From assembly GCA_964408775.1 (NCBI GenBank), contig CAYPAP010000001.1, positions 289,839-353,838 of the forward strand: a stretch of DNA of 64,000 nt, written 5' to 3'. Below are positions 1 to 64,000 of the stretch, in pieces. The DNA comes from an uncultured Gammaproteobacteria bacterium. Its GTDB lineage: Bacteria > Patescibacteriota > Patescibacteriia > Patescibacteriales > UBA12465. The translations under genes were made by a program, and so were the position numbers. Position 1 is the first letter of the stretch; every line of letters starts with the position of its first letter. A model generated the notes under the pieces. That model saw only the letters and a program-made list of their open reading frames with translations, was not told the origin of the DNA and did not search any database.

Positions 1-161
1 AGTTGCAGAAGTTCTGTTGTGAACTCACCGCCTCTGTTTTCATTTAGGCGTTGCGCTTGCTCTTCTGTGAGCTGCGCTTTGTTGTAAACACCACGGAATA
101 AATCCGTAGCCTGACGACCCTTGGGGTCATCTGACGTGATCAACTTTTTTGTCGTCATCAT
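1..161 (-). CDS. hypothetical protein, N-terminal part only (runs off window start)
   Basis: ATG ATG at 161/158 on the minus strand opens a frame that stays open to base 1 (MMTTKKLITSDDPKGRQATDLFRGVYNKAQLTEEQAQRLNENRGGEF...). It is visibly GC-richer than its flanks. No family recognised. Confidence 0.35.
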   Translation of the reverse strand, partial: MMTTKKLITSDDPKGRQATDLFRGVYNKAQLTEEQAQRLNENRGGEFTTELLQ

Positions 162-525
162 CTTCTTTTTTTTTGATTTAAAGAACTGGGCCCCGACACC
201 CAATTCCATTTTTTTTAGACAGAGGTCGGGTGCCATTATGTTGGACGCCTTATCATATTTAAATCACCCTGTCAATAGCTAAAAAATCCTTGATTTTTTA
301 AAAATATTATGTTAGGATAATAAAAAATAAATAAATTACCTTTCCCACGCTTTTTGCGCTAAAAGGCAATCCTATCAAAGAATAGGATTAAAGGTATTCT
401 AAACGGAAACCCATAATTTCTTAGAATACTTTTGGGTTTTTTTATTTAATTATTAATTAAAAAAATATTATTTAATTTTTAACTTTAATAATAGTTAATT
501 TTAAGTAATAAATGTTAAAGTTTTT

Positions 526-1038
526 ATGTCAAAAACAAAACCATCAGGCCTAATTCATTATGAAATGCTTTTTATAATGCCTAATAAATTCACCGATGAC
601 GAAGCTAAGGGCGTTTTTCAAAAAGTTGGCCAACTATTAAAATCTCTAGAAGGTAAAATTACCTTAGAAAATTACTGGGGAAAGAAAAAGTTTGCCTACC
701 CTATTAACCATGAATATTATGGCTACTATGGTCTTTATGAATTTGATCTAGAAAGGACATTGATCGCTGAGGTTAATAATAAACTAAGATTAGACAACGA
801 CGTTCTAAGATTTTTAATTATTAAAAAAGATGTTAAAAATGAAGAACAAGTCAAAAAAGACCAAAAAATAAAAGCTAAAATTGAAGACAAAAAAGCCAAG
901 GTTGAAAAAGAAAAAGAAGAAGAAATTAAAAAAACAACTAAAAAATCAACTTCCAAAAAAGAAGCTGATAAAAAAATAGATCTAAAAACTCTAGATGAGA
1001 AACTAGATGATGTTTTAAACATCGACAACCTTCTATAA
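526..1038 (+). CDS. rpsF: 30S ribosomal protein S6 with K/E-rich C-terminal extension
   Basis: N-terminal 100 aa match the S6 pattern (HYEMLFI..., WGKKKFAYPI). Sits in the conserved rpsF-ssb-rpsR order. Confidence 0.9.
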   Translation: MSKTKPSGLIHYEMLFIMPNKFTDDEAKGVFQKVGQLLKSLEGKITLENYWGKKKFAYPINHEYYGYYGLYEFDLERTLIAEVNNKLRLDNDVLRFLIIKKDVKNEEQVKKDQKIKAKIEDKKAKVEKEKEEEIKKTTKKSTSKKEADKKIDLKTLDEKLDDVLNIDNLL

Positions 1039-1076
1039 TATTAATTTTAGAAGATCTTATAATTAATAAGAAAAAT

Positions 1077-1505
1077 ATGTATTCTTTAAACAAAGCTATG
1101 GTTATAGGAAACCTAACCAGGGACCCTGAGGTCAGAAATACCCCCAACGGCCAAACAGTTGCCTCCTTCTCAGTAGCAACTAACTTGGTTTGGAACGATC
1201 AAAATGGTCAACAACAAAGCAAGACAGAATTTCACAATATTATTGCTTGGAGAAAATTGGGTGAAATCTGTGGTCAATACCTAAGTAAGGGAATAAAAGT
1301 CTATATCGAAGGGCGACTTCAAACTAGTGAGTGGACATCTCCTGATGGAAACAAAAGACAAAGAACTGAAATCATCGCTGATAATATGATTATTTTAACC
1401 CCTAAAGGTTCTAGCGGAGGGCCCAATAATAAAAGCGACGAAGAAATAAGCATCCCCGAGAACAATAGTGATGACGAAATCAAAGTCGAAGATATTCCTT
1501 TCTAA
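1077..1505 (+). CDS. ssb: single-stranded DNA-binding protein
   Basis: OB-fold SSB signature (NKAMVIGNLTRDPEVRNTPNGQTVASFSVATN) and an acidic C-terminal tail ending DIPF. Confidence 0.9.
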   Translation: MYSLNKAMVIGNLTRDPEVRNTPNGQTVASFSVATNLVWNDQNGQQQSKTEFHNIIAWRKLGEICGQYLSKGIKVYIEGRLQTSEWTSPDGNKRQRTEIIADNMIILTPKGSSGGPNNKSDEEISIPENNSDDEIKVEDIPF

Positions 1506-1571
1506 AAAATTAAACTATAAAATTAAAACTTCTAAGAATTTAAACAATTTTTAGATTTCAAGTTAAAAAAT

Positions 1572-1790
1572 ATGAAAAACAAATTAAACAAGAAAAAAGA
1601 ATGCCAATTTTGTAGTGAAAATACTAACCCCGACTACAAAGATCCTAAAACCTTATATAGTTTTGTTAATTATTACATGAAAATAATTGGCAAAAAAAGA
1701 ACAGGGGTTTGCTCTTGGCATCAAAGAAAGCTAACAACTGCCATTAAAAGAGCCAGAAAAATGGCCCTGATAGGCTTCACCCACAAATAA
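1572..1790 (+). CDS. rpsR: 30S ribosomal protein S18
   Basis: S18 motifs (CQFC...DYKD..L..F......I..KR.TG.C..HQRKLTTAIKRAR.MAL). Confidence 0.9.
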   Translation: MKNKLNKKKECQFCSENTNPDYKDPKTLYSFVNYYMKIIGKKRTGVCSWHQRKLTTAIKRARKMALIGFTHK

Positions 1791-1821
1791 TATTTTTACT
1801 TAATAATTTTACTTAAAAAAT

Positions 1822-2379
1822 ATGTTAAGTTTTAATGAAATAAAAACTGGAAAAGTTTTACAAGTAAACTCAGAGCCATTTTTAGTTATCAAAACTGATC
1901 ATCATAAAATGGGACGAGGTGGCGCTGTTTTAAAAGTTAAATTGAAAAATTTAATCAACAATAATGTTTTAGAAAAAACATATCAAGGAAATGATAAGGC
2001 CGAAGAGGCCAGAACTGAAACTAAAAAAGCTAACTTCATGTACAAAGACCAAAACGAAGCTTACTTTATGGACAACACTTCCTTCGAACAGTTTTCTTTA
2101 ACATTAGAAAATATTGGAGATAAACAATTCTTTCTAAAAGATGGGACGGACGTTGATGTTCTATATTTCAATGAAAATCCAGTCTCCATAACCTTACCAG
2201 TAAAAATGGACTTTAAAGTGACCAGCTCTCCACCTGGAGTAAAGGGAAATTCCTCTGGCAATGTTACTAAGCAAATAGAAATTGAAACTGGCGCAAAAAT
2301 AACCGCCCCTCTCTTTATTAATGAAGGTGATATAATCAAAGTTAACACCGAAACCGGAGAGTACGCCGAAAGAGCTTAA
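1822..2379 (+). CDS. efp: elongation factor P
   Basis: 185 aa with a typical EF-P N-terminus (IKTGKVLQVNSEPFLVIKTDHHKMGRGGAVLKVKLKNL). Confidence 0.92.
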   Translation: MLSFNEIKTGKVLQVNSEPFLVIKTDHHKMGRGGAVLKVKLKNLINNNVLEKTYQGNDKAEEARTETKKANFMYKDQNEAYFMDNTSFEQFSLTLENIGDKQFFLKDGTDVDVLYFNENPVSITLPVKMDFKVTSSPPGVKGNSSGNVTKQIEIETGAKITAPLFINEGDIIKVNTETGEYAERA

Positions 2380-2392
2380 ACTAGTTTAAAAT

Positions 2393-2427
2393 AAAAAAAC
2401 ATCACTTCCAAAAAGTGATGTTTTTTT
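2393..2427. terminator. bidirectional rho-independent terminator between efp and the convergent gene
   Basis: Stem CATCACTT/AAGTGATG, flanked by an A-run on one side and a T-run on the other. Confidence 0.7.
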
Positions 2428-2447
2428 ATGTAAGAGTTCCAAGGAAC

Positions 2448-4031
2448 TTATATATCGTCTTGATACTTAATAATTTCCAAAGAGCCAGTTGATCCGGGGA
2501 CACCTCCCCCTTCTGCTGAACCATCACCCATTAAAGGCGTGGGATAAATTCTATTGTTATTATTGAAAAAATCTTTAACCGCAGGGACAACAATGTTTTT
2601 TCGATAGAAATAAGATGGCTCAGATTCTGAGATTACCGGGAAAACATAAGCAGGAACATAAATCTCATGACCTCTCATGGTTGTTTCATCGTAATTCCAG
2701 GTCCTAACCATTCCAATACTAGGAGTTCCTACTTGGATGTCAACTGTCTTAATATCAACATCTTCTCTATAATTATCATACAAGAAATAAGAACCTCCAT
2801 TTTTTACCACTTCTAATATGTTTTCCTTGTCTCTTTCAGTTGAATAATAGGCGCTTTCGTAATGCTGATAGAAAAGATTGTAGACTCCGGAAACCCTTTT
2901 TTCTCTCATATCAATTTCAACCGAAAGACCGGTTTTTTCTCCCGAGTCGTCATAAACATCTACCCCCTCTACTTTTAAAGGGTATATGACTGAGATAGAG
3001 TCTGGAAAGTAGAAAGAAGCTTTATCTTCACTTAAAACATAATCCCTCATCCAATATTTTCGCACCTCTCCTGGGCCATAATTATCTAAAGGAATATCAT
3101 ATTCTCTCAAAAAATTATCGGACAAATTAACAATCTCTTCATCACTTAAAAAGTCATTGATTGTTAAGCGATAACTTTGATAACAATCCTGGTCATACCC
3201 TCGACAAAGCTTATCAATGCTTGGCCACTTATCCCAATTTTTATAAAGAGAAAAATTGCCGTCCTTTAAACCAAGGTAAATAGAATAACCATAGTCTCTG
3301 TCTTCGTTTATTGTTAGATTATTAACAGAAATATCACTAAAATTTCTTAGATCAAAGAAGGATATTTTTTTACCGGAAAACATGTCAGCAAATTGACGAC
3401 TTAAATCAACGTTACTCCTTCTATAAACACTAACCTCTTCTGGCAGCAAATTAAAATCATCGCCGACATAAATATAGTTATACTCTATTATTTCTCTGGG
3501 TAAAATCATGGAATCATTTTTAGGGTCCATGGGAGAACCAACCTCCGGGTAAGCACTGCCTATACCCATGCCTAAAACTCTTTCTGCTTGATCACCCTCA
3601 GAAGATTCAGATTGAACATCAGAAGAAAACAAAAGTGATCCAAAAAATCCTTTATCTTTTTTAACTATTTTGACATCATCTAAATAGTTAAAATAACTTT
3701 GGCCACTTACACGTCTAAGCTCGTCGGTTTTTTTCTGTCCTCCGACGACAATAAAGCTAATTGTTAATAGGATAATGACTGCGGCAATTATTAGGGCTTG
3801 CGCAAAGTCATTTAAAAATCCTAAAAAGTTAAAAGAAGAGTGCACTGTTCTTTTTTCGAAATAATCATCTGTTATTTTAACAGGTGAAGAATTTTTTCTG
3901 CTTTTAGACCTCTTTATTTTTGAAGAAACTTTAGAGGTGCTGGTAACCGCCGCAGATTTTCCTCCCGTTTTTTTTCTTGGAGAAATCTTTGCCTTTTTAG
4001 TTACCACTTTTTTTATTCTTTTCTTTTCCAT
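2448..4031 (-). CDS. hypothetical membrane-anchored protein (K-rich N-terminus, one TM, large extracytoplasmic domain)
   Basis: Long ORF. I prefer the internal start MEKKRIKK at 4031 over the track start at 4100. One hydrophobic helix (ALIIAAVIILLTISFIVVGG). No family recognised. Confidence 0.6.
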   Translation of the reverse strand: MEKKRIKKVVTKKAKISPRKKTGGKSAAVTSTSKVSSKIKRSKSRKNSSPVKITDDYFEKRTVHSSFNFLGFLNDFAQALIIAAVIILLTISFIVVGGQKKTDELRRVSGQSYFNYLDDVKIVKKDKGFFGSLLFSSDVQSESSEGDQAERVLGMGIGSAYPEVGSPMDPKNDSMILPREIIEYNYIYVGDDFNLLPEEVSVYRRSNVDLSRQFADMFSGKKISFFDLRNFSDISVNNLTINEDRDYGYSIYLGLKDGNFSLYKNWDKWPSIDKLCRGYDQDCYQSYRLTINDFLSDEEIVNLSDNFLREYDIPLDNYGPGEVRKYWMRDYVLSEDKASFYFPDSISVIYPLKVEGVDVYDDSGEKTGLSVEIDMREKRVSGVYNLFYQHYESAYYSTERDKENILEVVKNGGSYFLYDNYREDVDIKTVDIQVGTPSIGMVRTWNYDETTMRGHEIYVPAYVFPVISESEPSYFYRKNIVVPAVKDFFNNNNRIYPTPLMGDGSAEGGGVPGSTGSLEIIKYQDDI

Positions 4032-4177
4032 AATTTTAAAAATTAAAAAAGTTAGATTTTTTATTATCTTTATTATAACAATATTTTTAAAAAATGACAA
4101 TTATTAATCCCTGGGAAAATGACTATAAAAATAAAAATAAAAGTGCTATAATAAAATTGAAAAAAATATAAAAAAAT

Positions 4178-5569
4178 ATGACTACACTTATAATTATTTA
4201 TTTAGCTCTATTTGCTGTTGTCGGCCAACTAAATCTAAGGTTGGCGGTCTTACTTTTAATATTAACCCTACCTAGTTATTTAATAAGGTTTTCTATTTTA
4301 GACATGCCAGTAACCCTATTAGAAATATCTCTATTGATAACATTCGCTAATTGGATTTTAAAAAATTACAAGCAATTATTAAGACTTAGAAAGTCTGACC
4401 GTCGGAGCAAGCAACCCTATCCCTTTGGCTGGGAAATAATTTTGCTTTTAGTTATTGCTCTAGCCTCAACCTTTGTTGGAGGGTTAAGCCTCCCAGCCTT
4501 AGGAATATTTAGGGCCTACTTTCTAGAGCCATTATTTTTATTTATTTTAATTCTAAATACCATTAGGGGAGAAAAAGGAATCAAGCAAATTATAGGCGTA
4601 TTGGCTATATCCACTATCTTTATTTCTCTAATTGCTATTTGGCAAAAAATAACTGGCCAATTTATTTTTAATGAGTTTTGGGCCAATCCCGAAAACCGCC
4701 GTGTTGTTTCAGTTTTTGGCTATCCTAACGCCGTGGCCCTTTTTATTGGTCCCATAATCCCCTTGTTGATTGGGACATTTTTTTGGCGTCTAAAAGAAAG
4801 AAGCTCTTTATTAAATTTTCTTAATCAATTATTACTTTTTACGGCAATCACTTCTGGCGTGTTAGCTATTTATTTTGCTAAATCCAAGGGAGCATTAATC
4901 GCCATCGCCCTATCCCTGCTTATTTCTATTTTTATAGTTATAAGAAAGAAGGCTAAATTAATAATCCTGGCCTTATTAATAATAATTGTTCCAGCGCTGC
5001 TCCATTATCAAAAAGATTGGATTAATTTTAAGTTATCCACCAGCCTTTCTTGGCAAATTCGACAAGCCCAATGGCAGGAAACCAATAAAATGCTGAAAGA
5101 TAATTTTTTATGGGGAGCTGGCCTTAATAATTACCAAGAAAAAATACTACCCTATCACCAAGAAGGAATATTTTTTAATAAAGACGCTGATCCAGATTTT
5201 TCCAGAAAAATTGTAATTTTTAATGACAAATATCGAGTTGAAAGATGGCAGCCAGTGGAAATCTACTTATACCCGCATAATATTATTTTAAACTTTTGGA
5301 CCGAGCTAGGTTTTATCGGTATGCTATTATTTGTTTTTATAATACTAAAGTTTTTATTTCTTTCTCTCAAATATTATTATCAACAAAAAAATAGCAAAAA
5401 CAAATTTTTGGGGCTGGCACTATTCTCTTCGATGCTGGTTATAGTTATTCACGGAATAGTTGATGTCCCCTATTTCAAAAATGACCTGTCAGCTCTTTTT
5501 TGGATAATTATAGCTATCCTGGCCATCTTAAAAATATCTAATAAATCAATGGGGGTATGGAAAAAATAA
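4178..5569 (+). CDS. O-antigen ligase (Wzy_C)-like polytopic membrane protein
   Basis: About 10 or more TM helices, with the late motif YPHNIILNFWTELGFIGMLLF typical of the O-antigen ligase/Wzy_C family. Confidence 0.6.
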   Translation: MTTLIIIYLALFAVVGQLNLRLAVLLLILTLPSYLIRFSILDMPVTLLEISLLITFANWILKNYKQLLRLRKSDRRSKQPYPFGWEIILLLVIALASTFVGGLSLPALGIFRAYFLEPLFLFILILNTIRGEKGIKQIIGVLAISTIFISLIAIWQKITGQFIFNEFWANPENRRVVSVFGYPNAVALFIGPIIPLLIGTFFWRLKERSSLLNFLNQLLLFTAITSGVLAIYFAKSKGALIAIALSLLISIFIVIRKKAKLIILALLIIIVPALLHYQKDWINFKLSTSLSWQIRQAQWQETNKMLKDNFLWGAGLNNYQEKILPYHQEGIFFNKDADPDFSRKIVIFNDKYRVERWQPVEIYLYPHNIILNFWTELGFIGMLLFVFIILKFLFLSLKYYYQQKNSKNKFLGLALFSSMLVIVIHGIVDVPYFKNDLSALFWIIIAILAILKISNKSMGVWKK

Positions 5570-6276
5570 ATTTAAATAAATTTATCGCCGACAACAGCTC
5601 TTACTCCCGACGTCAGACAGAAGACTTAATTAGAAAAGGACTTGTAAAGATAAACGGAAAAACAGCCGAGCTAGGCCAAAAAATTAAACTTCAAGATGAA
5701 GTAGAGGTTAATGGCGAAAAAATAAACACTGACATTAAAAAGATTTATATAAAGTTAAATAAACCGGTGGGCTATGTTTGTAGTAATAGACTTTTTAAGG
5801 GAGAGAAAAATATTTTTTCCTTAGTCGATAGTGAAGAAAAACTATTCTCTATCGGACGACTAGACAAGGATAGTTGTGGTTTAATAATTCTAACAAACGA
5901 CGGCGACTTGACCTATAAACTAACTCATCCTAAATTTGAGCATCAAAAAACATATTTGGTAACTTTAAGGAAAGATTTTCACTTAAAAAACAATAATTTT
6001 ATAGAAGAACTGAAAAGTAAATTTAAAAAAGGTGTCGATATAAAAGAAAAAACCTTGGCTAGAGTCAAGGATATTGTTTTTTTGTCGGAGAATGAAATAA
6101 AGATTGTTTTAACTGAGGGCAAAAAAAGACAAATTAGAGAAATGTTTAGAGTCTTTAATTTAAGAATAGAAAGGCTCCAGAGAATAAATTTTGCTGGTGT
6201 TGGACTAGGATCATTAAGAGAGGGTGAATGGGAGCGCTTGAGTGAAGATGAGATTAAAAAATTAAATAAAATATAA
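5557..6276 (+). CDS. RsuA/RluB-family pseudouridine synthase
   Basis: N-terminal S4 domain plus the catalytic motif GRLDKDSCGLIILTNDG. Confidence 0.85.
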   Translation: MEKINLNKFIADNSSYSRRQTEDLIRKGLVKINGKTAELGQKIKLQDEVEVNGEKINTDIKKIYIKLNKPVGYVCSNRLFKGEKNIFSLVDSEEKLFSIGRLDKDSCGLIILTNDGDLTYKLTHPKFEHQKTYLVTLRKDFHLKNNNFIEELKSKFKKGVDIKEKTLARVKDIVFLSENEIKIVLTEGKKRQIREMFRVFNLRIERLQRINFAGVGLGSLREGEWERLSEDEIKKLNKI

Positions 6277-6291
6277 TATTAACTATTAGAG

Positions 6292-6349
6292 AGGTTGCCG
6301 AGCGTCGCTTAAAACCCATTTAGCCTTCGACGCGTGGCCGAACCCCTCC
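6292..6349. other. GC-rich imperfect long hairpin of unknown function
   Basis: GCGTCG (6303-6308) pairs with CGACGC (6329-6334). Outer GCC/GGC and GAGG/CCTC pairings extend the stem. A hairpin with a T-run follows at about 6361-6391. Confidence 0.3.
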
Positions 6350-6433
6350 CTTTCCGCCAAACAAAAAACCTGAAATACTTCGGGTTTTTTGTTTGTTGAA
6401 ACTAAGAAGGAGAGATTCGAAAGCCGGTTTGTT

Positions 6434-7492
6434 TTATCTTTTCTTATATCTAGTCGTTCGACCAACACCAATCCGCTCAATCCACTTTAGCTGTAATAAT
6501 TTATTCAAGATTTGATTAATAGTCGGCCTAGGAATTTTGGTTGCTTGGGAAATTTCTAGTGGTGTCACTACCTTGTCTTGCTTATCAATGTATGTCCAAA
6601 CAATATCTTGCTGAGGTGATAATAATTTTGACGCTTCTTTATGAGAAATAATATCAATTGCACGTTCTGATTGTTCTAAAACAATCTTTAAGAAAAAAGT
6701 TAGCCAAGCGCTAATGTCTTCCTTATTAGTTCTTAAAGTCTTTTGACTAGCTCTTAGGGCAATATAATACTCAGGTTTATTATCTTCAATTAATTTTTCC
6801 TGTGAAACGTAAGGCATATATTCATAGCCGTGTTGCAACATCAGAAGATTACTTAAGATACGAGAAAGACGACCGTTACCGTCAGCAAAGGGGTGAATAT
6901 GCAAAAATTCTACCAGAAAATTTCCGATGATAATTAAAGGATGAGCTGATTTTTCTAAAAAAACTGTCTGAGTGCGCTCCACTAATTCCTGCACTTCTTT
7001 TGGTGTTAACCAAGGAGCAGTCGTGTCAAATAATATTTCTATCGGTTTACCAGTTGGTGACACCATCGCCACTTTGTTTTCATCTTTTTTATGTTCACCA
7101 CGATGTAGTTCATCTTTTTCGGAATACTTTAACAGTTCACGGTGAAAAAACTTAATAGTTCTCTCAGCGAAGGGAATTGATTGATATGATTCAAACACAT
7201 TTTTTAATAAATCAAAATATCCGCACACTTCTTGTTTGTCGCGGTCTTTAAATTTTTGAAGAGATAGCCCCCGCATCAATCTCTCCACATCTTTATCAGA
7301 TAACTGTGAACCCTCAATGCGGGTTGAAGCACCGGTTGAAGTAATTAAAATAGATTTTTTCAAATTACTCAAAGTTTGTTGATCTAGTTTAGCACCATTT
7401 ATCCATTTACTTTTAAGCAAATCTATTTTATCGATTAATTCAACAATATTCTGAGGCAAATTATTTATTCTGTTGTCGAATTTATTATACAT
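6434..7492 (-). CDS. Fic/DOC family protein with C-terminal winged-helix domain
   Basis: Canonical Fic motif HIHPFADGNGRLSR. Fic_N-like STRIEGSQLS. Start moved to MYNKF at 7492. Confidence 0.85.
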   Translation of the reverse strand: MYNKFDNRINNLPQNIVELIDKIDLLKSKWINGAKLDQQTLSNLKKSILITSTGASTRIEGSQLSDKDVERLMRGLSLQKFKDRDKQEVCGYFDLLKNVFESYQSIPFAERTIKFFHRELLKYSEKDELHRGEHKKDENKVAMVSPTGKPIEILFDTTAPWLTPKEVQELVERTQTVFLEKSAHPLIIIGNFLVEFLHIHPFADGNGRLSRILSNLLMLQHGYEYMPYVSQEKLIEDNKPEYYIALRASQKTLRTNKEDISAWLTFFLKIVLEQSERAIDIISHKEASKLLSPQQDIVWTYIDKQDKVVTPLEISQATKIPRPTINQILNKLLQLKWIERIGVGRTTRYKKR

Positions 7493-7521
7493 AATCTTAT
7501 ATAGTTTATATATAAGATTAT
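7491..7521. promoter_or_regulatory. 13-bp-arm perfect inverted repeat overlapping the Fic start codon
   Basis: ATAATCTTATATA (7491-7503), 5-nt spacer, TATATAAGATTAT (7509-7521). The Fic ATG is at 7492-7490. Confidence 0.5.
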
Positions 7522-7624
7522 ATAGGAAATTGCAAGGGTGAATCAAAATATAACTCAGTTTTTAGCAATTAAAATTAATTTTATTGGCTAATATGAAACA
7601 AAATAAAGTATCGGAGCGATCCAC

Positions 7625-7648
7625 TTAGTTCGAATCGCCTGCTCTCCA
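7625..7648 (+). other. tRNA 3'-end-like remnant (T-loop plus acceptor-like sequence)
   Basis: TTAGTTCGAATCGCCTGCTCTCCA resembles GTTCGAAT T-loop + acceptor + A. The T-stem does not pair, so this is not a functional tRNA. Confidence 0.35.
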
Positions 7649-7667
7649 CTAACAAAAAAACTATCTA

Positions 7668-7696
7668 TTGACATAAATATGAAAGTATGTTATAAT
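7668..7696 (+). promoter_or_regulatory. consensus sigma70-type promoter
   Basis: TTGACA (7668-7673), 17-nt spacer, TATAAT (7691-7696). All 12 of 12 positions match consensus. Confidence 0.75.
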
Positions 7697-7733
7697 ATTA
7701 CCGTGGTTCGTTGAAAATGGTTAAATTTGATTC

Positions 7734-7782
7734 ATTACCTAAGTTAATGGGGCATTCCCCATAATTCATTGCTTTAGGTAAT
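7734..7782 (+). promoter_or_regulatory. 5' leader hairpin upstream of ORF 7818
   Basis: ATTACCTAA (7734-7742) pairs with TTAGGTAAT (7774-7782). It encloses an inner hairpin ATGGGG-CATT-CCCCAT (7747-7762) and is followed by an A/C-rich leader without an obvious SD. Confidence 0.45.
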
Positions 7783-7817
7783 AAATTGAATTACAAACCC
7801 CCAAAAACAAAAAAGAG

Positions 7818-8162
7818 ATGAAAAAAATTAACAGAAGAGCCCAAAGAGTGATCTCCACCAGGGAAAACCTCGTGATTTTACTCTTTGTCGCCAGCGGAAT
7901 TACCATTGGTTTTATACTGAACGCTTTGTCCGGCCCTGATAACCAGGCAGCTGGTGCCCGAATTTTTGTGGCGCTATGTATCCTTGCCGCAGCAGTCACA
8001 ACAGGATGGTTGCGCTACCGGTGGCTAGGGAAAAAACTGAATGAACTGGTGAAACAAAAAAACGCTGATTGCTCAGCGACACACCGACTAAGAATTTCGA
8101 CCCCGGAAAATAGCACTAAGCTGTTATCCGGGTTTTTTTATTTACTATCCTTGATAATATAA
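7818..8162 (+). CDS. hypothetical small membrane protein (2 TM), GC-richer than surroundings
   Basis: ORF downstream of the consensus promoter and leader. Two hydrophobic helices. The 3' end overlaps the convergent MFS gene by 25 bp. Confidence 0.4.
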   Translation: MKKINRRAQRVISTRENLVILLFVASGITIGFILNALSGPDNQAAGARIFVALCILAAAVTTGWLRYRWLGKKLNELVKQKNADCSATHRLRISTPENSTKLLSGFFYLLSLII

Positions 8163-9337
8163 ACAAAATAAAAACTATATAAGAAGATAATAGCTAAAAA
8201 TAAAAACAGATATTGCACTGGAAAAAAACTAAGAACCAAAACTCCCAAACCTGACCCAACTAAATACCCCAAAGGATAAGAGGTTCTTAAAAAATTGATT
8301 TGACTGACATGCTTAACATCAACAATCTTAAAGAAACTAGCTTCTCGCATCTCCTCAACCAAGGCCGCTCCAATACGACTAAAAAATAAAATTGCTCCCC
8401 AAACAAAGGGATTGGTTGATTTCACGAAGAAGAACATCAACAAGGCACTCATTAATATAAAAAGGCCAGCAAACATCATTTCTTTCTCTCCTAAATACTT
8501 GTCGGCGATAATACCAGCCGGAATTTCTATCAAAATAAAAGGTATCAACATGATAGAAAACATTATTCCTAGAGTGCTCCACTCAAATCCCAAATTAGTA
8601 TGCAAATAGATAGGTATAAAAACTACAGCTGAATTAAAAAATAAATTTAAGAAAAAAGAAACAAAATAAATCCCCCTTAAATTTAAATCTTTCCAAAAAA
8701 TTTTTATAGTCTCTCTTATTTTTAAAGCCTCAAAACGAACTTTTCTATGAACTTTTTTTCTATTAAAAACTATGATGGCATAAAAAACCAATAAAATAGA
8801 GGCCGATGCTAAATAAACTGGACCGTACCTATCGTCGGCCACCACCAATCTAGAAGCTAAAAAGGGAGAAACTATCCAACCCAGGTTCATAAAGGTAAAA
8901 TAAATAGCTCTGGTTTTACCTGTATTTGTATTTTTAGTAAAGCTTTCTACAAATATGTCCATATTCACCCAGATCAAATTAGAACTAACCCACATGGAAA
9001 CAAAAAAAATAAACAACCAAAAAGCCGAGGGATTCATCGCTAAAAAAAACAAAGATACTAAGTTTATAAATATCATAGCCTTGGCCGAGGCTAGGTTGCC
9101 AAATCTTTTTATAGTCTGAGGAAAGAACAACATTGAAACAAAGGTCAACAAGTTGGCCACAACAAAAAACAGTCCGACATATTCTACCGCGACTGAGTTT
9201 TCTATTAAACTAGAATTAATATAAGCTGGCAAAGCACTAGAGATGGCTAAAAATATTCCAGCTATATATAAAATAAACAAACTTTTGTTCTTTCTGCTTT
9301 TATAAATTTTACTAAAAAAAAGATCAAATCTATACAT
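8138..9337 (-). CDS. MFS transporter
   Basis: 399 aa, about 12 TM helices, MFS-like organisation. Confidence 0.7.
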   Translation of the reverse strand: MYRFDLFFSKIYKSRKNKSLFILYIAGIFLAISSALPAYINSSLIENSVAVEYVGLFFVVANLLTFVSMLFFPQTIKRFGNLASAKAMIFINLVSLFFLAMNPSAFWLFIFFVSMWVSSNLIWVNMDIFVESFTKNTNTGKTRAIYFTFMNLGWIVSPFLASRLVVADDRYGPVYLASASILLVFYAIIVFNRKKVHRKVRFEALKIRETIKIFWKDLNLRGIYFVSFFLNLFFNSAVVFIPIYLHTNLGFEWSTLGIMFSIMLIPFILIEIPAGIIADKYLGEKEMMFAGLFILMSALLMFFFVKSTNPFVWGAILFFSRIGAALVEEMREASFFKIVDVKHVSQINFLRTSYPLGYLVGSGLGVLVLSFFPVQYLFLFLAIIFLYSFYFVYIIKDSK

Positions 9338-10187
9338 TTTTTTTGGAATTACTTTTAAAATAAAATTTAGGAGTTAAAAATATTAACACCACAACTATAA
9401 TTATACTAATAAATTGAGGAAAGCGCAAACCAAAAATTTCAGGAGCAAAATCAATTCGAATAAATTCCAAACTAAATCTTAAAATAGAATACAAAGACAG
9501 ATATAAGGCGGTAATTAAAAAATCATTTTTAAAACTAACCTTATTTTTTTTAATGAAATAAAAATGAAGAGAAATTAAAATTATAAAAACAATCAAACTG
9601 CCTAGAGATTCGTATAAAAAAGTGGGATGGAAAAAAGATGTGCCCAAGTGTTCTAAAGGCCGATTAATTGGACTAATATAAACGCCCCAGGGTAAATCAG
9701 TGGGTCGACCAAAGAGTTCTTGGTTAAAATAATTTCCCCAGCGCCCTATGGCCTGAGCCAGTACCAAGCCCGGAGCAATCATAGCTGTCAATTTAAAGAA
9801 TCTAGACCACTGACTAAGGTTTTCAAAAGATTTTATTTTAACCTTTTTAACAAAAACCCATAAAGTAATTAATCCGGCCAATATTCCTCCATGGATAGCC
9901 AGTCCTCCCTGCCAAATTTTAAAAACGTCTACAGGATTTTCGATATAATAGCGCCACTCCAAAAAAATATCATAAATTCGGGCTCCAATAATTCCAAAAA
10001 TAATTAGATAAAAAGCTAGGTCAATAACAGTATCTTTTTCTATTTTATATTTTTTAGCTAAAAATAAGGTTAAGGAAAAGGCTAAAAATATCCCTAAAAC
10101 AATAAAAAATCCATACCAATAGATTTTTAGAAAGCCCCAAGAAATCAATACTGAACTGGGTTCAAAATTGTGTAATATATTTATCAT
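9330..10187 (-). CDS. lgt: prolipoprotein diacylglyceryl transferase
   Basis: Lgt motifs GIIGARIYD, WQGGLAIHGGILAG and GRWGNYFNQELFGRPTDLPWGV. Confidence 0.9.
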   Translation of the reverse strand: MINILHNFEPSSVLISWGFLKIYWYGFFIVLGIFLAFSLTLFLAKKYKIEKDTVIDLAFYLIIFGIIGARIYDIFLEWRYYIENPVDVFKIWQGGLAIHGGILAGLITLWVFVKKVKIKSFENLSQWSRFFKLTAMIAPGLVLAQAIGRWGNYFNQELFGRPTDLPWGVYISPINRPLEHLGTSFFHPTFLYESLGSLIVFIILISLHFYFIKKNKVSFKNDFLITALYLSLYSILRFSLEFIRIDFAPEIFGLRFPQFISIIIVVVLIFLTPKFYFKSNSKKNV

Positions 10188-10226
10188 TTGTTATTAATTA
10201 ACTCGATGATAACAAATCCCAAAGAT

Positions 10227-10262
10227 CTTAATAATCTTAATAATCCTAATAATCCTATTTCT
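10227..10262. repeat. tandem 9-mer repeats (CTTAATAAT x2, CCTAATAAT, CCTATTTCT) in the 3' trailer of tRNA-Leu
   Basis: Read directly from the sequence. 23 nt (ATCTTAATAATCCTAATAATCCT) are identical to 43184-43206. Confidence 0.7.
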
Positions 10263-10265
10263 CTG

Positions 10266-10347
10266 TGCGGGCGGAGAGACTCGAACTCTCATGGATTGCT
10301 CCGCTTGCTCCTAAGGCAAGTGCGTATACCAATTTCGCCACGCCCGC
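10266..10347 (-). tRNA. tRNA-Leu (anticodon TAG)
   Basis: Manual fold: acceptor GCGGGCG/CGCCCGC, anticodon stem CTTGC/GCAAG with loop CTTAGGA, long variable arm, T-arm GAGAG-TTCGAGT-CTCTC. Confidence 0.85.
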
Positions 10348-10470
10348 GAAAGTATTATTATAATAATATAAAATATTTAATAGGGCAAGGGGGCGCTGTT
10401 TTTTCATTTAATTTAAAAATATGTTATAATACTTCTATAAATAAAAAAAATAATCTTAAATTTTAAATCT

Positions 10471-12879
10471 ATGTCTTCTAAAAAATTTATCAAATTCTTT
10501 GACGAACTTCGGATTAAGGATGTCCCTGTGGTTGGAGGTAAAAATGCCTCCCTAGGAGAAATGTATCAAAAACTTTCTCCAGAAGGAATTAATGTCCCCT
10601 TCGGTTTTGCCACCACCTCCTCTGCTTACAATTATTTCATGGAAAAAAGTGGCTTAAAAAAAGAAATTAGAGAAATTTTAAAAGACCTTAGCACCCACAA
10701 CGTGCAGAACCTCATGACTCGAGGAGAGAAGGTGCGACAAACAATTTTAAAAACCCCCCTACCAAAAGACTTAGAAGCAGAAATTGTTTCAGCCTATAAA
10801 AAACTATCCAAATTTTACAAAAAAACAAATGTTGATGTCGCCGTCCGATCCTCAGCTACGGCCGAAGATCTACCAGATGCCTCTTTCGCCGGCCAACAAG
10901 AAACCTATCTAAACATCACCGGAGAAAAAGATTTGCTTTTAGCTGTTAGAAAATGTATTGCCTCTCTTTTTACTAATCGCGCCATCTCTTATCGCACCGA
11001 CAAAGGCTTCGACCACTTCAATATTGCCCTATCAGTAGGTGTACAAAAAATGTGTCGCTCTGATCTTGGCTCTTCTGGTGTAATGTTTACCATTGATACC
11101 GAATCTGGTTTTAAAGATGTAGTTTTGGTTCACTCTATTTATGGCCTAGGAGAAAATATCGTGCAAGGAAAAGTTAACCCCGACCAATTTTTCATTTTCA
11201 AACCAACTAAAAAAATAATTTATCGAGCTATTGGTAAAAAAGAGATTAAAATGATCTACAATAAAGACCATAAAAAACCAGTCAAAGATATTCCTGTTAA
11301 AAAAGATGACCAAGCTAAACAATCCATAACCGACGAGCAGGTATTAACCCTGGCTAAGTGGGGTATGGCTATTGAGAAGCACTACAAAAAGCCCATGGAT
11401 ATTGAATGGGCTTATGACGGAAAAGATAAAAAATTATACATCGTGCAGGCTCGTCCTGAAACTGTAGAAAGCGCTAAGAATCAAAACATTCTAGAAAGAT
11501 ATAAATTAGGAAAACGTGGAAAAGTTATTAGCACCGGTCAAAGTGTGGGCAATAAAATCGGAAGTGGCCAGGTAAACAGAATTATGAGCGTTAAGGATAT
11601 TAAAAAATTTAAAGCTGGCCAAGTTCTGTTAACTGATATGACCGACCCAGACTGGGAGCCAATCATGAAAATCGCATCAGCTATTGTCACCGACAAAGGA
11701 GGACGAACTTGCCACGCCGCGATTATTTCTCGAGAAATGGGGATTCCTTGCGTAGTTGGAACCAACGACGCTAGCAAAAAAATTAAAAGTGGCGAGAATG
11801 TTACAGTTAGTTGCGCTGAAGGTGAAGTTGGATTTGTTTATCAAGGTAAAATACCCTTTAAAATAGAAACTACTGACATCGGAAAACTAGCTCGACCTAA
11901 AACAAAAATAATGATGAATATCGCCGAGCCTGACACCGCTCTTTTGCACTCCTTTATTCCTAATGACGGTGTCGGATTGGCCCGCCTAGAATTTATTATC
12001 AACAACTACGCCAAAGTCCACCCTCTAGCTTTAATAAACTATAACAATTTAACGGATAAGGTCTTAAAAAATAAAATTGATAAAATCACCGAAGGCTATA
12101 AAAACAAAAGTCAGTTTTTTGTAGATAAATTAGCCGAAGGAGTGGCGATGTTAGCGGCTGGATTTTATCCGAAGGATGTTATTGTTCGTTTATCAGATTT
12201 CAAAACTAACGAATACGCCAATTTATTAGGAGGTAAGGATTATGAACCGCTAGAGTCTAACCCAATGATAGGATGGCGAGGGGCTAGCCGTTATTATTCT
12301 AAGGAATTTTTACCAGCTTTTAAGCTGGAGTGCCAAGCCTTAAAAAAAGTACGTGATGAATTTGGTTTAACTAATGTTAAAATTATGATTCCCTTCTGTC
12401 GAACAATAGAGGAGGGTAAAAAAGTTTTAAAAATAATGGAAGAAAATGGCTTGAAGCGCGGAAAAAATGGATTAGAGGTTTATGTTATGGCTGAAATTCC
12501 AGCCAATATAATTCTAGCTGAACAATTCGCTAAAATTTTTGATGGCTTCTCTATCGGCTCTAATGACCTAACACAATTAACCCTAGGAATTGACAGAGAC
12601 TCGGGTGGAACGTTAGAGGTGGCTGGTCAATCTGATGAAAAAAATGAGGCGGTTAAAATTTTAATAAAAAATTTGATAAGTGTCGCCAAAAAAACTAAAA
12701 CCAAAGTTGGAATTTGTGGGCAAGCCCCAAGTGATTTCCCAGATTTCGCTGAATTCTTAGTAGAATGTGGGATAGATAGCATATCCCTAATACCGGACTC
12801 TATTATTAAAACCACAATAGTGGTTAATGCTAAAGAAAAGAAAAATAAAAAGCATTTTATGTTAACAAAGGTCTTTTAG
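10471..12879 (+). CDS. ppsA: phosphoenolpyruvate synthase (pyruvate, water dikinase)
   Basis: 802 aa. Has the N-terminal GGKNASLGEM, a phosphohistidine region (GGRTCHAAIISREMGIPCVVG) and a PEP-utilising C-terminal domain. Confidence 0.9.
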   Translation: MSSKKFIKFFDELRIKDVPVVGGKNASLGEMYQKLSPEGINVPFGFATTSSAYNYFMEKSGLKKEIREILKDLSTHNVQNLMTRGEKVRQTILKTPLPKDLEAEIVSAYKKLSKFYKKTNVDVAVRSSATAEDLPDASFAGQQETYLNITGEKDLLLAVRKCIASLFTNRAISYRTDKGFDHFNIALSVGVQKMCRSDLGSSGVMFTIDTESGFKDVVLVHSIYGLGENIVQGKVNPDQFFIFKPTKKIIYRAIGKKEIKMIYNKDHKKPVKDIPVKKDDQAKQSITDEQVLTLAKWGMAIEKHYKKPMDIEWAYDGKDKKLYIVQARPETVESAKNQNILERYKLGKRGKVISTGQSVGNKIGSGQVNRIMSVKDIKKFKAGQVLLTDMTDPDWEPIMKIASAIVTDKGGRTCHAAIISREMGIPCVVGTNDASKKIKSGENVTVSCAEGEVGFVYQGKIPFKIETTDIGKLARPKTKIMMNIAEPDTALLHSFIPNDGVGLARLEFIINNYAKVHPLALINYNNLTDKVLKNKIDKITEGYKNKSQFFVDKLAEGVAMLAAGFYPKDVIVRLSDFKTNEYANLLGGKDYEPLESNPMIGWRGASRYYSKEFLPAFKLECQALKKVRDEFGLTNVKIMIPFCRTIEEGKKVLKIMEENGLKRGKNGLEVYVMAEIPANIILAEQFAKIFDGFSIGSNDLTQLTLGIDRDSGGTLEVAGQSDEKNEAVKILIKNLISVAKKTKTKVGICGQAPSDFPDFAEFLVECGIDSISLIPDSIIKTTIVVNAKEKKNKKHFMLTKVF

Positions 12880-12979
12880 GAACCTTCCTTTTTCCATCTC
12901 TCCCCATACAAATTTAAGACTAATAAAATTTAAGGACAAAAAAGTCAAATTCCAAATAATTATTAGAAATATACAAAAT

Positions 12980-13002
12980 AGCCCTAAAAATGGGCTTTTT
13001 TG
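12980..13002 (+). terminator. rho-independent terminator after ppsA
   Basis: AGCCC-taaaaat-GGGCT followed by a T-run. Confidence 0.6.
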
Positions 13003-13018
13003 TTTGTTTTTTAAAAGA

Positions 13019-13026
13019 CTAGCCCC
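13019..13026 (+). other. degenerate tRNA-His-3'-end-like core (CTAGCCCC) abutting a promoter
   Basis: CTAGCCCCAGGGA-TTGACT here, compared with CTAGCCACCCAC-TTGACA at the real tRNA-His 3' end (minus-strand reading of 42513-42530). Confidence 0.3.
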
Positions 13027-13031
13027 AGGGA

Positions 13032-13060
13032 TTGACTTTTTAAAAGAAATATGCTATAAT
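13032..13060 (+). promoter_or_regulatory. near-consensus sigma70-type promoter
   Basis: TTGACT, 17-nt spacer, TATAAT. Confidence 0.7.
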
Positions 13061-13106
13061 ACACTTGTGTACTTGAGATGTGAATAGTGGTTCTTTGACA
13101 ATAATT

Positions 13107-13163
13107 TTGGTTAATGTTTATAAGGGTTTTATTATAAATAGAACTTTTGTAAACATTAACCAA
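13107..13163 (+). promoter_or_regulatory. 5' leader hairpin (14-bp perfect stem, 29-nt loop)
   Basis: TTGGTTAATGTTTA (13107-13120) pairs with TAAACATTAACCAA (13150-13163). The downstream leader is A/C-rich (AAACCAAAAAAACCAATATC-ATG). Confidence 0.6.
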
Positions 13164-13198
13164 TAATTAAATCAAAACAAACCAAAAAAACCAATATC

Positions 13199-14068
13199 AT
13201 GAAAAAACTTGTTGTATTATTTGTAATTTTGGTTGCAATAGCAACCACCGTTTTTGGGCAGATTACCTCCAGTGACCTCCTCGAAAAGAGGACTCAGGAA
13301 ATTCAGGCCATCGATAAGAGCCTGAGAAAATCTGCTACCAGGGGCACCCAAGTCGACCCAGATGAACGGGAAAAGCTGGTGGCAAAAGTTGACTCCTTTT
13401 ACCAGCCGCTAATCTTAGCGGCCATGGGAAGAGAGTCTTCCGCAAGTACCACTACCTCTGCCACACCGACCACTTCTTCTGTCCAGAAGAAGGCAGGTAG
13501 TCATATTACGTATGGTAGCGATGGGAAGGTGACAGGAACCACCGAGGTTTCTTCGGAAACACCGGTGGCACCACCAAACCCCATACCAGCTCCGGCTGAC
13601 AGAAATTGTTTTGGCTCAACGGTCACCTATCAAGGAGACCAGGGGGCTTTCAGCGGCAACTCTACCTCTGTAAGAAGAGGTTCGGAGGCTTACGCTACCG
13701 TAGCCATAGCTGATGCCAACGCCTATCTGGTCCGCCAGATGGCTAAAGGTGCTAGCGCCACGGTAAATGCCCCAGCCACAGGAAACCAGGTTGGTCTGGA
13801 AGGAATGATTATAAACAAATATCGCTTCCGCGAATTGGAAGTGGAAATTGTTGGGACAAATCCCGGCAATGTTTATAAAAGAACATTCCTCCTGGGAAAA
13901 GAACAGTCCATCACGGACTACTTACTCCCAGGAAACTACAGGGCTACCATTAAAATTGTTGGACATGGATCTCCTGCGATCCATAACTTCACAGTAGCCC
14001 CCCAGCGAACCCACTCTTTCCACGGAAAGAATGTTTTCTGGGGCCTATATGGAGGAAGCTCCTGGTAA
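13199..14068 (+). CDS. secreted hypothetical protein, strongly GC-enriched relative to flanks
   Basis: 289 aa. Signal peptide MKKLVVLFVILVAIATTVFGQ and a Ser/Thr/Pro-rich linker. No family recognised. Has its own promoter and terminator. Confidence 0.6.
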   Translation: MKKLVVLFVILVAIATTVFGQITSSDLLEKRTQEIQAIDKSLRKSATRGTQVDPDEREKLVAKVDSFYQPLILAAMGRESSASTTTSATPTTSSVQKKAGSHITYGSDGKVTGTTEVSSETPVAPPNPIPAPADRNCFGSTVTYQGDQGAFSGNSTSVRRGSEAYATVAIADANAYLVRQMAKGASATVNAPATGNQVGLEGMIINKYRFRELEVEIVGTNPGNVYKRTFLLGKEQSITDYLLPGNYRATIKIVGHGSPAIHNFTVAPQRTHSFHGKNVFWGLYGGSSW

Positions 14069-14089
14069 GCCCACCTCTCAAGGCACAAC

Positions 14090-14124
14090 AAGGCACCCCT
14101 CAAAAGGTGCCTTTTTTCTTTTTA
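14090..14124 (+). terminator. rho-independent terminator
   Basis: AAGGCACC-cctcaaaa-GGTGCCTT followed by a T-run. Confidence 0.7.
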
Positions 14125-14197
14125 CAAAAAAACAACAAAAAAATCATCGCATTAAACCGATGATTTTTTAAAAATACAGAAATTAAATTTATAAACC

Positions 14198-14641
14198 CTA
14201 AGGAGTTCCACCAACATTAGGGGTTGTTGTGGTTTGAGATCCTCCAGGTAAATTTCTGAAAACAAAAGCTGTAATTGCATAAGCTAAAACCACAATAATC
14301 AACCCTATAACCGCATTCTTAATTCTACTCTGAGCTTTTTTAACTTGTTCTTCATTACCGCCGGCAGTCATCCACTGATAACCGCTAAATATCATCAAAA
14401 TAACAAAAATAACAGCTAAAAGAGATAGAAGAGTAAGAATAATAACACTAATAATTCCCTCTGCTTGAACAGATTGAGAAAATCCAGCTGAAGATATAAA
14501 GGCGCCCATTTGTCTCTCTCCAGAAGAGGCTACCTCCTCCGCAGGGTTACCTGCCAAAACATTATTAACCGAAAAACCGAAACTAAAAAAAACAGCTAAC
14601 AGAATTATTATTACAAATTTATTTTTAAAAAGTTTTTTCAT
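14198..14641 (-). CDS. TrbC/VirB2-like 'T4SS pilin' family small membrane protein (paralog 1)
   Basis: Signal peptide, variable region, TM1, conserved loop QWMTAGGNEEQVKKAQ, TM2 (AVIGLIIVVLAYAI). Confidence 0.75.
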   Translation of the reverse strand: MKKLFKNKFVIIILLAVFFSFGFSVNNVLAGNPAEEVASSGERQMGAFISSAGFSQSVQAEGIISVIILTLLSLLAVIFVILMIFSGYQWMTAGGNEEQVKKAQSRIKNAVIGLIIVVLAYAITAFVFRNLPGGSQTTTTPNVGGTP

Positions 14642-14645
14642 ATAA

Positions 14646-15047
14646 TTATTGTTGTATTCTATTTATAAAATATCTATCTATCAAACTCCAAATAGCATAG
14701 GCTGATAACGTTATAATTAATCCAATAATAGCGCTTTTAATTCTCTCCTGAGCTTTTTTAACTTTTTCCTCATTGCCACCAGCGGTCATCCATTGAACAC
14801 CACCAAAGATTATCAAGATTATAAAAAGAACACCCAAAATAGAAAGAACCACATTAGCCACTAAACCCAGACCACTAGCCAAGGAAGTTTCATCAGCAGA
14901 AGAATAACCACCGCTTTCGCCAACTTTTTCTAAACGACCCAAAATACCAGAAGAATCACTTTCATCAGCAAAAACTAAAAAGGGTAAACACAATAAAAAA
15001 ACTAAGAAAATTGCTGAAAGAAATGAGTTTATATTTTTTTTAACCAT
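14646..15047 (-). CDS. T4SS pilin-like protein (paralog 2)
   Basis: Same architecture. Loop motif is QWMTAGGNEEKVKKAQ. Confidence 0.75.
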   Translation of the reverse strand: MVKKNINSFLSAIFLVFLLCLPFLVFADESDSSGILGRLEKVGESGGYSSADETSLASGLGLVANVVLSILGVLFIILIIFGGVQWMTAGGNEEKVKKAQERIKSAIIGLIITLSAYAIWSLIDRYFINRIQQ

Positions 15048-15081
15048 AGAAAAATTATTTATTTAAATTAAATCCTAATAA

Positions 15082-15501
15082 TTAAACCCCGGAGGCCTGA
15101 TTAATAAACGCCCCTATTACAAAAATAGAAATGGCATAGGCTGTTAAGACTATTACTAACCCTATTATCGCCCTTCTAATAATACTTTGAGCCTTGCTTA
15201 TCTTTTCTTCATTTCCGCTAGCAGTCATCCACTGAATTCCTCCATAAATCATTAAAATAATGAAAAGAACACCTAGAATAGAGAGGACAACCTGGACTGC
15301 TGTTCCCACAACTGTTTCCGGAGTAGTGGTTCCACTGATATCATAACCCATTTGAGAAGCGGCGGCACCCAAGGCCTTGTCTTCACCAGATCCAAAGGCA
15401 TCTGAAAGATTAGCAGCCTTAGTACTGGAAATAAATAAAAAGCAAAACAAAAATATTATTAATAAAAAATGAATGGTTTTAAAATAATTATTTTTTTTCA
15501 T
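15082..15501 (-). CDS. T4SS pilin-like protein (paralog 3)
   Basis: Same architecture. Loop motif is QWMTASGNEEKISKAQ. Confidence 0.75.
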   Translation of the reverse strand: MKKNNYFKTIHFLLIIFLFCFLFISSTKAANLSDAFGSGEDKALGAAASQMGYDISGTTTPETVVGTAVQVVLSILGVLFIILMIYGGIQWMTASGNEEKISKAQSIIRRAIIGLVIVLTAYAISIFVIGAFINQASGV

Positions 15502-15523
15502 AAAAACAATCTAATATAAACAA

Positions 15524-15934
15524 TTATTGCAAAGAATCTGAAAAAGCTGTAACCAATAAAATACTAATGGCATAAGCTAACAAGACTACAGCTAAGCCAA
15601 TAATGGCCCTAGTAATAGTAGACTTGGCTCTCTCTAGTTTTTGTTCATTGCCCCCAGCAGTCATCCATAAAATCCCTCCTAATATTAACATGATCATAAA
15701 AAGAACTCCTACGAGAGACAAAACTATATTGACAATCACACCAGCCCCAGAATCCAGAGATCCGGCACTATTAAAAATTTTTTGACTAGTATGTCCTGTC
15801 CCCTTGGCTGTGGTTTCTACGCCAGTGCTCTCTAGAAAAGAAAAGGCATTACCAACCCCTATATTTAAAGAGAAAAATAAAAAAAAGATTAAAGGTAATA
15901 TAAGAATATAATTTTTAATCTTTTTTAAACTCAT
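15524..15934 (-). CDS. T4SS pilin-like protein (paralog 4)
   Basis: Same architecture. Loop motif is LWMTAGGNEQKLERAK. Confidence 0.75.
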   Translation of the reverse strand: MSLKKIKNYILILPLIFFLFFSLNIGVGNAFSFLESTGVETTAKGTGHTSQKIFNSAGSLDSGAGVIVNIVLSLVGVLFMIMLILGGILWMTAGGNEQKLERAKSTITRAIIGLAVVLLAYAISILLVTAFSDSLQ

Positions 15935-15947
15935 AGAAAATTAAATT

Positions 15948-16412
15948 TTAACAGTATAAACTAATATTTTCTAAAATATTTTTTGATGTTCCACCACCAT
16001 CAGTTCCTGCCGGATCGGAGCTGGTTAACTGTTCTCCAATAAAGGCGGTAATTGCATAAGCAGCTAGAACTATGATTAAACCAACAATTGCCTGAACAAT
16101 GAGACCACGTGCCTTTGCCACCTGTTGTTCGTTGCCTTGAGACAGCATCCATGTAAGACCTCCATAGATTATTAAGGCCATAAAAATAACCCCGATGAAA
16201 GACAGAATGGCCCCTATTAATATACCTAGTCGACTAGAAATAAAATTACCGGAGCCTTTGGAGTTATCAACATCTTCAACACTAAAAGCCTCCCCCAAGT
16301 CCCCCACCTGAACTGTTTCCCCCAGACCATAAGAAGCCTGGACTACAGCAAAAAAAGAAAAAAATAAAAAAACCACTAATAAAAAAATGATAAATTTATT
16401 TAATTTAAACAT
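15948..16412 (-). CDS. T4SS pilin-like protein (paralog 5, most divergent loop)
   Basis: Same architecture. Loop motif is TWMLSQGNEQQVAKAR. Confidence 0.7.
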   Translation of the reverse strand: MFKLNKFIIFLLVVFLFFSFFAVVQASYGLGETVQVGDLGEAFSVEDVDNSKGSGNFISSRLGILIGAILSFIGVIFMALIIYGGLTWMLSQGNEQQVAKARGLIVQAIVGLIIVLAAYAITAFIGEQLTSSDPAGTDGGGTSKNILENISLYC

Positions 16413-16546
16413 ATTTTATATTTTAATAGCAAAATATACGTCCATTGTTGTAGGCACTTTAATAATAAAACGCTCACAACGATGGTGCTTATTTCTAAAA
16501 ATAAGCACCGTACTTCCAAAATCGACTTTAGAAATAACACAAAGAA

Positions 16547-16942
16547 CTAGTTTCCGGTTGCAGACATTAATTCGTTTAGAACAAATGAAGCGATTCCCCA
16601 GGCGGCTAGAATTATAACCAAACCGATAACACCGGCTCCTAATAATTTTTTGGCCTCGGCCACTTTCTCTTCATTGCCTCCAGCGGTCATCCATTTAAAT
16701 CCACCCAAAAGAACGATAATAACGGCGATGATTCCCAATAAAGTTAGAACTACGTTAATAATTTGGGCTATCATGGTGCGAGGATCTTTTTGTCCCAAGA
16801 CAATCTCTTCTCCTCCTGCGGCCCCATTAATATAATTATAACCGAAATTATCTCCGGCTGCCTCTACTCCAGCAGGCAATACCATCAAAAACGGAGTTAA
16901 AAACAAAGAAACTATAAACAAAGAAATTATTTTTTTTCTCAT
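16547..16942 (-). CDS. T4SS pilin-like protein (paralog 6)
   Basis: Loop motif KWMTAGGNEEKVAEAK. Strong SD (GAAAGGTGGTGA) upstream. Confidence 0.8.
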   Translation of the reverse strand: MRKKIISLFIVSLFLTPFLMVLPAGVEAAGDNFGYNYINGAAGGEEIVLGQKDPRTMIAQIINVVLTLLGIIAVIIVLLGGFKWMTAGGNEEKVAEAKKLLGAGVIGLVIILAAWGIASFVLNELMSATGN

Positions 16943-17500
16943 AATTCACCACCTTTCTAGTTTTAAATTTAATAAATTATAATATTAAAATTATAACACA
17001 AAAGAACGGAAACGACAATAAAAACATTAATAAAAAGTGAGCACTAGTTTCCAGTAGCGTCCATTAATTCATTTAAGACAAACGAAGTTATTCCCCAGGC
17101 GGCTAGAATTATAACCAAACCGATAACACCGGCTCCTAATAATTTTTTGGCCTCGGCCACTTTCTCTTCATTGCCTCCAGCGGTCATCCATTTAAATCCA
17201 CCCAAAAGAACGATAATAACGGCGATGATTCCCAATAAAGTTAGAACTACGTTAATAATTTGGGCTATCATGGTGCGAGGATCTTTTTGTCCCAAGACAA
17301 TCTCTTCTCCTCCTGCGGCCCCATTAATATAATTATAACCGAAATTATCTCCGGCTGCCTCTACTCCAGCAGGCAATACCATCAAAAACGGAGTTAAAAA
17401 CAAAGAAACTATAAACAAAGAAATTATTTTTTTTCTCATAATTCACCACCTTTCTAGTTTTAAATTTAATAAATTATAATATTAAAATTATAACACAAAA
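16593..17500. repeat. tandem duplication, period 497 bp, with 411 bp identical by eye (16593-17003 = 17090-17500)
   Basis: Line-by-line comparison of the two copies. Identity covers the promoter, SD and most of the CDS, but stops about 45 nt before the stop codons. Confidence 0.85.
17044..17439 (-). CDS. T4SS pilin-like protein (paralog 7, near-identical to paralog 6)
   Basis: Differs from paralog 6 only in the last ~15 residues. Confidence 0.8.
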   Translation of the reverse strand: MRKKIISLFIVSLFLTPFLMVLPAGVEAAGDNFGYNYINGAAGGEEIVLGQKDPRTMIAQIINVVLTLLGIIAVIIVLLGGFKWMTAGGNEEKVAEAKKLLGAGVIGLVIILAAWGITSFVLNELMDATGN

Positions 17501-17533
17501 AAAGTAAACAACAATAAAAACAAACCAAAAAAG

Positions 17534-17929
17534 CTAGTTTCCGGTTGCGTTCATTAGTTCGTTCAGAACAAACGAGGTTATTCCCCAAGCAGCTAGAATT
17601 ATAACCAAACCGATAACGCCAGCTCCTAATAATTTTTTAGCCTCAGACACCTTGTCTTCATTGCCCCCGGCGGTCATCCATTTAAATCCACCCAAAAGGA
17701 CAATAACAACAGCAATAATACCAAGCAACGTTAAAACAACGTTGATAATCTGGGCTACCATAGTACGAGGATCTTTTTGTCCTAAAACTATGCCTTCTCC
17801 GGCTACCCCATTGCCATTTACATACCTTAATCCAAAAGGATCGGACGGCGTAGCCTCAGCTGGAAAAGCAATTAAAAATGGGGTTAAGAACAAAAAGAAT
17901 ACCAACAAAGAGATTATTTTTTTTTTCAT
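17534..17929 (-). CDS. T4SS pilin-like protein (paralog 8)
   Basis: Loop motif KWMTAGGNEDKVSEAK. Close relative of paralogs 6 and 7. Confidence 0.8.
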   Translation of the reverse strand: MKKKIISLLVFFLFLTPFLIAFPAEATPSDPFGLRYVNGNGVAGEGIVLGQKDPRTMVAQIINVVLTLLGIIAVVIVLLGGFKWMTAGGNEDKVSEAKKLLGAGVIGLVIILAAWGITSFVLNELMNATGN

Positions 17930-18066
17930 ACTTTAAAATTTTACTTTTAAAAAACTGCTATTAGAAATTAGTCTTAATTCAATATTTAACACACAATAAT
18001 TCTAACATATATTTCAAAAAAGTACAATTACTGTTATAATAAATACATAATTTAAAAATAATTACC

Positions 18067-19731
18067 ATGAAGAGAATAAAATTCAAGAACATTATAATTA
18101 TCTTTTTCTATTTAATATTCTTTCTATTATTGCTAAAGAGTTCCTTCTCATACTTGGATCCTGATTTGGGTTGGCACTTAAAAGCCGGGGAAGAGGCTCA
18201 TTTAAATAAAGCCGTTCCTTACGAAAATTATTACAACTATGTTTTTCCAGCCGAAGAAAATTTCTGGATAAATCACGAATGGCTATCAGACTACTTATTG
18301 TTTTTAGCTTATGATAATTGGGGCTATCCTTTTATAAACATATTTTTCGCCCTGCTTATTATATTAACCTTAGTAATATTAAATGGCTTTGTTAGTAAAA
18401 AGATAATAAAAGATGAGAGGTCTATTTATATTATATTAATAATAGAGGCTTTAGGTCTCAGGGCGATGCTACCTCATTTTGGCGTTAGAGTACAAGAAAT
18501 AAGTGTTTTATTTCTCCTCTTATTATTAATAATTGTTTTTAATTTCGAAAAGGGGGCTTTAAATAAAAATAATCGTTATTTTTTAGTATTAATATGGTTG
18601 ATCCCCCTCTTTTATTTATGGGCCAATTTACACGCTGGATTTTTATTAGGAATATTTACATTACTCTTTTACTTAGGAGTAAAAATAATTGAAAAAATTG
18701 TCTATAATTTTAAAGACAGAAAATTAGGAAGAACCCTGGAATCTTTCTTCAATCTAGAGAGCCGCCTTGGCAACAAAAACTTAAGGATATTTTTTGTTTT
18801 CTCTATTTTGGCTGTTGCCAGTACCACCCTAACTCCTTATGGCTTAAAATTGTTTGACTTTTTATCTTCCTATAAAAATACCGCCTATTTAAAAATAATA
18901 TCTGAGTGGCTACCTCAGTATTATTGGCCTCTGATGTATGAACAGATAGTATACATCGGACTAGTTTTAACTGGTTGGATAATTACTGTGTTTTTTTATA
19001 AAAATTATAAAAATAATCAACATGGAAAGGTTTTTCTAAGCCCCTGGATGCTGGCTTTAAATCTTTTTTTTATAATTTTAGCCATAAAATCGAAAAGGCA
19101 CTTTCCTCTGTTCTTTATAGTATCACTTCCATTTATTTCCAGCTTCTTTTATCATGAGTTTAAAGAGACATTATTGAAAGGAATAAAAAAAACAAATAAT
19201 ACTATAGACTGGTTTTTAAAAATATTTTTAATTAGTGTTTTTACTTGTACTACCTTGTTAATAGCTATAAATATTAATTTTGTTTATAATCCCTTTGATT
19301 ACTTTAATCAAAGCTACCCCCGAGACGCCACTAACTTTCTAAAAGAAAATCATGAAAAATATTTTTCAGCTAATATTTTTAATCACTATGCCTGGGGAGG
19401 ATATCTGATTCATGAATATCCAGAAAAAAAATTATTTATTGACGGACGCCTTCCCCAAAAAGAAATTAATAATCACAGCTTTGTAGAAGAATATGCTTTG
19501 TTTTTTTCAGAAGAAGAGGAAATCGTTACTAAAAAAATTGAAGAATATCAGATTAAATTATTTTTACTAGACAAACCAATAAAAATAAAAAAACGCTGGT
19601 TAGATAAAAAAATATTTGGCTTTAAAAATGACTATCTAGAGACAGAGAACCAGCTAATAAAATATTTAGACAATAACAATTTTAATAAAATCTATGAAGA
19701 CGAAATTAGTGTCATCTATTACCAAAAATAA
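18067..19731 (+). CDS. large polytopic membrane protein, possible GT-C-type glycosyltransferase
   Basis: 554 aa with many TM helices. Family not recognised with certainty. Confidence 0.5.
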   Translation: MKRIKFKNIIIIFFYLIFFLLLLKSSFSYLDPDLGWHLKAGEEAHLNKAVPYENYYNYVFPAEENFWINHEWLSDYLLFLAYDNWGYPFINIFFALLIILTLVILNGFVSKKIIKDERSIYIILIIEALGLRAMLPHFGVRVQEISVLFLLLLLIIVFNFEKGALNKNNRYFLVLIWLIPLFYLWANLHAGFLLGIFTLLFYLGVKIIEKIVYNFKDRKLGRTLESFFNLESRLGNKNLRIFFVFSILAVASTTLTPYGLKLFDFLSSYKNTAYLKIISEWLPQYYWPLMYEQIVYIGLVLTGWIITVFFYKNYKNNQHGKVFLSPWMLALNLFFIILAIKSKRHFPLFFIVSLPFISSFFYHEFKETLLKGIKKTNNTIDWFLKIFLISVFTCTTLLIAININFVYNPFDYFNQSYPRDATNFLKENHEKYFSANIFNHYAWGGYLIHEYPEKKLFIDGRLPQKEINNHSFVEEYALFFSEEEEIVTKKIEEYQIKLFLLDKPIKIKKRWLDKKIFGFKNDYLETENQLIKYLDNNNFNKIYEDEISVIYYQK

Positions 19732-21088
19732 AAAAAACAACAAAACATATCTTTTTATTGCCTTCTATTACTTATTGCTATTATTATTTTGTTTATTTTT
19801 TCATTATAGAAATTATTTAAACGCTGACGAGGGAGTAATTTTAAATGGAGCTTGGCATCTTTTTAACGGCTATCAATTATACTTTGACTTTTTTGAAATA
19901 ATAGGTCCAGGGAGCTTTTATCTTGTTTTTTGGGGTTTTAAAATATTTGGACCTCATTATTATGTTGCCAGTATAATAAGCATATTGGTTCTATGGGGTG
20001 GCTCTATTGGAATTTTTAAACTTCTAAATTTAATAAAAAAAGATATTTTCTTGAATTTTATAATTCCAATTTTATTTATAATTATTTTTATCGGTGATCC
20101 GATTATCAATCATAATTTATATAATATTTTTTTTATAATTTGGTCTTGCTATTTTTTGGCCCTGGGACTTAAAACAAATAAGAGCAAATATTTTGTCTGG
20201 GGCGGTTTTCTCGGAGGATTGGCTGTTGTTTTCTTACAACAAAAAGGATTATTGTTTTTGGGTTCAACTTTTTTATTTTTACTAATGGACATGATAAGAA
20301 ATAAATTTAAAAATTATAAAAATATTTCTATATATGTAGTCTTTTCTCTCTTGCCAATAACCTTAGTTCTTATAAATTGGCCTATAGAATTACTTTATTA
20401 TAATCTAATAAAGTTTCCCTCTTTAAATTACTGGGAAGCAAACAAAACCTCGTTTTTATTATTAATAATAGCCACTCTTTTCTTTTCGTATTATGCAATA
20501 AGATTAAAAAATAAATCCAAGATTACCGACTATCTCCTTTTTACTCAATTTTTTTTACTACTATCTGTAATCCCATTAGCAGATCTCTATCATATTTCAT
20601 TAGTAGTTTTTCCCCTACTAACTCTAACACCTTTTTTGTTTATAGCTTCAAAAAATTGGACTAAAATAATCCCTATTATATTTCTATTTTGGATGGCCAT
20701 TTATTCTTTGGGGGAAGCGATAACAAACTTCAAGCCATTCTATTTTTTCCCAAAAGATTTTATTGAATTTATAAGAGAAGAATGTCCTGATAAATATATT
20801 TATGTTGGACCGTTCTGCCCTGGTATTTATTTTGAAACGAAAAAAATAAATGCCAGCTCCTATGGATTGTTAATTGAAGGATATTCTACCACAGAACAAT
20901 TTGAAAAAGCGTTAGAAGAAATTAAAATAAACCAACCTTCCTGTATAATACTAAATTATAGCCAAAATACCAGCGAACACTTTCAACATCAAGGAAATAA
21001 TGTATTAGAAGAATACATTAGCAAAAACTATAGAATTAAGAAAACTTATTATGATAATCAAATCGTCATCTATAGCAACCGAGAATAA
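19694..21088 (+). CDS. large polytopic membrane protein
   Basis: 464 aa with many TM helices. The N-terminus MKTKLVSSITKNKK resembles that of the next gene. Confidence 0.5.
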   Translation: MKTKLVSSITKNKKNNKTYLFIAFYYLLLLLFCLFFHYRNYLNADEGVILNGAWHLFNGYQLYFDFFEIIGPGSFYLVFWGFKIFGPHYYVASIISILVLWGGSIGIFKLLNLIKKDIFLNFIIPILFIIIFIGDPIINHNLYNIFFIIWSCYFLALGLKTNKSKYFVWGGFLGGLAVVFLQQKGLLFLGSTFLFLLMDMIRNKFKNYKNISIYVVFSLLPITLVLINWPIELLYYNLIKFPSLNYWEANKTSFLLLIIATLFFSYYAIRLKNKSKITDYLLFTQFFLLLSVIPLADLYHISLVVFPLLTLTPFLFIASKNWTKIIPIIFLFWMAIYSLGEAITNFKPFYFFPKDFIEFIREECPDKYIYVGPFCPGIYFETKKINASSYGLLIEGYSTTEQFEKALEEIKINQPSCIILNYSQNTSEHFQHQGNNVLEEYISKNYRIKKTYYDNQIVIYSNRE

Positions 21089-21110
21089 AAATTTAATTTT
21101 GCCAAAGTTT

Positions 21111-22448
21111 ATGAAAACAAAATTATCATCACTTATCATCAAAAATAAAAATCTAATTTTACTGGGACTAATATATTTCTCTTTTTTATCTCTATTCTAT
21201 TTAGTAGAGCCAGTTAGAATAATAATATTTCAAGAAAGCTCTCAGACCCTAGGAGAGAATGTTGTTTTTTGGGCCGTGATTCTAAATCTTATTATTTTGT
21301 TTTTAACCCACCTATTATTTTTTAAAAAAATACAAAAAATTTCCTTCAAAAAACTTTTTATAGTAAGTGTAATAATAAACTTATTTTTATGGTTAGTTTG
21401 GCCTATTGCTTCATCAGATGTTTTTGGTTATATTTACCAAGGAAGAGTCTGGGCGATTTTCAAAGAAAACCCTTATTTAACTAGCTATTACAGCTTTCAA
21501 CATGATGTTTTCTTCAACAGTCTAAACAACATTTGGTCGGAATACACCTCGAGATATGGGCCAATTTTTACAATAATCAATAGCTTTTTTACCTTCTTAT
21601 TTAAAAACAATATTGTATTAAATTTATTTATCCTGAAATTTTTCTTTATAATAATTAATATTTTAAATGGATACTTAATTTATAAAATAACTAAAAACAA
21701 AAAAGCCTTTTATCTATACACACTTAACCCACTAATATTATTTGAATTTGCTATAAACGGGCACAACGATGTCTTATTTATATTCTTTATAGTATTGGCT
21801 ATGTTCTTTCTAGGTAAAAAAGGGCACGACTTAAAAAACTACTTAACCTCTTTTTTCTTATTAACACTGTCATTTCTGACAAAATTTATATCCGTTATCT
21901 TTTTACCAATATTCGCTCTGAAAGCGTTTATTAAAACAGATAAAAAAGCACTATTAATTTTTTACTTGCTTTTAATATTTTCTATTACCTTAATATTGTC
22001 ATATATTCCTTTTTCAAAAAAAATAATAGACATTGTTGGGGCTCCGCTGCCTCAGCTAAGCATGTTAAGCATAACTGCGTCTCCATTAATAATTTTGCTG
22101 ATACTAATTTCTATGCTCACAAAAAACTATCTACCACTAGAGTCTGTTATACCAATAGCAGGGGTTATCTTTGTTTTCTGTTATTTAATAATTTTGTTTG
22201 ATATAATCAAGAAAAGGAAGGTTTTAAAAAACAGTCAAAACAATCTTTCTTTCTTTTGGTATTTTGGCCTAGTTCTATTGCTTTTTTATCTCACATCAAT
22301 CCCCTGGCTAATGCCATGGTATTTCCCGTTATTAATAGCCTTGTTCTCAATAATATTTTCTAGCACCTCAAAAAAAGAGCGTTTTTCTCTGCTGGTAATA
22401 TTTGGGGCAACTTTTTATGGAATTATTAATTATTTAATTTTAAGATAA
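21111..22448 (+). CDS. large polytopic membrane protein, possible GT-C/DUF2029-like glycosyltransferase
   Basis: Start moved to MKTKLSSLIIKNK at 21111, after the upstream stop at 21088. Contains the motif SSDVFGYIYQGR...NPY. Confidence 0.5.
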   Translation: MKTKLSSLIIKNKNLILLGLIYFSFLSLFYLVEPVRIIIFQESSQTLGENVVFWAVILNLIILFLTHLLFFKKIQKISFKKLFIVSVIINLFLWLVWPIASSDVFGYIYQGRVWAIFKENPYLTSYYSFQHDVFFNSLNNIWSEYTSRYGPIFTIINSFFTFLFKNNIVLNLFILKFFFIIINILNGYLIYKITKNKKAFYLYTLNPLILFEFAINGHNDVLFIFFIVLAMFFLGKKGHDLKNYLTSFFLLTLSFLTKFISVIFLPIFALKAFIKTDKKALLIFYLLLIFSITLILSYIPFSKKIIDIVGAPLPQLSMLSITASPLIILLILISMLTKNYLPLESVIPIAGVIFVFCYLIILFDIIKKRKVLKNSQNNLSFFWYFGLVLLLFYLTSIPWLMPWYFPLLIALFSIIFSSTSKKERFSLLVIFGATFYGIINYLILR

Positions 22449-22452
22449 GTCT

Positions 22453-23217
22453 ATGTTAATCGAGTTTACTTTTCCTTGCTACAATGAGGAACAATTGTTA
22501 CAAAAAAATTGTTTAAAATTTCTTCAATACCTAAAAGACCAAAATTACCATTTTGATTGGCGAATAATATTGATAATAAACGGCTCTAGTGATAGTTCTG
22601 AAAAAATTGCTTTAGATCTAGAACAAAAAAACCCAGAAATAAGGGCCTTTATAATAAAAGAAAAAGGTAGAGGAAATGCTATTAAAACTTATTTCGACCA
22701 AAGTCAGGCTGACTTTTTAATTTATATGGACATTGATATGGCGGTATCAATAGAAAACACCAATGATTTAATTAACCCTTTTTTAACAGAGAACTATGAT
22801 GTTGTTATTGGTTCTCGTTTATTAAAAATATCCAAAACTGAAAGGTCATTTATTAGAGAGCTAAGCTCAAGAACATATATTTCCTTATCCAAAATAATCA
22901 TAAAACACAAATTTTCCGACCTGCAGTGTGGCTTTAAAGGCATAAAAAAAGAAGATTGGACAAAAATAAGCCCCCATATCGAAGATCGTGGATGGTTTTT
23001 TGACACCGAGCTACTCCTCTGGGGACAATTACTGGGCCTTAAAATAAAAGAAATTCCGGTTAATTGGTCGGAAAATCGTTACGAAAAAAGAAAAAGCAAG
23101 GTAAAACTAGTTAGAGACTCTTTAGTTTTTATAAAAAAACTAATTCAACTAAGAAAAAGAATTAAACACACCGATGTTAACAAAGATTTTTCTTCTTCGC
23201 CACCCCAAAAATACTAA
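22453..23217 (+). CDS. family 2 glycosyltransferase (polyprenol-phosphate sugar transferase-like)
   Basis: GT2 fold features: FPCYNEE, an acidic DxD-like motif (YMDIDMAV) and FSDLQCGFKG. Confidence 0.75.
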   Translation: MLIEFTFPCYNEEQLLQKNCLKFLQYLKDQNYHFDWRIILIINGSSDSSEKIALDLEQKNPEIRAFIIKEKGRGNAIKTYFDQSQADFLIYMDIDMAVSIENTNDLINPFLTENYDVVIGSRLLKISKTERSFIRELSSRTYISLSKIIIKHKFSDLQCGFKGIKKEDWTKISPHIEDRGWFFDTELLLWGQLLGLKIKEIPVNWSENRYEKRKSKVKLVRDSLVFIKKLIQLRKRIKHTDVNKDFSSSPPQKY

Positions 23218-23902
23218 CCCCGCAAGGAAACCTTAGACCTTTTTTTATTAAAAAATTCTCCAAATAGAGAATACTAAAAAAAACAAAATTTAATGCTTTA
23301 GAAATTTTTTGAACATCAGAATTGATGGTCTTTTTTTTAAAAATAATTCTATTAATAAAAACCACAGGAAAAAGAAAAAAATTCCAATAAAAAATTTTTG
23401 TAATTTGAAAATCGTTATCCACAAGTCTCTGACGCAAACCTCTCATCGAGTATCTTCTGTGATGTTTCATATAGACATCATGTCCACTATACAAAAATTG
23501 AAAAGCGGGGACAGAAAAAATAAACAGACCATCCTTTTTTAAAACTCGATAAATATTCTTTAAAGCTAAGTTATCATCTTTTATATGTTCCAAAACATCA
23601 AAAGCACAAATAACATCATATTTTTCAGATTCTTCTAGCTCTTTTTCGGCATCCTGATAAAAAACCTTAAAACCAAGCTTAGAGGCTTCGTCCAGAGCAT
23701 CTTTATTAACATCTGAGCCAAAAACCTCGTTACCTGAAGAAGATAAAACCTGAAGTTGTCCCCCAGCCCCACAGCCAATTTCTAGAATTTTTTTATCCCT
23801 AATTTTATATTTTTCTAAAATAATCTTAATAAGCCGTCTTCTAGCCCTATACCAAAAAAAGTTTGATTCAAGACCAATTTTTTTGAAATCTAAATAGTCC
23901 AT
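23177..23902 (-). CDS. class I SAM-dependent methyltransferase
   Basis: SAM-binding motif ILEIGCGAGG and FDVLEH. Confidence 0.75.
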   Translation of the reverse strand: MDYLDFKKIGLESNFFWYRARRRLIKIILEKYKIRDKKILEIGCGAGGQLQVLSSSGNEVFGSDVNKDALDEASKLGFKVFYQDAEKELEESEKYDVICAFDVLEHIKDDNLALKNIYRVLKKDGLFIFSVPAFQFLYSGHDVYMKHHRRYSMRGLRQRLVDNDFQITKIFYWNFFLFPVVFINRIIFKKKTINSDVQKISKALNFVFFSILYLENFLIKKGLRFPCGVSIFGVAKKKNLC

Positions 23903-23905
23903 ATA

Positions 23906-24274
23906 TCAATTTAAGGCGTCTTTATAGTGTTTTAAACTAGCTTTACCTATTTTTTCGTTGAGAACAATATAAATATAATCCAATCTTATTTTTTCCAGAT
24001 CCATCTTTCTAATAGAGGCGTACAAAACCATAGCTTTTTTTATTTTTTCTATTTGACTGCTTTTAAAATTATCATCCTCCTCTTTTTTAAACTTCTGCAC
24101 CCTAGTTTTAACTTCAAAAAAAACTAATTCACCTGCCTTCTTGTCTCGCGCAATAATATCAACCTCTAAGTGACCCAATCTAAAATTACGCTCGATGATT
24201 TCATAGTTATTGGCCCTTAAATAATTTTCGGCCAAATCCTCTCCGGTTTGGCCGACTCTCTTTCTATTATTCAT
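23906..24274 (-). CDS. YraN (UPF0102) family endonuclease-like protein
   Basis: GEDLAENYL....Y.IIERNFR...GEVDIIA......LVFFEVKTR pattern. Confidence 0.8.
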   Translation of the reverse strand: MNNRKRVGQTGEDLAENYLRANNYEIIERNFRLGHLEVDIIARDKKAGELVFFEVKTRVQKFKKEEDDNFKSSQIEKIKKAMVLYASIRKMDLEKIRLDYIYIVLNEKIGKASLKHYKDALN

Positions 24275-24280
24275 TCACTT

Positions 24281-24664
24281 TTAAGGTAAATATTTTTTAA
24301 ACTCTTCTTCTTTGCGTCGCTCTTCTCGATGAAAAATTATTTTTTTTATTTTTTTACTAATATTTAATAACCAGACAATTATAATCGCCAACCAAATAAG
24401 CAGCCAAAAGCGAGATGAAAAAAATTGAATTTGTTGACCATTAAAAAACAATAATACAACCCCTAAAACTAAATTAATAAAACAAAAATCATATAATTTA
24501 TTAAATAGAATCTTATTCTTGCCTGTTTTTTTGCGATAAATCATAAAGACAATACCAGCCACAAAAAGCAAAGCCAAGAAAGCTATGAATAAATTTCGAG
24601 CTAAAGGAACAAAAACTTCTGGACGAGATTCGAACCAATAACTTAATGTAAATAAATTAGTCAT
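24281..24664 (-). CDS. hypothetical membrane protein
   Basis: 127 aa with 3-4 TM helices. Confidence 0.5.
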   Translation of the reverse strand: MTNLFTLSYWFESRPEVFVPLARNLFIAFLALLFVAGIVFMIYRKKTGKNKILFNKLYDFCFINLVLGVVLLFFNGQQIQFFSSRFWLLIWLAIIIVWLLNISKKIKKIIFHREERRKEEEFKKYLP

Positions 24665-24677
24665 ACTATAAAATTAA

Positions 24678-25226
24678 TTATTTTTTAATCAATAATAGGC
24701 CATAATGATGATGGCCAGCCGGAAAATCTTCGATTATTTCTAGCCCTAGTTTTTCGGCCTCTTTTTTTAAGTCTTCTTTTTTAATTCTTAATTCATTGTT
24801 GCGGGCGAAAGAAAAATCCCCCTCATTCCACTCAACTATTAACATCCGACCACCTAATTTCAACATTCTAACTGATTCCTTTAAAATGTCAAGATATTTT
24901 TGAGACTGATGCAGGGTATTAATTAGCAAGGCCCCGTCCAAGGATTCGTCGCCTATTTTTGTGCCCTTATATATTTCTAAATTACTCCAAACAGCCTCTA
25001 CTTGCTTTAAGTTCTCTGTTTTAGCAATACTTTTGATTGATTCTAGATTCCCCTTTAAAATATCCACCGCATAAACTTTGCCGTGTTGAGAAATTCTCTT
25101 GGCCAGAGAAAAAACGAAATAGCCAAAAGAACCACATCCTAGATCGGCTATTTTTTCATTGTCGGCACTGATTACTTTATCTATTAAAAAATCAACATCG
25201 AGTAAATTATTTTTTGAAGTTAACAT
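24678..25226 (-). CDS. SAM-dependent methyltransferase
   Basis: IADLGCGSFGYF glycine-rich loop. 182 aa. Confidence 0.65.
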   Translation of the reverse strand: MLTSKNNLLDVDFLIDKVISADNEKIADLGCGSFGYFVFSLAKRISQHGKVYAVDILKGNLESIKSIAKTENLKQVEAVWSNLEIYKGTKIGDESLDGALLINTLHQSQKYLDILKESVRMLKLGGRMLIVEWNEGDFSFARNNELRIKKEDLKKEAEKLGLEIIEDFPAGHHHYGLLLIKK

Positions 25227-25242
25227 ATTTTTAATTTAATTT

Positions 25243-25911
25243 TTATTCTACTAATATTTGTCGATTGATTACTTTTTCCCGGCTATACTTCTTTTTAGCT
25301 TCAATTATTATATTATTAACCCCGGACCCAAGGCGAACATTTTCTGAAAAATTTCCATCACTAGCAATTAATATTAATTGGCCATTTATCTTAACCTCGC
25401 TTTCTGGCTCAGTGCTCCCGGTTACATTTATATAATATTCTGAAATAATTTGATTGTCCGGAGGGTATGAAACATCTAAGAACGGAGGAGAAAAAATTCC
25501 TCTGAAATAAAAAAATAGATACAAAAAACAAATTATTATGAGTAAGGCTATTAAAAAATTACGTAAAATCTTAGGAAAAGATAATAAGTTCTTCCAACTA
25601 ACAATTTTATTGAAAAAAATATTGCTTTCAAGGTTTTGGCCACGACTCTGCTCTTTAACAAAATCATTGACTATATTTTTATACCTTATTCCCAAAAAAT
25701 CTATGTATTTTTTAAAAAATATCTTACCATAAATTCCTCTGGGCAAATCTTTATAATTTCCATTTTCGATAGCAATTAAATACTTAACATTTACTCCTGT
25801 TTTTTTTGACACCTCGTTGATGTCAATACCTCGACGCTCTCTAATTTTTTTAATATAACTACCGATAGAATCTTGCTCTAAGGAAACTGATCTTTTAACA
25901 AAGTCTGACAT
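25243..25911 (-). CDS. RodZ-like HTH (XRE-type) membrane protein
   Basis: N-terminal HTH (IGSYIKKIRERRGIDINEVSKKTGVNVKYLIAIENG), one TM and an extracytoplasmic C-terminal domain. Confidence 0.65.
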   Translation of the reverse strand: MSDFVKRSVSLEQDSIGSYIKKIRERRGIDINEVSKKTGVNVKYLIAIENGNYKDLPRGIYGKIFFKKYIDFLGIRYKNIVNDFVKEQSRGQNLESNIFFNKIVSWKNLLSFPKILRNFLIALLIIICFLYLFFYFRGIFSPPFLDVSYPPDNQIISEYYINVTGSTEPESEVKINGQLILIASDGNFSENVRLGSGVNNIIIEAKKKYSREKVINRQILVE

Positions 25912-25949
25912 AGGAAAATAAATTTATTTTTTATAGAGGAGCCTGGATT

Positions 25950-26342
25950 TTATTTTAATTCAACACCAGAAGTATCTCCATCCCAACTGAGGTTAAAGGC
26001 CTCCATCACAAAGTTAATAATTATATAGCTAGTAAAAACAAGAGCTAAGCCAATAACGGCTGCTATTAAAATATTTTTAGCCTTAGAGACTTTTTCAGAG
26101 TTTCCAGCTGAAATTAGCATTAAAAACCCACCAATAACAAACATTAAAAGCGCTAAAGACCCGACTATTCCTAAAATCAAACTAGACACATTTATTCCCA
26201 CTCCGACTAAGTCCTCTAACTCATAATTACCGCTTTCATATTTAGACCCTTGAGGGACTATTGAATTACTGGCAGAAACAAAACTAAAACTAAGAAGTGA
26301 AAAAACAATAACTATTGTTGCTATTTTAAAAAATTTTAACAT
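25950..26342 (-). CDS. T4SS pilin-like protein (dispersed ninth paralog)
   Basis: Signal peptide and two TM helices. Loop LMLISAGNSEKVSKAKN is homologous to the WMTAGGNEEK loop of the array. Confidence 0.65.
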   Translation of the reverse strand: MLKFFKIATIVIVFSLLSFSFVSASNSIVPQGSKYESGNYELEDLVGVGINVSSLILGIVGSLALLMFVIGGFLMLISAGNSEKVSKAKNILIAAVIGLALVFTSYIIINFVMEAFNLSWDGDTSGVELK

Positions 26343-26357
26343 ATTTTTAAAAATTAA

Positions 26358-27725
26358 TTACCTAATAGTTTGCTGAATTCTGCTAGCGTACAAATTCATG
26401 ATTTCCATTATTTTATTTTCAGTATCTTGTAGGGCAGCCTCTATCATTTCAGAAAAAAAGTTCTCCATTAAGACTGGTCCCTTACCTCTATACCAACTTT
26501 TAGCTGTAAGAACCTGATCTACAAAAACCCCAATTTCCAAATCTTCTCTTTGAGATGGAACTAAAGACCTGAGAGCGGTTGGCTTCTTAGTTTTATTTAG
26601 GTAAGAAGGAACCCGTTCAGCGCTAGTCATAAACTGAATAAAATTCCAGGCCTCATTTTTGTGCTCGCTCTTTTGAGATACCACTTCAACCCAATAATTA
26701 GCAAAGTTAGTAGAAACATTAGATCCCTCTATTTGCGGTAAAGGAGCAATCATAAAATTTAATTTAGGAGCAGTGGTTTTTATTATTGGCATATGGTAAG
26801 AATAACCAAACATCATAGCCAGATTTCCAGAAGTAAACATGGTTAAAGCACTAGGAAGATCATTGTTCCAAGAATAAACCTCTTTGATAGGGTTGGCAAA
26901 ATCTGTATAAAATCTAAGAGCCATCAATCCAGGATTATAATCAGAGCTCCTAAGGCTACTGGGCACTGTATGAAACAAAACCTGACCAGCATCGTTTAAC
27001 ATGGTGGCGCCATTTTGCATCATTAATACAGATAATATATCACTATATCTCTCTATATTGGAGGTTCCTCCCATAGCAACGCCCGACTGGATAACATTCC
27101 CTTTCAGGTCTAGCTTGGTAAGCTCTTTAACGGTTTGCTGAAAATCTCTATTCCAATATCCAGGAACATCTACTATACCAGCCCTATCAAATAAATCTTG
27201 GTTATAATACATAGCGAGAGTATCAACCGACAAAGGAAGTCCATAAATTTGATTATTTATAACTACATCCGAATAAACGGCGTCTACAAAGTTTTGTTTA
27301 AGCTCCTTTAAGTTTAGACCGCGAACACTCCTGGATTCTGCCACCACTTCTTTTTTGATAGAACCTTGAACAACGGGGAAAACCATATTGGTAAATTCTG
27401 GAGCAGGAGAAATTTTGCTTTCATATTTTTTCATCCAAGTATTATGAATAGAAAAAATATCAGGACCACGATCCTCGGCAAAAGCATTTAAAAGCTCACT
27501 TTCATATTCTTCGTATCTAAGTTTTCGATAATTTATTGTTATATAGGGGTGTTGCTCATTATACATTCTAATAATTTCAGCAAAATCATCTGGCCCGTCA
27601 AAAACTCTCCAATAATTTAAAACTATTGGATCAGTAGCCTTGTCTATAGTTTTCTTTTTACACCCAGCCCCAACGGTTAACAATAAAACAAAAAGTAAAA
27701 AAACAAAAAATATTTTTTTAGACAT
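26358..27725 (-). CDS. ABC transporter extracellular solute-binding lipoprotein (sugar type)
   Basis: Lipobox LLTVGAGC. SBP family-1-like sequence. No permease gene adjacent. Confidence 0.7.
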   Translation of the reverse strand: MSKKIFFVFLLFVLLLTVGAGCKKKTIDKATDPIVLNYWRVFDGPDDFAEIIRMYNEQHPYITINYRKLRYEEYESELLNAFAEDRGPDIFSIHNTWMKKYESKISPAPEFTNMVFPVVQGSIKKEVVAESRSVRGLNLKELKQNFVDAVYSDVVINNQIYGLPLSVDTLAMYYNQDLFDRAGIVDVPGYWNRDFQQTVKELTKLDLKGNVIQSGVAMGGTSNIERYSDILSVLMMQNGATMLNDAGQVLFHTVPSSLRSSDYNPGLMALRFYTDFANPIKEVYSWNNDLPSALTMFTSGNLAMMFGYSYHMPIIKTTAPKLNFMIAPLPQIEGSNVSTNFANYWVEVVSQKSEHKNEAWNFIQFMTSAERVPSYLNKTKKPTALRSLVPSQREDLEIGVFVDQVLTAKSWYRGKGPVLMENFFSEMIEAALQDTENKIMEIMNLYASRIQQTIR

Positions 27726-27827
27726 ATAAGATTATATTAAATTTAACTACTTTTATTATAGCATTTTTCCTAAAAAAACAAAAATGGTTTAATAAGAGTA
27801 AAGTCAACAAAAATGTCCAATAAGAGA

Positions 27828-29342
27828 CTACTTATCAAATTGGGTTTTATACTGAAGGGCCTCGGCGACGTCATCAAAACTAATATTATTAGAACTGCTT
27901 AAATCAGCAATGGTTCGAGCAACTTTTAAAATCTTAAAATAAGAGCGAGCTGATAAGTTTAATTTATCGACCGCGTCTTTCAATAATCTATCAATCAATA
28001 AATCTGTCTGACAAAATTTTTTTATAAGATTAGATCCCATTTCATTATTGGTAAAAATTTTACAGCCCTTAAATCTATTTAATTGAATATCCCTGGCTAA
28101 TTCTACTCTTTTTTTTATACTTAAAGAAGACTCTTCTTCTTTAAGGCTAGCTAAATTAGAGAAGCTAACCTTAGGAACCCCCACAAAAAGGTCTATTCTG
28201 TCGCTAATGGGGCCTGATATTCTTTTTTTGTAATTTAGTAATTGACCAGGAGAGCAAATACAGGGTCTGTTGCCATCTCCTAAATAACCACAGGGACAAG
28301 GATTCATCGCGGCTACCAAAATAAACCTCGCAGGAAAAACTGCTGACCCCAGTGTTCGACAAACATTTATAAAGCCATTTTCTAGGGGTTGTCTTAAGTT
28401 TTCTAAAACAACTCTAGGAAATTCTGGTAATTCATCTAAAAAAAGAACCCCTCGATGGGCTAAAGAGATCTCGCCTGGACGAGGATAAGGCCCTCCCCCC
28501 AAAAGAGAGACCGGGGAAGAGGTGTGATGAGGAGACCTAAAAGGCCTTTGGAAAATAAGGCCCTTTCTGTTTAACTGGCCAGCCACACTATAAATTTTTG
28601 TAATATCCAAAGATTCATCTAAGGTTAACCTCGGCAATATAGACACCAATGAATTTGATAAAATTGTTTTTCCGGATCCCGGAGGCCCAAATAATAAGAG
28701 ATTATGCCCTCCGGCAGCAGATATTTCTAGCGCTCTTTTGGCCTGAGACTGACCCCTTATATTTTTCATATCGAATTCACTGTCCTGAGAAGAAAAATCA
28801 ATTTTCATCTGCTTTTGCTCTATTATTTCATCTTTTTTTAATAAATGAAAAAACAATTCTTTTAAATTTTTCACTGGAAAAATTTTAAGACCCCCAGCCA
28901 AGCTAGCTTCTACAGAATTTTGACTAGACAAATAAACCCTTTCTATCTTTTCTTTTTTTAAATAAGAAACCATGGCCAGGACTCCGTTTATAGGACGCAA
29001 ATCTCCGTTTAATGCCAGCTCTCCCAAAAAAGCAGATTTCTTAAAATCTTCCTTTAAATTATAACGGATGGACAATATGCTAATAGCTATAGGAAGATCA
29101 TAACTAGGTCCTTGTTTTTTGAAATCAGCCGGAGCTAAGTTGACTACTACTTTTCGTTTTGGAAAACTAGCCCCAATACTATTAATAGCGCTACGCACTC
29201 TTTCCTTGGATTCTGAGATAGCCTTGTCCGGCAAGCCAACTATAGAAAATTTTCCCAACTCACCACCCCCGACATCAGCCTCGACTTCTACCAACTGAGC
29301 CTTCAAACCCAGCAGCCCAGCCGATAATATTTTTTCTGGCAT
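27828..29342 (-). CDS. YifB/ComM family Mg-chelatase-like ATPase
   Basis: Lon-like N-terminal domain, Walker A LLFGPPGSGKT, and the CxCG..G....C.C zinc region typical of ComM/YifB. Confidence 0.85.
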   Translation of the reverse strand: MPEKILSAGLLGLKAQLVEVEADVGGGELGKFSIVGLPDKAISESKERVRSAINSIGASFPKRKVVVNLAPADFKKQGPSYDLPIAISILSIRYNLKEDFKKSAFLGELALNGDLRPINGVLAMVSYLKKEKIERVYLSSQNSVEASLAGGLKIFPVKNLKELFFHLLKKDEIIEQKQMKIDFSSQDSEFDMKNIRGQSQAKRALEISAAGGHNLLLFGPPGSGKTILSNSLVSILPRLTLDESLDITKIYSVAGQLNRKGLIFQRPFRSPHHTSSPVSLLGGGPYPRPGEISLAHRGVLFLDELPEFPRVVLENLRQPLENGFINVCRTLGSAVFPARFILVAAMNPCPCGYLGDGNRPCICSPGQLLNYKKRISGPISDRIDLFVGVPKVSFSNLASLKEEESSLSIKKRVELARDIQLNRFKGCKIFTNNEMGSNLIKKFCQTDLLIDRLLKDAVDKLNLSARSYFKILKVARTIADLSSSNNISFDDVAEALQYKTQFDK

Positions 29343-29488
29343 ATTGTTTATGAAATAAATTTTTAATTAGCGTTATTATAAAAAATATACGATGACTTTT
29401 TCATAAAATAAACCTAAATAATAAATAAAAGAACCCGAATATTCGAGTTCTTTTGTTTATATATTATAATTATTTAATTTAAAAAAAA

Positions 29489-32400
29489 TTATTGGTTAGT
29501 AATTTCATCCTCCAGCTTAACACTCAGCAATTTACTAATTCCATCATTTTGCATAGTGACACCATATAAAATATTAGCCTTTTTCATTGTGGCTCTGTTG
29601 TGTGAAACAACTATAAACTGAGTCTTATTGGACAAATCATCCAAAATTTTAGCCAATCTCTCGGAGTTAGATTCGTCTAAAGAAGCATCAACCTCATCTA
29701 AAACCACAAAGGGAGACGGGTTGGCGCTAATAATAGCACAAATTAAGGCAATCGCCGTTAAAGCTCTTTCTCCTCCGGAGAGCATATTGACCGAGGATAT
29801 TTTTTTACCGGGAGGAGTGGCTGAAATATCAATTCCAGAAAAACCAATGGCATTGTGCTTCTTTAGATGTTTAATAAGTTTAATATTTTTAGATGATTGA
29901 GAGTCTTTATTATTTACAGAATCGCTCTCTTCTCCAGCCCCCTTTAAATCTCCCTCTGTTCCGTCGTTTTCTTTAATCGGAAATATCTTGGCATTACCTC
30001 CATTAAATAAAATTTTAAAGTATTCATTAAATTTTTCTGAAATAATTTTAAATTCTACATCAAATCTGTCCTTAATCACAGTGTCTAGCTCAATTATTAC
30101 TTTTTCTAAAGATTTTATTGTTCTGTTTAAATCCTCGGTTTGCTCAAACAAAAAATCATATCTTTTTTGAGTCTCCTCATATTCTTTTTCTGCCTCGGGG
30201 TCTATTCCTCCTATTTGCTCTAATTGATTTTTTAATTTGTTAATATCTTCTTTAACCACTAATATATTAATACCTTCTTCTGGCTGATGTTTTTTTATTT
30301 TTTCTAACTCTATTTTGTCATCTAAGACATTTTTGACTAAATCTTCCAATCTAGTCTCCTCCCTAGCTATATCTATTTTATGGCCGCTAAGATCAGAATT
30401 AACCCGATTTAAAGTGTTTTCGGTTTCATTTATACTTCTTTGAAGCTCAAGCAAGTCCTTTTTCTTTTTTTCTTGGTCTTTATTAAAATTATCAATTTTC
30501 TCTTTCAGCACAAACAATTCCTCCTCGGACTCCTTTGAATATGAGTCTAAAAATTTTAATTCTAAGTCAAAGAAGTTGTCTTTTTCTATATTTTCGGAAG
30601 GAGAAAAAACGTTTTCTTTAATTTCCTCTAATAAATCCTCTTGCCTTGACTGAAGTCTGAATCCGTCTGCCTTTATTAAGCTTATTTTATTATTTATTTC
30701 ACTTAATCTGTTTTGCTCTTTCTGCAGAGCTTCTTGGTGCTGAGATCTTTTATTGTGCCAATCATCTTTTTCCTTAACCCAAGAATCTTTTTTCTGTTTT
30801 AAATCTCTAATTTTTAATAAAACCTTATTAGTCTCTTCTTCTAGTTCACTTTTTATTTTTTCATTCTCGTCCCAATCACTATCCTTCTCATTCAGCTTAA
30901 TTTTATCAATTAGATCAATCAACTCTTTTTTTATTTTTTGCAAATCTCTTTCTGTTCTTTCTTTATCAGACCTAGCGTCCCTATGTCCTGTTTGTACCTC
31001 ATAGACCCTGGAGGCCAACTTTTCTTTTTCTAATTTTAAATCCGAAATTTTATTATTTATTCTATCAATTTTATAAGTATAATTCTCTCCTGAAGAAAAA
31101 TTTAAAAGCTCTTTGATTGTTTTTTTTATATCCTGAAAAATTTTACCTACAAAAGAAACGTCATCTAAATCTTTAACTGACTCTATTTTTTCCGCCAAGT
31201 TTTTTAGATCTTTTTGAATTTTCTTAATATTAGAGGGGCTTTCCTCTGTATTTATCCGACTAAGTTCTCTCTCGGCCTCCCTAATCCTTAAGTCCAACTC
31301 TTCTAACACCCCTTGAATCTTGTCTTTTTCATTTAAAAGGCTGTTCTCTTTTTCTCCTAATTTTTTCAATAATATCTCTAAGTCTTTTTCTTCTTTTTTT
31401 AAAGAAGACTGGCGGTTTAATAAAAAAGACAAGTCAAACTTTCCTTGTTTTTCTAGTTTAATCTCCATCCAAGCCTCTATTTTTAATAATTCTTTATTTT
31501 TTTCAGATAACTCTTTCTCTAAAACAGCCATTTCTTCTTCGACTTTTTCTAATTCTGCTTTTTTGGAGAACTCATCTTCTGTTTTCTTAAGAGCTTCTGA
31601 ATTTTTCTGAATGCTATTTTCTACTTCGTTTTTTTCTTGAATTAATAATTTTAAATCCTCGTTATCAGAATTTTTATTTTTTTTATCTAAAGTTATCCAC
31701 AGATCTATCCTTTCGGCTTGTTTTTGTAAGCGGTCTTTTTCTGATTGTAAAAAAAGAAATCTTTTTTGTAATTCATAAAATTCCTCCCCAATTGTTTCGG
31801 CTTGGTTAAAAAAATTCATCTTTTTCTTGCTCTCGTTAAGAGAGTCTTCTAACTCTACTTTCTTTTTTTCAGACTCTAATATCACCTGACTAATTTCATT
31901 TATTTTTTTATTAAGCTCTAGCCATAGATGGCCATAATAATTTAATTGGTTCTTGGACAGATCCTCTTCAAGAGCCTGCCTTTTTCTTAGCTTACCAACC
32001 TGACGCGTAAGACTTTTAAGGCGTGGCTCTATTTCATTTAATAACATCTCCACTTTTGCTAGGTTTTCCTGGCTATTTTCTAATTTATTTAAAGAGATGT
32101 CTCTTTTTATTTGATACTGTTTTACCCCGGTGGCCTCATCAAAAAAAGACTTGCGTTCGGCTGGGCTAGTATTTAAAAAATTTTCAACCATCCCCTGACC
32201 AATAACACTATATGTTTTTTGCCCAAAATTTGCCTTAGCTAAAAACATTTGGATGTCGCTTAAACGAACCTTACTGTTATTAATTAAATATTCGCTATTG
32301 CCATCACGAAAAACTCTTCTGGTTAAAACAATTTCTGGCAAAAATAAAAGGGCATCGATATTGTCGCCCTCACCCCCACCTTTAATAGTGTCTTCGTTTT

Positions 32401-32713
32401 CCCCAGTTGTTTTTTTAAATAAATTATTATTCTCATTATTTAAAAACAAAGAAACCTCTGCCATGTTAAGACGGTTCCTTTTGTCAGATCCAGAAAAAAT
32501 AACATCTTCGCTTTTTTTACTACGAAGAAGTTTGGTGCTTTGCTCGCCCAAGACCCACCTAATAGAATCGGCTATGTTAGACTTCCCCGAACCGTTAGGG
32601 CCAACAACCACTGTTATTCCTTTTTTTTGGTCTGACAAAATTCCAGAAAATATTAATTTGTTTTTATTAGCAAAAGACTTGAATCCCTGAATTTCCAGTT
32701 TTTCTAAATACAT
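29489..32713 (-). CDS. smc: chromosome segregation protein SMC
   Basis: 1074 aa. Walker A GPNGSGKSN, long coiled coils, signature LSGGERALTAIAL, Walker B VLDEVDASLD. Confidence 0.92.
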   Translation of the reverse strand: MYLEKLEIQGFKSFANKNKLIFSGILSDQKKGITVVVGPNGSGKSNIADSIRWVLGEQSTKLLRSKKSEDVIFSGSDKRNRLNMAEVSLFLNNENNNLFKKTTGENEDTIKGGGEGDNIDALLFLPEIVLTRRVFRDGNSEYLINNSKVRLSDIQMFLAKANFGQKTYSVIGQGMVENFLNTSPAERKSFFDEATGVKQYQIKRDISLNKLENSQENLAKVEMLLNEIEPRLKSLTRQVGKLRKRQALEEDLSKNQLNYYGHLWLELNKKINEISQVILESEKKKVELEDSLNESKKKMNFFNQAETIGEEFYELQKRFLFLQSEKDRLQKQAERIDLWITLDKKNKNSDNEDLKLLIQEKNEVENSIQKNSEALKKTEDEFSKKAELEKVEEEMAVLEKELSEKNKELLKIEAWMEIKLEKQGKFDLSFLLNRQSSLKKEEKDLEILLKKLGEKENSLLNEKDKIQGVLEELDLRIREAERELSRINTEESPSNIKKIQKDLKNLAEKIESVKDLDDVSFVGKIFQDIKKTIKELLNFSSGENYTYKIDRINNKISDLKLEKEKLASRVYEVQTGHRDARSDKERTERDLQKIKKELIDLIDKIKLNEKDSDWDENEKIKSELEEETNKVLLKIRDLKQKKDSWVKEKDDWHNKRSQHQEALQKEQNRLSEINNKISLIKADGFRLQSRQEDLLEEIKENVFSPSENIEKDNFFDLELKFLDSYSKESEEELFVLKEKIDNFNKDQEKKKKDLLELQRSINETENTLNRVNSDLSGHKIDIAREETRLEDLVKNVLDDKIELEKIKKHQPEEGINILVVKEDINKLKNQLEQIGGIDPEAEKEYEETQKRYDFLFEQTEDLNRTIKSLEKVIIELDTVIKDRFDVEFKIISEKFNEYFKILFNGGNAKIFPIKENDGTEGDLKGAGEESDSVNNKDSQSSKNIKLIKHLKKHNAIGFSGIDISATPPGKKISSVNMLSGGERALTAIALICAIISANPSPFVVLDEVDASLDESNSERLAKILDDLSNKTQFIVVSHNRATMKKANILYGVTMQNDGISKLLSVKLEDEITNQ

Positions 32714-32890
32714 AAAATAAAAAATAAATCTTTAAAAATAAGTCCTCTTGGAAATGCTTTTATTATACAAAATATTTATTTATTAAGCAATTATAAATAA
32801 AACACCCCTATTATAAAGGGCAAAGTGAATAAAAACAAAAAACACTAGTAAATAAAATCTAGTGCTTTTTGAAGAGAAAAAGAAACCTAA

Positions 32891-33100
32891 TTATTTCTTT
32901 TTAGCTACTTTTTTCTTAGCTACTTTTTTCTTAGCTACTTTTTTCTTAGCTACTTTTTTCTTAGCTGCTGGTTTTTTGGCCACAGCCTTTTTAGTAACTT
33001 TTTTCTTAGCTACTTTCTTTTTAGCAACCGGTTTTTTAGCAACAACCTTTTTAGCTACTTTCTTTTTAGCTACTGGTTTCTTTTTTGCAACTTTTTTCAT
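32891..33100 (-). CDS. lysine/alanine-rich histone H1-like basic protein
   Basis: 69 aa of KKKVAKK-type repeats. A terminator hairpin (CACTAG/CTAGTG + T-run) lies downstream on the minus strand. The antisense FLATFF ORF is rejected. Confidence 0.6.
   Translation of the reverse strand: MKKVAKKKPVAKKKVAKKVVAKKPVAKKKVAKKKVTKKAVAKKPAAKKKVAKKKVAKKKVAKKKVAKKK
32901..32975. repeat. 15-bp tandem repeat (TTAGCTACTTTTTTC x4 plus degenerate copies) inside the K/A-rich CDS
   Basis: Read directly from the sequence. Encodes the pentapeptide periodicity. Confidence 0.85.
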
Positions 33101-33226
33101 AATAGTGAAAAGTTATTTTATTCTTAGAAATAGGAACCGACCAATTCCTATATTAAAACTTATCTAAATTATATCACAAAAAAAATAAATCAACAATAGT
33201 TTTTTGAATTTTTTTTAAAAAATAAG

Positions 33227-35971
33227 TTAAATATTTTTTTTTATTTTTTTATACTTTTTAAAATTAATAAATTTAAAAAGTTCCATAACCCAAAGAACCG
33301 AAGACGCTAGTAAAAATAAAATTATCCAATCCTTAATACCTATAGGAGAAACCCCTAGAACGTTTTGCATAAAAGGAACATAGGTTGAGGCAGTGTGAAG
33401 AAGCTGAGCCCCAAGAACTCCAAAAAGTAAAACCAAGTTTTTCCTTAAAGGCATTTTGAAAACCGATTTACTCTCAGACCGACAATTAAAGGTGTGGATG
33501 TTTTGGAACAAGACCATCAGCATTAAAATTATATTTCTGGCAACAGATTCCTCCCACCGCAAAATATCTATTAAATACCACCAAACACCAAAAACAACCA
33601 CACCCATTAACAACCCTGAAACTAAAACCTGCTGAATCATCAGCCTGTTAAATACGCCTTCTTTTGGTGAGCGAGGGGGTTTGTCCATAACGCCATTTTC
33701 TCCGGGCTCAAAGGCTAAGGAAACATCCTGAATTCCGTTGGTCACAACGTTCAACCACAGTAACTGAGCAGCAAAGAGGGGTAGAGGCATGCCTGCAAAA
33801 ATAGCTAATACAAAAATAAGTATCTCAGCTGCACCACAAGAAATAACTAAATAAACCACCTTCCTGACGTTGTTGTAGGCTAGGCGCCCTTCTTCTATCC
33901 CCTTAACTATTGATGAAAAATTATCGTCACTTACTATCATAGTAGAGGTTTCTTTGGCTACATCGGTTCCTGATCCCATAGCAACACCAATATTTGCCTG
34001 TTTCAAAGCCGGAGCATCATTAACGCCGTCTCCCGTAACCGCCACAAAATGACCCAACTGAACCAAGGCCTTTACTATTTTTAATTTTTGTAATGGAGAC
34101 ACTCCAGCAAAAACTTTTTTTTCGGAAACTAAATTTAAAAATTCTGGAGTAATTTCCACCTCAGAGGAACCCAACTTCTCCTCGGTAATAACATCATCAC
34201 TAGAATAGGCTATACCTAGTTCCTTGGCTATAAACAAAGCAGTTGCGGGATGATCTCCTGTGATCATAATAACTCCAACCCCGGCCTGCTTACACTTATC
34301 AACAGCATCCTTAGACTCTTGTCGCAAAGGATCAACAAAACAGGCCAGCGAAAGAAAGTTTAAATCTTTAATTTTGCTATCACTAAAATTTTCTGCGCTT
34401 AATTCTCCCTCAACCGGAAAATCGCCCTCGGCCACAGCCAAAACTCTGTACCCCTGAGCTGCAAAATCCACACCCTTTTCTTTTATTTTCTTTTTATCTA
34501 TTTTTGTTTTACGCCCATTAACATTAATATAGGATGAAAATTCTAATATTTTTTCAACTGAACCCTTAACAGAAACTTTAATTTTGCCGCTTGAAATATC
34601 TCTATAAATTTTGGCCGAATATCTTCTTTCAGATTCATAGGGAATTTCTAGCAAAACTTCGTGAGACGAATTTATGTCATCAATCGAAAAGCCTGTCTTG
34701 TAGGGCAGAGCTAAAAAGGCCACATCCATAGAGTCTCCGTGATGATGCCAGGATTTTTTTGAACGCCAAAGCCTACCCTCATTTGCCAGAACAACACTTT
34801 TAATTGTTTCTTCTAAAATGTTAAAATCATTTTTATCTAATTTACTTTTATTTTCAATTTCCCCCTTTCCATTATAGCCCTGGCCCGAGAAAAAGACTTC
34901 CTTCCCTGAGGATAAATAAAGAAGTTTAGCTGTTTGTTGATTAACGGTTAAGGTCCCAGTTTTATCACTTGCTATCATAGTGCAACTCCCTAAACCCTCA
35001 ACTGCAGTTAGTTTTCTAACTATAACATTCTTCTTAGACATTCTGGTGGTTGCCACGGACAGGGCAACTGTTAAAGCTATTGGCAATCCCTCGGGGATAG
35101 CTGATACTGCTAGGGCCACCACCAAGAAAAAGGCATCAAAAAAAATCATTCCCTGACTCATAGCAACGATAGCCAATAAAAAACAGCAGGCTAGAATTAT
35201 AAAAGAAATACTTTTATTAAATTTTTCCATTCTAAGAATTAAAGGCGGCTTGGTTTTTTGAGAAGAAGTAACGATGTCAGCAATTTTACCAACCTCCGTT
35301 TGTAGTCCGGTTTCGACAACTGCCCCCCAGGCTCGACCAGAAACAACGGTAGAGCCAGCAAAAACCATATTAGATCTTTTATTTACCAATGTGCCTTTCT
35401 TTAATTTAGAAATATCCTTATTAACTAATTTTGACTCACCAGTTAAAAAAGACTGGTCTATCCGTAAATTTTTGACCTCAAACAATCGAATGTCTGCTGG
35501 AACTTTATCGCCGGACTCTAAAAAAACAACATCCCCAACAACTAGATCTTCAGCACTAATGCTTTTTTCAGTCCCATGACGCCTAACATAAGCCTTTATT
35601 TTTAATAAATTTTGCAAGGCTGCTGCATTTTTTTCGGCTTTATTCTCCTGCCATGTTCCTAAAATAGAATTAAGCAAAATAACCGAAAAAATAAAAATGG
35701 CGTCCACCCACTCCTGTAAAGCCAGGGATATACCCCCCGCGATAAGCAATATATAAATCAACGGACTTAAAAATTGATGTAAAAAAATAACCGCCACACT
35801 AGGTTTTTTGTGTTCGGGTAATTTATTTAACCCAAATTCCTCTTGTCTTTTAGCACATTCAGTCGAGCTCAAACCACTCTCTGAAGAATTTAGTTTTTTA
35901 AAAACATCTTTTATTTCTAAAGAGTACCAATCAATAATATAATCACCACTGCCTTTTAGTTTTTCTTTCAT
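33227..35971 (-). CDS. cation-transporting P-type ATPase (type II, Ca2+/Mg2+-like)
   Basis: DKTGTLT phosphorylation site, TGES, GDGVNDAPALK, N-terminal cation-ATPase domain, 10 TM helices. Confidence 0.9.
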   Translation of the reverse strand: MKEKLKGSGDYIIDWYSLEIKDVFKKLNSSESGLSSTECAKRQEEFGLNKLPEHKKPSVAVIFLHQFLSPLIYILLIAGGISLALQEWVDAIFIFSVILLNSILGTWQENKAEKNAAALQNLLKIKAYVRRHGTEKSISAEDLVVGDVVFLESGDKVPADIRLFEVKNLRIDQSFLTGESKLVNKDISKLKKGTLVNKRSNMVFAGSTVVSGRAWGAVVETGLQTEVGKIADIVTSSQKTKPPLILRMEKFNKSISFIILACCFLLAIVAMSQGMIFFDAFFLVVALAVSAIPEGLPIALTVALSVATTRMSKKNVIVRKLTAVEGLGSCTMIASDKTGTLTVNQQTAKLLYLSSGKEVFFSGQGYNGKGEIENKSKLDKNDFNILEETIKSVVLANEGRLWRSKKSWHHHGDSMDVAFLALPYKTGFSIDDINSSHEVLLEIPYESERRYSAKIYRDISSGKIKVSVKGSVEKILEFSSYINVNGRKTKIDKKKIKEKGVDFAAQGYRVLAVAEGDFPVEGELSAENFSDSKIKDLNFLSLACFVDPLRQESKDAVDKCKQAGVGVIMITGDHPATALFIAKELGIAYSSDDVITEEKLGSSEVEITPEFLNLVSEKKVFAGVSPLQKLKIVKALVQLGHFVAVTGDGVNDAPALKQANIGVAMGSGTDVAKETSTMIVSDDNFSSIVKGIEEGRLAYNNVRKVVYLVISCGAAEILIFVLAIFAGMPLPLFAAQLLWLNVVTNGIQDVSLAFEPGENGVMDKPPRSPKEGVFNRLMIQQVLVSGLLMGVVVFGVWWYLIDILRWEESVARNIILMLMVLFQNIHTFNCRSESKSVFKMPLRKNLVLLFGVLGAQLLHTASTYVPFMQNVLGVSPIGIKDWIILFLLASSVLWVMELFKFINFKKYKKIKKNI

Positions 35972-35980
35972 AAAAAATTA

Positions 35981-37663
35981 TTATAAATAAGCTTCTTGAA
36001 TATATTGTTGTAACATTCTTTCAGTATTAAAAAAGGAGGCGTTTACCGAGATAGTATATCGCATAGTTTCGCGCCAATTTTGTGGCATATTATAATATCT
36101 TGGGATTATCTTCTTTTCTAATTTATCATATAGACTTTTGGCATCTTTTTGGTCTAAGTCTTTTAATTTAAAATCCGAACGACGCTCTCCAATGGCCCAA
36201 CCAGTTTTTCTGTTTACCAAGCCCTCTATCCACCAGCCATCTAGAGTGCTAAAATGAGGAATACCATTGTGGGCTGCCTTCATTCCACTAGTGCCCGATG
36301 CTTCATTAGGAGGTAGCGGCGTGTTAAGCCAAACATCCACCCCGGCAACCATTAGCTTGGCAATGTCCATTTCATAGCCCTCTAAAAATACTATTTTTAT
36401 TTCTTTCTTATATTTTTTTGCTATATCATTAATACTTTTTATCATCTCCTTCCCATTTTCATCGTCGGGGTGAGCCTTTCCAGCATACACAATTTGAATT
36501 TTTCCAACATTCTTATGAATTTTTAAAAGTCTGTTAATATCATAGAATAATAAGTTTGATCTTTTATATCCAGTAAATCTTCGAGCAAAGCCAATAGTAA
36601 AAATATTTAAGTCTAATTTTATTTTTTGTTTTTTATAAATATAGTCTATCAATTTTTTCTTGGATTTTTGATGAGTTTGCCAAATAACAGTTAAAGGAAT
36701 ATTAAAAGCATTTCTTAATGACAAACTAGAGTTTCTCCAATTAGGAATATATTTATCATAAATTTTCTTAAACTCGTCTGATGTCCAGGTTTGAGAGTGG
36801 ACTCCGTTAGTAATAGAGTGAATTGGATAATCAGGGAACATCTTCGATGAAACATCCCTATGACTAAGTGCCACTCCATTAACATACTCACTAAAAAGAA
36901 GTGCAACCCTAGTCATATTAATTTCTCCCCTGCTTACCAAACCTGGCAACTTAAAAGGGAAGTCTTGCTGATATTTTTTCATAAATTCTGCTGGAAAAAC
37001 ATCATGTCCGGCCTGTATAGGGGTGTGGGTAGTAAAAACGCACTTTGATCGGACCTCTTTTATTTTTTCCCTATTACTCCTTTTTTTAGATTCATGAAAG
37101 AGCTGGATCGTAGCTAGAGCCCCATGGCCCTCATTAATATGAAACTTTTTAATATTTTTATACCCCAAAGACTTGATCATTTTAACCCCCGCCCTACCTA
37201 AAATAATCTCCTGCATCAAACGATAGTCCTTGTCTGACCTGTATAATTGACCTGTTAAATTGCTAAACTTAGATTTATTCCCAGGAATTTTGGTATCTAA
37301 AAGATATACGGGGACGAAAAAGCCGTTTTTGGCATCTATTAAATATTGCCACACACCCACCCGAACAACATCCTTGCCAATCTTTATTTTTACTCTATTT
37401 TTTAATTTTTTTAATTTAGAAAAATTATAATTAGAAAGCCTCTCTTCTTGCTCCCCCTTTTTATTAATTTTTTGTTTAAAATACCCCTGATCATTTAAAA
37501 GAGTTATTCCTATCATTGGGAGCCTTAGGTCAGCGGCTGATTTTAAAGTGTCCCCCGCTAAAACACCTAGCCCCCCTGAATAAGTTTTGATATCACTCTC
37601 CAAGGCTATCTCCATGCTGAGATAAGCTATATTAAAGCTTTCTTTTTTTTCTAATTTTGTCAT
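35981..37663 (-). CDS. alpha-glucan (glycogen/maltodextrin) phosphorylase family protein
   Basis: YSGGLGVLAGD N-terminal motif and the PLP-site region EASGTSGMKAA. Confidence 0.85.
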   Translation of the reverse strand: MTKLEKKESFNIAYLSMEIALESDIKTYSGGLGVLAGDTLKSAADLRLPMIGITLLNDQGYFKQKINKKGEQEERLSNYNFSKLKKLKNRVKIKIGKDVVRVGVWQYLIDAKNGFFVPVYLLDTKIPGNKSKFSNLTGQLYRSDKDYRLMQEIILGRAGVKMIKSLGYKNIKKFHINEGHGALATIQLFHESKKRSNREKIKEVRSKCVFTTHTPIQAGHDVFPAEFMKKYQQDFPFKLPGLVSRGEINMTRVALLFSEYVNGVALSHRDVSSKMFPDYPIHSITNGVHSQTWTSDEFKKIYDKYIPNWRNSSLSLRNAFNIPLTVIWQTHQKSKKKLIDYIYKKQKIKLDLNIFTIGFARRFTGYKRSNLLFYDINRLLKIHKNVGKIQIVYAGKAHPDDENGKEMIKSINDIAKKYKKEIKIVFLEGYEMDIAKLMVAGVDVWLNTPLPPNEASGTSGMKAAHNGIPHFSTLDGWWIEGLVNRKTGWAIGERRSDFKLKDLDQKDAKSLYDKLEKKIIPRYYNMPQNWRETMRYTISVNASFFNTERMLQQYIQEAYL

Positions 37664-37749
37664 AAAATAAAATAATAAAAGTAACTTAAATAAATCTATT
37701 AGATTTTAACATAATTTTATTATTTTTAAAAATTTGCTATAATACAAGC

Positions 37750-38325
37750 ATGATGAGTCGATCTATAAAAAAAACCATTCACAAAGACGAAGAAGTAAAA
37801 AAATACTTCTCAATTTGTAACAGATATATAAAACTGAAAATAATCACTTTATTGTTAAAATGGTTCTTTGTTTTTTTGATTGCTTGCGCAATAATTTACT
37901 TGTTATTTCTTTTTTCGCCAGCAAATAGCTCCCTGAGCGAAGAATTTTCAATAGACGCTATTGTTTTAACTGTTGTTTTATTCTTTTTTTTAGTGGTAAC
38001 CCCCTTTATAATATTTTTTAACAGCTTTTATATAAAAATATCTAATGAGTTTGTTTTTACTGACAAAAGAATAATTGTTAAAAGAGGCTGGATAGAAACA
38101 AAGGTTAAAACAATTTATTATGATAGAATAACAGACATTAGTGTTGGTCAGTCCTTTTTGGATAGAATAATAAAAACAGGGACTCTTTCTATTAGCACAG
38201 CTGGAAGTGATGGATATGAGGCTGTTATCAGTCATATTCGCAAGCCCTATGAGGTAAAAAATGTTTTATACGAAGTCAGAAACAAGCACCGAGAAAATTT
38301 TTATAGTCACACAAATAATTATTAA
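37750..38325 (+). CDS. membrane-flanked bacterial PH domain (bPH_2/YdbS-like) protein
   Basis: Two TM helices followed by FVFTDKRIIVKRGWI...YDRITDISVGQSFLDRIIKTGTL. Confidence 0.7.
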   Translation: MMSRSIKKTIHKDEEVKKYFSICNRYIKLKIITLLLKWFFVFLIACAIIYLLFLFSPANSSLSEEFSIDAIVLTVVLFFFLVVTPFIIFFNSFYIKISNEFVFTDKRIIVKRGWIETKVKTIYYDRITDISVGQSFLDRIIKTGTLSISTAGSDGYEAVISHIRKPYEVKNVLYEVRNKHRENFYSHTNNY

Positions 38326-38388
38326 ACTTAAATATTACTAATAATTTACTCACCAATAAATATTTTATTTTTTGGGAGAAAAAAACTT

Positions 38389-39198
38389 ATGCCTAAATTT
38401 GAAGAGATCTACAATGGCCCGTCTAAGGAATCCTTGGAAAAACCCTTTCTTCAAGAGGACCTAGAAATAATGGGTTATTCTTTCGACTCCGAAGGAGAGG
38501 TTATCCTAAACGAAAAAGGAGAGCCAATTTTAGAAGAAACTAAGAAATATTTTGACCCAATCAACAAAAAAGATTATCCTCAGAGAGAAATACCAAGATA
38601 TAAAACCAAAAAGAGCGAAAATATGGCCGAGACACTAGAGGAAGAAGAATCCTTAAAAGAATTTGAAGAAATTAACATTGTGGAAGAAATAAAATCTAAA
38701 ATAAAAGAAGAGTTAGACGAAGAATTTAAGAGGGAGGTAAATAAAAGGCCAGAATTTTCTAAAGAAGAAGAGGTTTTTATGGAGGCCTTTTTTAACAAGT
38801 GGTTTAAAAGGCACCTTTCAAAAGAAAAGTTTTTAACAGGAGAAAGGGAGCTAGAAATGATCTCAGAATTTAAGGAGGCCCTGCCAGTAAAATACGCTCA
38901 AATAGTTAACAGAAGGGTTTTGCCTGAAAAAATAGAGTGGACAAAAGAGCCCTTTAGAGACAAGCAAGGGAAATTGAAAGAGGGTATTGTCAGCTACTAC
39001 CCTAATAAAAATAATTCTGTTATAAAATATGTTTTAAAAACCGAAGGAAAACCACAGATCTCGGATTCAAAGAAATTTTTTGCCGCTCATTTTATAGCTG
39101 ATAAAAAAAATCGTGTTGTTATTTTCTGTGAAGAGCTTAAAAAAAGACCATCTAATGCTAAAATGGGCTTTAGAAGAAAATTCGAAACTAGTAAATAA
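38389..39198 (+). CDS. hypothetical acidic protein
   Basis: 269-aa ORF. No family recognised. Confidence 0.5.
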   Translation: MPKFEEIYNGPSKESLEKPFLQEDLEIMGYSFDSEGEVILNEKGEPILEETKKYFDPINKKDYPQREIPRYKTKKSENMAETLEEEESLKEFEEINIVEEIKSKIKEELDEEFKREVNKRPEFSKEEEVFMEAFFNKWFKRHLSKEKFLTGERELEMISEFKEALPVKYAQIVNRRVLPEKIEWTKEPFRDKQGKLKEGIVSYYPNKNNSVIKYVLKTEGKPQISDSKKFFAAHFIADKKNRVVIFCEELKKRPSNAKMGFRRKFETSK

Positions 39199-39218
39199 TC
39201 CTCCTTCTCAGGGGGGTA

Positions 39219-39248
39219 TTGACACCATGGGGGGGCTTAGTGTATAAT
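39219..39248 (+). promoter_or_regulatory. sigma70-type promoter
   Basis: TTGACA, 18-nt spacer, TATAAT. Confidence 0.6.
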
Positions 39249-39283
39249 ATAATTATTCTTATTTAATAATTAATCATAAAACT

Positions 39284-39490
39284 ATGAAAAAATTAAATGT
39301 GTTAGAAATTGTTTCTTTGATTCTAATAATTGTAGGTGGTTTAAATTGGGGCTTGGTTGGAGTTTTTAGCTTTGATTTAGTCGCTACAATTTTTGGAGAA
39401 ATGTCAGTTATTTCTAGAGTTGTTTACACCCTTGTTGGGTTATCAGCTGTTTATTGGCTAACAATGTTAGGAAGAGTTTCTAAAAAATAA
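39284..39490 (+). CDS. DUF378 family small membrane protein
   Basis: IVGGLNWGLVGVF.FDLVA..FG pattern. 68 aa. Terminator at 39515-39540. Confidence 0.8.
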   Translation: MKKLNVLEIVSLILIIVGGLNWGLVGVFSFDLVATIFGEMSVISRVVYTLVGLSAVYWLTMLGRVSKK

Positions 39491-39588
39491 AGCTTTCAAT
39501 AAAAAACTATAAAAAGCGGGCAATGTTGCTCGCTTTTTTTGGTAATAAAATAAAAAATCCCGCTTCTTTTTTGATGCGGGATTCATTT

Positions 39589-39978
39589 TTATACTACAAT
39601 AGATGAGATAATTATTATCAATAATAAAAAATAATATATTATTGAGAGTTTTTTGTAGTTCTTTTTGTTCCAGGTAAAACCCGAAACCATTATAAGCACT
39701 GAAACAATCAGGGCTATAAGTGTGAGCAGGCTGTAAAACAGACTTAACAGAATAAACTGAGAAGCCATAATAGCAGTTGCAAAAACCAAGACAACTGCCA
39801 TAAAGAAGGAAATATTTTTTGTTTTTTTCTTGAGCGTCAAATTTGACGCCATGAGCAGAGCGGCCAAAATGAAGGAGCTCAACACTGGGTTGAGTGGGGC
39901 ACCCTGGCCGCCCATAAGAGGATGGGCACTACAAATCGTGGCCCAAAAAATAAACAAGAAAAACATCAGTTTTTTCAT
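39589..39978 (-). CDS. hypothetical membrane protein (cassette 5), GC-enriched 5' half
   Basis: 129 aa. Signal-like N-terminus MKKLMFFLFIFWATICSA plus TM helices. Terminator AATCCCGC/GCGGGATT at 39556-39583. Confidence 0.5.
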   Translation of the reverse strand: MKKLMFFLFIFWATICSAHPLMGGQGAPLNPVLSSFILAALLMASNLTLKKKTKNISFFMAVVLVFATAIMASQFILLSLFYSLLTLIALIVSVLIMVSGFTWNKKNYKKLSIIYYFLLLIIIISSIVV

Positions 39979-40140
39979 TTTTTTGGTTTTTGGTTAGACA
40001 ATGGGGTTAACTATACTTGTTTTTTGTTAAAGGCCTCTTGATAATAAAACATCGTATCATATAAAATATTGCTTGTAAAGAGTATTGAATAAAAAATCCC
40101 GCTACATTTGTAGAGCGGGATTGTAGACTTTTTATTATTA

Positions 40141-40683
40141 TTATTTACGTACAGCGAGGAAGTAAGAATCAGGGGCTCGAATAGCATCGAACCACTGAAA
40201 ATAAAGTTGACGCTCCTCACAATTAATAGAGAGAACTGGGCAATACGCCTCAGCATATCCTTCTTCATTATGGGACCACCAACACCACATGGAGCCCAGC
40301 GCAATAATAAAAGAAGGTTTTTGTAGCTCCGGATAGTTGTTTCCCAAGGCCAGAAGCTCTGACACAAGAGCAGGGCGATAACCGGCACTATCCAATTCAT
40401 CTAAAACAACTTCACTGCTGACCTCTCGGTTAAAGTGAAACAACCTGGCCGATACAGTCACTTGCTTGCCTAAGAGCTCAGCGGGAAAAGGAAACTTTTC
40501 TTCTGTGATATCAAAACTGATCCACTCGTAATTACTAGTTTTAATCATTTCTTCCAGGTTTTGGCTGTAGTCCACTGTCAAAATGATTTCCCTGCTTAGG
40601 CTGATGACTCGTTCTTGAGCCATAATTTGATTTAAGGGGTTGCATAAAACAAATAAAATCAAAGTGAATACCAATTTTTTCAT
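40141..40683 (-). CDS. hypothetical secreted protein (cassette 4), GC-enriched
   Basis: 180 aa. Signal peptide MKKLVFTLILFVLCNPLNQIMAQ. Terminator ATCCCGCT/AGCGGGAT at 40096-40121. No family recognised. Confidence 0.55.
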   Translation of the reverse strand: MKKLVFTLILFVLCNPLNQIMAQERVISLSREIILTVDYSQNLEEMIKTSNYEWISFDITEEKFPFPAELLGKQVTVSARLFHFNREVSSEVVLDELDSAGYRPALVSELLALGNNYPELQKPSFIIALGSMWCWWSHNEEGYAEAYCPVLSINCEERQLYFQWFDAIRAPDSYFLAVRK

Positions 40684-40798
40684 TTTACCTTGGTTTTTGG
40701 TTAAGTAATTGGGTTAATTATCAAGCCTACTAATTATAATAGAATTAATAATTAACCTAATTTTAACCTTCTTGTGAAAGTGCTATCTGTAACAAAAA

Positions 40799-40827
40799 AG
40801 AATATCACATAGATATATTTTTGTCAA
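40799..40827 (-). promoter_or_regulatory. promoter of cassette 4
   Basis: Minus-strand TTGACA (40827-40822), 17-nt spacer, TATTCT. Homologous to the promoter at 42490-42518. Confidence 0.5.
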
Positions 40828-40831
40828 GCTA

Positions 40832-40840
40832 GGTGGCTAG
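40832..40840. repeat. tRNA-His 3'-end core copy (GGTGGCTAG)
   Basis: Identical to 42522-42530 of the tRNA-His gene. Followed on the plus strand by TGTGGAAAGTTGGAAAACTTTTCTGA. Confidence 0.6.
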
Positions 40841-40940
40841 TGTGGAAAGTTGGAAAACTTTTCTGATGGAATATTTGGTAAATTGATATAAAAAAGACCC
40901 GCGATGTTATTGCGGGTCTAAACGTTTGAATTATTGCCTC

Positions 40941-41264
40941 TCATTCTTCCAGATACACAAATCTAGGATCAAGCACTTTTTTATCATGCTTTTTCGTTTC
41001 TACATAACTAATACGAATACTATTCTCTGGATAAGCTAATCTCAAATAAGAAATTCGTAAAACGAGGTTTCTATTTTGAACAAACAGAGTATCGCGCTCA
41101 TTAGTAATAACAACAATTGATTTCATGTGAGCGGCTCCACTAGGTCCCAGAAATACTAATTCTTGATCAGCAGGGATTATAATATCCCTCCAATTAGAAT
41201 CATTACCGCAAGAGTTAAACAATACAAACAAAAATGATAGCAAAATAACTGAAAATGTTTTCAT
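40941..41264 (-). CDS. hypothetical lipoprotein-like protein (cassette 3)
   Basis: 107 aa. Signal peptide with Cys (LFVLFNSCGN). Promoter TTGACA-17-TATACT at 41340-41312. Terminator at 40895-40919. Confidence 0.5.
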   Translation of the reverse strand: MKTFSVILLSFLFVLFNSCGNDSNWRDIIIPADQELVFLGPSGAAHMKSIVVITNERDTLFVQNRNLVLRISYLRLAYPENSIRISYVETKKHDKKVLDPRFVYLEE

Positions 41265-41423
41265 GATATTTATTTTTTTGGTGAATATCTTAATGAACTA
41301 TATAACACGATAGTATATAATATTTAAATAATTTTGTCAAGCAGTTTGTCTTCCCGCTAGGGGTAACCGATTTTTAACAAAAAAATACCCCATTTTATTG
41401 GGATATTTTTAATTTGCTTCTAG

Positions 41424-41433
41424 GGGTGGCTAG
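41424..41433. repeat. tRNA-His 3'-end core copy (GGGTGGCTAG, 10/10)
   Basis: Identical to 42521-42530. Confidence 0.6.
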
Positions 41434-41434
41434 C

Positions 41435-41482
41435 AGGGAGGCTTGGAAAACTTTTCTGAGGGAGGCTTGGAAAACTTTTCTG
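41435..41482. repeat. 24-bp perfect tandem duplication AGGGAGGCTTGGAAAACTTTTCTG x2
   Basis: Read directly from the sequence. The same GGAAAACTTTTCTGA motif sits next to the core at 40832. Confidence 0.85.
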
Positions 41483-41552
41483 GTTGATTATTGGGTGAAA
41501 TAAAAAACCGCACTTGTTCAAGCGCGGTATTAAATGTTAAAATAGAAGATTT

Positions 41553-41780
41553 TCAATATAAACCTCTTACTAAATATCTTCTGAAATAAAAAGGCCATAA
41601 AATAACGCCTTTAAGCCTTTTTTTTAAGCTCCGTAGAGGATACTTGTCATATAGCTTATTTTTAGCCTTTACCTCTTCAACTCTTGCCATAAAATACATA
41701 ATTTCAACCGCAAGAGAGGAAAGAAATCCAACTCCCAAATAAATAATTGTGAACGTTAAAATAATTAAAGTTTCCATCAT
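41553..41780 (-). CDS. hypothetical small membrane protein (cassette 2)
   Basis: Start moved to ATGATG at 41780, directly after a strong SD (AAGGAGGAGGTGA). 75 aa with one TM helix. Terminator at 41507-41528. Confidence 0.5.
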   Translation of the reverse strand: MMETLIILTFTIIYLGVGFLSSLAVEIMYFMARVEEVKAKNKLYDKYPLRSLKKRLKGVILWPFYFRRYLVRGLY

Positions 41781-42082
41781 TTCACCTCCTCCTTTTTTAA
41801 TTATTAAATTGTTAATGTGATTTAATAAATTAACATAGATTATTTTAAAAATCAATAGCTTCTAAGTCAGCGCTTTTGTTTGTTAGTTTTAGGTATACAA
41901 AAAGACCTATTATATTAGTTTTAAATAGGTCTCCCCAGCAGGGTGGCTTATGTGAGGTATTTAGAACTTTTGATTGGTCGGAGATGATGATTGGTTTAAA
42001 TAAATTAAAGAAAGAGTCTAATATATTGAGTTTAGTGAAATAAAAAAACCGCACCTATTTGAGATACGGGGTTATTTTTTTC

Positions 42083-42370
42083 TTAATATTTTTGCCAAAG
42101 CGCTTCAATAAGAGATTTTTTAATTGTTTCGTAATCTCTTTCATCGTAACAATCTTTGTTGATAACTGCCCGGACAGATTCGCAAGAAGAGCCAGCCTCA
42201 TAGTCTCTTTCTGTGTAAGCGTCTATATCTTGTTCCACCTCTACAACAACGAAGTTAATATTTTTAACCTTTAGGTATTCGCCTTTTAAAGGTACGCGTT
42301 GAACATAAATTTGTTTTAAAAATCTTACATTATTAACCTCAAGACTGTACATTGCTGCAATTAAGTTCAT
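42083..42370 (-). CDS. hypothetical small cytoplasmic protein (cassette 1)
   Basis: 95 aa with a strong SD (AAAGGAGGAAT). Terminator with T-run at about 42049-42069. Confidence 0.5.
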   Translation of the reverse strand: MNLIAAMYSLEVNNVRFLKQIYVQRVPLKGEYLKVKNINFVVVEVEQDIDAYTERDYEAGSSCESVRAVINKDCYDERDYETIKKSLIEALWQKY

Positions 42371-42489
42371 TTTTATTCCTCCTTTTTTAAAATTAAAAAA
42401 TTAGATTAATTATTAAACCTACTAATATAATAAACTTAATAATTAACCCAATCTTAACCTATTTGTAAAAGGGCTACTTGTAACAAAAA

Positions 42490-42518
42490 ATCATATCACA
42501 TAGATATACTTTTGTCAA
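42490..42518 (-). promoter_or_regulatory. promoter starting 2 nt after the tRNA-His 3' end
   Basis: Minus-strand TTGACA (42518-42513), 17-nt spacer, TATGAT (42495-42490). Confidence 0.6.
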
Positions 42519-42519
42519 G

Positions 42520-42594
42520 TGGGTGGCTAGAGGGAATCGAACCCTCACTTCCGGGACCACAACCCGGTGTTCTAGCCGCTAAACTATAGCCACC
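42520..42594 (-). tRNA. tRNA-His (anticodon GTG) with encoded G-1
   Basis: Manual fold: G-1 + GTGGCTA/TAGCCAC acceptor, anticodon stem CCGGG/CCCGG with loop TTGTGGT, T-arm GAGGG-TTCGATT-CCCTC, discriminator C. Confidence 0.85.
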
Positions 42595-42609
42595 ATAAAC
42601 CGAAACAAA

Positions 42610-43143
42610 TTAAATTCGGTAAAAATATATATTATCTCGCCCCTCCTTAATAACCCTTTCCGGGTCAAGCCCCGCGATACTAAATCTATAACTAACAACC
42701 AATGTTCCTGGGCGACACTCTTTTTTAAACTTTTCTTTTAACCTTTTCATGGTCTCTGGGATTAAGAAACAATAAATAACGTCCGCCTCCTTTAAACTAA
42801 TCTTAAAAATATTTTTTCTAATCATTTGAATCTTACTACCCGTTATTACAATTTGCATTTTAGCCAAAACATAGGGCCACCAAGAATATTCCACTCCAAC
42901 CAATTTTTCATTTTTAAATTTTTGTTCTACTGCCCTTAAAAAACCGGCCTTACCCGCCCCTAATTCATAAACAGTCTCTTTTCCACTTAAATTTAATTCT
43001 TTTAAAATCGCCAAAATAGCGCTAAATTTAGTAGAAATAAAAGGAGCAAATCCTCTAAAAACAACATTATACATTTGAGTGGTAACGAATATTAGTGCCA
43101 AAGACAAAACCACTAAAATAACTATTAATAAAAAGGCCTCCAT
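42610..43143 (-). CDS. membrane-anchored putative SAM-dependent methyltransferase
   Basis: N-terminal TM helix and a glycine-rich loop (VYELGAGKAGFL). Confidence 0.5.
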   Translation of the reverse strand: MEAFLLIVILVVLSLALIFVTTQMYNVVFRGFAPFISTKFSAILAILKELNLSGKETVYELGAGKAGFLRAVEQKFKNEKLVGVEYSWWPYVLAKMQIVITGSKIQMIRKNIFKISLKEADVIYCFLIPETMKRLKEKFKKECRPGTLVVSYRFSIAGLDPERVIKEGRDNIYFYRI

Positions 43144-43176
43144 ATTTTTAAAATTAATTATAACAAAAGATATAAT

Positions 43177-43206
43177 CCTAAATATCTTAATAATCCTAAT
43201 AATCCT
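43177..43206. repeat. tandem 9-mer repeats (CCTAAATAT, CTTAATAAT, CCTAATAAT, CCT...) in the 3' trailer of tRNA-Arg
   Basis: 23 nt are identical to 10234-10256. Confidence 0.7.
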
Positions 43207-43212
43207 TTTTTG

Positions 43213-43284
43213 TGTCCCCGCTAGGAATCGAACCTAGATATTCAGCTTAGAAGGCTGATGTTCTATCCATTGAACTACAGGGAC
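43213..43284 (-). tRNA. tRNA-Arg (anticodon TCT)
   Basis: Manual fold: acceptor GTCCCTG/CGGGGAC, anticodon stem TCAGC/GCTGA with loop CTTCTAA, T-arm CTAGG-TTCGATT-CCTAG. Confidence 0.85.
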
Positions 43285-43424
43285 CTTATAAAAATAATTT
43301 AACAAACTAAGCACTAAAAGTCAATCTAAAAAATTAAACCAAGAATTTGTTTTTCCTTAAAATTGTTATATAATATAAACATACATCACATGTTATAAAA
43401 AAATATTTAAACAAAAAACCTATT

Positions 43425-43856
43425 ATGAAAATTTTATATAGCAAGAACGAATCGGAAACAAAAAAAACTGGAAAAAAACTCGGAGAAAAATGTATCGGAG
43501 GAGAGGTTTTTTGTTTAAGCGGAGATCTGGGATCTGGTAAAACTATTTTAAGCCAGGGAATCGCTCAGGGCTTAGGAATAAAAAAAAATATAAATAGCCC
43601 CACCTTTATAATCATCAATATCTACCAAATCAAAAAAAATATTAAAGAAATAAAGAAATTAATACACATGGATGCCTATCGATTAAAAAACACCAACGAA
43701 TTAGAAAACATTGGGTTTTTTGACTTCTTAAAAGAAAAAGAGAGTGTAATGATTATAGAGTGGGGAGAAAAGATTAAAAAATATTTACCCAAAAAACACA
43801 TTAAAATAAATATCAAGAGTAATAATCAAAATGAAAGAAAAATAACTATTAATTAG
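43425..43856 (+). CDS. tsaE: tRNA t6A37 biosynthesis ATPase TsaE
   Basis: GDLGSGKT P-loop, SPTF motif and H.D.YR. Confidence 0.8.
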   Translation: MKILYSKNESETKKTGKKLGEKCIGGEVFCLSGDLGSGKTILSQGIAQGLGIKKNINSPTFIIINIYQIKKNIKEIKKLIHMDAYRLKNTNELENIGFFDFLKEKESVMIIEWGEKIKKYLPKKHIKINIKSNNQNERKITIN

Positions 43857-44319
43857 ACTTTTTGTTTCTTTTAAAATTTAATAAAATCACAAAAAAACAA
43901 CCGACAACAATCATAACATCGGCTAGATTAAAAACCGACAAACCAAAAAACTCAATATAATCAACAACAAAAGAAAACCTTATCCTATCAATAAAATTAC
44001 TAACAGCACCCAAGAAGATAGCCAGCCAAAAAAAGATTTCTATTTTAATCTCCTTTTTTGCCAAATAAACAATATTCAGAAAAACTATTACTATTAAAAA
44101 AAATATTAATAAATTTAAAATTACTCCACTAAAAGGAATGGAAAAAGAAATAAACTTATTAGGGTAAAAAGTAAATTTTAAAACATCTTTTAATAGATAA
44201 AAATCTTCCTCTAGATTTATCGATAAAAATTTAAAATACCGGTCTAAAACAAAAAACATAGTTAAAAAAATTATAATAACTATGTTTTTTTTAGAAAAAA
44301 TTTTACTATTTTTAAGCAT
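43849..44319 (-). CDS. lspA: lipoprotein signal peptidase II
   Basis: Four TM helices. Motifs NFIDR and FNLADVMIVVG. Confidence 0.8.
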   Translation of the reverse strand: MLKNSKIFSKKNIVIIIFLTMFFVLDRYFKFLSINLEEDFYLLKDVLKFTFYPNKFISFSIPFSGVILNLLIFFLIVIVFLNIVYLAKKEIKIEIFFWLAIFLGAVSNFIDRIRFSFVVDYIEFFGLSVFNLADVMIVVGCFFVILLNFKRNKKSN

Positions 44320-44683
44320 CTCCTTCTTGTAATTTTGTTTTACAAGTAATACAGGAGTTGGCGGTTGGACGTGCCTCTAGCCTTTTTTCTCCAATTTCTC
44401 CACCACAGTATCGACAAACACCGTACTCACCGCTTTCTATTCTTTTTAGAGTCGCCTCAATCTCATTAATTGATTTCTCTAAAACCCTTTCGGCAACTAT
44501 TACAGTTGAATATTCGCTTATCTCTTGAGCATTTTCATCGGCTTTGTCTCCATATTCAGGGAAAGATGCTGTTCTGCTGTCGGTTTCATGCACATCTTTT
44601 TTTGATAACTCTTGAAGATCTTTAATTAAATCCTCTCTTTTTTTGATTAAATCATTTTTTATTTTTTCCACCCCCTTAGTCAT
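44312..44683 (-). CDS. DksA/TraR family C4-type zinc-finger protein
   Basis: CRYCGGEI...RLEARPTANSCITC zinc finger preceded by a coiled coil. Confidence 0.75.
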   Translation of the reverse strand: MTKGVEKIKNDLIKKREDLIKDLQELSKKDVHETDSRTASFPEYGDKADENAQEISEYSTVIVAERVLEKSINEIEATLKRIESGEYGVCRYCGGEIGEKRLEARPTANSCITCKTKLQEGDA

Positions 44684-44814
44684 ATCTTTAATATAAATAA
44701 TTAAAAAACAATTGATTGTCTATAGAATCAATTTATTGTACTATATTATATAACATCTTTTGACTTTTGACAATACTAAAAATATTTGTTATTATTTCCT
44801 TGTTTTTAAGTTTT

Positions 44815-44888
44815 GGAGCGGTAGTTCAGTTGGTTAGAACGCCTGCCTGTCACGCAGGAGGTCGCGGGTTCGAGTCCCGTCCGTTCCG
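44815..44888 (+). tRNA. tRNA-Asp (anticodon GTC)
   Basis: GGAGCGG acceptor, anticodon stem CCTGC/GCAGG with loop CTGTCAC, T-arm GCGGG-TTCGAGT-CCCGT. Confidence 0.85.
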
Positions 44889-44894
44889 CAAATT

Positions 44895-44967
44895 GCGGGT
44901 ATCGTATAATGGTTTATTATATCAGCCTTCCAAGCTGAGGATACGGGTTCGATTCCCGTTACCCGCT
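44895..44967 (+). tRNA. tRNA-Gly (anticodon TCC)
   Basis: GCGGGTA/TACCCGC acceptor, anticodon stem TCAGC/GCTGA with loop CTTCCAA, T-arm ACGGG-TTCGATT-CCCGT. Confidence 0.8.
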
Positions 44968-45034
44968 CCGACAAAAAAAGAGAAAGGTTGTGCCTTTTTC
45001 TTTTTTTATTATTTTAAAATAGTTTTTATAATAA

Positions 45035-46156
45035 TTATTGTTTTATTGGCATAACTAAATACAAAAAGTCATCTCCTTTTTCAGGTCTGATAACACATGG
45101 TGTATTATTATCAACAACTCCCAATACAATATTTTCTGAATTAATATTATTTAACCCCTCTAATAAATATTTATAATTAACAAACACCTCATTGTCCCCC
45201 CCCTTAATATTCGCATCTAGTTCAATAAAATTTTCTCCCGCCTGACTAGAGCTAGATGAAATAATTATTTTATTTTTTATAAAATTCAAATTAACATCAT
45301 TTATTCCTGTTTTAGAAAAAAGACCAGCCGCTTTAATGGCTCGCGAAAAAATATTTTTATTAATAATGATTTTTGTTTTTTCCTCTTTCGGTATTATCTG
45401 TTTATAGTCCGGATAGTTTCCAACTATTATTCTAGACCCAATTTTAGTTGATCCAATTGAAAAAAATATTTGGTTATTATTTAAATATAAATTAACCTCC
45501 CCCTCTCCCTCAATCTGTTCTTCGGTCTTAAAGTTATTCAAAATTCTAACCAACTCCTGAATTGTTCTAGCAGGGACAATAATAGTAAACTCTTCTTCAT
45601 TTTTATTTTTAATTTTTATTTTTTTCTCAGCCAAGCGATAACTATCTGTTCCAACCAGGGTTAACTCTCCTGACAAAAAAGAGAAATAAACCCCAGACAA
45701 CTCAACCCTACCATCATTACTAGAAACAGAAAAAACAGTACTAGACAAGGCCTCCCTAAAATCCTCAACTGCAAAAGAATAAAAACTTTTTTGATCAATT
45801 TTTGGAAGAACCGGAAAGTCTTCGGCTGATTGTCCCTTTATTCTTGTTTTATGATTTTTAGAATCAACCTTTAAATCATCTTCAACCCTTTCTATTTCAA
45901 CCTTGTCCTCAGATAAAAGATTTATATAATCACTCATAATTCTGGCATCAACCGTAAACTCTCCCTCTTTTTCAACCTTTCCCCTTAAAGAGCTTTCTAT
46001 GCTTATTTCTAGATTAGTAGAAATTAGTTCTATCCCTTCTTTTTTTGCTTTTATTAAAATATTATTTAGTATCGGTAAATTTATATTTTTAGTTGTTAAA
46101 TGTGAAACTATGGCTAGGCCCTGTTTTAAGTTTTCTTTCAAAATTATAAATTTCAT
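45035..46156 (-). CDS. dnaN: DNA polymerase III beta sliding clamp
   Basis: 373 aa. N-terminus MKFIILKENLKQGL....H....K..LPIL.NILI. Located directly downstream of dnaA. Confidence 0.9.
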   Translation of the reverse strand: MKFIILKENLKQGLAIVSHLTTKNINLPILNNILIKAKKEGIELISTNLEISIESSLRGKVEKEGEFTVDARIMSDYINLLSEDKVEIERVEDDLKVDSKNHKTRIKGQSAEDFPVLPKIDQKSFYSFAVEDFREALSSTVFSVSSNDGRVELSGVYFSFLSGELTLVGTDSYRLAEKKIKIKNKNEEEFTIIVPARTIQELVRILNNFKTEEQIEGEGEVNLYLNNNQIFFSIGSTKIGSRIIVGNYPDYKQIIPKEEKTKIIINKNIFSRAIKAAGLFSKTGINDVNLNFIKNKIIISSSSSQAGENFIELDANIKGGDNEVFVNYKYLLEGLNNINSENIVLGVVDNNTPCVIRPEKGDDFLYLVMPIKQ

Positions 46157-46450
46157 ATTTTTCTTTTATATTTATTTTATATTATATTAAATAATAATAG
46201 TAATAAGGGGTGGGGATATGTTTGTTATTTTTTACTTCGGCTTTTGTTTTATTGTATTAAGTCGACCTTTTGACTGTTTATAACTATGTTTAAATTTTCG
46301 GTAAAAACTTTTTGATTTGTTAATAACTTTTTGTTTTTAAAACTTATACACATTTTATAAAAAACGATTAATAGTTTTTGCACAGATTTTAAATTTTTTA
46401 TTAACTTAATATCAACCGTTTATTAACAACTATTTTTTCTTTTTTTATAA
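46157..46450. other. dnaA-dnaN intergenic region, candidate oriC part
   Basis: Very AT-rich 294-bp spacer with a one-mismatch DnaA box TTATACACA near 46344. Confidence 0.35.
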
Positions 46451-47818
46451 CTATAAAGAGCCATATAACAGCTGTTTTATAGACTGAATGTCTTGAACAA
46501 GTTTTTCGTTTTCGTCTTTTTCTTTGTTTATTTTATTAAAGGCGTGGATGGCGGTTGTATGGTCTCTTCCCCCTAGGGCTTCTCCTATTGTGGGATAAGA
46601 CGTTTTTAATTCTTCTCTCATTAAAAATATAGATATTTGTCTGGGAAATACTAACTCTTTTTTTCTTTTTTCTCCCATTAGGTCTTTTACACTTATATTA
46701 TAAAACTGGGCAACGCTCTCTATTATGTCTTTGGGGCTCATCGGTTTTATTTGATTGTTGTTTGTTAAATCATTTAAAATGGTTTTTACCATTTTTAATG
46801 TTGGTTTTAGATTATGAAATTCGTGATAGGCAATAATTTTATTCAAAGCCCCCTCTAATTCTCTAATATTATTTTGGATACTTTCAGCAATATATTTTAA
46901 AACTTCATCTTCTATTATGTAATTCTTTTCTTTAGCCTTCTTTTCTAATATAGCAATTTTTGTTTCAATATCTGGTCTTCCAACGTCTGCCACCATGCCA
47001 GACTCAAATCGAGAAATTAGCCTTTTTTCAATCGCTGGGATGGCCTTTGGTGGCCTGTCAGAAGATAATACTATTTGTTTATCTCCCTGCTGTAATTCAT
47101 TGAAGGTGTGAAAAAACTCTTCTTGAGTTCCGTCTTTTCCCCCCATAAACTGAACATCATCTACTAATAGTAGATCAACGTTTCGATATAGATTTTTAAA
47201 TTCTTTTGCTCGCCCTCCTCTTATAGAGTCTATATAATTATTTGTGAATTGTTCACTGGTTGTGTATAAAACTTTTTTGTTGTTTTTTACTAGCTCGTTT
47301 CCCATAGCTTGAAGCAAATGAGTTTTTCCTAGTCCTACACCCCCGTAAATAAATAAAGGGTTGTAAGCCTTGCCCGGGTTGCTAACAATTGCCTGACAAG
47401 CTGCGTAGGCTAGCTCGGTTGCCTTGCCCACCACAAAAGTAGAAAAGGAATATTTTGGGTTCAGACCAAATCGGCTAACGTTTATTTTATTTTCTTGTGA
47501 GCAGGCTTTTATTGGTTCTTCTTTTTTTTCATTTTTTTTACTTATATCCTTCTCGCTGCTTTCTTCTTTTTTTAGATTTACACTGAATTCTATTTCAGTA
47601 ATTTTTTTTTCAACAATTTTTTCTATAGAAGATTTAATGGCCTTGTAATATTTTTGCTCTAACCATCTTTTAGTGAATTCATTTGGCACCGATATAATAA
47701 CCTTATTATCCTCTAGGCAATAAATAAAAGTGTTTTTAAACCAAGTAATAAAGTTTACCCTGGAAATTCCAATTTCTAGTTCGCCTAATACGGCTTGCCA
47801 AATTTGATCATTGGTCAT
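46451..47818 (-). CDS. dnaA: chromosomal replication initiator DnaA
   Basis: Walker A GGVGLGKTHL, box VII, and a C-terminal DNA-binding domain (GGRDHTTAIHA). Confidence 0.95.
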   Translation of the reverse strand: MTNDQIWQAVLGELEIGISRVNFITWFKNTFIYCLEDNKVIISVPNEFTKRWLEQKYYKAIKSSIEKIVEKKITEIEFSVNLKKEESSEKDISKKNEKKEEPIKACSQENKINVSRFGLNPKYSFSTFVVGKATELAYAACQAIVSNPGKAYNPLFIYGGVGLGKTHLLQAMGNELVKNNKKVLYTTSEQFTNNYIDSIRGGRAKEFKNLYRNVDLLLVDDVQFMGGKDGTQEEFFHTFNELQQGDKQIVLSSDRPPKAIPAIEKRLISRFESGMVADVGRPDIETKIAILEKKAKEKNYIIEDEVLKYIAESIQNNIRELEGALNKIIAYHEFHNLKPTLKMVKTILNDLTNNNQIKPMSPKDIIESVAQFYNISVKDLMGEKRKKELVFPRQISIFLMREELKTSYPTIGEALGGRDHTTAIHAFNKINKEKDENEKLVQDIQSIKQLLYGSL

Positions 47819-48125
47819 ATGTTTTTTAAAATAATTATTTTAGAGAATTAACTTGTTTAGTTTATTATAGTCGAAAAATAGGAATAAAACAATTTAAGGT
47901 TTGTTCAAATACTGTTTATAAGGTGTGGATAACATAATTATAGAAAAGTGCTCAAATGGTCGCGCCCCCTTGATGGAAAATAAGTGGTTGTTACTGGGTG
48001 GTTGTACATTAAACCAGTAATAAAAAAAAACAACTTCGTATAATTGAAATTGTTTTTTATCCGCTTTCATCCACGCATGGTTGTATGATCTTTGGTAAGC
48101 GACCCGTGGCTGTGGCGGGATGCAG
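47819..48125. other. region upstream of dnaA with DnaA boxes, candidate oriC part
   Basis: Perfect DnaA box TGTGGATAA at 47924-47932. Degenerate boxes TTATCCGCT (48057-48065) and TCATCCACG (48067-48075). Confidence 0.5.
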
Positions 48126-48199
48126 TGGGCGCACAAGGACTCGAACCCTGGACCCCTTCGGTGTAAACGAAGTGCTCTAACCAACTGAGCTATGCGCCC
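48126..48199 (-). tRNA. tRNA-Val (anticodon TAC)
   Basis: GGGCGCA/TGCGCCC acceptor, anticodon stem CTTCG/CGAAG with loop TTTACAC, T-loop TTCGAGT. Confidence 0.85.
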
Positions 48200-48211
48200 T
48201 ATATTTGTTTG

Positions 48212-48295
48212 TGGGCGAGAGAGGACTCGAACCTCCACGGGTTTTATCCCACAAACCCCTCAAGCTTGCGTGTCTGCCAGTTTCACCACTCGCCC
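48212..48295 (-). tRNA. tRNA-Leu (anticodon GAG)
   Basis: GGGCGAG/CTCGCCC acceptor, anticodon loop TTGAGGG, long variable arm, T-loop TTCGAGT. Confidence 0.8.
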
Positions 48296-48300
48296 AAGCC

Positions 48301-48642
48301 TTATTTTTTAATAACTTTTTCTTTTAACTTCTTCTTATAACCTCTTTTAAGAAAATAAAGCTTAGCTCGTCGCACCTCAGCTTGTTTTTTTATTTCTATT
48401 TTTGTTATTGTTGGAAGATTTAATGGAAATATTTTTTCGACTCCAACTCCATCGGATATTTTTCTTATTGTGATGGTTCCTCCGGTTTCTTTCCCGTGTT
48501 TTTTGGCAATAATAATACCCTCAAAGTACTGAACCCTTTCCTTCTCTTCTCCCTTAGCATTTAGTTCTTTTATTTTTTGATAAACCCGGACAGTCATACC
48601 TGGCTTTAGTTCGGCAAACTCCTCTTTTTTTGTTTCGGCCAT
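48301..48642 (-). CDS. rplS: 50S ribosomal protein L19
   Basis: L19 pattern (F..G..V.V..KI.E......R.Q.FEG.II..K......T.T.RKIS.GVGVE..FPL.S). Confidence 0.9.
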   Translation of the reverse strand: MAETKKEEFAELKPGMTVRVYQKIKELNAKGEEKERVQYFEGIIIAKKHGKETGGTITIRKISDGVGVEKIFPLNLPTITKIEIKKQAEVRRAKLYFLKRGYKKKLKEKVIKK

Positions 48643-48712
48643 ATTTTTAGTGTTATATTTATTTAAAATTAAAAAACAAGATTCTTCTTGTTTTTATATC
48701 TTATATTTTTAT

Positions 48713-49291
48713 TTAGCTTTTGTCAACAGATGTCCTTTTCAGGTTTTTTTCAATAAATTCGAAGGTTTTATTAAAAACCTCCTCTATTTTAAGATCGCTA
48801 GTATCTAAATAAAAATCGTAATTGTTTTTATTGTGAACATTGATATTAAAATATTTTTTATATCTTTTATTATCACTTTCTTGTCTGGCCCGGGTACTTC
48901 TTAAAACGTCTTCAACTGTGTCCAGATTTTTGTCTTCATTTCTTTTAGAGTTTGTTTTTAAATTTTTAAAAATTCTTTGAGCTCCAACCTCATCTTTGAC
49001 GTCAAGATATATTTTTAAAGAGTGAGGAATAAAGTGCCAGGAAGTCCTTCCCTCAATAATAAAATCATCTTTAGTTTTTCCAAGCTCTTCTTGAAGCTTA
49101 TCAACCTCTAAGTCGGTTGAAGGGTCTTTTTCTCCCAGTTTATTATATTCGGCTAGGGTTAATCCCATTTTTTTAGCAGCCTCTCGTCTTATCTCTCCCA
49201 TATAATATCTTGGCCAATTTAATTTCTCAGCAATCATTTTAGCTATAGTACTCTTTCCAGATCCTTGAGTCCCACCAATAGAAATTATCAT
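48713..49291 (-). CDS. cytidylate kinase-like P-loop NMP kinase
   Basis: P-loop ISIGGTQGSGKSTIAKMIAEKL and an NMP-kinase-like layout. Confidence 0.6.
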   Translation of the reverse strand: MIISIGGTQGSGKSTIAKMIAEKLNWPRYYMGEIRREAAKKMGLTLAEYNKLGEKDPSTDLEVDKLQEELGKTKDDFIIEGRTSWHFIPHSLKIYLDVKDEVGAQRIFKNLKTNSKRNEDKNLDTVEDVLRSTRARQESDNKRYKKYFNINVHNKNNYDFYLDTSDLKIEEVFNKTFEFIEKNLKRTSVDKS

Positions 49292-49439
49292 AAAAATAAT
49301 ATAAATTATTATAGTAGTTATTATAAACGCAAAAAATAAAAAAGTAAAATTTCTTTGAATATTTTTTTAAAATGTGGTATAATAAAAAAACAAAAGTTAA
49401 AGATCAATCATTTTTTACAAACCTCTAATTAATAAAAGT

Positions 49440-49865
49440 ATGAGTAGAAATAAAAAAATATTTTTTATCTTTCTGGCCATGGTTATTGTCTTGGCTGCAA
49501 TAATTTTGTCTATAATAACTAGTAGAAATGATGACAATGAAGTATATAAAAATGGAAAAATCATCAATAAAAGCTTTGTAGAAGAAACAACATTTATAGA
49601 AAGAGAAAATATTATTAAAGGTTTGCTGGCAGATAAATATGGAGTTGATAAAGGAGTTGAGGTTTTTATTGCCAGAGAATCAGACAGCCATATTAATGGA
49701 GTTTTTTTTATAGAAAACTATAACAATGAAGAGCTTTTTCGGGGGAAATTTTTTGCAAAAGCTGATAACTCCCTTGATATCATTTGGTCTGGAGGGGGAC
49801 AAATTGAGTGCCCAGCCATTGTTAATAATAACTTCCCTGTAGAAATGGCCCCAGAGTGTTTTTAA
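49440..49865 (+). CDS. hypothetical membrane-anchored protein
   Basis: 141 aa with an N-terminal TM helix. No family recognised. Confidence 0.45.
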   Translation: MSRNKKIFFIFLAMVIVLAAIILSIITSRNDDNEVYKNGKIINKSFVEETTFIERENIIKGLLADKYGVDKGVEVFIARESDSHINGVFFIENYNNEELFRGKFFAKADNSLDIIWSGGGQIECPAIVNNNFPVEMAPECF

Positions 49866-49889
49866 GACAATGTTTAAGTTTCTTTTAAT

Positions 49890-49918
49890 TTGACAAAAAG
49901 CTTTTATTAAAATATAAT
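49890..49918 (+). promoter_or_regulatory. consensus sigma70-type promoter upstream of rpmH
   Basis: TTGACA, 17-nt spacer, TATAAT. Confidence 0.7.
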
Positions 49919-49994
49919 ATGCTTGATTTTATAAATTTAATTATTTTAAAATAATTAGCTGTTAATTATTTTTTTATTTTAAAAATACAAAAAT

Positions 49995-50132
49995 ATGCCA
50001 AAGAGAACGTTTCAGCCAAATACCAAGAGAGCCAAGAGAAAGCATGGTTTTATGAAAAGAATGCAAACAAAAGATGGACAAGATGTTTTGAAAAGGCGCC
50101 GAGATAAGGGGCGCAAGGTTTTGAGCAAGTAA
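49995..50132 (+). CDS. rpmH: 50S ribosomal protein L34
   Basis: Manual translation gives [45 protein letters not shown]. It is below the ORF-track length cut-off. Confidence 0.9.
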
Positions 50133-50182
50133 AATTATTTTTATTTTCAAAATAAGATATTTTTTTAATTGTAAAAAATAAA

Positions 50183-50524
50183 ATGATTAAAAAAGAAAAG
50201 CGCCTAAGAAAGAAAAAGGACATTGATAATGTTTTTAAAAATGGAAAATCATTTTATTCTGGCTTATTGGGAGTAAAAATTTTAAAAAACAACTTAGAAT
50301 TTAATAGATATTGTGTTGTAATTTCGGCTAATATTAGCAAAAAAGCGTCAGAAAGAAACAAAATTAAAAGAAGAATAAAGGCCGTTATTTTAGAGGAAGA
50401 GCCCTTTTTAAAATCGGGATTTGATTGTTTAATTATCGCAAAAAAAGAAATTTCGTTGGCCGACTTTTTTTTTATAAATAGTGAAGTGAAAAAAACGTTT
50501 AAAAAAATTAGTCTTTATTCTTAA
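50183..50524 (+). CDS. rnpA: ribonuclease P protein component
   Basis: Basic 113-aa protein following rpmH. Contains an RNR-like motif ([12 protein letters not shown]). Confidence 0.85.
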
Positions 50525-50805
50525 TGAAAATTTTTATGTTTTTTAGAGCTTGGTTTTTTGTAAGCCAATTTTTTAAGAAAATTTTTATCACTCTTATTAA
50601 GGTTTATCAAAAAACCCTTTCACCTGACCACGGTCTTTTAAAAGGATTTTTTCCTCATGGTTATTGTCGTTTTACCCCCACCTGCTCGCAGTATGGAATA
50701 GACGCTATCTCTAAGCACGGCGTTTTAATAGGGAGTTTAAAGGCAATGTGGCGTATATTAAGGTGTAACCCCTTTAATAAGGGCGGGCACGATCCGGTTA
50801 AGTAA
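50524..50805 (+). CDS. yidD: membrane protein insertion efficiency factor YidD
   Basis: YQKTLSP....[18 protein letters not shown]...G...[14 protein letters not shown]. Confidence 0.9.
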
Positions 50806-50837
50806 TTTTTTATTAATAATTTATTATCTTTAATTCT

Positions 50838-51602
50838 ATGAATGGACTATTTGAAACCATTTTTTATCAACCAATTCTAAACTTATTAGTTTTTTTATAT
50901 AATACTTTCGGCGACCTGGGTGTGGCGATTATATTTTTAACGTTAATTATTAAGGTTATTTTATTGCCTTTATCAAAAAAATCTATTAAATCGCAAAAGG
51001 CCTTACAAGATCTTCAGCCCAAGATAGATGAGTTAAAGAAAAAGTTTAAAAATGATAAACAGGCGATGAGCCTAGCTTTAATGGCCCTTTATAAAGAAAA
51101 CAAGGTTAATCCCTTTTCTTCTTGTTTGCCGTTATTAATTCAATTACCTTTTTTTATTGCTATTTTCAAAGTTTTTCAAGACGGTTTTGCTCAAAATCAC
51201 TTAGATTTATTATATCCTTTTGTAAACAATCCAGAAGTTATAAATACGGTTAGTTTGGGATTTTTTGAATTATCGGAGAGAAGTATAGTTTTAGCCCTTT
51301 TAGCTGGAGCTGCTCAATTCTGGCAAGGAAAAATGATGATGTCTAAGAAGCCAGAAATTAAAACAGAGGGATCTAAGGACGAAAACATGATGGCCATAAT
51401 GAATAAACAGATGATGTATATTATGCCGGGGATTACAGTATTAATTGGCGTAAGCTTCCCAGCGGGTTTGACTTTTTATTGGTTTTTAACTACTTTATTT
51501 ACCGTTTTTCAGCAGAAACTTGTTTTTCATAAATCAAAAAAAAGCGAATCAAAGGAAAACATTGTTAAGGTTGTGGAGGAAAAAACGGGGTCCGAGAGAT
51601 AG
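50838..51602 (+). CDS. yidC: YidC/Oxa1 family membrane protein insertase
   Basis: Short YidC with conserved LPL..K...S......LQP....LKKK and P..GCLP.L.Q.P.F-like motifs. Confidence 0.88.
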   Translation: MNGLFETIFYQPILNLLVFLYNTFGDLGVAIIFLTLIIKVILLPLSKKSIKSQKALQDLQPKIDELKKKFKNDKQAMSLALMALYKENKVNPFSSCLPLLIQLPFFIAIFKVFQDGFAQNHLDLLYPFVNNPEVINTVSLGFFELSERSIVLALLAGAAQFWQGKMMMSKKPEIKTEGSKDENMMAIMNKQMMYIMPGITVLIGVSFPAGLTFYWFLTTLFTVFQQKLVFHKSKKSESKENIVKVVEEKTGSER

Positions 51603-51710
51603 AGATACATCGGCCTTAAAGGACGGAGAATGTCTGTTTGGGTTATTATAAATTTAATATAAATAGAAAAGTACACTGTTTTGTAACCAGTGCACTTTTT
51701 AAGAACTTCT

Positions 51711-51734
51711 AAATTGTTCTACGTAGAACAATTT
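51711..51734. repeat. perfect palindrome, copy 1 (AAATTGTTCTACGTAGAACAATTT)
   Basis: Self-complementary over 24 bp. Core is TGTTCTACGTAGAACA. Confidence 0.9.
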
Positions 51735-51790
51735 TTTTGCTTATTAGGAGAGGCAGTTTAATTTTTTATAGAATCAAGTTGTCTTTTTTT

Positions 51791-51806
51791 TGTTCTACGT
51801 AGAACA
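51791..51806. repeat. perfect palindrome, copy 2 (TGTTCTACGTAGAACA)
   Basis: Self-complementary over 16 bp. Confidence 0.9.
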
Positions 51807-51960
51807 TTTATTGTTTATTTTAGAAAATAAATGCGTTGTATTTTTATCTTTGTACACATAAAAGAACAAAGGTCTTAAGGGGGAATATAATAAGATATGT
51901 AGAAAGACCATGTTTAGAGGGATTAAGGCTTTTAAGGTTTTTATAATGTGGGGGTGATAA

Positions 51961-51992
51961 TTAAAAAATGTTCTACGTAGAACATTTTTTAA
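51961..51992. repeat. perfect palindrome, copy 3 (TTAAAAAATGTTCTACGTAGAACATTTTTTAA)
   Basis: Self-complementary over 32 bp. Confidence 0.9.
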
Positions 51993-52109
51993 TTTATTTT
52001 AAGAAAGAGAATTCTTTTTATTTTGGTTTCTATATATAGAAGGCTAAAGAGTTTTGAAAAAAGATAAGAATGGGACAAAATATAAATATATAGAAGGTTT
52101 TTTCCTAAA

Positions 52110-53186
52110 TTAGTCTAAAAGGCACCGCACAGCCAAGCCATTAGCTCGGCCGTAACTGTTCATGTATGCATTACTACTATCGAAGTAAAGGTAGCGCGAA
52201 TTCGTGCCATCTACGGAACTCGCCCAATAGCGGCCGCTAGAACCAACATCGTAGCGAACGCCCACCTGTCGGTGGCTGTAGCCGGCTAATGTAAGTTTTA
52301 AAGGTGTGGCAAAGGCTCCGGCTGAGTTGTGTGTTCCCCAGCTTACTCTTTCAGCTTCCCATTCTGCTTCGGTTGGTATTCTCCAGTCACTTGGACAGGG
52401 GTTATTAACTCCACTTGCTCCTTGCCATAGATTATTGTTTTCCGGACTACGCCAGTCATTAGGAGAACTTCCGTTAGTTATAAAATTAGCATGTCCTGGG
52501 GTGTCGGTGGTGGCCAATGTTGCTGTTGTAGCTGGAGCTGGACTTCTAACTTGATGCCCATCATCTAATCTGCCCCATTGGAATAGGTCACCATAGGCGG
52601 CGGCATCAGTGGAGGATATGGCTACTTGCGTGGCTCCGAGGTTGCGGTCTAACCAACATTCAGTAGTAGTTGCATTTAATACAGTTCCGTAGGTTACAGG
52701 AGATCCGTTGTATGTGAAAGTCACCGTGTATTCTCCGCACCTAGGAACGTGGACCACCCCTGAAGGGCTGGCCTCTTTTAATCCAGCTGACAGGCTAGCT
52801 ATAGCACCTCCTGTACAAAAATCTATGGTATAGGTCGATCCGTCAGCAGATGTATAGGTGTAAGTGTTATCACTTTCCTCACAGTCTCCGTCTGCTGGAG
52901 TAGGCGCTGTTGGGACAGTGGCCATATAGGTTGATCCTCCCGTGGCTATAGTACTATCTATTTCTCCAGTTAGCGGATATGCTCCGGTATCATTATAATA
53001 CAGTTCTAATGCTGTTTGCATTTGTCTAACATCAGCTATTCTTTTAGCGTCTCGAGCATTTTTTCTAGCATTTTGTAGGGACACCACAGCTAGAGTAGCC
53101 AAAATACCAATTATGGCGATTACTACTAATAGTTCAATTAGAGTAAAGGCTGGCTTATAAGATCTCTTGACCTTAAATTTAAACAT
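52110..53186 (-). CDS. type IV pilin-like protein fused to a FISUMP (Fibrobacter succinogenes major paralogous) domain
   Basis: Prepilin N-terminus [21 protein letters not shown]-terminal motifs CWLDRNLGA, YGDLFQWGR, WRIPTEAEWEA, GRYWASS and GLAVRCLLD match the FISUMP pattern. The C-terminal two-thirds are strongly GC-enriched. Confidence 0.8.
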   Translation of the reverse strand: MFKFKVKRSYKPAFTLIELLVVIAIIGILATLAVVSLQNARKNARDAKRIADVRQMQTALELYYNDTGAYPLTGEIDSTIATGGSTYMATVPTAPTPADGDCEESDNTYTYTSADGSTYTIDFCTGGAIASLSAGLKEASPSGVVHVPRCGEYTVTFTYNGSPVTYGTVLNATTTECWLDRNLGATQVAISSTDAAAYGDLFQWGRLDDGHQVRSPAPATTATLATTDTPGHANFITNGSSPNDWRSPENNNLWQGASGVNNPCPSDWRIPTEAEWEAERVSWGTHNSAGAFATPLKLTLAGYSHRQVGVRYDVGSSGRYWASSVDGTNSRYLYFDSSNAYMNSYGRANGLAVRCLLD

Positions 53187-53269
53187 AGAATTAGTTTTTA
53201 TTAATATTTTTTAATCTACTAATGATGTAGATATATAAATCTATTTATTGTTATAAAAAACAATTCCAG

Positions 53270-53289
53270 AATGTTCTACGTAGAACATT
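53270..53289. repeat. perfect palindrome, copy 4 (AATGTTCTACGTAGAACATT)
   Basis: Self-complementary over 20 bp. Lies between gene 53340-54059 and the pilin-FISUMP gene. Confidence 0.9.
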
Positions 53290-53339
53290 TATAATTTTGT
53301 CTTGATGGCTTAAGCAACAATGGTCTCTCAAATAGTTTT

Positions 53340-54059
53340 TTAAAAAAGCCGTTCTTTCCCTACTATTAGGTCTATTGTTTTCTCAGATGGTTCTATTTTT
53401 ACCGGCAAACTCACCTCTATTAGCTCATCTATAAGTCCTTTTTCCTTTTCATTTAGAATTTCAGCCTTTTTTACTAAGAGGTGTGTTTTATTTTTTGATC
53501 CAATTTGTATATATAGGTTTAAAATTTTATCTTGAGGGTCTATTTTAATGTTTTCAAATATTTTTTTAGCTGGAGGAAGGTTATAAACAAAAAGATCTCC
53601 ATTTTTTTGAGGAGAGATGGTGTATGAGTCGTTTATTTTAATTGATGTATCTTTACCCTTTATAAAAAAGTTATTTATAAATAAAACATCATTAGCTTCC
53701 GCTAAATTTATTTTTTCAATTCGGCGACTTGATAAAATAAAACAAGCCTCTTTTTCGTTAGGGATACCTAGAGAGCTGGCAATAGAATTTTCGTTCCCGA
53801 CAGGAATTAGCGCTAATGGTACTTTTTCGCTAAAATTAGCTAAAATATTTATAATAAGATTTGCCGTTTTATTATTGCCAACCGAAATAATGGTTTTAGC
53901 CCCGTTATTTATTTCTTTTTGCAGGGCCTCTTTTGGGTTTTTAATGTTTTTTAGATAAATAATCTTCCCTTGAAGATTCAATTTATTAAGACTTTCTTCA
54001 ATTGTTCTTACGGTTTTCTTGTATTTATCTAAAAAATCATCGTAAACAAATATGTTCAT
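53340..54059 (-). CDS. diacylglycerol/lipid kinase catalytic-domain-like protein (degenerate GGDGT motif)
   Basis: Layout resembles the DAGK_cat/YegS family (IISVGNNKTANLIIN... LALIPVGNENSIASSLGIP). Confidence 0.5.
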   Translation of the reverse strand: MNIFVYDDFLDKYKKTVRTIEESLNKLNLQGKIIYLKNIKNPKEALQKEINNGAKTIISVGNNKTANLIINILANFSEKVPLALIPVGNENSIASSLGIPNEKEACFILSSRRIEKINLAEANDVLFINNFFIKGKDTSIKINDSYTISPQKNGDLFVYNLPPAKKIFENIKIDPQDKILNLYIQIGSKNKTHLLVKKAEILNEKEKGLIDELIEVSLPVKIEPSEKTIDLIVGKERLF

Positions 54060-54084
54060 ATTTTATGATGATAATCGTTTGTGT

Positions 54085-54504
54085 TTATAATTTTTCCTCT
54101 TCTTTTTGATTTTCCTCCTCTTTTTTATTTATATCCGCTTTTTCGTTCTTATTTTTATTATTAATAACAACTTTTCCATTAATTTCCGCTCCTTTTTCAA
54201 TTGATATTTGGGCACAATCAATATCACCTAAAACCTTGGCTGAATTACTAATAGATAAATAGCCCTTTACAGAAAGGTTTCCGTTGATCTCTCCTTTGAC
54301 GGCCATTTCTCCAGCCTTAATATTGGCATTTATTTTTGATTTGTCCCCAACTAGAATTGCCCCCTTGGTTTTTATTTCACCGTCTAACAGGCCATTTATT
54401 ATTATATTGCCGTTACTTTCAAAATTCCCCTTAACTTGGACTGATTCGCCGATAATTGTTTCGGCCTCATTTAGATTGTTTAGGTTTTGTTCTTTTTTAA
54501 ACAT
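54085..54504 (-). CDS. bactofilin family cytoskeletal protein
   Basis: Beta-helical repeats (V.G.....G...I.G...G.I......L.....K....I......V.G.I.G.L) and a K/E-rich tail. Confidence 0.8.
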   Translation of the reverse strand: MFKKEQNLNNLNEAETIIGESVQVKGNFESNGNIIINGLLDGEIKTKGAILVGDKSKINANIKAGEMAVKGEINGNLSVKGYLSISNSAKVLGDIDCAQISIEKGAEINGKVVINNKNKNEKADINKKEEENQKEEEKL

Positions 54505-54726
54505 ATTTTTTTAATTAATTTCCCCGGAGGGCATTTTAAATTATTATTAATTTTTTAGATAGTAGTTTTTATACTTTAATTTTAGGCTAATATTTGTTTT
54601 TTGTCAAAATTTTTTTAACCACCATTTTTTGTTTTTAGAATATTTTGCCTTACTAAAGTTTCTTTTTGTTTTAATCTCTCTTGTTTTTTTATTAAATTTA
54701 ATCTATATTTTAAATAACGCCTTTCT

Positions 54727-54798
54727 GTCCCCATAGTTTAATGGATAAAACAAGAACCTCCTAAGTTCTAGATCTACGTTCGATTCGTAGTGGGGACA
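54727..54798 (+). tRNA. tRNA-Arg (anticodon CCT)
   Basis: GTCCCCA/TGGGGAC acceptor, anticodon stem AGAAC/GTTCT with loop CTCCTAA, T-arm CTACG-TTCGATT-CGTAG. Confidence 0.85.
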
Positions 54799-54874
54799 CT
54801 TTATTTGTTTTTTTAGAAAAAATATAGTATAATTTAATTATTATATTTTAATATTAAAATTAATTTTCATCTCT

Positions 54875-55009
54875 ATGAAAAAAAAAGGTATTAGAGTCGG
54901 CAGTGATTTTGTTTCCCTAGTTGTCGGCTTCGTTTTAGGCTTTTTAATTGCCTTTACTTATTCTTGGAAAACAATCATGTATATTATTGGCGTGCTATTA
55001 GAACAATAA
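54875..55009 (+). CDS. possible 44-aa small membrane protein
   Basis: Manual ORF MKKKGIRVGSDFVSLVVGFVLGFLIAFTYSWKTIMYIIGVLLEQ. A hairpin ATTGGCTTA/TAAGCCAAT follows. No homology evidence. Confidence 0.3.
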   Translation: MKKKGIRVGSDFVSLVVGFVLGFLIAFTYSWKTIMYIIGVLLEQ

Positions 55010-55041
55010 TTTTTATTGGCTTATTTTTTTAAGCCAATTTT

Positions 55042-55115
55042 GGGCCTTTAGCTCAGCTGGTTAGAGTGCTTGCATGGCATGCAAGAGGTCAAGGGTTCGA
55101 GTCCCTTAAGGTCCA
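55042..55115 (+). tRNA. tRNA-Ala (anticodon GGC)
   Basis: GGGCCTT/AAGGTCC acceptor with a G3:U70 pair, anticodon stem CTTGC/GCAAG with loop ATGGCAT, T-arm AAGGG-TTCGAGT-CCCTT. Confidence 0.85.
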
Positions 55116-55348
55116 CAAAATAAATTGCGCTAGCAATATAGACTTTTTAATGTTCGTATAGTTCTTTTTTAATGGCCATCAGGCCTATAAATTATCCACC
55201 TTAGTAGCATTTAAAAAAATAGTTTTTTTGTCCAGGAATTTGTGGACAACTAGGTTTTCCTGTTACTTTATTTTGCTAATATTAGACAAAAAAAAGAAGG
55301 GGATAACATGTTAACATTTTGTTAAAATTTTATAATAATTAAATAAAA

Positions 55349-56692
55349 ATGAAAGAAGAAATAAGCAAGGATCAAAATAAAAATAGGTGTTTTCATTTAG
55401 TTTCAGTTGATATGGGCTATGGCCATCAAAGAGCGGCCTATCCCTTTATTAAGTCTTCTTGTGGGGGAATAATCACAGCTAACAACTATAAGGGGGCCAG
55501 CTTATCAGAAAAGAAAATTTGGGAAAGAGATAGAAAAAATTATGAATTCATTTCCCGCTTTAAAAAAGTCCCATTACTAGGTGACAAAGTTTTTGCTTTG
55601 ATGGATCACTTTCAAAAAATAGACTCCTTTTATCCTCGTAGAGATTTGTCTAAAACAAATATTCAGCAAAAGGTTTTTTTTAAAAAGGTTAAAAACGGCT
55701 TAGGCAGAAACCTAATAGAAGAGCTAAACAAAGACCCCTTACCAATTTTAACAACTTTCTTTGTGGCTGTTTACTTCGCGGAATACTATAATTATAAAGG
55801 GAAGGTTTATTGCATAATATGTGATGCGGATATTTCTCGAGCTTGGGCTCCAGTTGAGCCTCAAAAAAGTAATACGATTTACTTGGCCCCGAATCAAAGA
55901 GTTAAAGAGAGATTACTTTTATATGGTGTAAAAAAAGAAAATATTTATGTGACGGGGTTTCCTTTACCAAAAGAGAATATTGGAGAAAGCCAGGAAATAT
56001 TAAAAGGAGATCTAATTAAAAGATTGGCTGTCCTTGACCCCAAAAAAGCTTATAGAAAAAAATATGAAAAACTAATTGAAAGTTATATTTGCTCTAAGGA
56101 TGAAATTGGAGAGCCAGGTAGACCACTAACCCTGACCTTTGCTGTTGGCGGAGCTGGCGCTCAAAAAGATTTAGGCAAGGTAATTTTAGAGAGTTTAAAA
56201 AGCAAGATAGAAGAGGGCCATGTAAGGCTAAATCTAGTGGCAGGATCCAGAAAAGAGGTTTATGATTTTTTTGATAAAGTTTTAAAAGACAATTTTTTGC
56301 ATAAAAATGAAAATGTTAAAATTATTTATGACGCCGACAAGATAGAATATTTTAAAAAGTTTAATCAAGTTTTAAGAAATACAGATATTTTATGGACCAA
56401 GCCCTCAGAGCTTAGTTTTTATAGCGGACTGGGTATTCCTATTATAATGGCAGAGCCTGTTGGGTCCCAGGAACACTATAATCGCCGTTGGCTTTTAGGA
56501 ATTGGTGCTGGAGTTGATAGTAAAAACCCAAAATATGTTGACGAGTGGCTGTTTGACTTCTTGCAATCAGGCTGGCTAGCAGAGGCTGCTGTGAGCGGTT
56601 TTATGAATGCACCAAAAATGGGAACCTATAATATTGAAAATATAATTCTTAAAGATAAGGTAAACGAAATTGAAAGAGTTAGAATTATGTAA
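55349..56692 (+). CDS. putative GT-B fold glycosyltransferase (MGDG synthase/UgtP-like N-terminus)
   Basis: 447 aa. VSVDMGYGHQRAA resembles the G-x-G-H motif of MGDG-synthase-type enzymes. Assignment is tentative. Confidence 0.45.
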   Translation: MKEEISKDQNKNRCFHLVSVDMGYGHQRAAYPFIKSSCGGIITANNYKGASLSEKKIWERDRKNYEFISRFKKVPLLGDKVFALMDHFQKIDSFYPRRDLSKTNIQQKVFFKKVKNGLGRNLIEELNKDPLPILTTFFVAVYFAEYYNYKGKVYCIICDADISRAWAPVEPQKSNTIYLAPNQRVKERLLLYGVKKENIYVTGFPLPKENIGESQEILKGDLIKRLAVLDPKKAYRKKYEKLIESYICSKDEIGEPGRPLTLTFAVGGAGAQKDLGKVILESLKSKIEEGHVRLNLVAGSRKEVYDFFDKVLKDNFLHKNENVKIIYDADKIEYFKKFNQVLRNTDILWTKPSELSFYSGLGIPIIMAEPVGSQEHYNRRWLLGIGAGVDSKNPKYVDEWLFDFLQSGWLAEAAVSGFMNAPKMGTYNIENIILKDKVNEIERVRIM

Positions 56693-56780
56693 TAATGTTA
56701 AAAAAACAGTTGCACTATTTTTGTATTTTTGTTAAAATATAAATAATAAATAAATTTTAAATTTTAAAATTAAAAAAACT

Positions 56781-57224
56781 ATGAAAAACAAAAAAACAGG
56801 CTTCACTTTAATTGAGTTATTGGTAGTTATTGCTATCATCGGAATATTAGCTACTCTTGCGGTTGTCTCCCTGCAAAATGCCAGAAAAAATGCTAGAGAT
56901 GCTAAAAGAGTTGCCGATGTTAGACAAATGCAAACAGCCCTAGAATTGTATTTTAATGACTGGCAAGAATATCCAGCTACTTTTACTGCTGGACAAATTG
57001 CTACTAGTAGCTCTGTTTATATGGCCACTGTTCCAACAGCTCCTACTCCGCATGATGGGACTGGTTGTACTGCGAGCAACAATGCTTATCAAAATAATTA
57101 TGAAACTCAATCAAGCAATGCCTCTTACACTATAGATTTTTGTTTAGGAGGAACCAGTGGAACAACCGAAGGACCTGCCTGTGCTACTCCGGCCGGGATC
57201 ATAACAGGAGAAGCCTGTATTTAG
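56781..57224 (+). CDS. type IV pilin-like protein (prepilin N-terminal methylation domain)
   Basis: [37 protein letters not shown]. About 60 N-terminal residues are nearly identical to those of 52110-53186. Terminator at 57252-57280. Confidence 0.85.
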
Positions 57225-57303
57225 TTTTTAAAAAATATTCAAAATAAAAAAAGAGTTGTTCTCACGGACAACTCTTTTTTGTTGAGGATTTTTTAATATA
57301 AAT

Positions 57304-60201
57304 TTAATTAATGCTTACGGTTATTTGATTGCTTTTTTTAACTTTCCCATTCCAGTCGTAAAATTCTCCAAATATTTTATAAGGTCCACTTTTTGGCTTG
57401 TTTATCCAGCTGGTTTCTATAGTTCTATTTAAGACTGGTTCAATAGTTTTTATTAAGATTGGCTCTTCATCTTCTTTTTGGGCCATGATGTTTATTTTTA
57501 TTATTTGTTCAGGGTTGGTACTAACCATCTCTATATTTAACGGAAAATCAACAGAGCTTAGAGCCAAGCCGCTAGTGGGATAAATTAGATTTAAGTTCGC
57601 GGGCATGGAGTTATTGCTTCCAGACAATAATAAATTAAACTCAATAGATTTTTCTGAGCAATTTAAAACATCGTCGCAGACTTTTACTTTTAAATTATAA
57701 TAACCGTTACTTAAAAAAGAAATGTTTTTGTTTAAATCAAAGGGGTAGGATGTTTTTCTTTCTAGTAAATTATTATTCAAACTGTACTCGACCTTGTATA
57801 TTCCTCTGGGAGCGCTAGCTTCCACACCTATAATTAAAACATCGGATCTAATTGTGTCATTATTTTCAATATTTCTTATTTCAAATACGGGTGCATTTTC
57901 GGGGTTGTAAATATCTTGAGCTTGTTCTAATAAATCAGGATTATAGTTTTCATCTTGCGTTTTTGCCCACTCTAAAACCCTATTCTCCCAAAGATTAAAT
58001 TGAGGGTCTTTTTCTGGGTTTTTTGGGATATCTCCTAGAGGGTTGTCTTTATCTATATAATATAATATAGAGTGGTGTTCAGTTAAAAAAATTTCTTCTA
58101 TTAAATCATCGGGGGTTGTCTCAGTCGCTATTTGGCCTGTTTCTTTGTTTATTTTAATAGCCTTGCCAATTAAATCGCCGTCAATAACAGCCTTGCCGGT
58201 TTTTTCTATTAAAGGCTCTTTAAATGTTTCCAAAGGGCTTCCTTCTAATGATTTTCTCATAAATTCATTCCATATTGGAGCGGCGACAACACTACCGTCG
58301 GCCCCTCTTCCCATCTCGCTGTTATCGTTGTTTCCAACCCAAACACCAGCGATTAAAGAGGGGGTATATCCGATTGTCCAGGCATCTTTAAAATCATTGG
58401 TTGTTCCAGTTTTGGCAGCAACAACTCTATCTCCTAATGTTAAATTGTTTCTTTCTCCAAAAACAAAGCTACGAGCGCTGTTGTCTGATAAAATATTATT
58501 TATCATTCTAGCAGCGTTTGTTTCCAGTACAACTCTTTTGTTTTCTTGATATTCTTCTAGAATATTTCCTTGGTGATCTTCTATTTTTAATATTCCGGTT
58601 ATATCGTTTATTTCCCCTTCGCGAGCAAAAACACTATAAGCGTTAACATGTTCTAGTAGTTTTACCTCGGCTCCTCCTAAAACTAAAGAAAGCCCATAGC
58701 GGTCGGGGTCATTTAAGGTACTATATCCGGCCTCTTGCGCTAGTTTTACAACATTATTTACTCCGGCTAGATAAATAGCTTTTACTGCCGGAACATTTAA
58801 TGAACCAGCGAGAGCGCTTTTAATCGACACTGGCCCTAACTCTTGGTTGTTATAGTTTCTAGGTTCATATGGTTTTCCTGAAGCAGAAAAATTAGTTACA
58901 ACATCATATAATAATGTATTGGGATTATACCCCTTAGTAAAAAGTGATGCATAAACCAGGGGTTTCAAGGATGAACCCGGCTGTCTGTCTCGTATGGCAA
59001 TATTTACTTGGCCGTCAATATCGTCGTTGAAATAATCTTTTGATCCCACCATAGCTAATATTTGTCCATTTTTTGGATCTATGGCAACCAAGGATGCATT
59101 GCTAGCGTTAAATTTAGAAGAATTTTCCTCAACTCTGTTTTTGATAGCTTCTTCGGCAAACTTTTGTTTTTCTATGTCTATGGTGGTATAAATTTTCAGC
59201 CCTCCTTGTTCTAACATTTTTTCTCCATATTTTTCTGACAGAATTTCTCTTATATACATAATAAAGTGAGGGGCCGTTATGTTTGTCTCGGGTCTTTTAA
59301 AGGTTATTTCATATTCTTGAGCTCTTTCCTTTTCTTCCGAGCTTATATATCCCTGTTCTTCCATTAATTTTAATATATATTGTTGACGTCCCAATAATAA
59401 ATCTTTATTGGCTCCATAAGGAGAATATCGACTTGGGGCTTGAGGAAGGGCTGCTAAAATAGCGCTTTCAGCTAAAACCAAATCCCTAGCTGATTTTCCG
59501 AAATATTTTTGGCTAGCAGCTTCAATCCCATAAGCGTTTGATCCATAAGGAATTTCGTTCAAGTACATTTGCAGAATTTCGTCTTTAGTAAATTTTTTCT
59601 CCATTTTTTGGGCAATCAATATTTCTTTTATTTTTCTGGAATATTTTTTTTCAGAAGAAAGTAAGGCATTCTTAACAAATTGTTGGGTTAAGGTTGATCC
59701 GCCAGCTCGGCGGTTATAAATAATGTTGGTGACGAGGGTTCTGGCCATAGCCCAGACGCTGAAGCCTTTGTGTTTATAAAAATTTTTGTCTTCAATAGCA
59801 ATAGTGGCCTGTTTTGCGTGATCAGGTATTTCGTCTAGATTTATTAGAGTTCTTTTTTCTTCGCCGTGGAACTCATATAGAATATTTTCTCCATTACGAT
59901 CATAAATAACAGTACTTTGAGCAATCTCTCTTTCTATTAGTTGATCGGGGCTGGGTAGATCCCTCGAAATAATAGAGATAAAAATAAAAGTAATTAAAAT
60001 AATAATAAAAACAAAAATAAAAGCACAATTTAAAAATTTGCGACTTAAAATCATTCTTTTTATTTTATCCCACAGACTGCTTTTTCTATTGTTTGTTTTT
60101 TTGGTGGGTTTATTGGAAAATCTGGGGCCGTTGACTGTTTTTATGGTTTTAGGCCGGTAATAGCTTGTTCCGGCACTTTTTCTCTTAAAAGATGAGTTCA
60201 T
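57304..60201 (-). CDS. class A penicillin-binding protein (transglycosylase + transpeptidase) with long C-terminal extension
   Basis: GT51 motifs (IAIEDKNFYKHKGF, GGSTLTQQ, RKIKE). Transpeptidase motifs SSLKP (SxxK) and KTGTT. Confidence 0.9.
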   Translation of the reverse strand: MNSSFKRKSAGTSYYRPKTIKTVNGPRFSNKPTKKTNNRKSSLWDKIKRMILSRKFLNCAFIFVFIIILITFIFISIISRDLPSPDQLIEREIAQSTVIYDRNGENILYEFHGEEKRTLINLDEIPDHAKQATIAIEDKNFYKHKGFSVWAMARTLVTNIIYNRRAGGSTLTQQFVKNALLSSEKKYSRKIKEILIAQKMEKKFTKDEILQMYLNEIPYGSNAYGIEAASQKYFGKSARDLVLAESAILAALPQAPSRYSPYGANKDLLLGRQQYILKLMEEQGYISSEEKERAQEYEITFKRPETNITAPHFIMYIREILSEKYGEKMLEQGGLKIYTTIDIEKQKFAEEAIKNRVEENSSKFNASNASLVAIDPKNGQILAMVGSKDYFNDDIDGQVNIAIRDRQPGSSLKPLVYASLFTKGYNPNTLLYDVVTNFSASGKPYEPRNYNNQELGPVSIKSALAGSLNVPAVKAIYLAGVNNVVKLAQEAGYSTLNDPDRYGLSLVLGGAEVKLLEHVNAYSVFAREGEINDITGILKIEDHQGNILEEYQENKRVVLETNAARMINNILSDNSARSFVFGERNNLTLGDRVVAAKTGTTNDFKDAWTIGYTPSLIAGVWVGNNDNSEMGRGADGSVVAAPIWNEFMRKSLEGSPLETFKEPLIEKTGKAVIDGDLIGKAIKINKETGQIATETTPDDLIEEIFLTEHHSILYYIDKDNPLGDIPKNPEKDPQFNLWENRVLEWAKTQDENYNPDLLEQAQDIYNPENAPVFEIRNIENNDTIRSDVLIIGVEASAPRGIYKVEYSLNNNLLERKTSYPFDLNKNISFLSNGYYNLKVKVCDDVLNCSEKSIEFNLLLSGSNNSMPANLNLIYPTSGLALSSVDFPLNIEMVSTNPEQIIKINIMAQKEDEEPILIKTIEPVLNRTIETSWINKPKSGPYKIFGEFYDWNGKVKKSNQITVSIN

Positions 60202-60336
60202 ATAATATTAATTTTATTTTATTTATAGCTCTATTTTATCAAAAGCCTTCTTTTTTAGCAACTTGTCTCAAGGATGGTCTTTTTGTCACTTTTCTTGTAT
60301 AATAATTTTATAAGAATATTTATATAGTAATAATTT

Positions 60337-61470
60337 ATGATAAAGAAAATATTTATTGTTTTGTTTTTATTTCTATTTCCTTTAACCCTTGGTGCGGCGG
60401 AGACGGATGGCCTAGAGAATCTCTCAAGCAAGGAAATAATTTTTAAGGCCAAGGTGTTAGAGATTGTAGAAGAAATAGAAAAGGAATCTAATAAGGGAGA
60501 AAAATTTTTGCAACAAAATGTTCGACTAAAAGGGCTTGAAGGAGAGTTTGAGGGCGAGGAATTTGTTTTTTATGGAATTGGTGATATAGAAATTATTGGA
60601 GGAAAAACATATAGTGTCGGAGATAGAGTTTTGGTTGTTGCCAACGAAAGCCTTTCTGATAACCCTTTCTCCTATTATATTATTGACCACATTAGAAGCA
60701 CTGGCTTAATTATTGTTTTAGCTCTATTTTTGATTTTTTTAATTATTGTTGGTCGTTGGAAGGGTTTTCGTTCTATTTTTTCACTTTTTTTAACATTTTT
60801 AGTAATAATATTTTTTATTGTTCCTCAAATCATGGCCGGAGCTAGTCCAATTTTGATTAGCTTTATAGGGTCAATTTTTATTTTATTTTTTATCATATAT
60901 TTAACAGAGGGCTTTAACTTGAGATCACATTTAGCCGTGGTGTCCACTTTTATTAGCTTGTTGCTGGTTATTGGAATTTCTTATTTATTTATATATTTAA
61001 CTAGATTAACAGGGGCTTTTAGTGAGGATATTTTTATATTAGTAAATATTGGTCAACAAACTATAAATTTAAAAGGAATGCTTTTAGCGGGTATGATTAT
61101 TGGGGCCTTGGGCGTTTTAGATGATGTTATTATATCGCAAGTAGCATCAGTCGAGCAAATAATGTCAGCCAATCCTCAACAAAGGTGGCAAGAGGTCTTT
61201 AAGAAATCTTATAAAATAGGGATTTCTCACATTAGCTCAATGACCAATACTTTGTTTTTGGCTTACGCGGGAGCTTCTTTACCGCTTCTTTTGCTTTTTG
61301 TCAGCCCCGACAATCCCTTTAATAGTTTTGAGCAAATTATAAATAATGAAGCTATAAGCACGGAAATAGTTAGAGCCCTTAGTGGCAGTTTAGGGATAAT
61401 ATTATCTGTCCCGATAGCTACATTTATTGCTACTTGGGGATTTTTTTATAAGAAAAATAAAATTAATTAA
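60337..61470 (+). CDS. YibE/F family membrane protein
   Basis: Signal/anchor, soluble N-terminal domain, about 7 TM helices, GALGVLDDVIISQ motif. Confidence 0.7.
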   Translation: MIKKIFIVLFLFLFPLTLGAAETDGLENLSSKEIIFKAKVLEIVEEIEKESNKGEKFLQQNVRLKGLEGEFEGEEFVFYGIGDIEIIGGKTYSVGDRVLVVANESLSDNPFSYYIIDHIRSTGLIIVLALFLIFLIIVGRWKGFRSIFSLFLTFLVIIFFIVPQIMAGASPILISFIGSIFILFFIIYLTEGFNLRSHLAVVSTFISLLLVIGISYLFIYLTRLTGAFSEDIFILVNIGQQTINLKGMLLAGMIIGALGVLDDVIISQVASVEQIMSANPQQRWQEVFKKSYKIGISHISSMTNTLFLAYAGASLPLLLLFVSPDNPFNSFEQIINNEAISTEIVRALSGSLGIILSVPIATFIATWGFFYKKNKIN

Positions 61471-61474
61471 AAAT

Positions 61475-62314
61475 ATGCCAAAAAAATTTGAAAGAAGAAA
61501 AGAGCCATTAGAAATAAATAGTCCCAGCAACCCTAAAATAAAAAAAATAGCCAAGTTATTAAAAGATGGGTCCGAAAGACAGGATGAGGGAGTTATAATT
61601 GTTGATGGCTTGCGAGAAATAGAGGAGGCACTTAAGGTTGATTGGGAAATTTTAGAATTTTTTTATTGTTCTGAGTTGGTAGAAAAAAACAAAAAAGGGC
61701 CAGAGGCCAAGAATATGGTTTTTTTATCCAAGGAGGCCTATGTTCTTTCTAAAAAAGTATTTGAAAAAATTTCTTACAAAAAAACTCCAGATGGATTTTT
61801 GGCAGTTTTCCGATATAAAGAAAAAAAATTGGAAGATTTTAAATTAAAAAACAATCCTCTTGTTTTAGTTTTAGAGTCTGTTGAAAAGCCAGGAAATTTA
61901 GGGGGGATAATTAGAACGGCCTATGCTTCTGGCGTTGATTTGGTTATATTAAATGATCAAAAAACAGATTTTTATAGTCCCAATGTTATCCGCTCTAGTA
62001 CTGGTTTTATTTTTTCTGTTCCCTTAGTGTTAGCCTCTGTTGAAGAAACTAAAAAATATTTAAAAGAAAAAAATATTCCTGTTTTTTTAACGGCCATTAA
62101 AAATGCTAAGAATTATTTAGAAGTTGATTTTAAAAAAGGAGGGGCTATCATATTTGGGACAGAGGCTTTTGGCTTGAGTAATAAATGGTTAAATGGAAAA
62201 TTTACTAAAATAAAAATACCGATGATAGATGGAGTTGATTCCTTGAATGTTTCTGTCAGTGTTGGTATTATAGTGTATGAAGCCCTTAGGCAGAGAAATA
62301 TTAAAATAAAATAA
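61475..62314 (+). CDS. TrmH/SpoU family RNA 2'-O-methyltransferase
   Basis: Start moved to MPKKFERRK at 61475. SpoU motifs VEKPGNLGGIIRTA, IIFGTEAFGLS and SLNVSVS. Confidence 0.85.
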   Translation: MPKKFERRKEPLEINSPSNPKIKKIAKLLKDGSERQDEGVIIVDGLREIEEALKVDWEILEFFYCSELVEKNKKGPEAKNMVFLSKEAYVLSKKVFEKISYKKTPDGFLAVFRYKEKKLEDFKLKNNPLVLVLESVEKPGNLGGIIRTAYASGVDLVILNDQKTDFYSPNVIRSSTGFIFSVPLVLASVEETKKYLKEKNIPVFLTAIKNAKNYLEVDFKKGGAIIFGTEAFGLSNKWLNGKFTKIKIPMIDGVDSLNVSVSVGIIVYEALRQRNIKIK

Positions 62315-62319
62315 ACTTT

Positions 62320-63270
62320 ATGGGTTGGCTATTTTTTACAGTTGTCTCTTATTTAATGTTAGCTGTTGTTAATTTGGGGGACAAATTTGTTGTTGATAAG
62401 CTAATAAAAAGCGCCAAGGCCTACACTTTTATTGTCGGCTCTTTAAGCGCTATAGTATTTTTATTAGCCCCTTGGTTTCTCACTTGGCCGGGATTATTTT
62501 TATTTTTAGTAAACATTATTTCAGGGGCATTTTTTGTTTTTGCTTTATGGACGATGTATGAGTCTTTAAAAATAGGTGAAGCTTCTCGAGTGGTAGTAGT
62601 GATAGGGAGTATTGTTCCAATATTCACAATTATATTTTCCGTTTTCTTTTTTTTAGAAAGTTTTAGCGGTCGTCAATGGATAGGAATTTTGTTTTTAGTT
62701 GCTGGAATGACATTAATTTCTTTTATTAATAGTCGTCGAAAAAAGTGGTCTACATTTTTCCGGAGACTTTTTTCAGTTTTTTATGGAGGGTATAATAAGC
62801 GCTGGATTTTTCTAGCTATAGTGTCGGCTTTTTTGTATGCTTTGTTTTTTATAACCACCAAGTATGCCTATAATCATCAGGAGTTTCTTAGTTCTTTTAT
62901 TTGGATTAGAGGTGGAAGTTTATTGGTGGTGTTATTATTTTTAATAGATAAAAAGGATAGAAAAGATATAGTTAAAAGTTTTAAAGAAAAGCCTAATAAA
63001 AAGGTTAAAATAGGGAAGGGCTTTGTCGCTGTTAATCAGTTATTAGGATCAGGGGCTTTTTTGTTACAAAACTATGCCGTTTATTTAGGCCCTGTAGCAA
63101 TTATTAATGCCTTGCAGGGGGTCCAGTATGCTTTTCTTTTGGTGCTAGGAATATTGTTTTCGGTTTTCTTCCCAAGAATTTTAAAAGAAGATATCTCTAA
63201 AAAGGTTTTAATAAAAAAGATTGCAGCAATATTATTAGTGGCTGTCGGCTTGTATTTTATAGCTGTTTAA
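62320..63270 (+). CDS. EamA/DMT family transporter
   Basis: 316 aa, about 10 TM helices arranged in two halves. Confidence 0.65.
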   Translation: MGWLFFTVVSYLMLAVVNLGDKFVVDKLIKSAKAYTFIVGSLSAIVFLLAPWFLTWPGLFLFLVNIISGAFFVFALWTMYESLKIGEASRVVVVIGSIVPIFTIIFSVFFFLESFSGRQWIGILFLVAGMTLISFINSRRKKWSTFFRRLFSVFYGGYNKRWIFLAIVSAFLYALFFITTKYAYNHQEFLSSFIWIRGGSLLVVLLFLIDKKDRKDIVKSFKEKPNKKVKIGKGFVAVNQLLGSGAFLLQNYAVYLGPVAIINALQGVQYAFLLVLGILFSVFFPRILKEDISKKVLIKKIAAILLVAVGLYFIAV

Positions 63271-63283
63271 AATATTAATTATT

Positions 63284-64000
63284 ATGAAAAAAATAAAAAA
63301 AATGACTTTTTGGATAATAGCAATAATAATTATTCTCTTGGCCCTGGTTTATGTTTTTAAAATTGCCAAGCATTATCCTAAAGATATAAATTTAGAACAT
63401 GAACCTGGATTATTTGGTATAACTTATTCTAAAAAATATGCTGAAAGCATTGGCTTAGATTGGAAAGAGACTTATATTGCTATGTTGGATGAATTAGGCG
63501 TTAAAAAAATTAGAATACCGGTTTATTGGGATGAGATAGAAGAAGAGCCTGGGGTTTTTAATTTTAGTGATTATGATTTTTTAATAGAAGAGGCTGAAAA
63601 AAGAGATGTAAAAATTGTATTAAATTTTGGCATGAGAGTGGCTCGTTGGCCAGAGTGTCATTTTCCGGACTGGGCTAGTAATTTAGAGACCAATAGCCTT
63701 CAGGAAAAAGTTTTGGTAATGCTGGGCGCTGTTGTTGAAAATTTTAAAGATAGCCCGTCTATTATTTATTGGCAATTAGAGAACGAGCCATTATTAGATT
63801 CTTTTGGGGTTTGTCCTAAGAGTGATTATAATTTTTTGAAGAAAGAATTAGAGCTGGTGAAAAAATTAGACAAGAGACCCGTTATGATTTCAGCCACGGG
63901 CGAGCTTAGTTTTTGGAAAAAGGAAGTTAAAATAGCAGATATTTTTGGCACAACAATGTATCGGGTTGTTCATAATCCCTTTATGGGCTATGTTAAATAT
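63284..64000 (+). CDS. clan GH-A glycoside hydrolase-like protein, N-terminal part (runs off window end)
   Basis: Manual ORF from the ATG at 63284 stays open to base 64000. It has an N-terminal TM helix, IRIPVYWDEIEEEPGVFNF, and YWQLENEP (NEP acid/base motif). Confidence 0.6.
   Translation, partial: MKKIKKMTFWIIAIIIILLALVYVFKIAKHYPKDINLEHEPGLFGITYSKKYAESIGLDWKETYIAMLDELGVKKIRIPVYWDEIEEEPGVFNFSDYDFLIEEAEKRDVKIVLNFGMRVARWPECHFPDWASNLETNSLQEKVLVMLGAVVENFKDSPSIIYWQLENEPLLDSFGVCPKSDYNFLKKELELVKKLDKRPVMISATGELSFWKKEVKIADIFGTTMYRVVHNPFMGYVKY

Follow-up and report, generated by a model that had tools for sequence, protein, structure and literature searches.

SCC/SCCmec elements use the large serine recombinases (LSRs) CcrAB/CcrC and target the 3′ end of rlmH near the replication origin, and tandem accretion with integrase-less derivatives is known as the CIME type. 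In the tycheposons of Prochlorococcus, elements with an integrase, replication-type genes and distal cargo reside at tRNA genes, successive integrations displace older elements into the island, and degenerate remnants and partial tRNAs are scattered there; 910 of the 937 use a tyrosine recombinase and the remainder an LSR (bioRxiv 10.1101/2020.12.28.424599). Serine integrases at tRNA genes were “not known” in the 2014 literature, and 14 of 297 predicted cases in 2020 were said to need experimental proof (PMC7192596). Serine integrases are prized tools of genome engineering, and their use of tRNA genes is thus far barely reported.

In this study, we analyzed a 64-kb stretch of DNA (hereafter, the window), in which an odd-looking array of five small genes follows tRNA-His(gtg). 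These genes are most likely the leftovers of elements that were repeatedly inserted into the 3′ end of the tRNA by a serine integrase in the Patescibacteria group; namely, we consider it highly probable that the array represents a decayed accretion island, built up where 7–10 kb LSR integrative elements of Patescibacteria attach. In mode of working, the tRNA-His elements resemble SCC/SCCmec: an LSR would integrate them and two serine recombinase genes are adjacent, a conserved origin-proximal gene is targeted at its 3′ end, serial insertions would give composite arrays bounded by short direct repeats, and recombinase-less pseudo-elements occur. They differ, nonetheless, in the target (a tRNA instead of rlmH), in the hosts (Patescibacteria), in a predicted attP inside the recombinase ORF, and in the second recombinase, which is short (247–266 aa) with no zinc ribbon. 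With tycheposons, the tRNA-His family shares integration at a tRNA gene, the element layout, displacement of older elements and arrays of remnants, but it is LSR-based and specific to tRNA-His, has neither the hallmark tyrosine recombinase clade nor the replication module, leaves mostly single genes as remnants, and has as its scar not a long piece of tRNA but the coding tail of a recombinase. Islander/TIGER-class and CIME-type islands are also alike in the regenerated tRNA 3′ end, the displaced copy at the far end, the tandem arrays and the persistence of integrase-less derivatives; a different recombinase family is used here, however, with no tyrosine integrase, and the core is 6–11 nt, with no displaced tDNA fragment of typical length (crossover in the T-stem or anticodon). 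Integrons share an ordered and co-oriented array of mostly single-gene units, a recurring recombination-site-like sequence and content highly variable between relatives; unlike integrons, the array has no IntI beside it (attI) and no attC-type folded sites, its cassettes have their own promoters and terminators instead of being mostly promoterless under Pc, and the recurring sequence is the tail of a recombinase gene.

Table 1. Features of the tRNA-His array, with positions counted from the first nucleotide of the window
Feature	Position	Strand	Details
tRNA-His(gtg)	42521–42593	−	ARAGORN; Rfam tRNA 67.5 bits
Left end, TTGACA leader copy 1	42393–42520	−	84% identical to 40701–40829; promoter 11/12 (TTGACA 42518…TATGAT 42490); hairpin and T-run directly 3′ of tRNA, cassette 1 leader
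Cassette 1 ORF, 95 aa, no known family	42083–42370	−	
Cassette 1 terminator	42049–42069	−	
Type-B scar (…CCAATCAAAAGTTCTAAATACCTCACATAAGCCACCC)	41941–41990	−	+ strand reads VAYVRYLELLIGRR*, tail of second LSR subtype
Delta-type left end, terminator-like hairpin (AGACCTAT…ATAGGTCTTTTT) directly after core	41895–41940	−	
Cassette 2 ORF, 75 aa, predicted membrane protein, no known family	41553–41780	−	ATG at 41780
Cassette 2 terminator	41507–41528	−	
Type-A scar, in-frame 24-bp tandem duplication	41424–41509	−	nhmmer E 6e-8 and 7e-7; + strand reads VASREAWKTFLREAWKTFLVDY…; exact core CTAGCCACCC at its end (41424–41433)
Gamma-type left end, hairpin ATATCCC…GGGGTATTTTTTT, promoter module CCCCTAGCGGGAAGACAAACT	41312–41423	−	TTGACA-17-TATACT promoter
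Cassette 3 ORF, 107 aa, lipoprotein-like	40941–41264	−	
Type-A scar, intact 17-codon LSR tail	40832–40900	−	nhmmer E 2e-15; + strand reads VASVESWKTFLMEYLVN*; terminates in core CTAGCCACCT
TTGACA leader copy 2, cassette 4 promoter and leader	40701–40829	−	
Cassette 4 ORF, 180 aa, signal peptide, raised GC	40141–40683	−	
Cassette 4 terminator (AATCCCGC…GCGGGATT)	40088–40122	−	repeat family D3
Cassette 5 ORF, 129 aa, multi-pass membrane protein	39589–39978	−	
Cassette 5 terminator, no scar after it	39549–39583	−	repeat families D3, I5

The initial annotation had described five same-strand small ORFs 3′ of tRNA-His, and all of them were found on the minus strand where it had placed them (Table 1). 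Its observation that the end of the tRNA recurs downstream also held: the last 10 nt of tRNA-His (CTAGCCACCC, minus strand) are the core common to the scars and the attB side, and this core is exact at 42521–42530 and 41424–41433 and has one mismatch at 40831–40840. In the 64 kb, six matches with at most one mismatch were counted versus 1.10 expected, and none of 100 shuffles reached six. The degenerate copy it had proposed at 41941–41948 is real and terminates a second, related type of scar, which was also found in a relative. The shared motif CAGAAAAGTTTTCCA has three exact copies in the window, all within the array, and the 24-bp tandem duplication is present; the window thereby has one type-B and two type-A scars, one of the latter being internally duplicated. 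The claimed promoter/leader repeat behind the tRNA and behind the core at 40832 was reproduced over 138/140 nt with 84% identity (repeat families D2 and D8), and the leader of cassette 5 is homologous to that of cassette 4 (39983–40014 versus 40690–40721; repeat families D9 and D10). Of the two cargo regions described as GC-rich, that of cassette 4 has a GC content of 0.42–0.46 over 40200–40650 against roughly 0.27–0.35 nearby. As for regulatory signals, terminators lie behind ORFs and are indeed related between units (repeat families D3 and D5), several being seen by eye or repeat search, but only two passed a strict scan; three near-consensus TTGACA-17-TAxxxT promoters (at 42518, 41340 and 40827) precede cassettes 1, 3 and 4, but promoter-like sites in total were not above shuffles. 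In this array, neither a core nor a scar was found on either side of cassette 5. The tRNA-His is neighbored by tRNA-Arg, a methyltransferase-like gene, TsaE, SpoU, PBP and similar genes, and dnaA and dnaN lie within ~5 kb.

The motif GGAAAACTTTTCTGA is within a conserved block of ~55 nt, which we noticed in about 60 related loci; a pattern scan gave about 40 loci of the family from metagenomes and, from GTDB genomes, 19 of 20 matches. The copies are all co-oriented in arrays of 1–7, and at least 25 loci have the array immediately 3′ of tRNA-His(gtg). The core, CTAGCCACCC(C), was found at the end of the tRNA, which is intact, and at every scar. The scars match the local tRNA over no more than its last 6–11 nt, and they read TTAGCC even where the local tRNA has TAGGC. 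The scar is hence not a longer tRNA fragment co-varying with the local T-arm, since TTAGCC and GTTTTGCG are constant whatever the local tRNA is. In scans of viral contigs, no real match was obtained for the scar or the LSR.

On the opposite strand, the block corresponds to the last 17 codons of an LSR in its excised (attP) form (…WKTFLMEYLVN*). Indeed, when an LSR ORF is continued through the core into a scar read in reverse complement, the result is an ORF of ~500 aa ending with …GVA[KN]RK[TS]WKTFLMEYLVN*, the stop at codon 17/18 is kept in 45 of 54 distinct scars, and variation among scars is greatest at the third codon positions (0.51 versus 0.30 and 0.35 bits). In at least 14 distinct LSR homologues (47–90% identity), the C-terminus is tRNA-His translated in antisense (…GNRT…GTTT…), and the tail of the LSR P0149 is the antisense translation of the tRNA-His of the window itself; more distant relatives of the LSR read into other tRNAs. 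Also, truncated LSR 3′ ends of 24–100 aa are situated behind tRNA-His or scars in many arrays. The initial annotation took the shared motif as a replacement of the T-arm; the motif is present, but it is the 3′ coding end of the LSR gene, namely the P arm of attP. The closest solved relatives of the recombinase are catalytic domains only (TP901-1 integrase, E 7e-7), and neither an excised (attP-form) LSR nor a circular contig was found in the data searched.

Intact elements of 7–10 kb adjoin tRNA-His in relatives (L029, L105, L106–108 and L109), and they contain the LSR, the second serine recombinase, an AAA_25 helicase-like gene as the sole candidate replication function, and cargo, with the scar block at the far end. 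An LSR with the Resolvase, Recombinase and zinc-ribbon domains (Zn_ribbon_recom in L029) is present in all of these relatives but not in the window. The L106 element occupies 7.4 kb between the tRNA and the first scar; L106 and L109 have the MTase–tRNA-His gene order of the window, with a methyltransferase 65–68% identical in protein to that in the window. No internal core-like site was found before the right-end cargo of the intact elements. In agreement with the earlier statement that the 64 kb has no integrase or recombinase, we found no LSR, no LSR remnant and, among the ORFs tested, no Phage_integrase match in the window; the link of the window array to the LSR thus rests on relatives.

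From these comparisons, the following course of events can be proposed. The elements would insert by means of an LSR at the very 3′ end of tRNA-His, with an attP inside the last ~20 codons of the LSR. With attP there, integration would restore the tRNA 3′ end, swap the recombinase tail for one read through from the tRNA in antisense, and leave at the far end a scar comprising the last 17 LSR codons and the tRNA-like core …TAGCCACCC. In the intact elements, the LSR gene is directly against the tRNA on the opposite strand, and behind it come the shorter serine recombinase, the AAA_25 helicase-like gene and small ORFs, as well as cargo encoded on the strand of the tRNA. Further insertions, or recombination with resident copies, may have stacked such elements, and later deletions may have removed the recombinase and replication genes, so that what survives between scars would be lone accessory genes, equipped with promoters and terminators of their own. 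Catalysis of the insertion by the LSR and the order of events are our reading of sequence comparisons. The crossover position is probably within CACCC(C/A), because scars retain GCC beside tRNAs with a GGC acceptor stem; a dyad in the virtual attP is, however, centered on the TA of TTAGCC, which conflicts with the position deduced from this GCC/GGC polymorphism.

Differences in content between relatives fit this proposal. L015 and L014 have no cassettes 1 and 2, and the junction is exactly at CTAGCCACCCC; the presence/absence of cassettes with breakpoints at the cores, which had been put forward as a check, was hence observed between the window and these two relatives. In L015/L014, a different ORF is behind the same leader. 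Cassette 3 is 92% identical in nucleotides to its counterpart in L015, against 78% for the MTase and tRNA flank, and its homologues occupy slot 1 in L015, slot 3 in the window and slot 4 in L097; cargo families take different slots in different genomes. A fully empty site was not seen among the relatives compared. The left ends are likewise shared: the TTGACA leader is found also after tRNA-His in L091 and after a scar in L014, the delta type behind cores in L045, L036 and L014, and the gamma module directly after tRNA-His in L015, L052 and L071 and after scars in L025 and L030; every type occurs behind both the tRNA and scars. L014, furthermore, has a type-B scar followed by an LSR 3′ remnant, which is an attP-like junction. 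The TTGACA leader might be what is left of a diverged LSR 3′ end, but its frame stops about 13 codons short of the core and the similarity is weak (4/15 residues). In sum of the breakpoints at cores, the left ends, the cargo slots and the site-tied recombinase family, serial insertion into the tRNA-His 3′ end with att remnants pushed outward, as was first suggested, is supported, except that the units are not single genes and no scars delimit cassettes 4 and 5; the insertion unit is most likely the 7–10 kb LSR-carrying element rather than a single-gene cassette.

Simple decay, nonetheless, explains neither repeated insertion at an occupied site nor the non-LSR left ends (beta, gamma, delta and TTGACA leader) stacked exactly at cores; to our knowledge, canonical LSRs recombine attP with attB only. 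The position of cassettes 4 and 5 past the last scar, with none of their own, also speaks against the proposal. A speculative extension, which we regard as rather doubtful, is an LSR-driven cassette system on tRNA-His, in which a scar (P arm and core) and the first bases of any left end would suffice for excision, capture and reshuffling of single-gene units in trans by the LSR of a co-resident element, and the swap of the last ~17–20 residues (WKTFLMEYLVN* versus the tRNA-antisense read-through) would be a switch reporting or controlling the integration state. If true, such a system would be an integron-like store of accessory genes beside the replication origin in the genome-reduced Patescibacteria. 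Alternatively, the array might be an active integron-like platform, where core- and scar-bounded single-gene units owe their excision and capture to a recombinase acting in trans, either the LSR of a co-resident element or an unlinked enzyme, and the cassettes are still mobile and not fossils. Cassette-sized units indeed recur in various slots and genomes with breakpoints at cores, many mini-units with an LSR-tail scar and a short LSR 3′ remnant have both att arms and no recombinase, and every left-end type is rich in purines over the ~10 nt next to the core. This platform, which the initial annotation had offered as its second alternative, is nevertheless unlikely, given that the arrays have no adjacent integrase or other recombinase, the cassettes have their own promoters, those in the window have no alpha (P′) arm, no circular junctions were seen, and the scars did not show an attC-like fold (z of −1.5, −1.4 and +0.3, with −2.8 reached only by the internally duplicated copy).

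It is usually tyrosine integrases that use tRNA genes, and tandem islands containing tRNA fragments are well documented (PMC4383910), but a classical tRNA-gene island with a tyrosine integrase elsewhere in the genome is very improbable, since none of the arrays or elements examined gave a Phage_integrase match, no more than 6–11 nt of identity derive from the tRNA, and the scar corresponds to the 3′ coding end of a serine recombinase. Just as improbable is a reading in which the block acts as a functional RNA or in regulation, for example as a 3′ UTR or a processing signal of tRNA-linked transcripts, and the array was made by local duplication and divergence with no mobile elements: the blocks are all co-oriented with the tRNA and placed between a terminator and another hairpin, and the noncoding modules of different cassettes are mutually related, but the block has no Rfam match and folds weakly, varies in a codon pattern on the opposite strand in a frame continuous with LSR ORFs, and accompanies cargo that is unrelated between cassettes, differs between relatives and, for cassette 3, is more alike between genomes than the flanks.

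A decayed accretion island would account for the array in the window as the scarred remains of LSR elements. In dozens of Patescibacteria genomes, a clade of LSRs, with a predicted attP in their own coding end, is tied to the tRNA-His 3′ end. Little is described about mobile elements and gene acquisition in these ultra-small bacteria, and the site would represent an origin-proximal hot spot for accessory and defence genes; the candidate attB and attP defined here are directly testable. The cargo of the arrays includes methyltransferases, an Fe–S protein, an HTH-PRTase and defence genes, and the conserved flanks include SpoU, PBP, PlsC-like and DnaN; no recombinase was found among either. Family searches of the five cargo proteins of the window (Pfam, PADLOC and PHROGs) gave nothing usable. 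The family of cassette 4 (180 aa) is widespread in CPR bacteria and is not intrinsically linked to tRNA, since its homologues in other CPR lineages are solitary with no tRNA nearby. An AF2 model of the 180-aa protein had a pLDDT of 87.7, with which a fold search gave weak C-type-lectin-like matches only, and the closest homologue, in L007, has a homologous terminator alongside.

All five small ORFs that the initial annotation had placed behind tRNA-His (cassettes 1-5; 95, 75, 107, 180, and 129 aa) were found again on the minus strand, and the core CTAGCCACCC, i.e., the last 10 nt of the tRNA, indeed recurs between them. With up to one mismatch allowed, the core matches six times in the window where 1.10 matches would be expected, a count that 100 shuffled sequences never reached. 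The shared motif CAGAAAAGTTTTCCA is confined to the array in three exact copies, which include the 24-bp tandem duplication, and the homologous leaders after the tRNA and after the core at 40832 align over 138 of 140 nt with 84% identity. Also, the terminator stems were related between the units as proposed (repeat families D3 and D5), and a further relationship (families D9 and D10) links the leader of cassette 4 to that of cassette 5. The GC content of cassette 4 (0.42-0.46) is raised as claimed over its surroundings (roughly 0.27-0.35), and three near-consensus promoters lie ahead of cassettes 1, 3, and 4. Copies of the tRNA 3' end do separate the cassettes up to cassette 4, but none was found between cassettes 4 and 5 or beyond cassette 5. 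No recombinase domain was found in the 20 ORFs of at least 200 aa or in the annotated central 20 kb, and neither a large serine recombinase (LSR) nor an LSR remnant was found within the 64 kb. Searches of the five cargo proteins in Pfam, PADLOC, and PHROGs gave no useful match.

Coordinates of features in and around the array (plus-strand numbering)
Feature	Position	Strand	Remark
tRNA-His(gtg)	42521-42593	minus	Rfam tRNA, 67.5 bits
Methyltransferase-like ORF, 177 aa	42610-43143	minus	between tRNA-Arg(tct) and tRNA-His
Degenerate core	41941		closes the second scar type
24-bp tandem duplication	41435-41482	minus	recombinase-sense frame kept; 8 codons doubled (REAWKTFL)
Core, exact	41424-41433		
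CCCCTAnnGGGAAGACAAACT module	41335-41375	minus	few bases upstream of TTGACA
Core, one mismatch	40831-40840		
Secreted protein, 180 aa	40141-40683	minus	cassette 4
dnaN/dnaA neighbourhood	44800-47900		rnpA, yidC, and rpmH nearby
Ends of short identical-strain contigs from other samples	42479-42491, 42026, 41945, 39763, 39705, 39509		

The pattern AAAAGTTTTCCAA-N8-12-AGCCACC was then scanned in metagenome contigs and GTDB genomes. In the former, 67 loci matched, of which about 40 kept the spacing at exactly 11 nt and had their context in common; in the latter, 19 of the 20 matches were true, and their titles were mostly Patescibacteria or Parcubacteria. We noticed that the Patescibacteria-type loci L087, L088, L091, L095-L097, L099, L101, and L103 carry “uncultured Gammaproteobacteria” as the GTDB record title, which probably stems from mislabelling in the submitting pipeline. 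The matches define a conserved block of about 55 nt (AATTTACCAAATATTCCATCAAAAAAGTTTTCCAAGTTTTGCGMTTAGCCACCCC) that ends in the core; a profile of this block detects one to seven co-oriented copies per locus, 0.4-1.6 kb apart (6.5 kb in the locus L042). Wherever upstream DNA is present (at least 25 loci), the array begins at tRNA-His(gtg), which is usually preceded by tRNA-Arg(tct), and almost all of the array ORFs lie on the strand of the tRNA. The block ends TTAGCCACCCC even where the tRNA-His of the same locus ends TAGGCACCCCA or TGGGCACCCCA, and a copying of the block from the local tRNA was therefore rejected. Judging from these endings, the exchange with the tRNA is probably confined to the last CACCC(C/A), though a dyad points elsewhere. 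The block matched no Rfam family and showed no notable folding as single-stranded DNA.

The nature of the block becomes evident when the LSR ORF is followed, as it continues across the core. When a left end (the sequence just after a core) is joined to the reverse-complemented block as in an excised circle, an ORF of about 500 aa is obtained, ending …GVA[KN]RK[TS]WKTFLMEYLVN*. A stop at codon 17 or 18 is retained in 45 of 54 distinct blocks, the stop codon marks the start of the block conservation, and the variation peaks at third codon positions (0.51 versus 0.30 and 0.35 bits). The motif GGAAAACTTTTCTGA of the initial annotation, on the plus strand of the window, falls inside W-K-T-F-L-M; it thus reads as codons of the LSR tail, which places attP inside the 3'-terminal part of the LSR gene. 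We therefore take the block for a putative attR scar: each insertion would leave behind, at its far end, the P arm together with the tail of the recombinase. The degenerate core closes a second scar type (VAYVRYLELLIGRR*), and in the contig L014 an LSR 3' remnant comes directly behind such a scar, so that the two form an attP-like junction. Shortened LSR 3' ends of 24-100 aa, furthermore, follow tRNA-His or scars in many arrays, which shows decay by internal deletion and also that some mini-units retain both att arms.

Intact elements were found in relatives. L029, an 11.9-kb contig picked out by a crude motif screen, begins inside tRNA-His, and directly after the core it encodes, on the opposite strand, an LSR with Resolvase, Recombinase, and Zn_ribbon_recom domains. 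The LSR is followed by a second serine recombinase (247 aa), an AAA_25 helicase-like protein, and small ORFs, and the far end carries DUF4236 and DUF5677 proteins on the strand of the tRNA and then the conserved block; two more units of cassette and block lie beyond the element. This layout is repeated in four further contexts, including L105 with the same arrangement. A database search gave 56 LSR homologues, and at least 14 distinct ones (47-90% identity) terminate in the antisense translation of tRNA-His (…GV[AP]xGNRT…GTTT…, where GNRT corresponds to the T-loop and TTT to the anticodon region). The loci L106-108, which belong to the ENA project that also yielded the window, have the gene order DksA-zf/LspA/methyltransferase/tRNA-His in common with it, and in L106 the element extends over 7.4 kb between the tRNA and the first block. 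In a further locus, L109, the methyltransferase is 66% identical to that of the window at the protein level, and its LSR has a read-through tail identical to what the antisense strand of tRNA-His in the window encodes. The LSRs P0149 and P0150 adjoin a serine recombinase of 265-266 aa. Distant LSR homologues (P0176-P0184; 28-35% identity) end in C-terminal peptides such as GLEPTT and GRDSNP, typical of antisense T-arms of other tRNAs, which suggests a wider serine integrase clade reading into tRNA genes.

We also clustered 87 distinct post-core sequences into a few types of left end: alpha, the LSR 3' end (6 after tRNA-His and 20 after a scar), beta (4 and 11), gamma (5 and 5), and the TTGACA leader (2 and 2), besides smaller clusters and singletons. 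An alpha end directly behind a scar is seen, for example, in L082 (946-1075). That all four types occur after the tRNA as well as after scars bears the mark of exchange at the core. Neither beta nor gamma is LSR-coding, and the two have in common a terminator hairpin with a promoter module (CCCCTAnnGGGAAGACAAACT..TTGACA), which is found at these ends in many genomes and could be a putative operator or UP-like element. No core-like site was found ahead of the cargo in intact elements, and canonical LSRs are known to recombine attP with attB only. If the beta and gamma modules were native flanks of the tRNA, the stacking of several in one array would be poorly accounted for; it could have come about through homologous recombination with resident copies, multimer integration, or trans-mobilisation of mini-units.

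In these terms, the array of the window reads outward from tRNA-His as the TTGACA leader with cassette 1; a type-B scar, a delta hairpin, and cassette 2; a type-A scar with an in-frame 8-codon duplication, a gamma module, and cassette 3; a type-A scar with an intact tail (VASVESWKTFLMEYLVN*), the TTGACA leader, and cassette 4; and finally cassette 5, followed by DUF378 and the conserved flank. The 269-aa flank gene of the window has a homologue in the syntenic relatives L091, L093, and L106/L036, no more than about 100 bp from their last scar; cassettes 4 and 5 with DUF378 are therefore extra DNA beyond the oldest scar. With dnaN and dnaA about 2.5-5 kb away (also in L001), the island is origin-proximal, and it is placed likewise in L035, L105, and L106. 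The methyltransferase-like ORF separates the two tRNA genes only in the sub-lineage of the window (plus L091, L093, L103, L106, and L109), the gap being 12-30 bp in most relatives, and this gene may itself have been inserted.

Variation among relatives was as anticipated, with cassette content differing and the breakpoints at cores. Five samples gave contigs that encode the 180-aa protein and the methyltransferase-like flank protein; all were 100% identical to the window throughout the region and are thus uninformative on variation. Short contigs of the identical strain stop at several points, among them the type-B scar and positions shortly downstream of the tRNA; low coverage or strain heterogeneity at the att junctions could be the reason. 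Contigs of the samples ERZ27252295, ERZ27252304, SRR10872584, SRR10872647, and JGI 3300033178 break at 42479-42491 and 41945. A variant of the cassette-3 protein, called at 122 aa, pointed to L015 and L014, overlapping contigs of a related organism. Their identity to the window is 78% over the methyltransferase 3' end and tRNA-His and 92% over cassette 3, so that the cassette is more alike between the genomes than its flanks. There, cassette 3 directly follows tRNA-His, cassettes 1 and 2 are missing, and the junction lies precisely within CTAGCCACCCC. Downstream come the same motif, the core, and the TTGACA leader (89% identical), with another ORF behind it, a 145-aa membrane protein whose 3' region resembles the terminator of cassette 1 and the degenerate core of the window. 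Further outward, a UbiE-type methyltransferase cassette is closed by the motif and core, and one more ORF follows.

An integron-like platform, the other option of the initial annotation, is not supported, given the absence of IntI and of an attC fold and the cassettes having their own promoters. Serial insertion at the tRNA 3' end was right in outline, while the inserted units, according to the relatives, most likely were LSR-carrying elements of 7-10 kb; it is from sequences of these relatives that the putative inserted units, the likely nature of the motif, and a candidate recombinase are identified. We consider it quite probable that the array is a decayed accretion island at the attachment site of LSR elements, ordinary in kind. 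The kind itself is known: site-specific elements at the 3' end of a conserved gene leave repeats and accrete into islands. In mode of action, SCC elements come closest: they use serine recombinases, insert near the origin, and form composite arrays, and derivatives lacking the recombinase occur. Tycheposons are likewise close in their tRNA targets, replication-type gene, and outward displacement of older copies; tyrosine recombinases are present in 910 of 937 tycheposons (bioRxiv 10.1101/2020.12.28.424599). The unusual aspect is the pairing of the recombinase type with its target. Serine integrases were described in 2014 as not known to use tRNA genes, and the TIGER paper gives 14 of 297 predicted cases and calls for experimental proof (PMC7192596). 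A description of these Patescibacteria elements was not found in the literature searched, the coverage of which was partial, so that this is absence of evidence only. The LSR/tRNA-His system behind the island is directly testable.

The array cargo is diverse, singletons making up 62 of 159 ORFs, and recurring families change slot; the 107-aa family, for example, occupies slot 3 in the window, 1 in L015, and 4 in L097. Among the cargo are methyltransferases, an Fe-S protein, an HTH-PRTase, and the 6.5-kb defence cluster of L042, in which a 99-aa LSR remnant precedes the defence genes. This unit, 6.5 kb from tRNA-His to the scar, encodes an EcoRI-like methyltransferase, GmrSD+HNH, DUF4268, and a HEPN-like protein. 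The 180-aa secreted protein of the window is part of a family that spans CPR lineages and has at least 120 members; elsewhere (L007, L008, and L010) these genes stand alone, in unrelated surroundings and without a neighbouring tRNA. Its closest relative (68% amino acid identity) has a homologous terminator. The AF2 model of the 180-aa protein is confident (pLDDT 87.7), with only weak, C-type-lectin-like fold matches. The locus L020 (369-1979, oriented) encodes a cassette protein of 536 aa that has a C-terminal sorting domain of type IX secretion (Por_Secre_tail). Such a domain would not be expected in an array of the Patescibacteria type and may have been acquired from another phylum.

Follow-up and report, generated by a model that had tools for sequence, protein, structure and literature searches.

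A probable cluster of parS centromere sites near the replication origin of an uncultured Patescibacteria genome

Noc-binding sites (NBS, TATTTCCCGGGAAATA) are 16-bp palindromes of the ParB family which are dispersed and avoid the terminus, and in Myxococcus xanthus the BacNOP-PadC system couples bactofilins to ParABS. At chromosomal parS sites, ParB dimers nucleate, spread to the flanking DNA, drive segregation of the origin and load SMC, and the number of such sites per chromosome ranges from 1 to ~23, usually at origin-proximal positions (PMC7333895). In Streptococcus pneumoniae and Staphylococcus aureus, ParB-parS is found together with SMC but without ParA (PMC7333895). In B. bacteriovorus, ParB binds the parS site TGTTCCACGTGGAACA in vitro, and the gene encoding the bactofilin bd3904 is located downstream of parB (PMC10547168).

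Here we describe four copies of the 16-bp palindrome TGTTCTACGTAGAACA in a stretch of 64,000 nucleotides (64 kb; referred to as ‘the window’) from the genome of an uncultured member of the Patescibacteria, and suggest that they are probably parS centromere sites clustered close to the origin, that is, an ordinary and well-known kind of element. An exact-match search of the window yielded exactly four exact copies (Table 1), which confirms that one perfect palindrome is present four times, as an initial annotation of this DNA had it, and no further copy was detected in the window even when up to three mismatches were allowed, in agreement with the earlier remark that the 16-mer core had not been noticed elsewhere. 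The number of copies expected by chance in the window is 0.01 for up to two and 0.20 for up to three mismatches. Outside of the four palindromes, the half-site GTAGAACA occurs only once in the window (at position 42923), and the relaxed pattern TGTTYY-N4-RRAACA gives one additional match, located in low-complexity sequence at position 1965. All four sites are thus confined to 1.6 kb of 64 kb, and their recurrence is real and far beyond chance. For sites 1 and 4 we obtained the same extents as given previously (24 and 20 bp), while the palindrome around site 3, which had correctly been described with A6/T6 arms, is 36 bp long rather than 32 bp. A/T tracts flank the 16-bp core.

Sites 1 to 3 are located inside the gap of 507 bp that separates the convergent yidC and pilin-FISUMP genes, and site 4 precedes the ATG of the pilin gene by 86 bp, between the start of this gene and the 3' end of the gene for a lipid-kinase-like protein, so that the earlier placement of three sites in a gap of ~500 bp and of the fourth upstream of the pilin gene holds.

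Table 1. Positions of the palindromes and of neighbouring or related features in the 64-kb window (numbered from its first nucleotide).
Feature	Coordinates	Strand	Basis	Remark
parS-like site 1	51715-51730		Exact match	Perfect palindrome extends to 51711-51734 (24 bp)
parS-like site 2	51791-51806		Exact match	
parS-like site 3	51969-51984		Exact match	Perfect palindrome extends to 51959-51994 (36 bp), A6/T6 arms
parS-like site 4	53272-53287		Exact match	Palindrome 53270-53289 (20 bp)
Candidate intrinsic terminator of yidC	51666-51704	+	Hairpin and T-run	Upstream of site 1
yidC	50838-51602	+	Pfam 60KD_IMP (E = 1e-51); synteny	Left neighbour of the cluster, conserved
Gene with prepilin-type N-terminus and FISUMP-like sequence	52110-53186	-	Pfam N_methyl; NCBIfam matches	
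YegS/BmrU/DgkB-like lipid-kinase homologue	53340-54059	-	Pfam DAGK_cat; synteny	Right neighbour of the cluster, conserved
Bactofilin	54085-54504	-	Pfam Bactofilin (E = 2e-24); synteny	
dnaA	46451-47818	-	Pfam Bac_DnaA	Origin marker
dnaN	45035-46165			
SMC	29489-32713	-	PF02463 (SMC_N) on called gene	

The palindrome TGTTCTACGTAGAACA agrees with TGTTCCACGTGGAACA at 14 of 16 positions, the two being related by one symmetric transition per half-site (C6 to T and G11 to A), and exhibits three mismatches to the parS consensus TGTTNCACGTGAAACA. A scan of public genomes for the exact 16-mer, with one genome per species and matches considered in 8-kb blocks, yielded at least 120 loci. Under a uniform model, any given 16-mer is expected by chance ~140 times in the genome collection of 596 Gb (596e9 / 4^16, by our own calculation), and isolated single matches were therefore not counted, such that only clusters and gene context were considered. 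Among the matches listed, homologues of both ParA and ParB are encoded in the same 8-kb block at 26 of 120 loci, from phyla which include Bdellovibrionota, Acidobacteriota, Bacillota and Elusimicrobia, and at these parAB-linked loci the motif is mostly located less than 1 kb from parA, usually just upstream. At an Elusimicrobia locus with a stand-alone ParB, the motif is found 32 bp upstream. Moreover, the T variant is mixed in parAB-linked clusters with TGTTCCACGTGGAACA and with hybrids such as TGTTCCACGTAGAACA and TGTTCTACGTGGAACA, which combine one half-site of each; a locus from Ca. Pacebacteria (L089) comprises 10 mixed sites within 650 bp. That the different half-sites are combined within a cluster, and even within a site, speaks for recognition of all variants by one and the same protein. 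At six gammaproteobacterial loci (SAR86 and others), the motif is present in the 8-kb block of dnaA and dnaN, accompanied by a second variant site in four of the six.

A scan of viral contigs, which served as negative control, gave at least 120 matches; these fall mostly within one conserved phage coding gene and, among the matches listed, a ParB-like gene is located nearby in 2 of 120. A plasmid search with a Cupriavidus locus (L094) produced no match. In Terriglobia, the identical 16-mer, embedded in A/T tracts, is found at many scattered loci within one genome, and a role as centromere may hence not apply to the motif in every case. In the literature searched, we found neither the 14-mer of the motif, nor any mention of ‘parS’ alongside one of its 10-mers, nor any treatment of parS or ParB in Patescibacteria. 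Taken together, the gene contexts and the mixed clusters identify TGTTCTACGTAGAACA, as far as can be judged from genome sequences, as a widely used parS variant, common but undocumented, which several phyla appear to use interchangeably with the canonical site.

The position of the cluster in the chromosome is likewise that of a parS array. The sites are 3.9-5.5 kb away from dnaA and adjoin rnpA, yidD and yidC, which are encoded on the plus strand and reach position 51602. The minimum of the cumulative GC skew is found at ~48-49 kb of the window, which therefore spans the replication origin; DnaA boxes are not enriched in the window. The four palindromes thus share several properties of parS sites, in that they (i) are consensus-like 16-bp palindromes, (ii) lie near the origin, (iii) are few and clustered at the scale of the window, and (iv) are linked to parAB in other genomes. 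Since the window also encodes SMC, and considering what is known about ParABS (PMC7333895), we propose that ParB is loaded onto this chromosome at the four sites. A dimer of ParB (Spo0J) would nucleate on each 16-bp palindrome and, with CTP, would clamp the DNA and slide onto neighbouring segments. The spreading ParB would then build a single partition complex a few kb away from oriC, and this complex would both mark the origin region for segregation and load the SMC complex. Binding of ParB to the sites in this organism is what their identity, position and conservation, and the parAB link elsewhere, would lead one to expect.

Conservation was assessed with 18 syntenic relatives, comprising 15 genome loci and three metagenome loci; public contigs with this synteny carry the label Patescibacteria or Parcubacteria. 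The proteins encoded in the window are identical to those of contig k141_46705 (298 kb; ENA ERZ27252304), with anchor coordinates offset by 42 bp, and the window may thus derive from a near-identical assembly. In a scan of metagenomes based on the lipid-kinase-like protein, a first alignment turned out too heterogeneous, and a second one gave only five close relatives. In the window and the 18 syntenic loci, the pattern TGTTCT-N4-AGAACA is present at 82 sites, with 1-10 sites per locus, and 52 of the 82 have ACGT at their centre. The conservation of the motif in related genomes, which had been put forward as a check, is hence borne out at all 18 syntenic Patescibacteria loci. The sites are always found in a non-coding stretch bordering the gene pair for the lipid-kinase-like protein and bactofilin, located either between this pair and yidC or on the other side of the pair. 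When the intergenic DNA is aligned, no block other than the palindrome is invariant and its flanks are poorly conserved, as is also evident when site 1 is aligned with its relatives, and the lipid-kinase-like proteins of the relatives are 31-69% identical. Such invariance amid diverged neighbours points to purifying selection on the sites. While the outer hexamers TGTTCT/AGAACA are invariant, the central four bases vary in the relatives (ACGC, GCGT, TTGT, ACAC and others). A variable centre of this kind is looser than the textbook parS consensus. Each related Patescibacteria genome holds, among the matches listed, the motif in one 8-kb block only. In distant Patescibacteria (Uhrbacteria L033, Parcubacteria L088 and L120), T-variant sites are located near the same gene pair, and in L088 and L120 canonical sites are present besides.

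The genes for the lipid-kinase-like protein and bactofilin constitute a constant pair beside the cluster in Patescibacteria, as judged from synteny. The former protein exhibits full-length profile matches to the PDB entries 4wrr and 3s40 and has VGNNKT where its family has GGDGT, and no indication of a DNA-binding domain was seen in it. No homologue of ParB or ParA was detected in the window, its 10-kb flanks on either side, or 28 related Patescibacteria loci (346 kb in total) by means of regular expressions, phmmer, a ParB HMM with filters off, and the Pfam labels of the called genes, including those in the 10-kb flanks; two protein database searches for ParB returned ParBs from Clostridia and Elusimicrobia only. 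Hence, in this lineage parAB is clearly not linked to parS, unlike in most bacteria.

The lack of parB in 346 kb around the clusters would also be compatible with operators of a Patescibacteria-specific dimeric HTH protein other than ParB, which reads TGTTCT/AGAACA and organises or regulates the origin-proximal region. Invariant arms around a variable centre are in line with such a reader, as is the presence of a gene for a TrmB-like HTH protein beside a site in the three distant Patescibacteria loci (L033, L088, L120). We consider such operators unlikely, however, in view of the identical 16-mer being parAB-linked and swapped with canonical parS in many phyla, other Patescibacteria included: a second protein family would have to be invoked for a sequence that is parAB-linked elsewhere. 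Furthermore, the cluster is not flanked by any conserved DNA-binding gene, its neighbours being the lipid-kinase homologue and bactofilin, and the TrmB-like protein was dropped as a candidate reader, its gene being missing from the window and all close relatives. Operators of the LacI type (with central CG), LexA/Cheo boxes, and NrdR and Zur operators, all considered as candidates, were dropped given the parAB linkage and the mixed clusters. An operator for a dimeric regulator had been among the options of the initial annotation; the dimeric DNA-binding protein stands, with ParB as its likely identity, whereas a regulator of the pilin gene is ruled out, as 18 relatives keep the sites without that gene.

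It is quite improbable that the palindromes are intrinsic, possibly bidirectional, terminators which share a stem sequence by chance. Sites 1-3 do occupy the space between yidC and the pilin gene, which converge, A tends to precede and T to follow the sites in relatives, a T7 run comes after site 1 (-8.2 kcal/mol), and site 3 with its A6/T6 arms yields RNA folds of -14.2 and -14.7 kcal/mol for the two strands. The core hairpin comprises, however, just 6 bp with two G-C pairs, corresponding to -4.7 kcal/mol at site 2, site 4 has no adjacent T-run, and a consensus scan revealed no terminator-like site in 51400-53500. In addition, yidC possesses its own conserved hairpin with a T-run ahead of site 1 (RNA fold -10.7 kcal/mol, z = -2.2), which is kept in a relative (L104). 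Finally, an identical 16-mer that recurs across phyla upstream of parA, mixed with canonical parS, does not represent terminator behaviour. What is left of the shared bidirectional terminator suggested earlier is that site 3 alone (-14 kcal/mol) could possibly double as a secondary bidirectional terminator; the other cores are weak (-4.7 to -8.2 kcal/mol), and the scan supports none of them.

The gene located between sites 3 and 4 had been regarded as GC-rich and compositionally foreign, and as bracketed by the palindromes. It encodes a prepilin-type N-terminus, and its match to Fib_succ_major is below the Pfam cut-off. Its GC content is indeed high (0.465 vs 0.328 for the window), but the excess resides in codon positions 1 (0.50) and 2 (0.53) while GC3 is 0.36, and it therefore mainly reflects a protein rich in Gly, Ala, Thr and Pro rather than clearly foreign DNA. 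A second pilin gene (56781-57224) exhibits the same GC pattern by codon position. At the matching position the pilin-FISUMP gene is absent from all 18 syntenic relatives; one of these carries an IS3-family transposase in the cluster instead (L106) and another a GNAT acetyltransferase (L060). Since different genes are present there, the non-coding cluster region evidently tolerates insertions, and we infer from this synteny that the pilin-FISUMP gene was inserted into a long non-coding cluster in this species alone and is not the purpose of the sites, which bracket it incidentally.

It is likewise very improbable that the palindromes delimit this gene as boundaries of recombination or insertion, in the form of att-like sites or inverted repeats, as had been considered in the earlier annotation. 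Sites are present on both sides of the gene, a 63-nt inverted repeat of 73% spans sites 3 and 4, and other genes are found inside the cluster in other relatives; three of the four sites are, however, on one side, outside the palindrome the repeat shows little similarity and is rich in AT, the GC excess is one of amino-acid composition, and relatives hold 2-10 sites without an inserted gene, that is, their empty sites carry the full cluster, and where genes are inserted these differ. The remaining early suggestion, a genome-wide DNA uptake signal tied to type IV pili, draws on the pilins encoded at the locus and on the inverted pairs that known uptake sequences can form, but has a practically negligible probability, with all copies confined to the 1.6-kb cluster and a single half-site elsewhere in the 64-kb window, a single 8-kb block per related Patescibacteria genome and, among the matches listed, the start of a prepilin-like gene no more than 1.5 kb away from the motif at just 1 of 120 public loci.

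The interpretation as parS assigns a function to the repeat and marks the centromere and the origin region in the genome of an uncultured member of the Patescibacteria, which may help with annotation, with the orientation of MAG assemblies and with the design of ParB-parS labelling tools in Patescibacteria. Searches with a strict parS consensus would miss TGTTCTACGTAGAACA. A false lead is removed as well, in that the sites appear to be unrelated to the pilin gene, to DNA uptake and to gene transfer. It is mildly interesting that parS is unlinked to parAB here, yet a bactofilin gene always adjoins. Bactofilin follows parB at nine Bdellovibrionota-type loci with the motif and, as mentioned above, in B. 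bacteriovorus, so that a neighbourhood of bactofilin and centromere would be broader than Patescibacteria. Hence, given this adjacency, one may speculate, with rather low probability, that the centromere array in this lineage is uncoupled from parAB, with bactofilin and the lipid-kinase homologue of degenerate catalytic motif as its constant neighbours instead, and that a scaffold of bactofilin anchors or organises the origin, together with either a ParA-less ParB-SMC system or a non-ParB reader of TGTTCT/AGAACA. If this were true, a bactofilin-scaffolded origin would represent a reduced segregation system of ultrasmall cells, distinct from canonical ParABS.

When compared with the systems described so far, the window sites are most readily placed beside chromosomal parS of ParABS, with which they share a 16-bp palindrome with outer TGTT/AACA and central ACGT as well as multiple copies, clustering, proximity to the origin and, in the window, SMC. 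They differ in that (i) position 6 is T and not C, and position 11 is A and not G, in four of four copies, (ii) no parAB was detected in the window and its 10-kb flanks, and (iii) A/T tracts flank the cores and the central tetranucleotide varies in relatives. NBS differ at positions 2 and 7, where the window sites keep G2 and A7, and the window sites are clustered at the origin. The S. pneumoniae and S. aureus type is similar in that a ParA-type ATPase was not detected in the vicinity of the window sites while SMC is present and the genome is small; ParB is known there, whereas none was found here in 346 kb. The coupling of bactofilins to ParABS, finally, is matched by a bactofilin gene beside the parS-like cluster of the window, a likeness in adjacency alone, and the partner of this bactofilin is not parAB or padC but a lipid-kinase homologue with a degenerate motif.

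The parS-like palindromes, which we propose to be bound by ParB, number up to ten per relative (L007, L042, L083, L106 and L100, all loci from public scans). Their arms, TGTTCT and AGAACA, are invariant, while the centres vary among these loci (ACGC, GCGT, TTGT, ACAC and ACAA), and A/T flanks are favoured in the relatives' sites, with A at positions -1 and -2 in ~75% of them. Genes were found inside the cluster in two relatives (see table below). They differ from one relative to the other, which suggests a cluster that serves as a permissive landing site.

Genes near the parS-like sites in other Patescibacteria loci
Feature	Locus	Position	Strand	Relation to site or cluster
IS3-family transposase pair	L106	717-1942		inside parS-like cluster
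GNAT acetyltransferase	L060	3147-3710		inside parS-like cluster
TrmB-like HTH gene	L120	2633-3319	-	T-variant site 18 bp beyond gene 3' end
TrmB-like HTH gene	L088	6586-7395	+	T-variant site 42 bp beyond gene 3' end
TrmB-like HTH gene	L033	2575-3372	+	T-variant site 800 bp upstream

Close to the T variant of the site (C6->T, G11->A), a TrmB-like HTH gene is located in three distant Patescibacteria loci; no such gene is present in the window or in its close relatives.

Seven of the MAG contigs (L060, L106, L115, L007, L058, L071 and L112) bear 'uncultured Gammaproteobacteria' titles at a GC content of 23-37%, are entirely syntenic with the Patescibacteria window, and probably carry wrong taxonomic labels. 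Furthermore, (i) at window ~53100-53340, an independent assembly from this organism (L122; Logan SRR10872584_1129) breaks at its start, 166 bp before site 4, the last palindrome of the cluster, and (ii) the window and its matching ENA contig (ERZ27252304 k141_46705) disagree by 42 bp at some point in the interval from 1 kb to 52 kb. The repeated palindromes may have caused both during assembly.

Within the window, the two prepilin-type genes (52110-53186 and 56781-57224) encode near-identical N-terminal 55 residues from DNA that is only 81% identical there, and their raised GC content arises from codon positions 1 and 2, not from GC3. Elsewhere, eight ORFs, all alike in length (131-154 aa), are arranged in tandem on the minus strand (14198-17929) and may constitute a paralogous family.

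Outside Patescibacteria, the 16-mer is found in high-GC Terriglobia genomes, where, among the matches listed, A/T tracts surround it every time (aaaaTGTTCTACGTAGAACAtttt). Seven loci with the 16-mer (L002, L003, L044, L061, L062, L070 and L085) belong to one Acidobacteriaceae MAG, in which it is dispersed over at least seven blocks on five contigs, spaced by up to 320 kb. The Terriglobia 16-mer is additionally found beside parA, and the dispersed copies could represent either dispersed parS or a second function. In the viral contigs (L131-L250), the 16-mer lies mostly within a conserved coding gene of a related phage contig family (GC ~0.36-0.37; …GATGTTGTTCTACGTAGAACAGTT…), and this gene has no relation to ParB.

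The parS-like cluster of the window is adjoined by a gene pair (53340-54504) encoding a lipid-kinase homologue (YegS/DgkB-like), the nucleotide motif of which is degenerate (VGNNKT where GGDGT is expected), and a bactofilin. The same pair is located next to the cluster in L033, L088, L120 and every syntenic locus, and the pairing is constant across diverse Patescibacteria. Loci of the Bdellovibrionota type differ in that the bactofilin comes after parB.

Follow-up and report, generated by a model that had tools for sequence, protein, structure and literature searches.

A type IV pilin with a predicted lectin-like adhesin domain and a possible fossil variable region in a Patescibacteria-type genome

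The gene at 52110–53186 encodes a protein, P0001, in which a type IV pilin is directly followed by a domain of the FISUMP (Fibrobacter succinogenes major paralogous) family. We think it likely that this is a modular pilin carrying a lectin-like adhesin on the surface of a pilus, possibly with a fossil variable region (VR) from a past diversity-generating retroelement (DGR) at its C terminus. All positions refer to the window, i.e. the whole stretch of 64 kb that was analysed.

The gene and its surroundings

A first-pass annotation had read this locus as a pilin with an acquired adhesin-like domain and a short paralog nearby, and had placed the two reading frames where the ORF list also puts them. 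The features are:

52110–53186, minus strand: the whole P0001 gene, a prepilin–FISUMP modular pilin of 358 aa (ORF list and domain matches)
53151–53186, minus strand: class III (prepilin) leader, residues 1–12, MFKFKVKRSYKP, with alanine at −1 (PF07963, TIGR02532)
52992–53150, minus strand: α1 assembly helix, residues 13–65 (near-identity to the 147-aa pilin, to P0003 and to copy C)
52740–52991, minus strand: small globular pilin head, residues 66–149, with Cys102 and Cys124 (aligned to the corresponding part of the 147-aa pilin)
52287–52739, minus strand: FISUMP/C-type-lectin-like core, residues 150–300 (Pfam, TIGRFAM, AF2, Foldseek and codon usage)
52113–52286, minus strand: hypervariable VR-equivalent segment, residues 301–358 (composition, change-point and divergence)
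56781–57224, plus strand: 147-aa prepilin paralog with glycine at −1, sharing the α1 helix (ORF, domain matches and BLASTP)
57247–57280: terminator after the 147-aa pilin gene

P0001 is a modular pilin in the sense of Raynaud et al. 2021, having a complete pilin module and a FISUMP domain that starts at C150. The end of the 147-aa pilin corresponds to the exact start of that domain, pilin C146 aligning with C150. The domain (residues 150–358) is attached with almost no linker. In public data an identical protein is encoded on a contig of 431,656 bp, on which the gene for the 147-aa pilin also lies.

The intergenic regions contain four copies of a palindrome, and no further copy occurs in the 64 kb:

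51959–51994, minus strand: perfect palindrome AATTAAAAAATGTTCTAC/GTAGAACATTTTTTAATT of repeat family D1, 133 nt past the P0001 stop codon
51705–51822, strand unassigned: the GTTCTACGTAGAAC palindrome twice more, in the 507 bp that separate the pilin gene from yidC
53262–53303, strand unassigned: fourth copy, ~94 nt upstream of the P0001 ATG, with a DAGK-like gene on its other side

The first of these would form a 16-bp hairpin followed by a U-tract (−14.7 kcal/mol, z −8.4), and from its sequence is probably a bidirectional intrinsic terminator. The pair at 51705–51822 gives weaker hairpins, of −8.7 and −4.7 kcal/mol.

The pilin module and its paralogs

The N-terminal region of P0001 is that of a type IV pilin. 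It scores 31 bits with the N_methyl model PF07963, above the curated cutoff of 21.2, and 31.1 bits with TIGR02532 (cutoff 16.3); the N_methyl signal is matched in 21 of 21 relatives. Glutamate is present at +5 (F14-T-L-I-E18), and the prepilin would be cleaved immediately before this sequence. The residue at −1 is alanine (KPA|FTLIE) in place of the canonical glycine. Across 24 members of the family alanine occupies this position in 16, glycine in 7 and serine in one. In the AF2 model a helix at residues 16–67 is followed by β strands (pLDDT 72–95), which make up the head (pLDDT 81–92), and sequence matches in the PDB are restricted to pilins and pseudopilins, namely a Geobacter pilin, GspG and PilA.

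The relationship to the shorter pilin is close. BLASTP aligns the entire 147 aa with P0001 at 61% identity (E 8e-53), and both proteins share a head motif comprising a 14-residue stretch and then YTIDFC.GG. The block FTLIELL...LELY matches at 49 of 50 residues, the exception being an I/V exchange, and yet the 150 nt that encode it have 27 single-base differences (82% identity). When the leader is included (61 codons), nucleotide identity is 76.5%; 27 of the codon differences are synonymous and 9 are non-synonymous. The near-identical N terminus, the nucleotide identity of roughly 80% and the mostly silent changes that the first-pass annotation had noted are thus all borne out. Recent gene conversion was rejected as the source of the identical helices, given that synonymous differences from the 147-aa pilin affect ~44% of the helix codons.

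At least three copies of the prepilin–FISUMP gene occur in the genome. Besides P0001 there is P0003, directly upstream of comEC on the same contig, and copy C, just beyond the window edge, a gene apparently interrupted by an in-frame TAA. P0001 and P0003 are 74–91% identical in amino acid sequence outside the VR-equivalent but only 31% identical within it, and third positions differ at 33 of 49 codons there compared with 68 of 149 in the rest of the gene.

The type IV pilus machinery would lie elsewhere in the genome. The window had been said to lack genes for PilB, C, D, M, N and O. This is correct, and no T2SSE, T2SSF, Peptidase_A24 or PilMNO was found in it or within 10 kb beyond either edge. 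Assembly of P0001 into pili is therefore a prediction.

The C-terminal domain

The motifs that had suggested a FISUMP domain (CWLDRNLGA, YGDLFQWGR, WRIPTEAEWEA, YWASS and GLAVRCLLD) are all present. The core contains invariant C150, C177 and C264 together with CWLDRNLGA, YGDLFQWGR, NNPCP and WRIPTEAEWEAER, while the VR-equivalent includes the invariant stretches TATTGGGCGAGTTCCGTAGATGG and CGAGCTAATGG and terminates in a conserved R-A-N-G-x-A-V-R-C tail (C355). The assignment to FISUMP is significant with both Pfam Fib_succ_major (PF09603; E 4.9e-6, profile positions 7–185 of 187) and TIGR02145 (E 9.3e-8), but the scores lie under both curated cutoffs (27.4 against 33.9, and 33 against 41.65); this is a divergent member. 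PF09603 is matched by 20 of 21 relatives (best 5.8e-10), and the remaining one matches Lcl_C. The domain is 55–65% identical to proteins annotated as FISUMP. Members of the family usually bear a lipoprotein-type signal sequence (PMC5758913); P0001 has a prepilin leader and pilin module in its place.

The full-length AF2 model is too poor at residues 180–260, and the domain was rebuilt on a deeper alignment (pLDDT 83, pTM 0.84). The top Foldseek matches of this model are the C-terminal domain of Legionella Lcl (PDB 8q4e) and a phage FISUMP protein in BFVD. The matches to solved structures are weak, the best having E 8.5e-3 over 92 columns.

How general is the architecture? We collected 24 prepilin–FISUMP proteins. 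Full-length matches come from MAGs of Paceibacterota, Falkowbacteria and other Patescibacteria, with a few from unclassified or otherwise labelled bins; in an exhaustive profile search the top of the listing is dominated by multi-repeat FISUMP proteins. We take IPR011871 to be the FISUMP entry. The combination IPR012902–IPR011871 is the fifth commonest modular-pilin architecture, with 40 proteins and ‘no clear function’ (Raynaud et al. 2021, PMC8179133). The prepilin–FISUMP architecture is thus recurrent in Patescibacteria and has already been catalogued (Dataset S1 of that paper). The fifth representative in Figure 8 of Raynaud et al. is a Ca. Wolfebacteria protein, consistent with this reading of IPR011871.

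Composition and codon usage

The FISUMP part had been described as markedly richer in GC than the pilin module. We find otherwise. The helix has 34% GC, the pilin head 50% and the FISUMP part 49%, so that the step lies after residue 66, between helix and head. Most of the excess is at codon position 2 (0.53–0.62, against a background of 0.30), and therefore reflects an amino acid composition rich in Thr, Ala, Gly, Ser and Pro; the head of the 147-aa paralog has an equal position-2 value of 0.62.

Expected codon usage was modelled for the given amino acid sequence from the synonymous codon preferences of the window itself. By this measure residues 1–300 are native throughout, with |z| < 1 for helix, head (0.4) and FISUMP residues 150–300 (−0.3). 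The last 58 codons are not, with an observed GC3 of 0.586 against an expected 0.329 (z 4.5). A change-point falls at codon 300/301 (permutation p 0.007). The VR-equivalent has 19.5% A, compared with 31.6% in the remainder of P0001, and codons ending in C make up 24 of 58 there and 63 of 300 elsewhere (p 0.002). Against a DGR history, a second 20-codon window (181–200) likewise reaches a C3 of 0.55. The codon-level anomaly is restricted to the last 58 codons and matches the position of a DGR variable region, not a domain boundary. The idea of a foreign GC-rich domain in this window is thereby corrected; the signal is mostly one of amino acid composition, and what remains is a terminal cassette of 174 nt.

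A fossil variable region?

The last segment of P0001 lies where DGRs act in its relatives. Close relatives (63% identical) sit in complete target–Avd–TR–RT cassettes, and in active relatives the homology between VR and template repeat (TR) extends over 173–185 nt and terminates at the 3′ end of the target gene. The mismatches are adenine-specific, at 22 of 23 positions in L055 and 33 of 34 in L011. At L208/L209 an intact, active DGR has a prepilin–FISUMP protein as its target (15/16 and 11/12 adenine-specific mismatches), and the VRs of L208 and L209 differ between two metagenomes. At L007 a decayed Avd–RT remnant adjoins a prepilin–FISUMP fusion. The corresponding segment of P0001 is C-terminal in a C-type-lectin-type domain, adenine-depleted and rich in NNC codons, to a degree equal to that of active DGR targets. 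Such a composition is compatible with past DGR targeting, rather than proof of membership.

We found no DGR component near P0001. There is no second copy of its 3′ end in the window, and the flanking loci L204/L205 hold copy C only. Copy C was considered as a template repeat and rejected; its mismatches are spread across all bases and are not adenine-specific. Searching the window by tblastn with two DGR reverse transcriptases and two Avds gave nothing better than E 2, and RVT_1 and bAvd are absent from Pfam tables spanning ~84 kb around the gene. For the related clade of CPR DGRs we also defined an empirical marker, the post-VR motif GACTATTTGACTATTT, found at L007 (twice), L011, L208/L209 and L212–L214 and within ~40 nt past the stop codon wherever the target gene is visible. 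It is missing downstream of P0001 and throughout the 64-kb window. A post-VR hairpin has no discriminating value, being absent from the active cassettes too.

Comparison with copy C offers a closer view than that with P0003, where the VR-equivalent is saturated at 47% nucleotide identity and a DGR pattern is undetectable. In the VR-equivalent, 6 of 50 codons differ at positions 1 and 2 but share position 3, against 7 of 287 elsewhere (p 0.006), while changes at position 3 only are equally frequent (7/50 and 43/287). Strong diversifying selection could imitate this codon pattern.

The most likely explanation is that the last ~58 residues of P0001 are a fossil variable region whose retroelement has been lost, because a VR-type composition has been kept with no DGR nearby and L007 exhibits the half-way state. 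Might P0001 instead be targeted today by a DGR that sits elsewhere in the genome and acts in trans, with the last 174 nt of the gene periodically replaced by mutagenised cDNA to give a reprogrammable binding site? DGRs with remote targets exist, and the intact element at L208/L209 shows that the mechanism operates on this architecture. The VR-type composition, no weaker than in active targets, with a change-point exactly at the VR length, and the position-1+2 codon changes relative to copy C are all in agreement with it. Yet TR, RT and Avd are all absent within ~84 kb, and P0001 lacks the GACTATTTGACTATTT motif found after all targets of the related DGR clade. Its 90% cluster is a single sequence, identical on all recorded contigs (two to four of them), with no VR variants. 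Moreover, none of three known heterologous TRs looks like the template of the VR-equivalent. Mismatches were not enriched at template adenines (p ~0.3), whereas the positive controls worked. We regard current service in trans as unlikely, and less likely than a fossil.

A wider picture can be put forward tentatively. Patescibacteria might build adhesin pili with a prepilin–FISUMP subunit whose ligand face is rewritten by DGRs, giving a reprogrammable host-recognition pilus, with P0001 as one stage of a cycle in which a DGR is gained, diversifies its target and is lost. On the same tentative footing L208/L209 would be active, L007 half-deleted, P0001, L010 and L004b would retain the footprint only, and P0003 would be fully ameliorated; within such a cycle P0001 might even now have a DGR acting on it in trans from another part of the genome. 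In the searchable literature we found no explicit account of DGR-diversified type IV pilins except for one line in which a ‘GspG-type pilin’ domain is named among rare VR-bearing proteins (PMC11661182).

Age of the fusion

In a neighbour-joining tree of FISUMP domains 20 of the 24 pilin-fused ones form one pure clade, and the fusion is therefore old and inherited within Patescibacteria. A recent acquisition of the domain or of the C-terminal cassette from a donor of higher GC content, such as a member of the Bacteroidota, whether by horizontal transfer or by recombination, is by comparison very unlikely. It would account for the 55–65% identity to Bacteroidota FISUMP proteins, for the mildly raised GC3 of residues 150–358 taken whole (0.41, z 2.0) and for the greater third-position divergence of the VR-equivalent from P0003, as a cassette swap predicts. 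It is opposed by the native codon usage of residues 150–300, by the separate clade of pilin-fused domains, and by the position of the anomaly boundary at the start of the VR rather than of the domain. Furthermore, synonymous divergence from copy C is equal in the VR-equivalent and the rest of P0001, and thus there has been no cassette replacement since that duplication. What stands of the first-pass interpretation is the type IV pilin, its C-terminal adhesin-like domain of FISUMP type and the short paralog; the recent, foreign ‘mosaic’ does not.

Proposed function

Residues 1–149 would act as a complete pilin, with class III leader, α1 helix and small Cys-bridged head, allowing P0001 to be processed and polymerised by type IV pilus machinery whose genes lie in another part of the genome. 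Residues 150–358, as a single FISUMP/C-type-lectin-like domain, would then be shown by the filament outside the cell. The α1 helix is near-identical in protein despite many silent differences, and we therefore infer that all copies co-assemble in the same filament. The 147-aa paralog is a candidate major pilin and would be the bulk subunit, with the FISUMP-bearing copies as low-abundance adhesins, probably at the tip. The hypervariable last ~58 residues would form the binding surface, since DGRs rewrite exactly that segment in close relatives. The likely role of P0001 is to attach an episymbiont-type bacterium to a glycan or protein on the surface of a host cell, as lectin-like minor pilins and modular pilin adhesins also suggest by analogy.

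That P0001 is instead a pseudopilin-type or competence-pilus subunit whose FISUMP domain captures DNA or polysaccharide for uptake, with no host adhesion, is highly improbable: its best equivalog-type scores are to GspG, GspH and ComGC, P0003 adjoins comEC, and these organisms commonly have genes for competence and for type IV pilins (PMC9938205), but those scores are far under the cutoffs and derive from the shared N-terminal helix only, other fusion loci are without comEC, the nearest characterised fold relatives are glycan binders or adhesins (PMC11162425), and the Saccharibacteria T4P-2 pilin mutants tested, pilX2 included, were not significantly altered in competence (PMC11623550).

Type IV pili are so far the best-supported means by which ultra-small episymbiotic bacteria might locate a host and stay attached to it, from work on Saccharibacteria. 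For the Paceibacterota-type lineages, which have received much less study, the prepilin–FISUMP family provides a concrete adhesin candidate that can be tested. It also connects type IV pili with DGRs, two features that these organisms have in abundance. Should the binding face of a pilus subunit be, or formerly have been, diversified by a retroelement, host range could shift over short time scales, and the variable residues 301–350 would mark the binding site without the need for a structure.

Comparison with known systems

Among the closest known systems are the modular pilins of Streptococcus sanguinis, PilB with a vWA module and PilC with a lectin module (PMC8179133; PMC9934059), and modular pilins act as adhesins (PMC8179133). 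Like them P0001 combines a small complete pilin, a short linker and a binding module, with predicted display on the filament, probably at the tip. Its module is FISUMP/C-type-lectin-like rather than vWA or concanavalin-like, and its host is of Patescibacteria type. PilX1 and PilX2 of Nanosynbacter lyticus TM7x are also Patescibacteria type IV pilins with an accessory C-terminal lectin-like domain (PMC11623550). PilX2 contributes to host binding, and the involvement of glycans has been shown (PMC11623550). In contrast to P0001 their accessory folds are β-jelly roll plus β-propeller, and they lack the canonical PilD signal that P0001 has, with Ala at −1.

The Lcl C-terminal domain is the best solved-structure match of P0001 (probability 0.99, 23% identity); this DUF1566 domain has a C-type-lectin-like fold and binds sulphated glycosaminoglycans (PMC11162425). 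Lcl is a trimer with a collagen-like stalk and no disulfides, unlike the P0001 domain with its conserved Cys, and the alignment covers 92 columns. The DGR-diversified tip adhesins of the Bacteroides Type V pilus (bioRxiv 10.1101/2024.11.15.621889) similarly place a VR of C-type-lectin fold on a distal pilus subunit, but belong to an unrelated pilus system and phylum, with lipoprotein subunits assembled by strand exchange.

P0001 belongs to the same domain family as the FISUMP/DUF1566/DUF823 variable proteins of DGRs (category ‘d’, CLec2 VRs, Legionella LdtA; PMC5758913; PMC11661182), and like them has its VR at the extreme C terminus, with a terminal ...G-x-S-V-R-C-x-K-D. They typically carry a lipoprotein or Sec signal where P0001 has a prepilin leader and pilin module, and P0001 is without the nearby TR, RT, Avd and post-VR motif. 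The DGR target at L208/L209 shares the two-module architecture and is of similar length (353 aa). Its domain is of a different FISUMP subfamily (GTQTWMTSNL type), with 28% identity overall, and from its sequence may be the product of an independent fusion of the same two modules.

The prepilin-FISUMP protein

Both open reading frames called in the first-pass annotation are present.

52110-53186, minus strand: 358-aa prepilin-FISUMP protein, P0001
52113-52286, minus strand: codons 301-358 of the same gene
53148-53150, minus strand: residue -1 of the predicted prepilin cleavage site
56781-57224, plus strand: 147-aa pilin

P0001 is indeed a modular type IV pilin, and its architecture had been catalogued before. 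We take IPR011871 to be the FISUMP entry. IPR012902-IPR011871 is the fifth commonest modular-pilin architecture, with 40 proteins and 'no clear function' (Raynaud et al., PMC8179133), and the fifth representative in that study, a Ca. Wolfebacteria protein, fits this reading of the entry.

P0001 scores above the curated cutoffs of the N_methyl profile. The near-identical N-terminal block and mostly synonymous changes noted previously are borne out: FTLIELL...LELY is identical at 49 of 50 residues despite 27 differences in 150 bases, and a comparison of 61 codons gives 27 synonymous against 9 non-synonymous differences. The paralogy is old, with strong purifying selection on the helix, and the alpha-1 helix is conserved in at least four paralogs. 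Recent gene conversion of the matching helices is ruled out by the number of synonymous differences. The two proteins are 61% identical (E 8e-53) in an alignment covering the entire short pilin, which stops one residue past the cysteine aligned with C150 of P0001. Thus P0001 is a complete pilin with an appended domain. Its six cysteines (102, 124, 150, 177, 264 and 355) are all conserved, four of them invariantly, and would be expected to pair. Residue -1 of the cleavage site is Ala rather than Gly in 16 of 24 prepilin-FISUMP proteins; it is Gly in the 147-aa pilin.

The Fib_succ_major domain that had been recognized from motifs gives a significant match along the full profile (Pfam E 4.9e-6, TIGR02145 E 9.3e-8), although below both curated cutoffs. 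PF09603 is matched by 20 of 21 full-length relatives (best E 5.8e-10), one relative also matching Lcl_C, and many FISUMP-annotated proteins share 55-65% identity with the C-terminal domain. The assignment is secure at the family level. With 21 sequences, AF2 modelled the pilin part with confidence (helix 16-67, pLDDT 81-92 for the head) and the FISUMP part poorly; a 56-sequence alignment of residues 146-358 gave pLDDT 83 and pTM 0.84. Foldseek found no strong match to the FISUMP domain model among solved structures. The top match was the C-terminal domain of Legionella Lcl (8q4e; probability 0.99, E 8.5e-3, 92 columns); snake-venom and immune C-type-lectin-like domains came next, as weak matches. 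The Lcl domain is a DUF1566, C-type-lectin-like adhesin domain that binds glycosaminoglycan (PMC11162425). In the viral library a phage protein annotated FISUMP was best (E 3e-4), with DUF1566 proteins further down at weak E-values.

The family and its genomic setting

The first homolog set contained the 24 prepilin-FISUMP proteins. Named genomes with full-length matches are Paceibacterota, Falkowbacteria and other Patescibacteria MAGs, with a few bins unclassified or otherwise labelled. Domain-only matches are mostly from Bacteroidota, where there are usually two or more tandem FISUMP domains per protein. In an NJ tree of 210 FISUMP domain instances, calculated without bootstrap, 20 of the 24 pilin-fused domains fall into a single pure clade, which indicates an old fusion that arose once and then spread vertically and by paralogy. 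Several genomes carry two or three pilin-FISUMP copies, some in tandem.

L001 10001-12660 and L002 4969-7628: P0003, a prepilin-FISUMP paralog, with a comEC-type gene (DUF4131 + Competence)
L205 17384-18439: copy C, a third paralog, ~6.7 kb beyond the right window edge

P0003 (354 aa, 72% identical to P0001) lies directly upstream of comEC, which hints that one copy is linked with DNA uptake; a comEC-type neighbour was not seen at other fusion loci. The exact P0001 protein, the 147-aa pilin and P0003 occur together on one 431,656-bp public contig. Copy C has ~83% DNA identity to the P0001 gene and is in frame throughout, but codon 166, at the very start of the FISUMP domain, is a lone TAA, so that gene callers give a pilin of 165 aa. 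Either the gene has recently become a pseudogene, or this is a route from modular to short pilin.

The window has a GC content of 32.8% and Patescibacteria-type genes, with close relatives in Patescibacteria MAGs. Directly to the left of the pilin gene lie dnaN, dnaA, rpmH, rnpA, yidD and yidC (45035-51602), and thus the locus is likely to be in the neighbourhood of the replication origin. As had been remarked, pilus machinery is absent from the window, and it is also absent within 10 kb of either edge. The gene content includes nine small TrbC/VirB2-like T4SS_pilin genes with a common 'WMTAGGNEE' motif.

14198-17929, minus strand: eight tandem T4SS_pilin (PF18895) genes, of which 16547-16942 and 17044-17439 are nearly identical
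25950-26342, minus strand: one further T4SS_pilin gene
13199-14068, plus strand: 289-aa ORF with a signal-peptide-like N-terminus, next to the T4SS_pilin cluster
51705-51746, 51781-51822, 51959-52000 and 53262-53303: perfect palindrome, four copies with the core GTTCTACGTAGAAC

The 289-aa ORF has no Pfam match and is the most compositionally foreign gene of the window (GC 0.495, where its amino acids predict 0.433, z 6.5; GC3 0.48). One palindrome lies upstream of the pilin-FISUMP gene and the other three downstream of it, in a gap of 507 bp; the best copy has A- and T-tracts. The paralog loci and the rest of the 64 kb have no further copy. For 51959-51994 the fold resembles that of a bidirectional terminator (-14.7 kcal/mol, z -8.4); the other three are weak hairpins and may instead be a protein-binding site.

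A compositionally distinct terminal segment

The first-pass annotation regarded the FISUMP part as markedly GC-richer than the pilin and acquired, and this does not hold. The gene is 47% GC, and the step lies at residue ~66, within the pilin module. It is mainly at codon position 2 (0.53-0.62 against 0.30) and thus reflects amino-acid composition; the head of the 147-aa pilin has the same rise. When segments were simulated from their own amino acids with the synonymous codon usage of the window, the helix, head and FISUMP residues 150-300 were native (GC |z| <= 0.8). The sole deviating segment is codons 301-358 (GC 0.546 against 0.434 expected, z 5.3; GC3 0.586 against 0.329, z 4.5). Its A content is 19.5%, compared with 31.6% in the remainder of the gene, and C-ending codons make up 41% against 21% (p 0.002), although the 20-codon window 181-200 also reaches C3 0.55. 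In an unbiased change-point search, GC3 (permutation p 0.007) and A content both break at codon 300/301.

Diversity-generating retroelements in relatives

FISUMP/DUF1566/DUF823 proteins, which have a C-type-lectin fold and carry the variable region (VR) at the C-terminus, are an established target class of diversity-generating retroelements (DGRs) (PMC5758913; PMC11661182). In two relatives the mismatches between VR and template repeat (TR) fall at template adenines in 22 of 23 (L055) and 33 of 34 cases (L011). At L011 target, Avd, TR and RT make up a complete cassette, and its FISUMP domain shares 63% identity with that of P0001. VR-TR homology is 173-185 nt long and ends with the 3' end of the gene; the anomalous segment of the P0001 gene is 174 nt. 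The codon-level anomaly is a terminal cassette coinciding with a DGR variable region.

Composition of the VR or its equivalent and of the remainder of the gene
Active VRs: A 0.10-0.13, GC3 0.57-0.66; remainder A 0.23-0.30, GC3 0.29-0.38
P0001: A 0.20, GC3 0.59; remainder A 0.32, GC3 0.32
Copy C: A 0.18, GC3 0.45; remainder A 0.31, GC3 0.29

The fusion at L010 has the same signature as P0001, and those at L004b and L007 a weaker one; there is little or no contrast in P0003 and the other fusions.

L007 1926-4007: decayed DGR, comprising a prepilin-FISUMP target and, after it, an Avd stump of 50 aa that runs into the C-terminal RT half
L007 982-997 and 3196-3211; L011 1290-1305; L208/L209 5208-5223; L212/L213 3326-3349; L214 301-324: sites of the post-stop motif GACTATTTGACTATTT

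The TR is deleted from the L007 element, yet mismatches in its VR still suggest an L056-like TR as the template (0.25 at A against 0.07 at non-A positions, p 0.002). Since the post-stop motif also follows an upstream non-pilin FISUMP gene (87-971), the DGR probably had two targets before it was lost. The motif (GACTATTT in 2-3 tandem copies) is found in 7 of 215 loci, within ~40 nt downstream of the stop wherever the target gene is in view. Its carriers are targets of one Patescibacteria RT clade, and it is a candidate target-recognition or boundary element.

The most interesting by-product of the analysis is the existence in nature of active, DGR-diversified prepilin-FISUMP proteins. An intact cassette in two metagenomes (L208/L209) targets a 353-aa N_methyl + Fib_succ_major protein only 28% identical to P0001, with 15 of 16 and 11 of 12 mismatches at template adenines. 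The TR is identical and the VRs differ between the metagenomes, and thus diversification is ongoing. Around this cassette (L208 2006-8525) lie a second, oppositely oriented RT gene and genes for an S26 signal peptidase, a serine recombinase and an MmeI-type methyltransferase; the region is a possible mobile island. Further candidates for modular surface proteins near DGR cassettes are N_methyl (a weak match) + DUF2341 (L215 9362-9860) and DUF2341 + Laminin_G_3 (L212 10527-11269).

Has P0001 been a DGR target?

Past targeting of P0001 is suggested by composition, change-point and codon pattern. Against copy C, codons changed at position 3 only are equally frequent in the VR-equivalent (7/50) and elsewhere (43/287), but those with positions 1 and 2 changed and 3 kept are about five-fold enriched (6/50 against 7/287, p 0.006); 8 of these 13 codons end in C. 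The evidence against current targeting, within the window and its 10-kb flanks, is stronger. No RT or Avd remnant was found in either, nor in the window a second copy of the 3' end of the gene, nor the GACTATTTGACTATTT motif, after the P0001 gene or anywhere else. The VR-equivalent had no adenine bias against three heterologous TRs, and the protein is identical on every recorded contig. The simplest reading of the 174-nt segment is as a probable fossil of earlier diversification by a retroelement.

A possible mechanism

We suggest that P0001 would be cleaved at Ala(-1) and would co-polymerise with the 147-aa pilin, itself the presumed major subunit, the FISUMP domain probably being displayed at the filament tip or sparsely along the filament. 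The terminal segment is hypervariable, with 31% identity between P0001 and P0003 compared with 74-91% elsewhere, and has the lowest column conservation in the family; the DGRs of relatives target this same segment. Residues ~301-350 may therefore bind a ligand, by analogy with DGR variable proteins, Lcl, PilB/PilC of S. sanguinis and the PilX proteins of TM7x (PMC8179133, PMC11623550).
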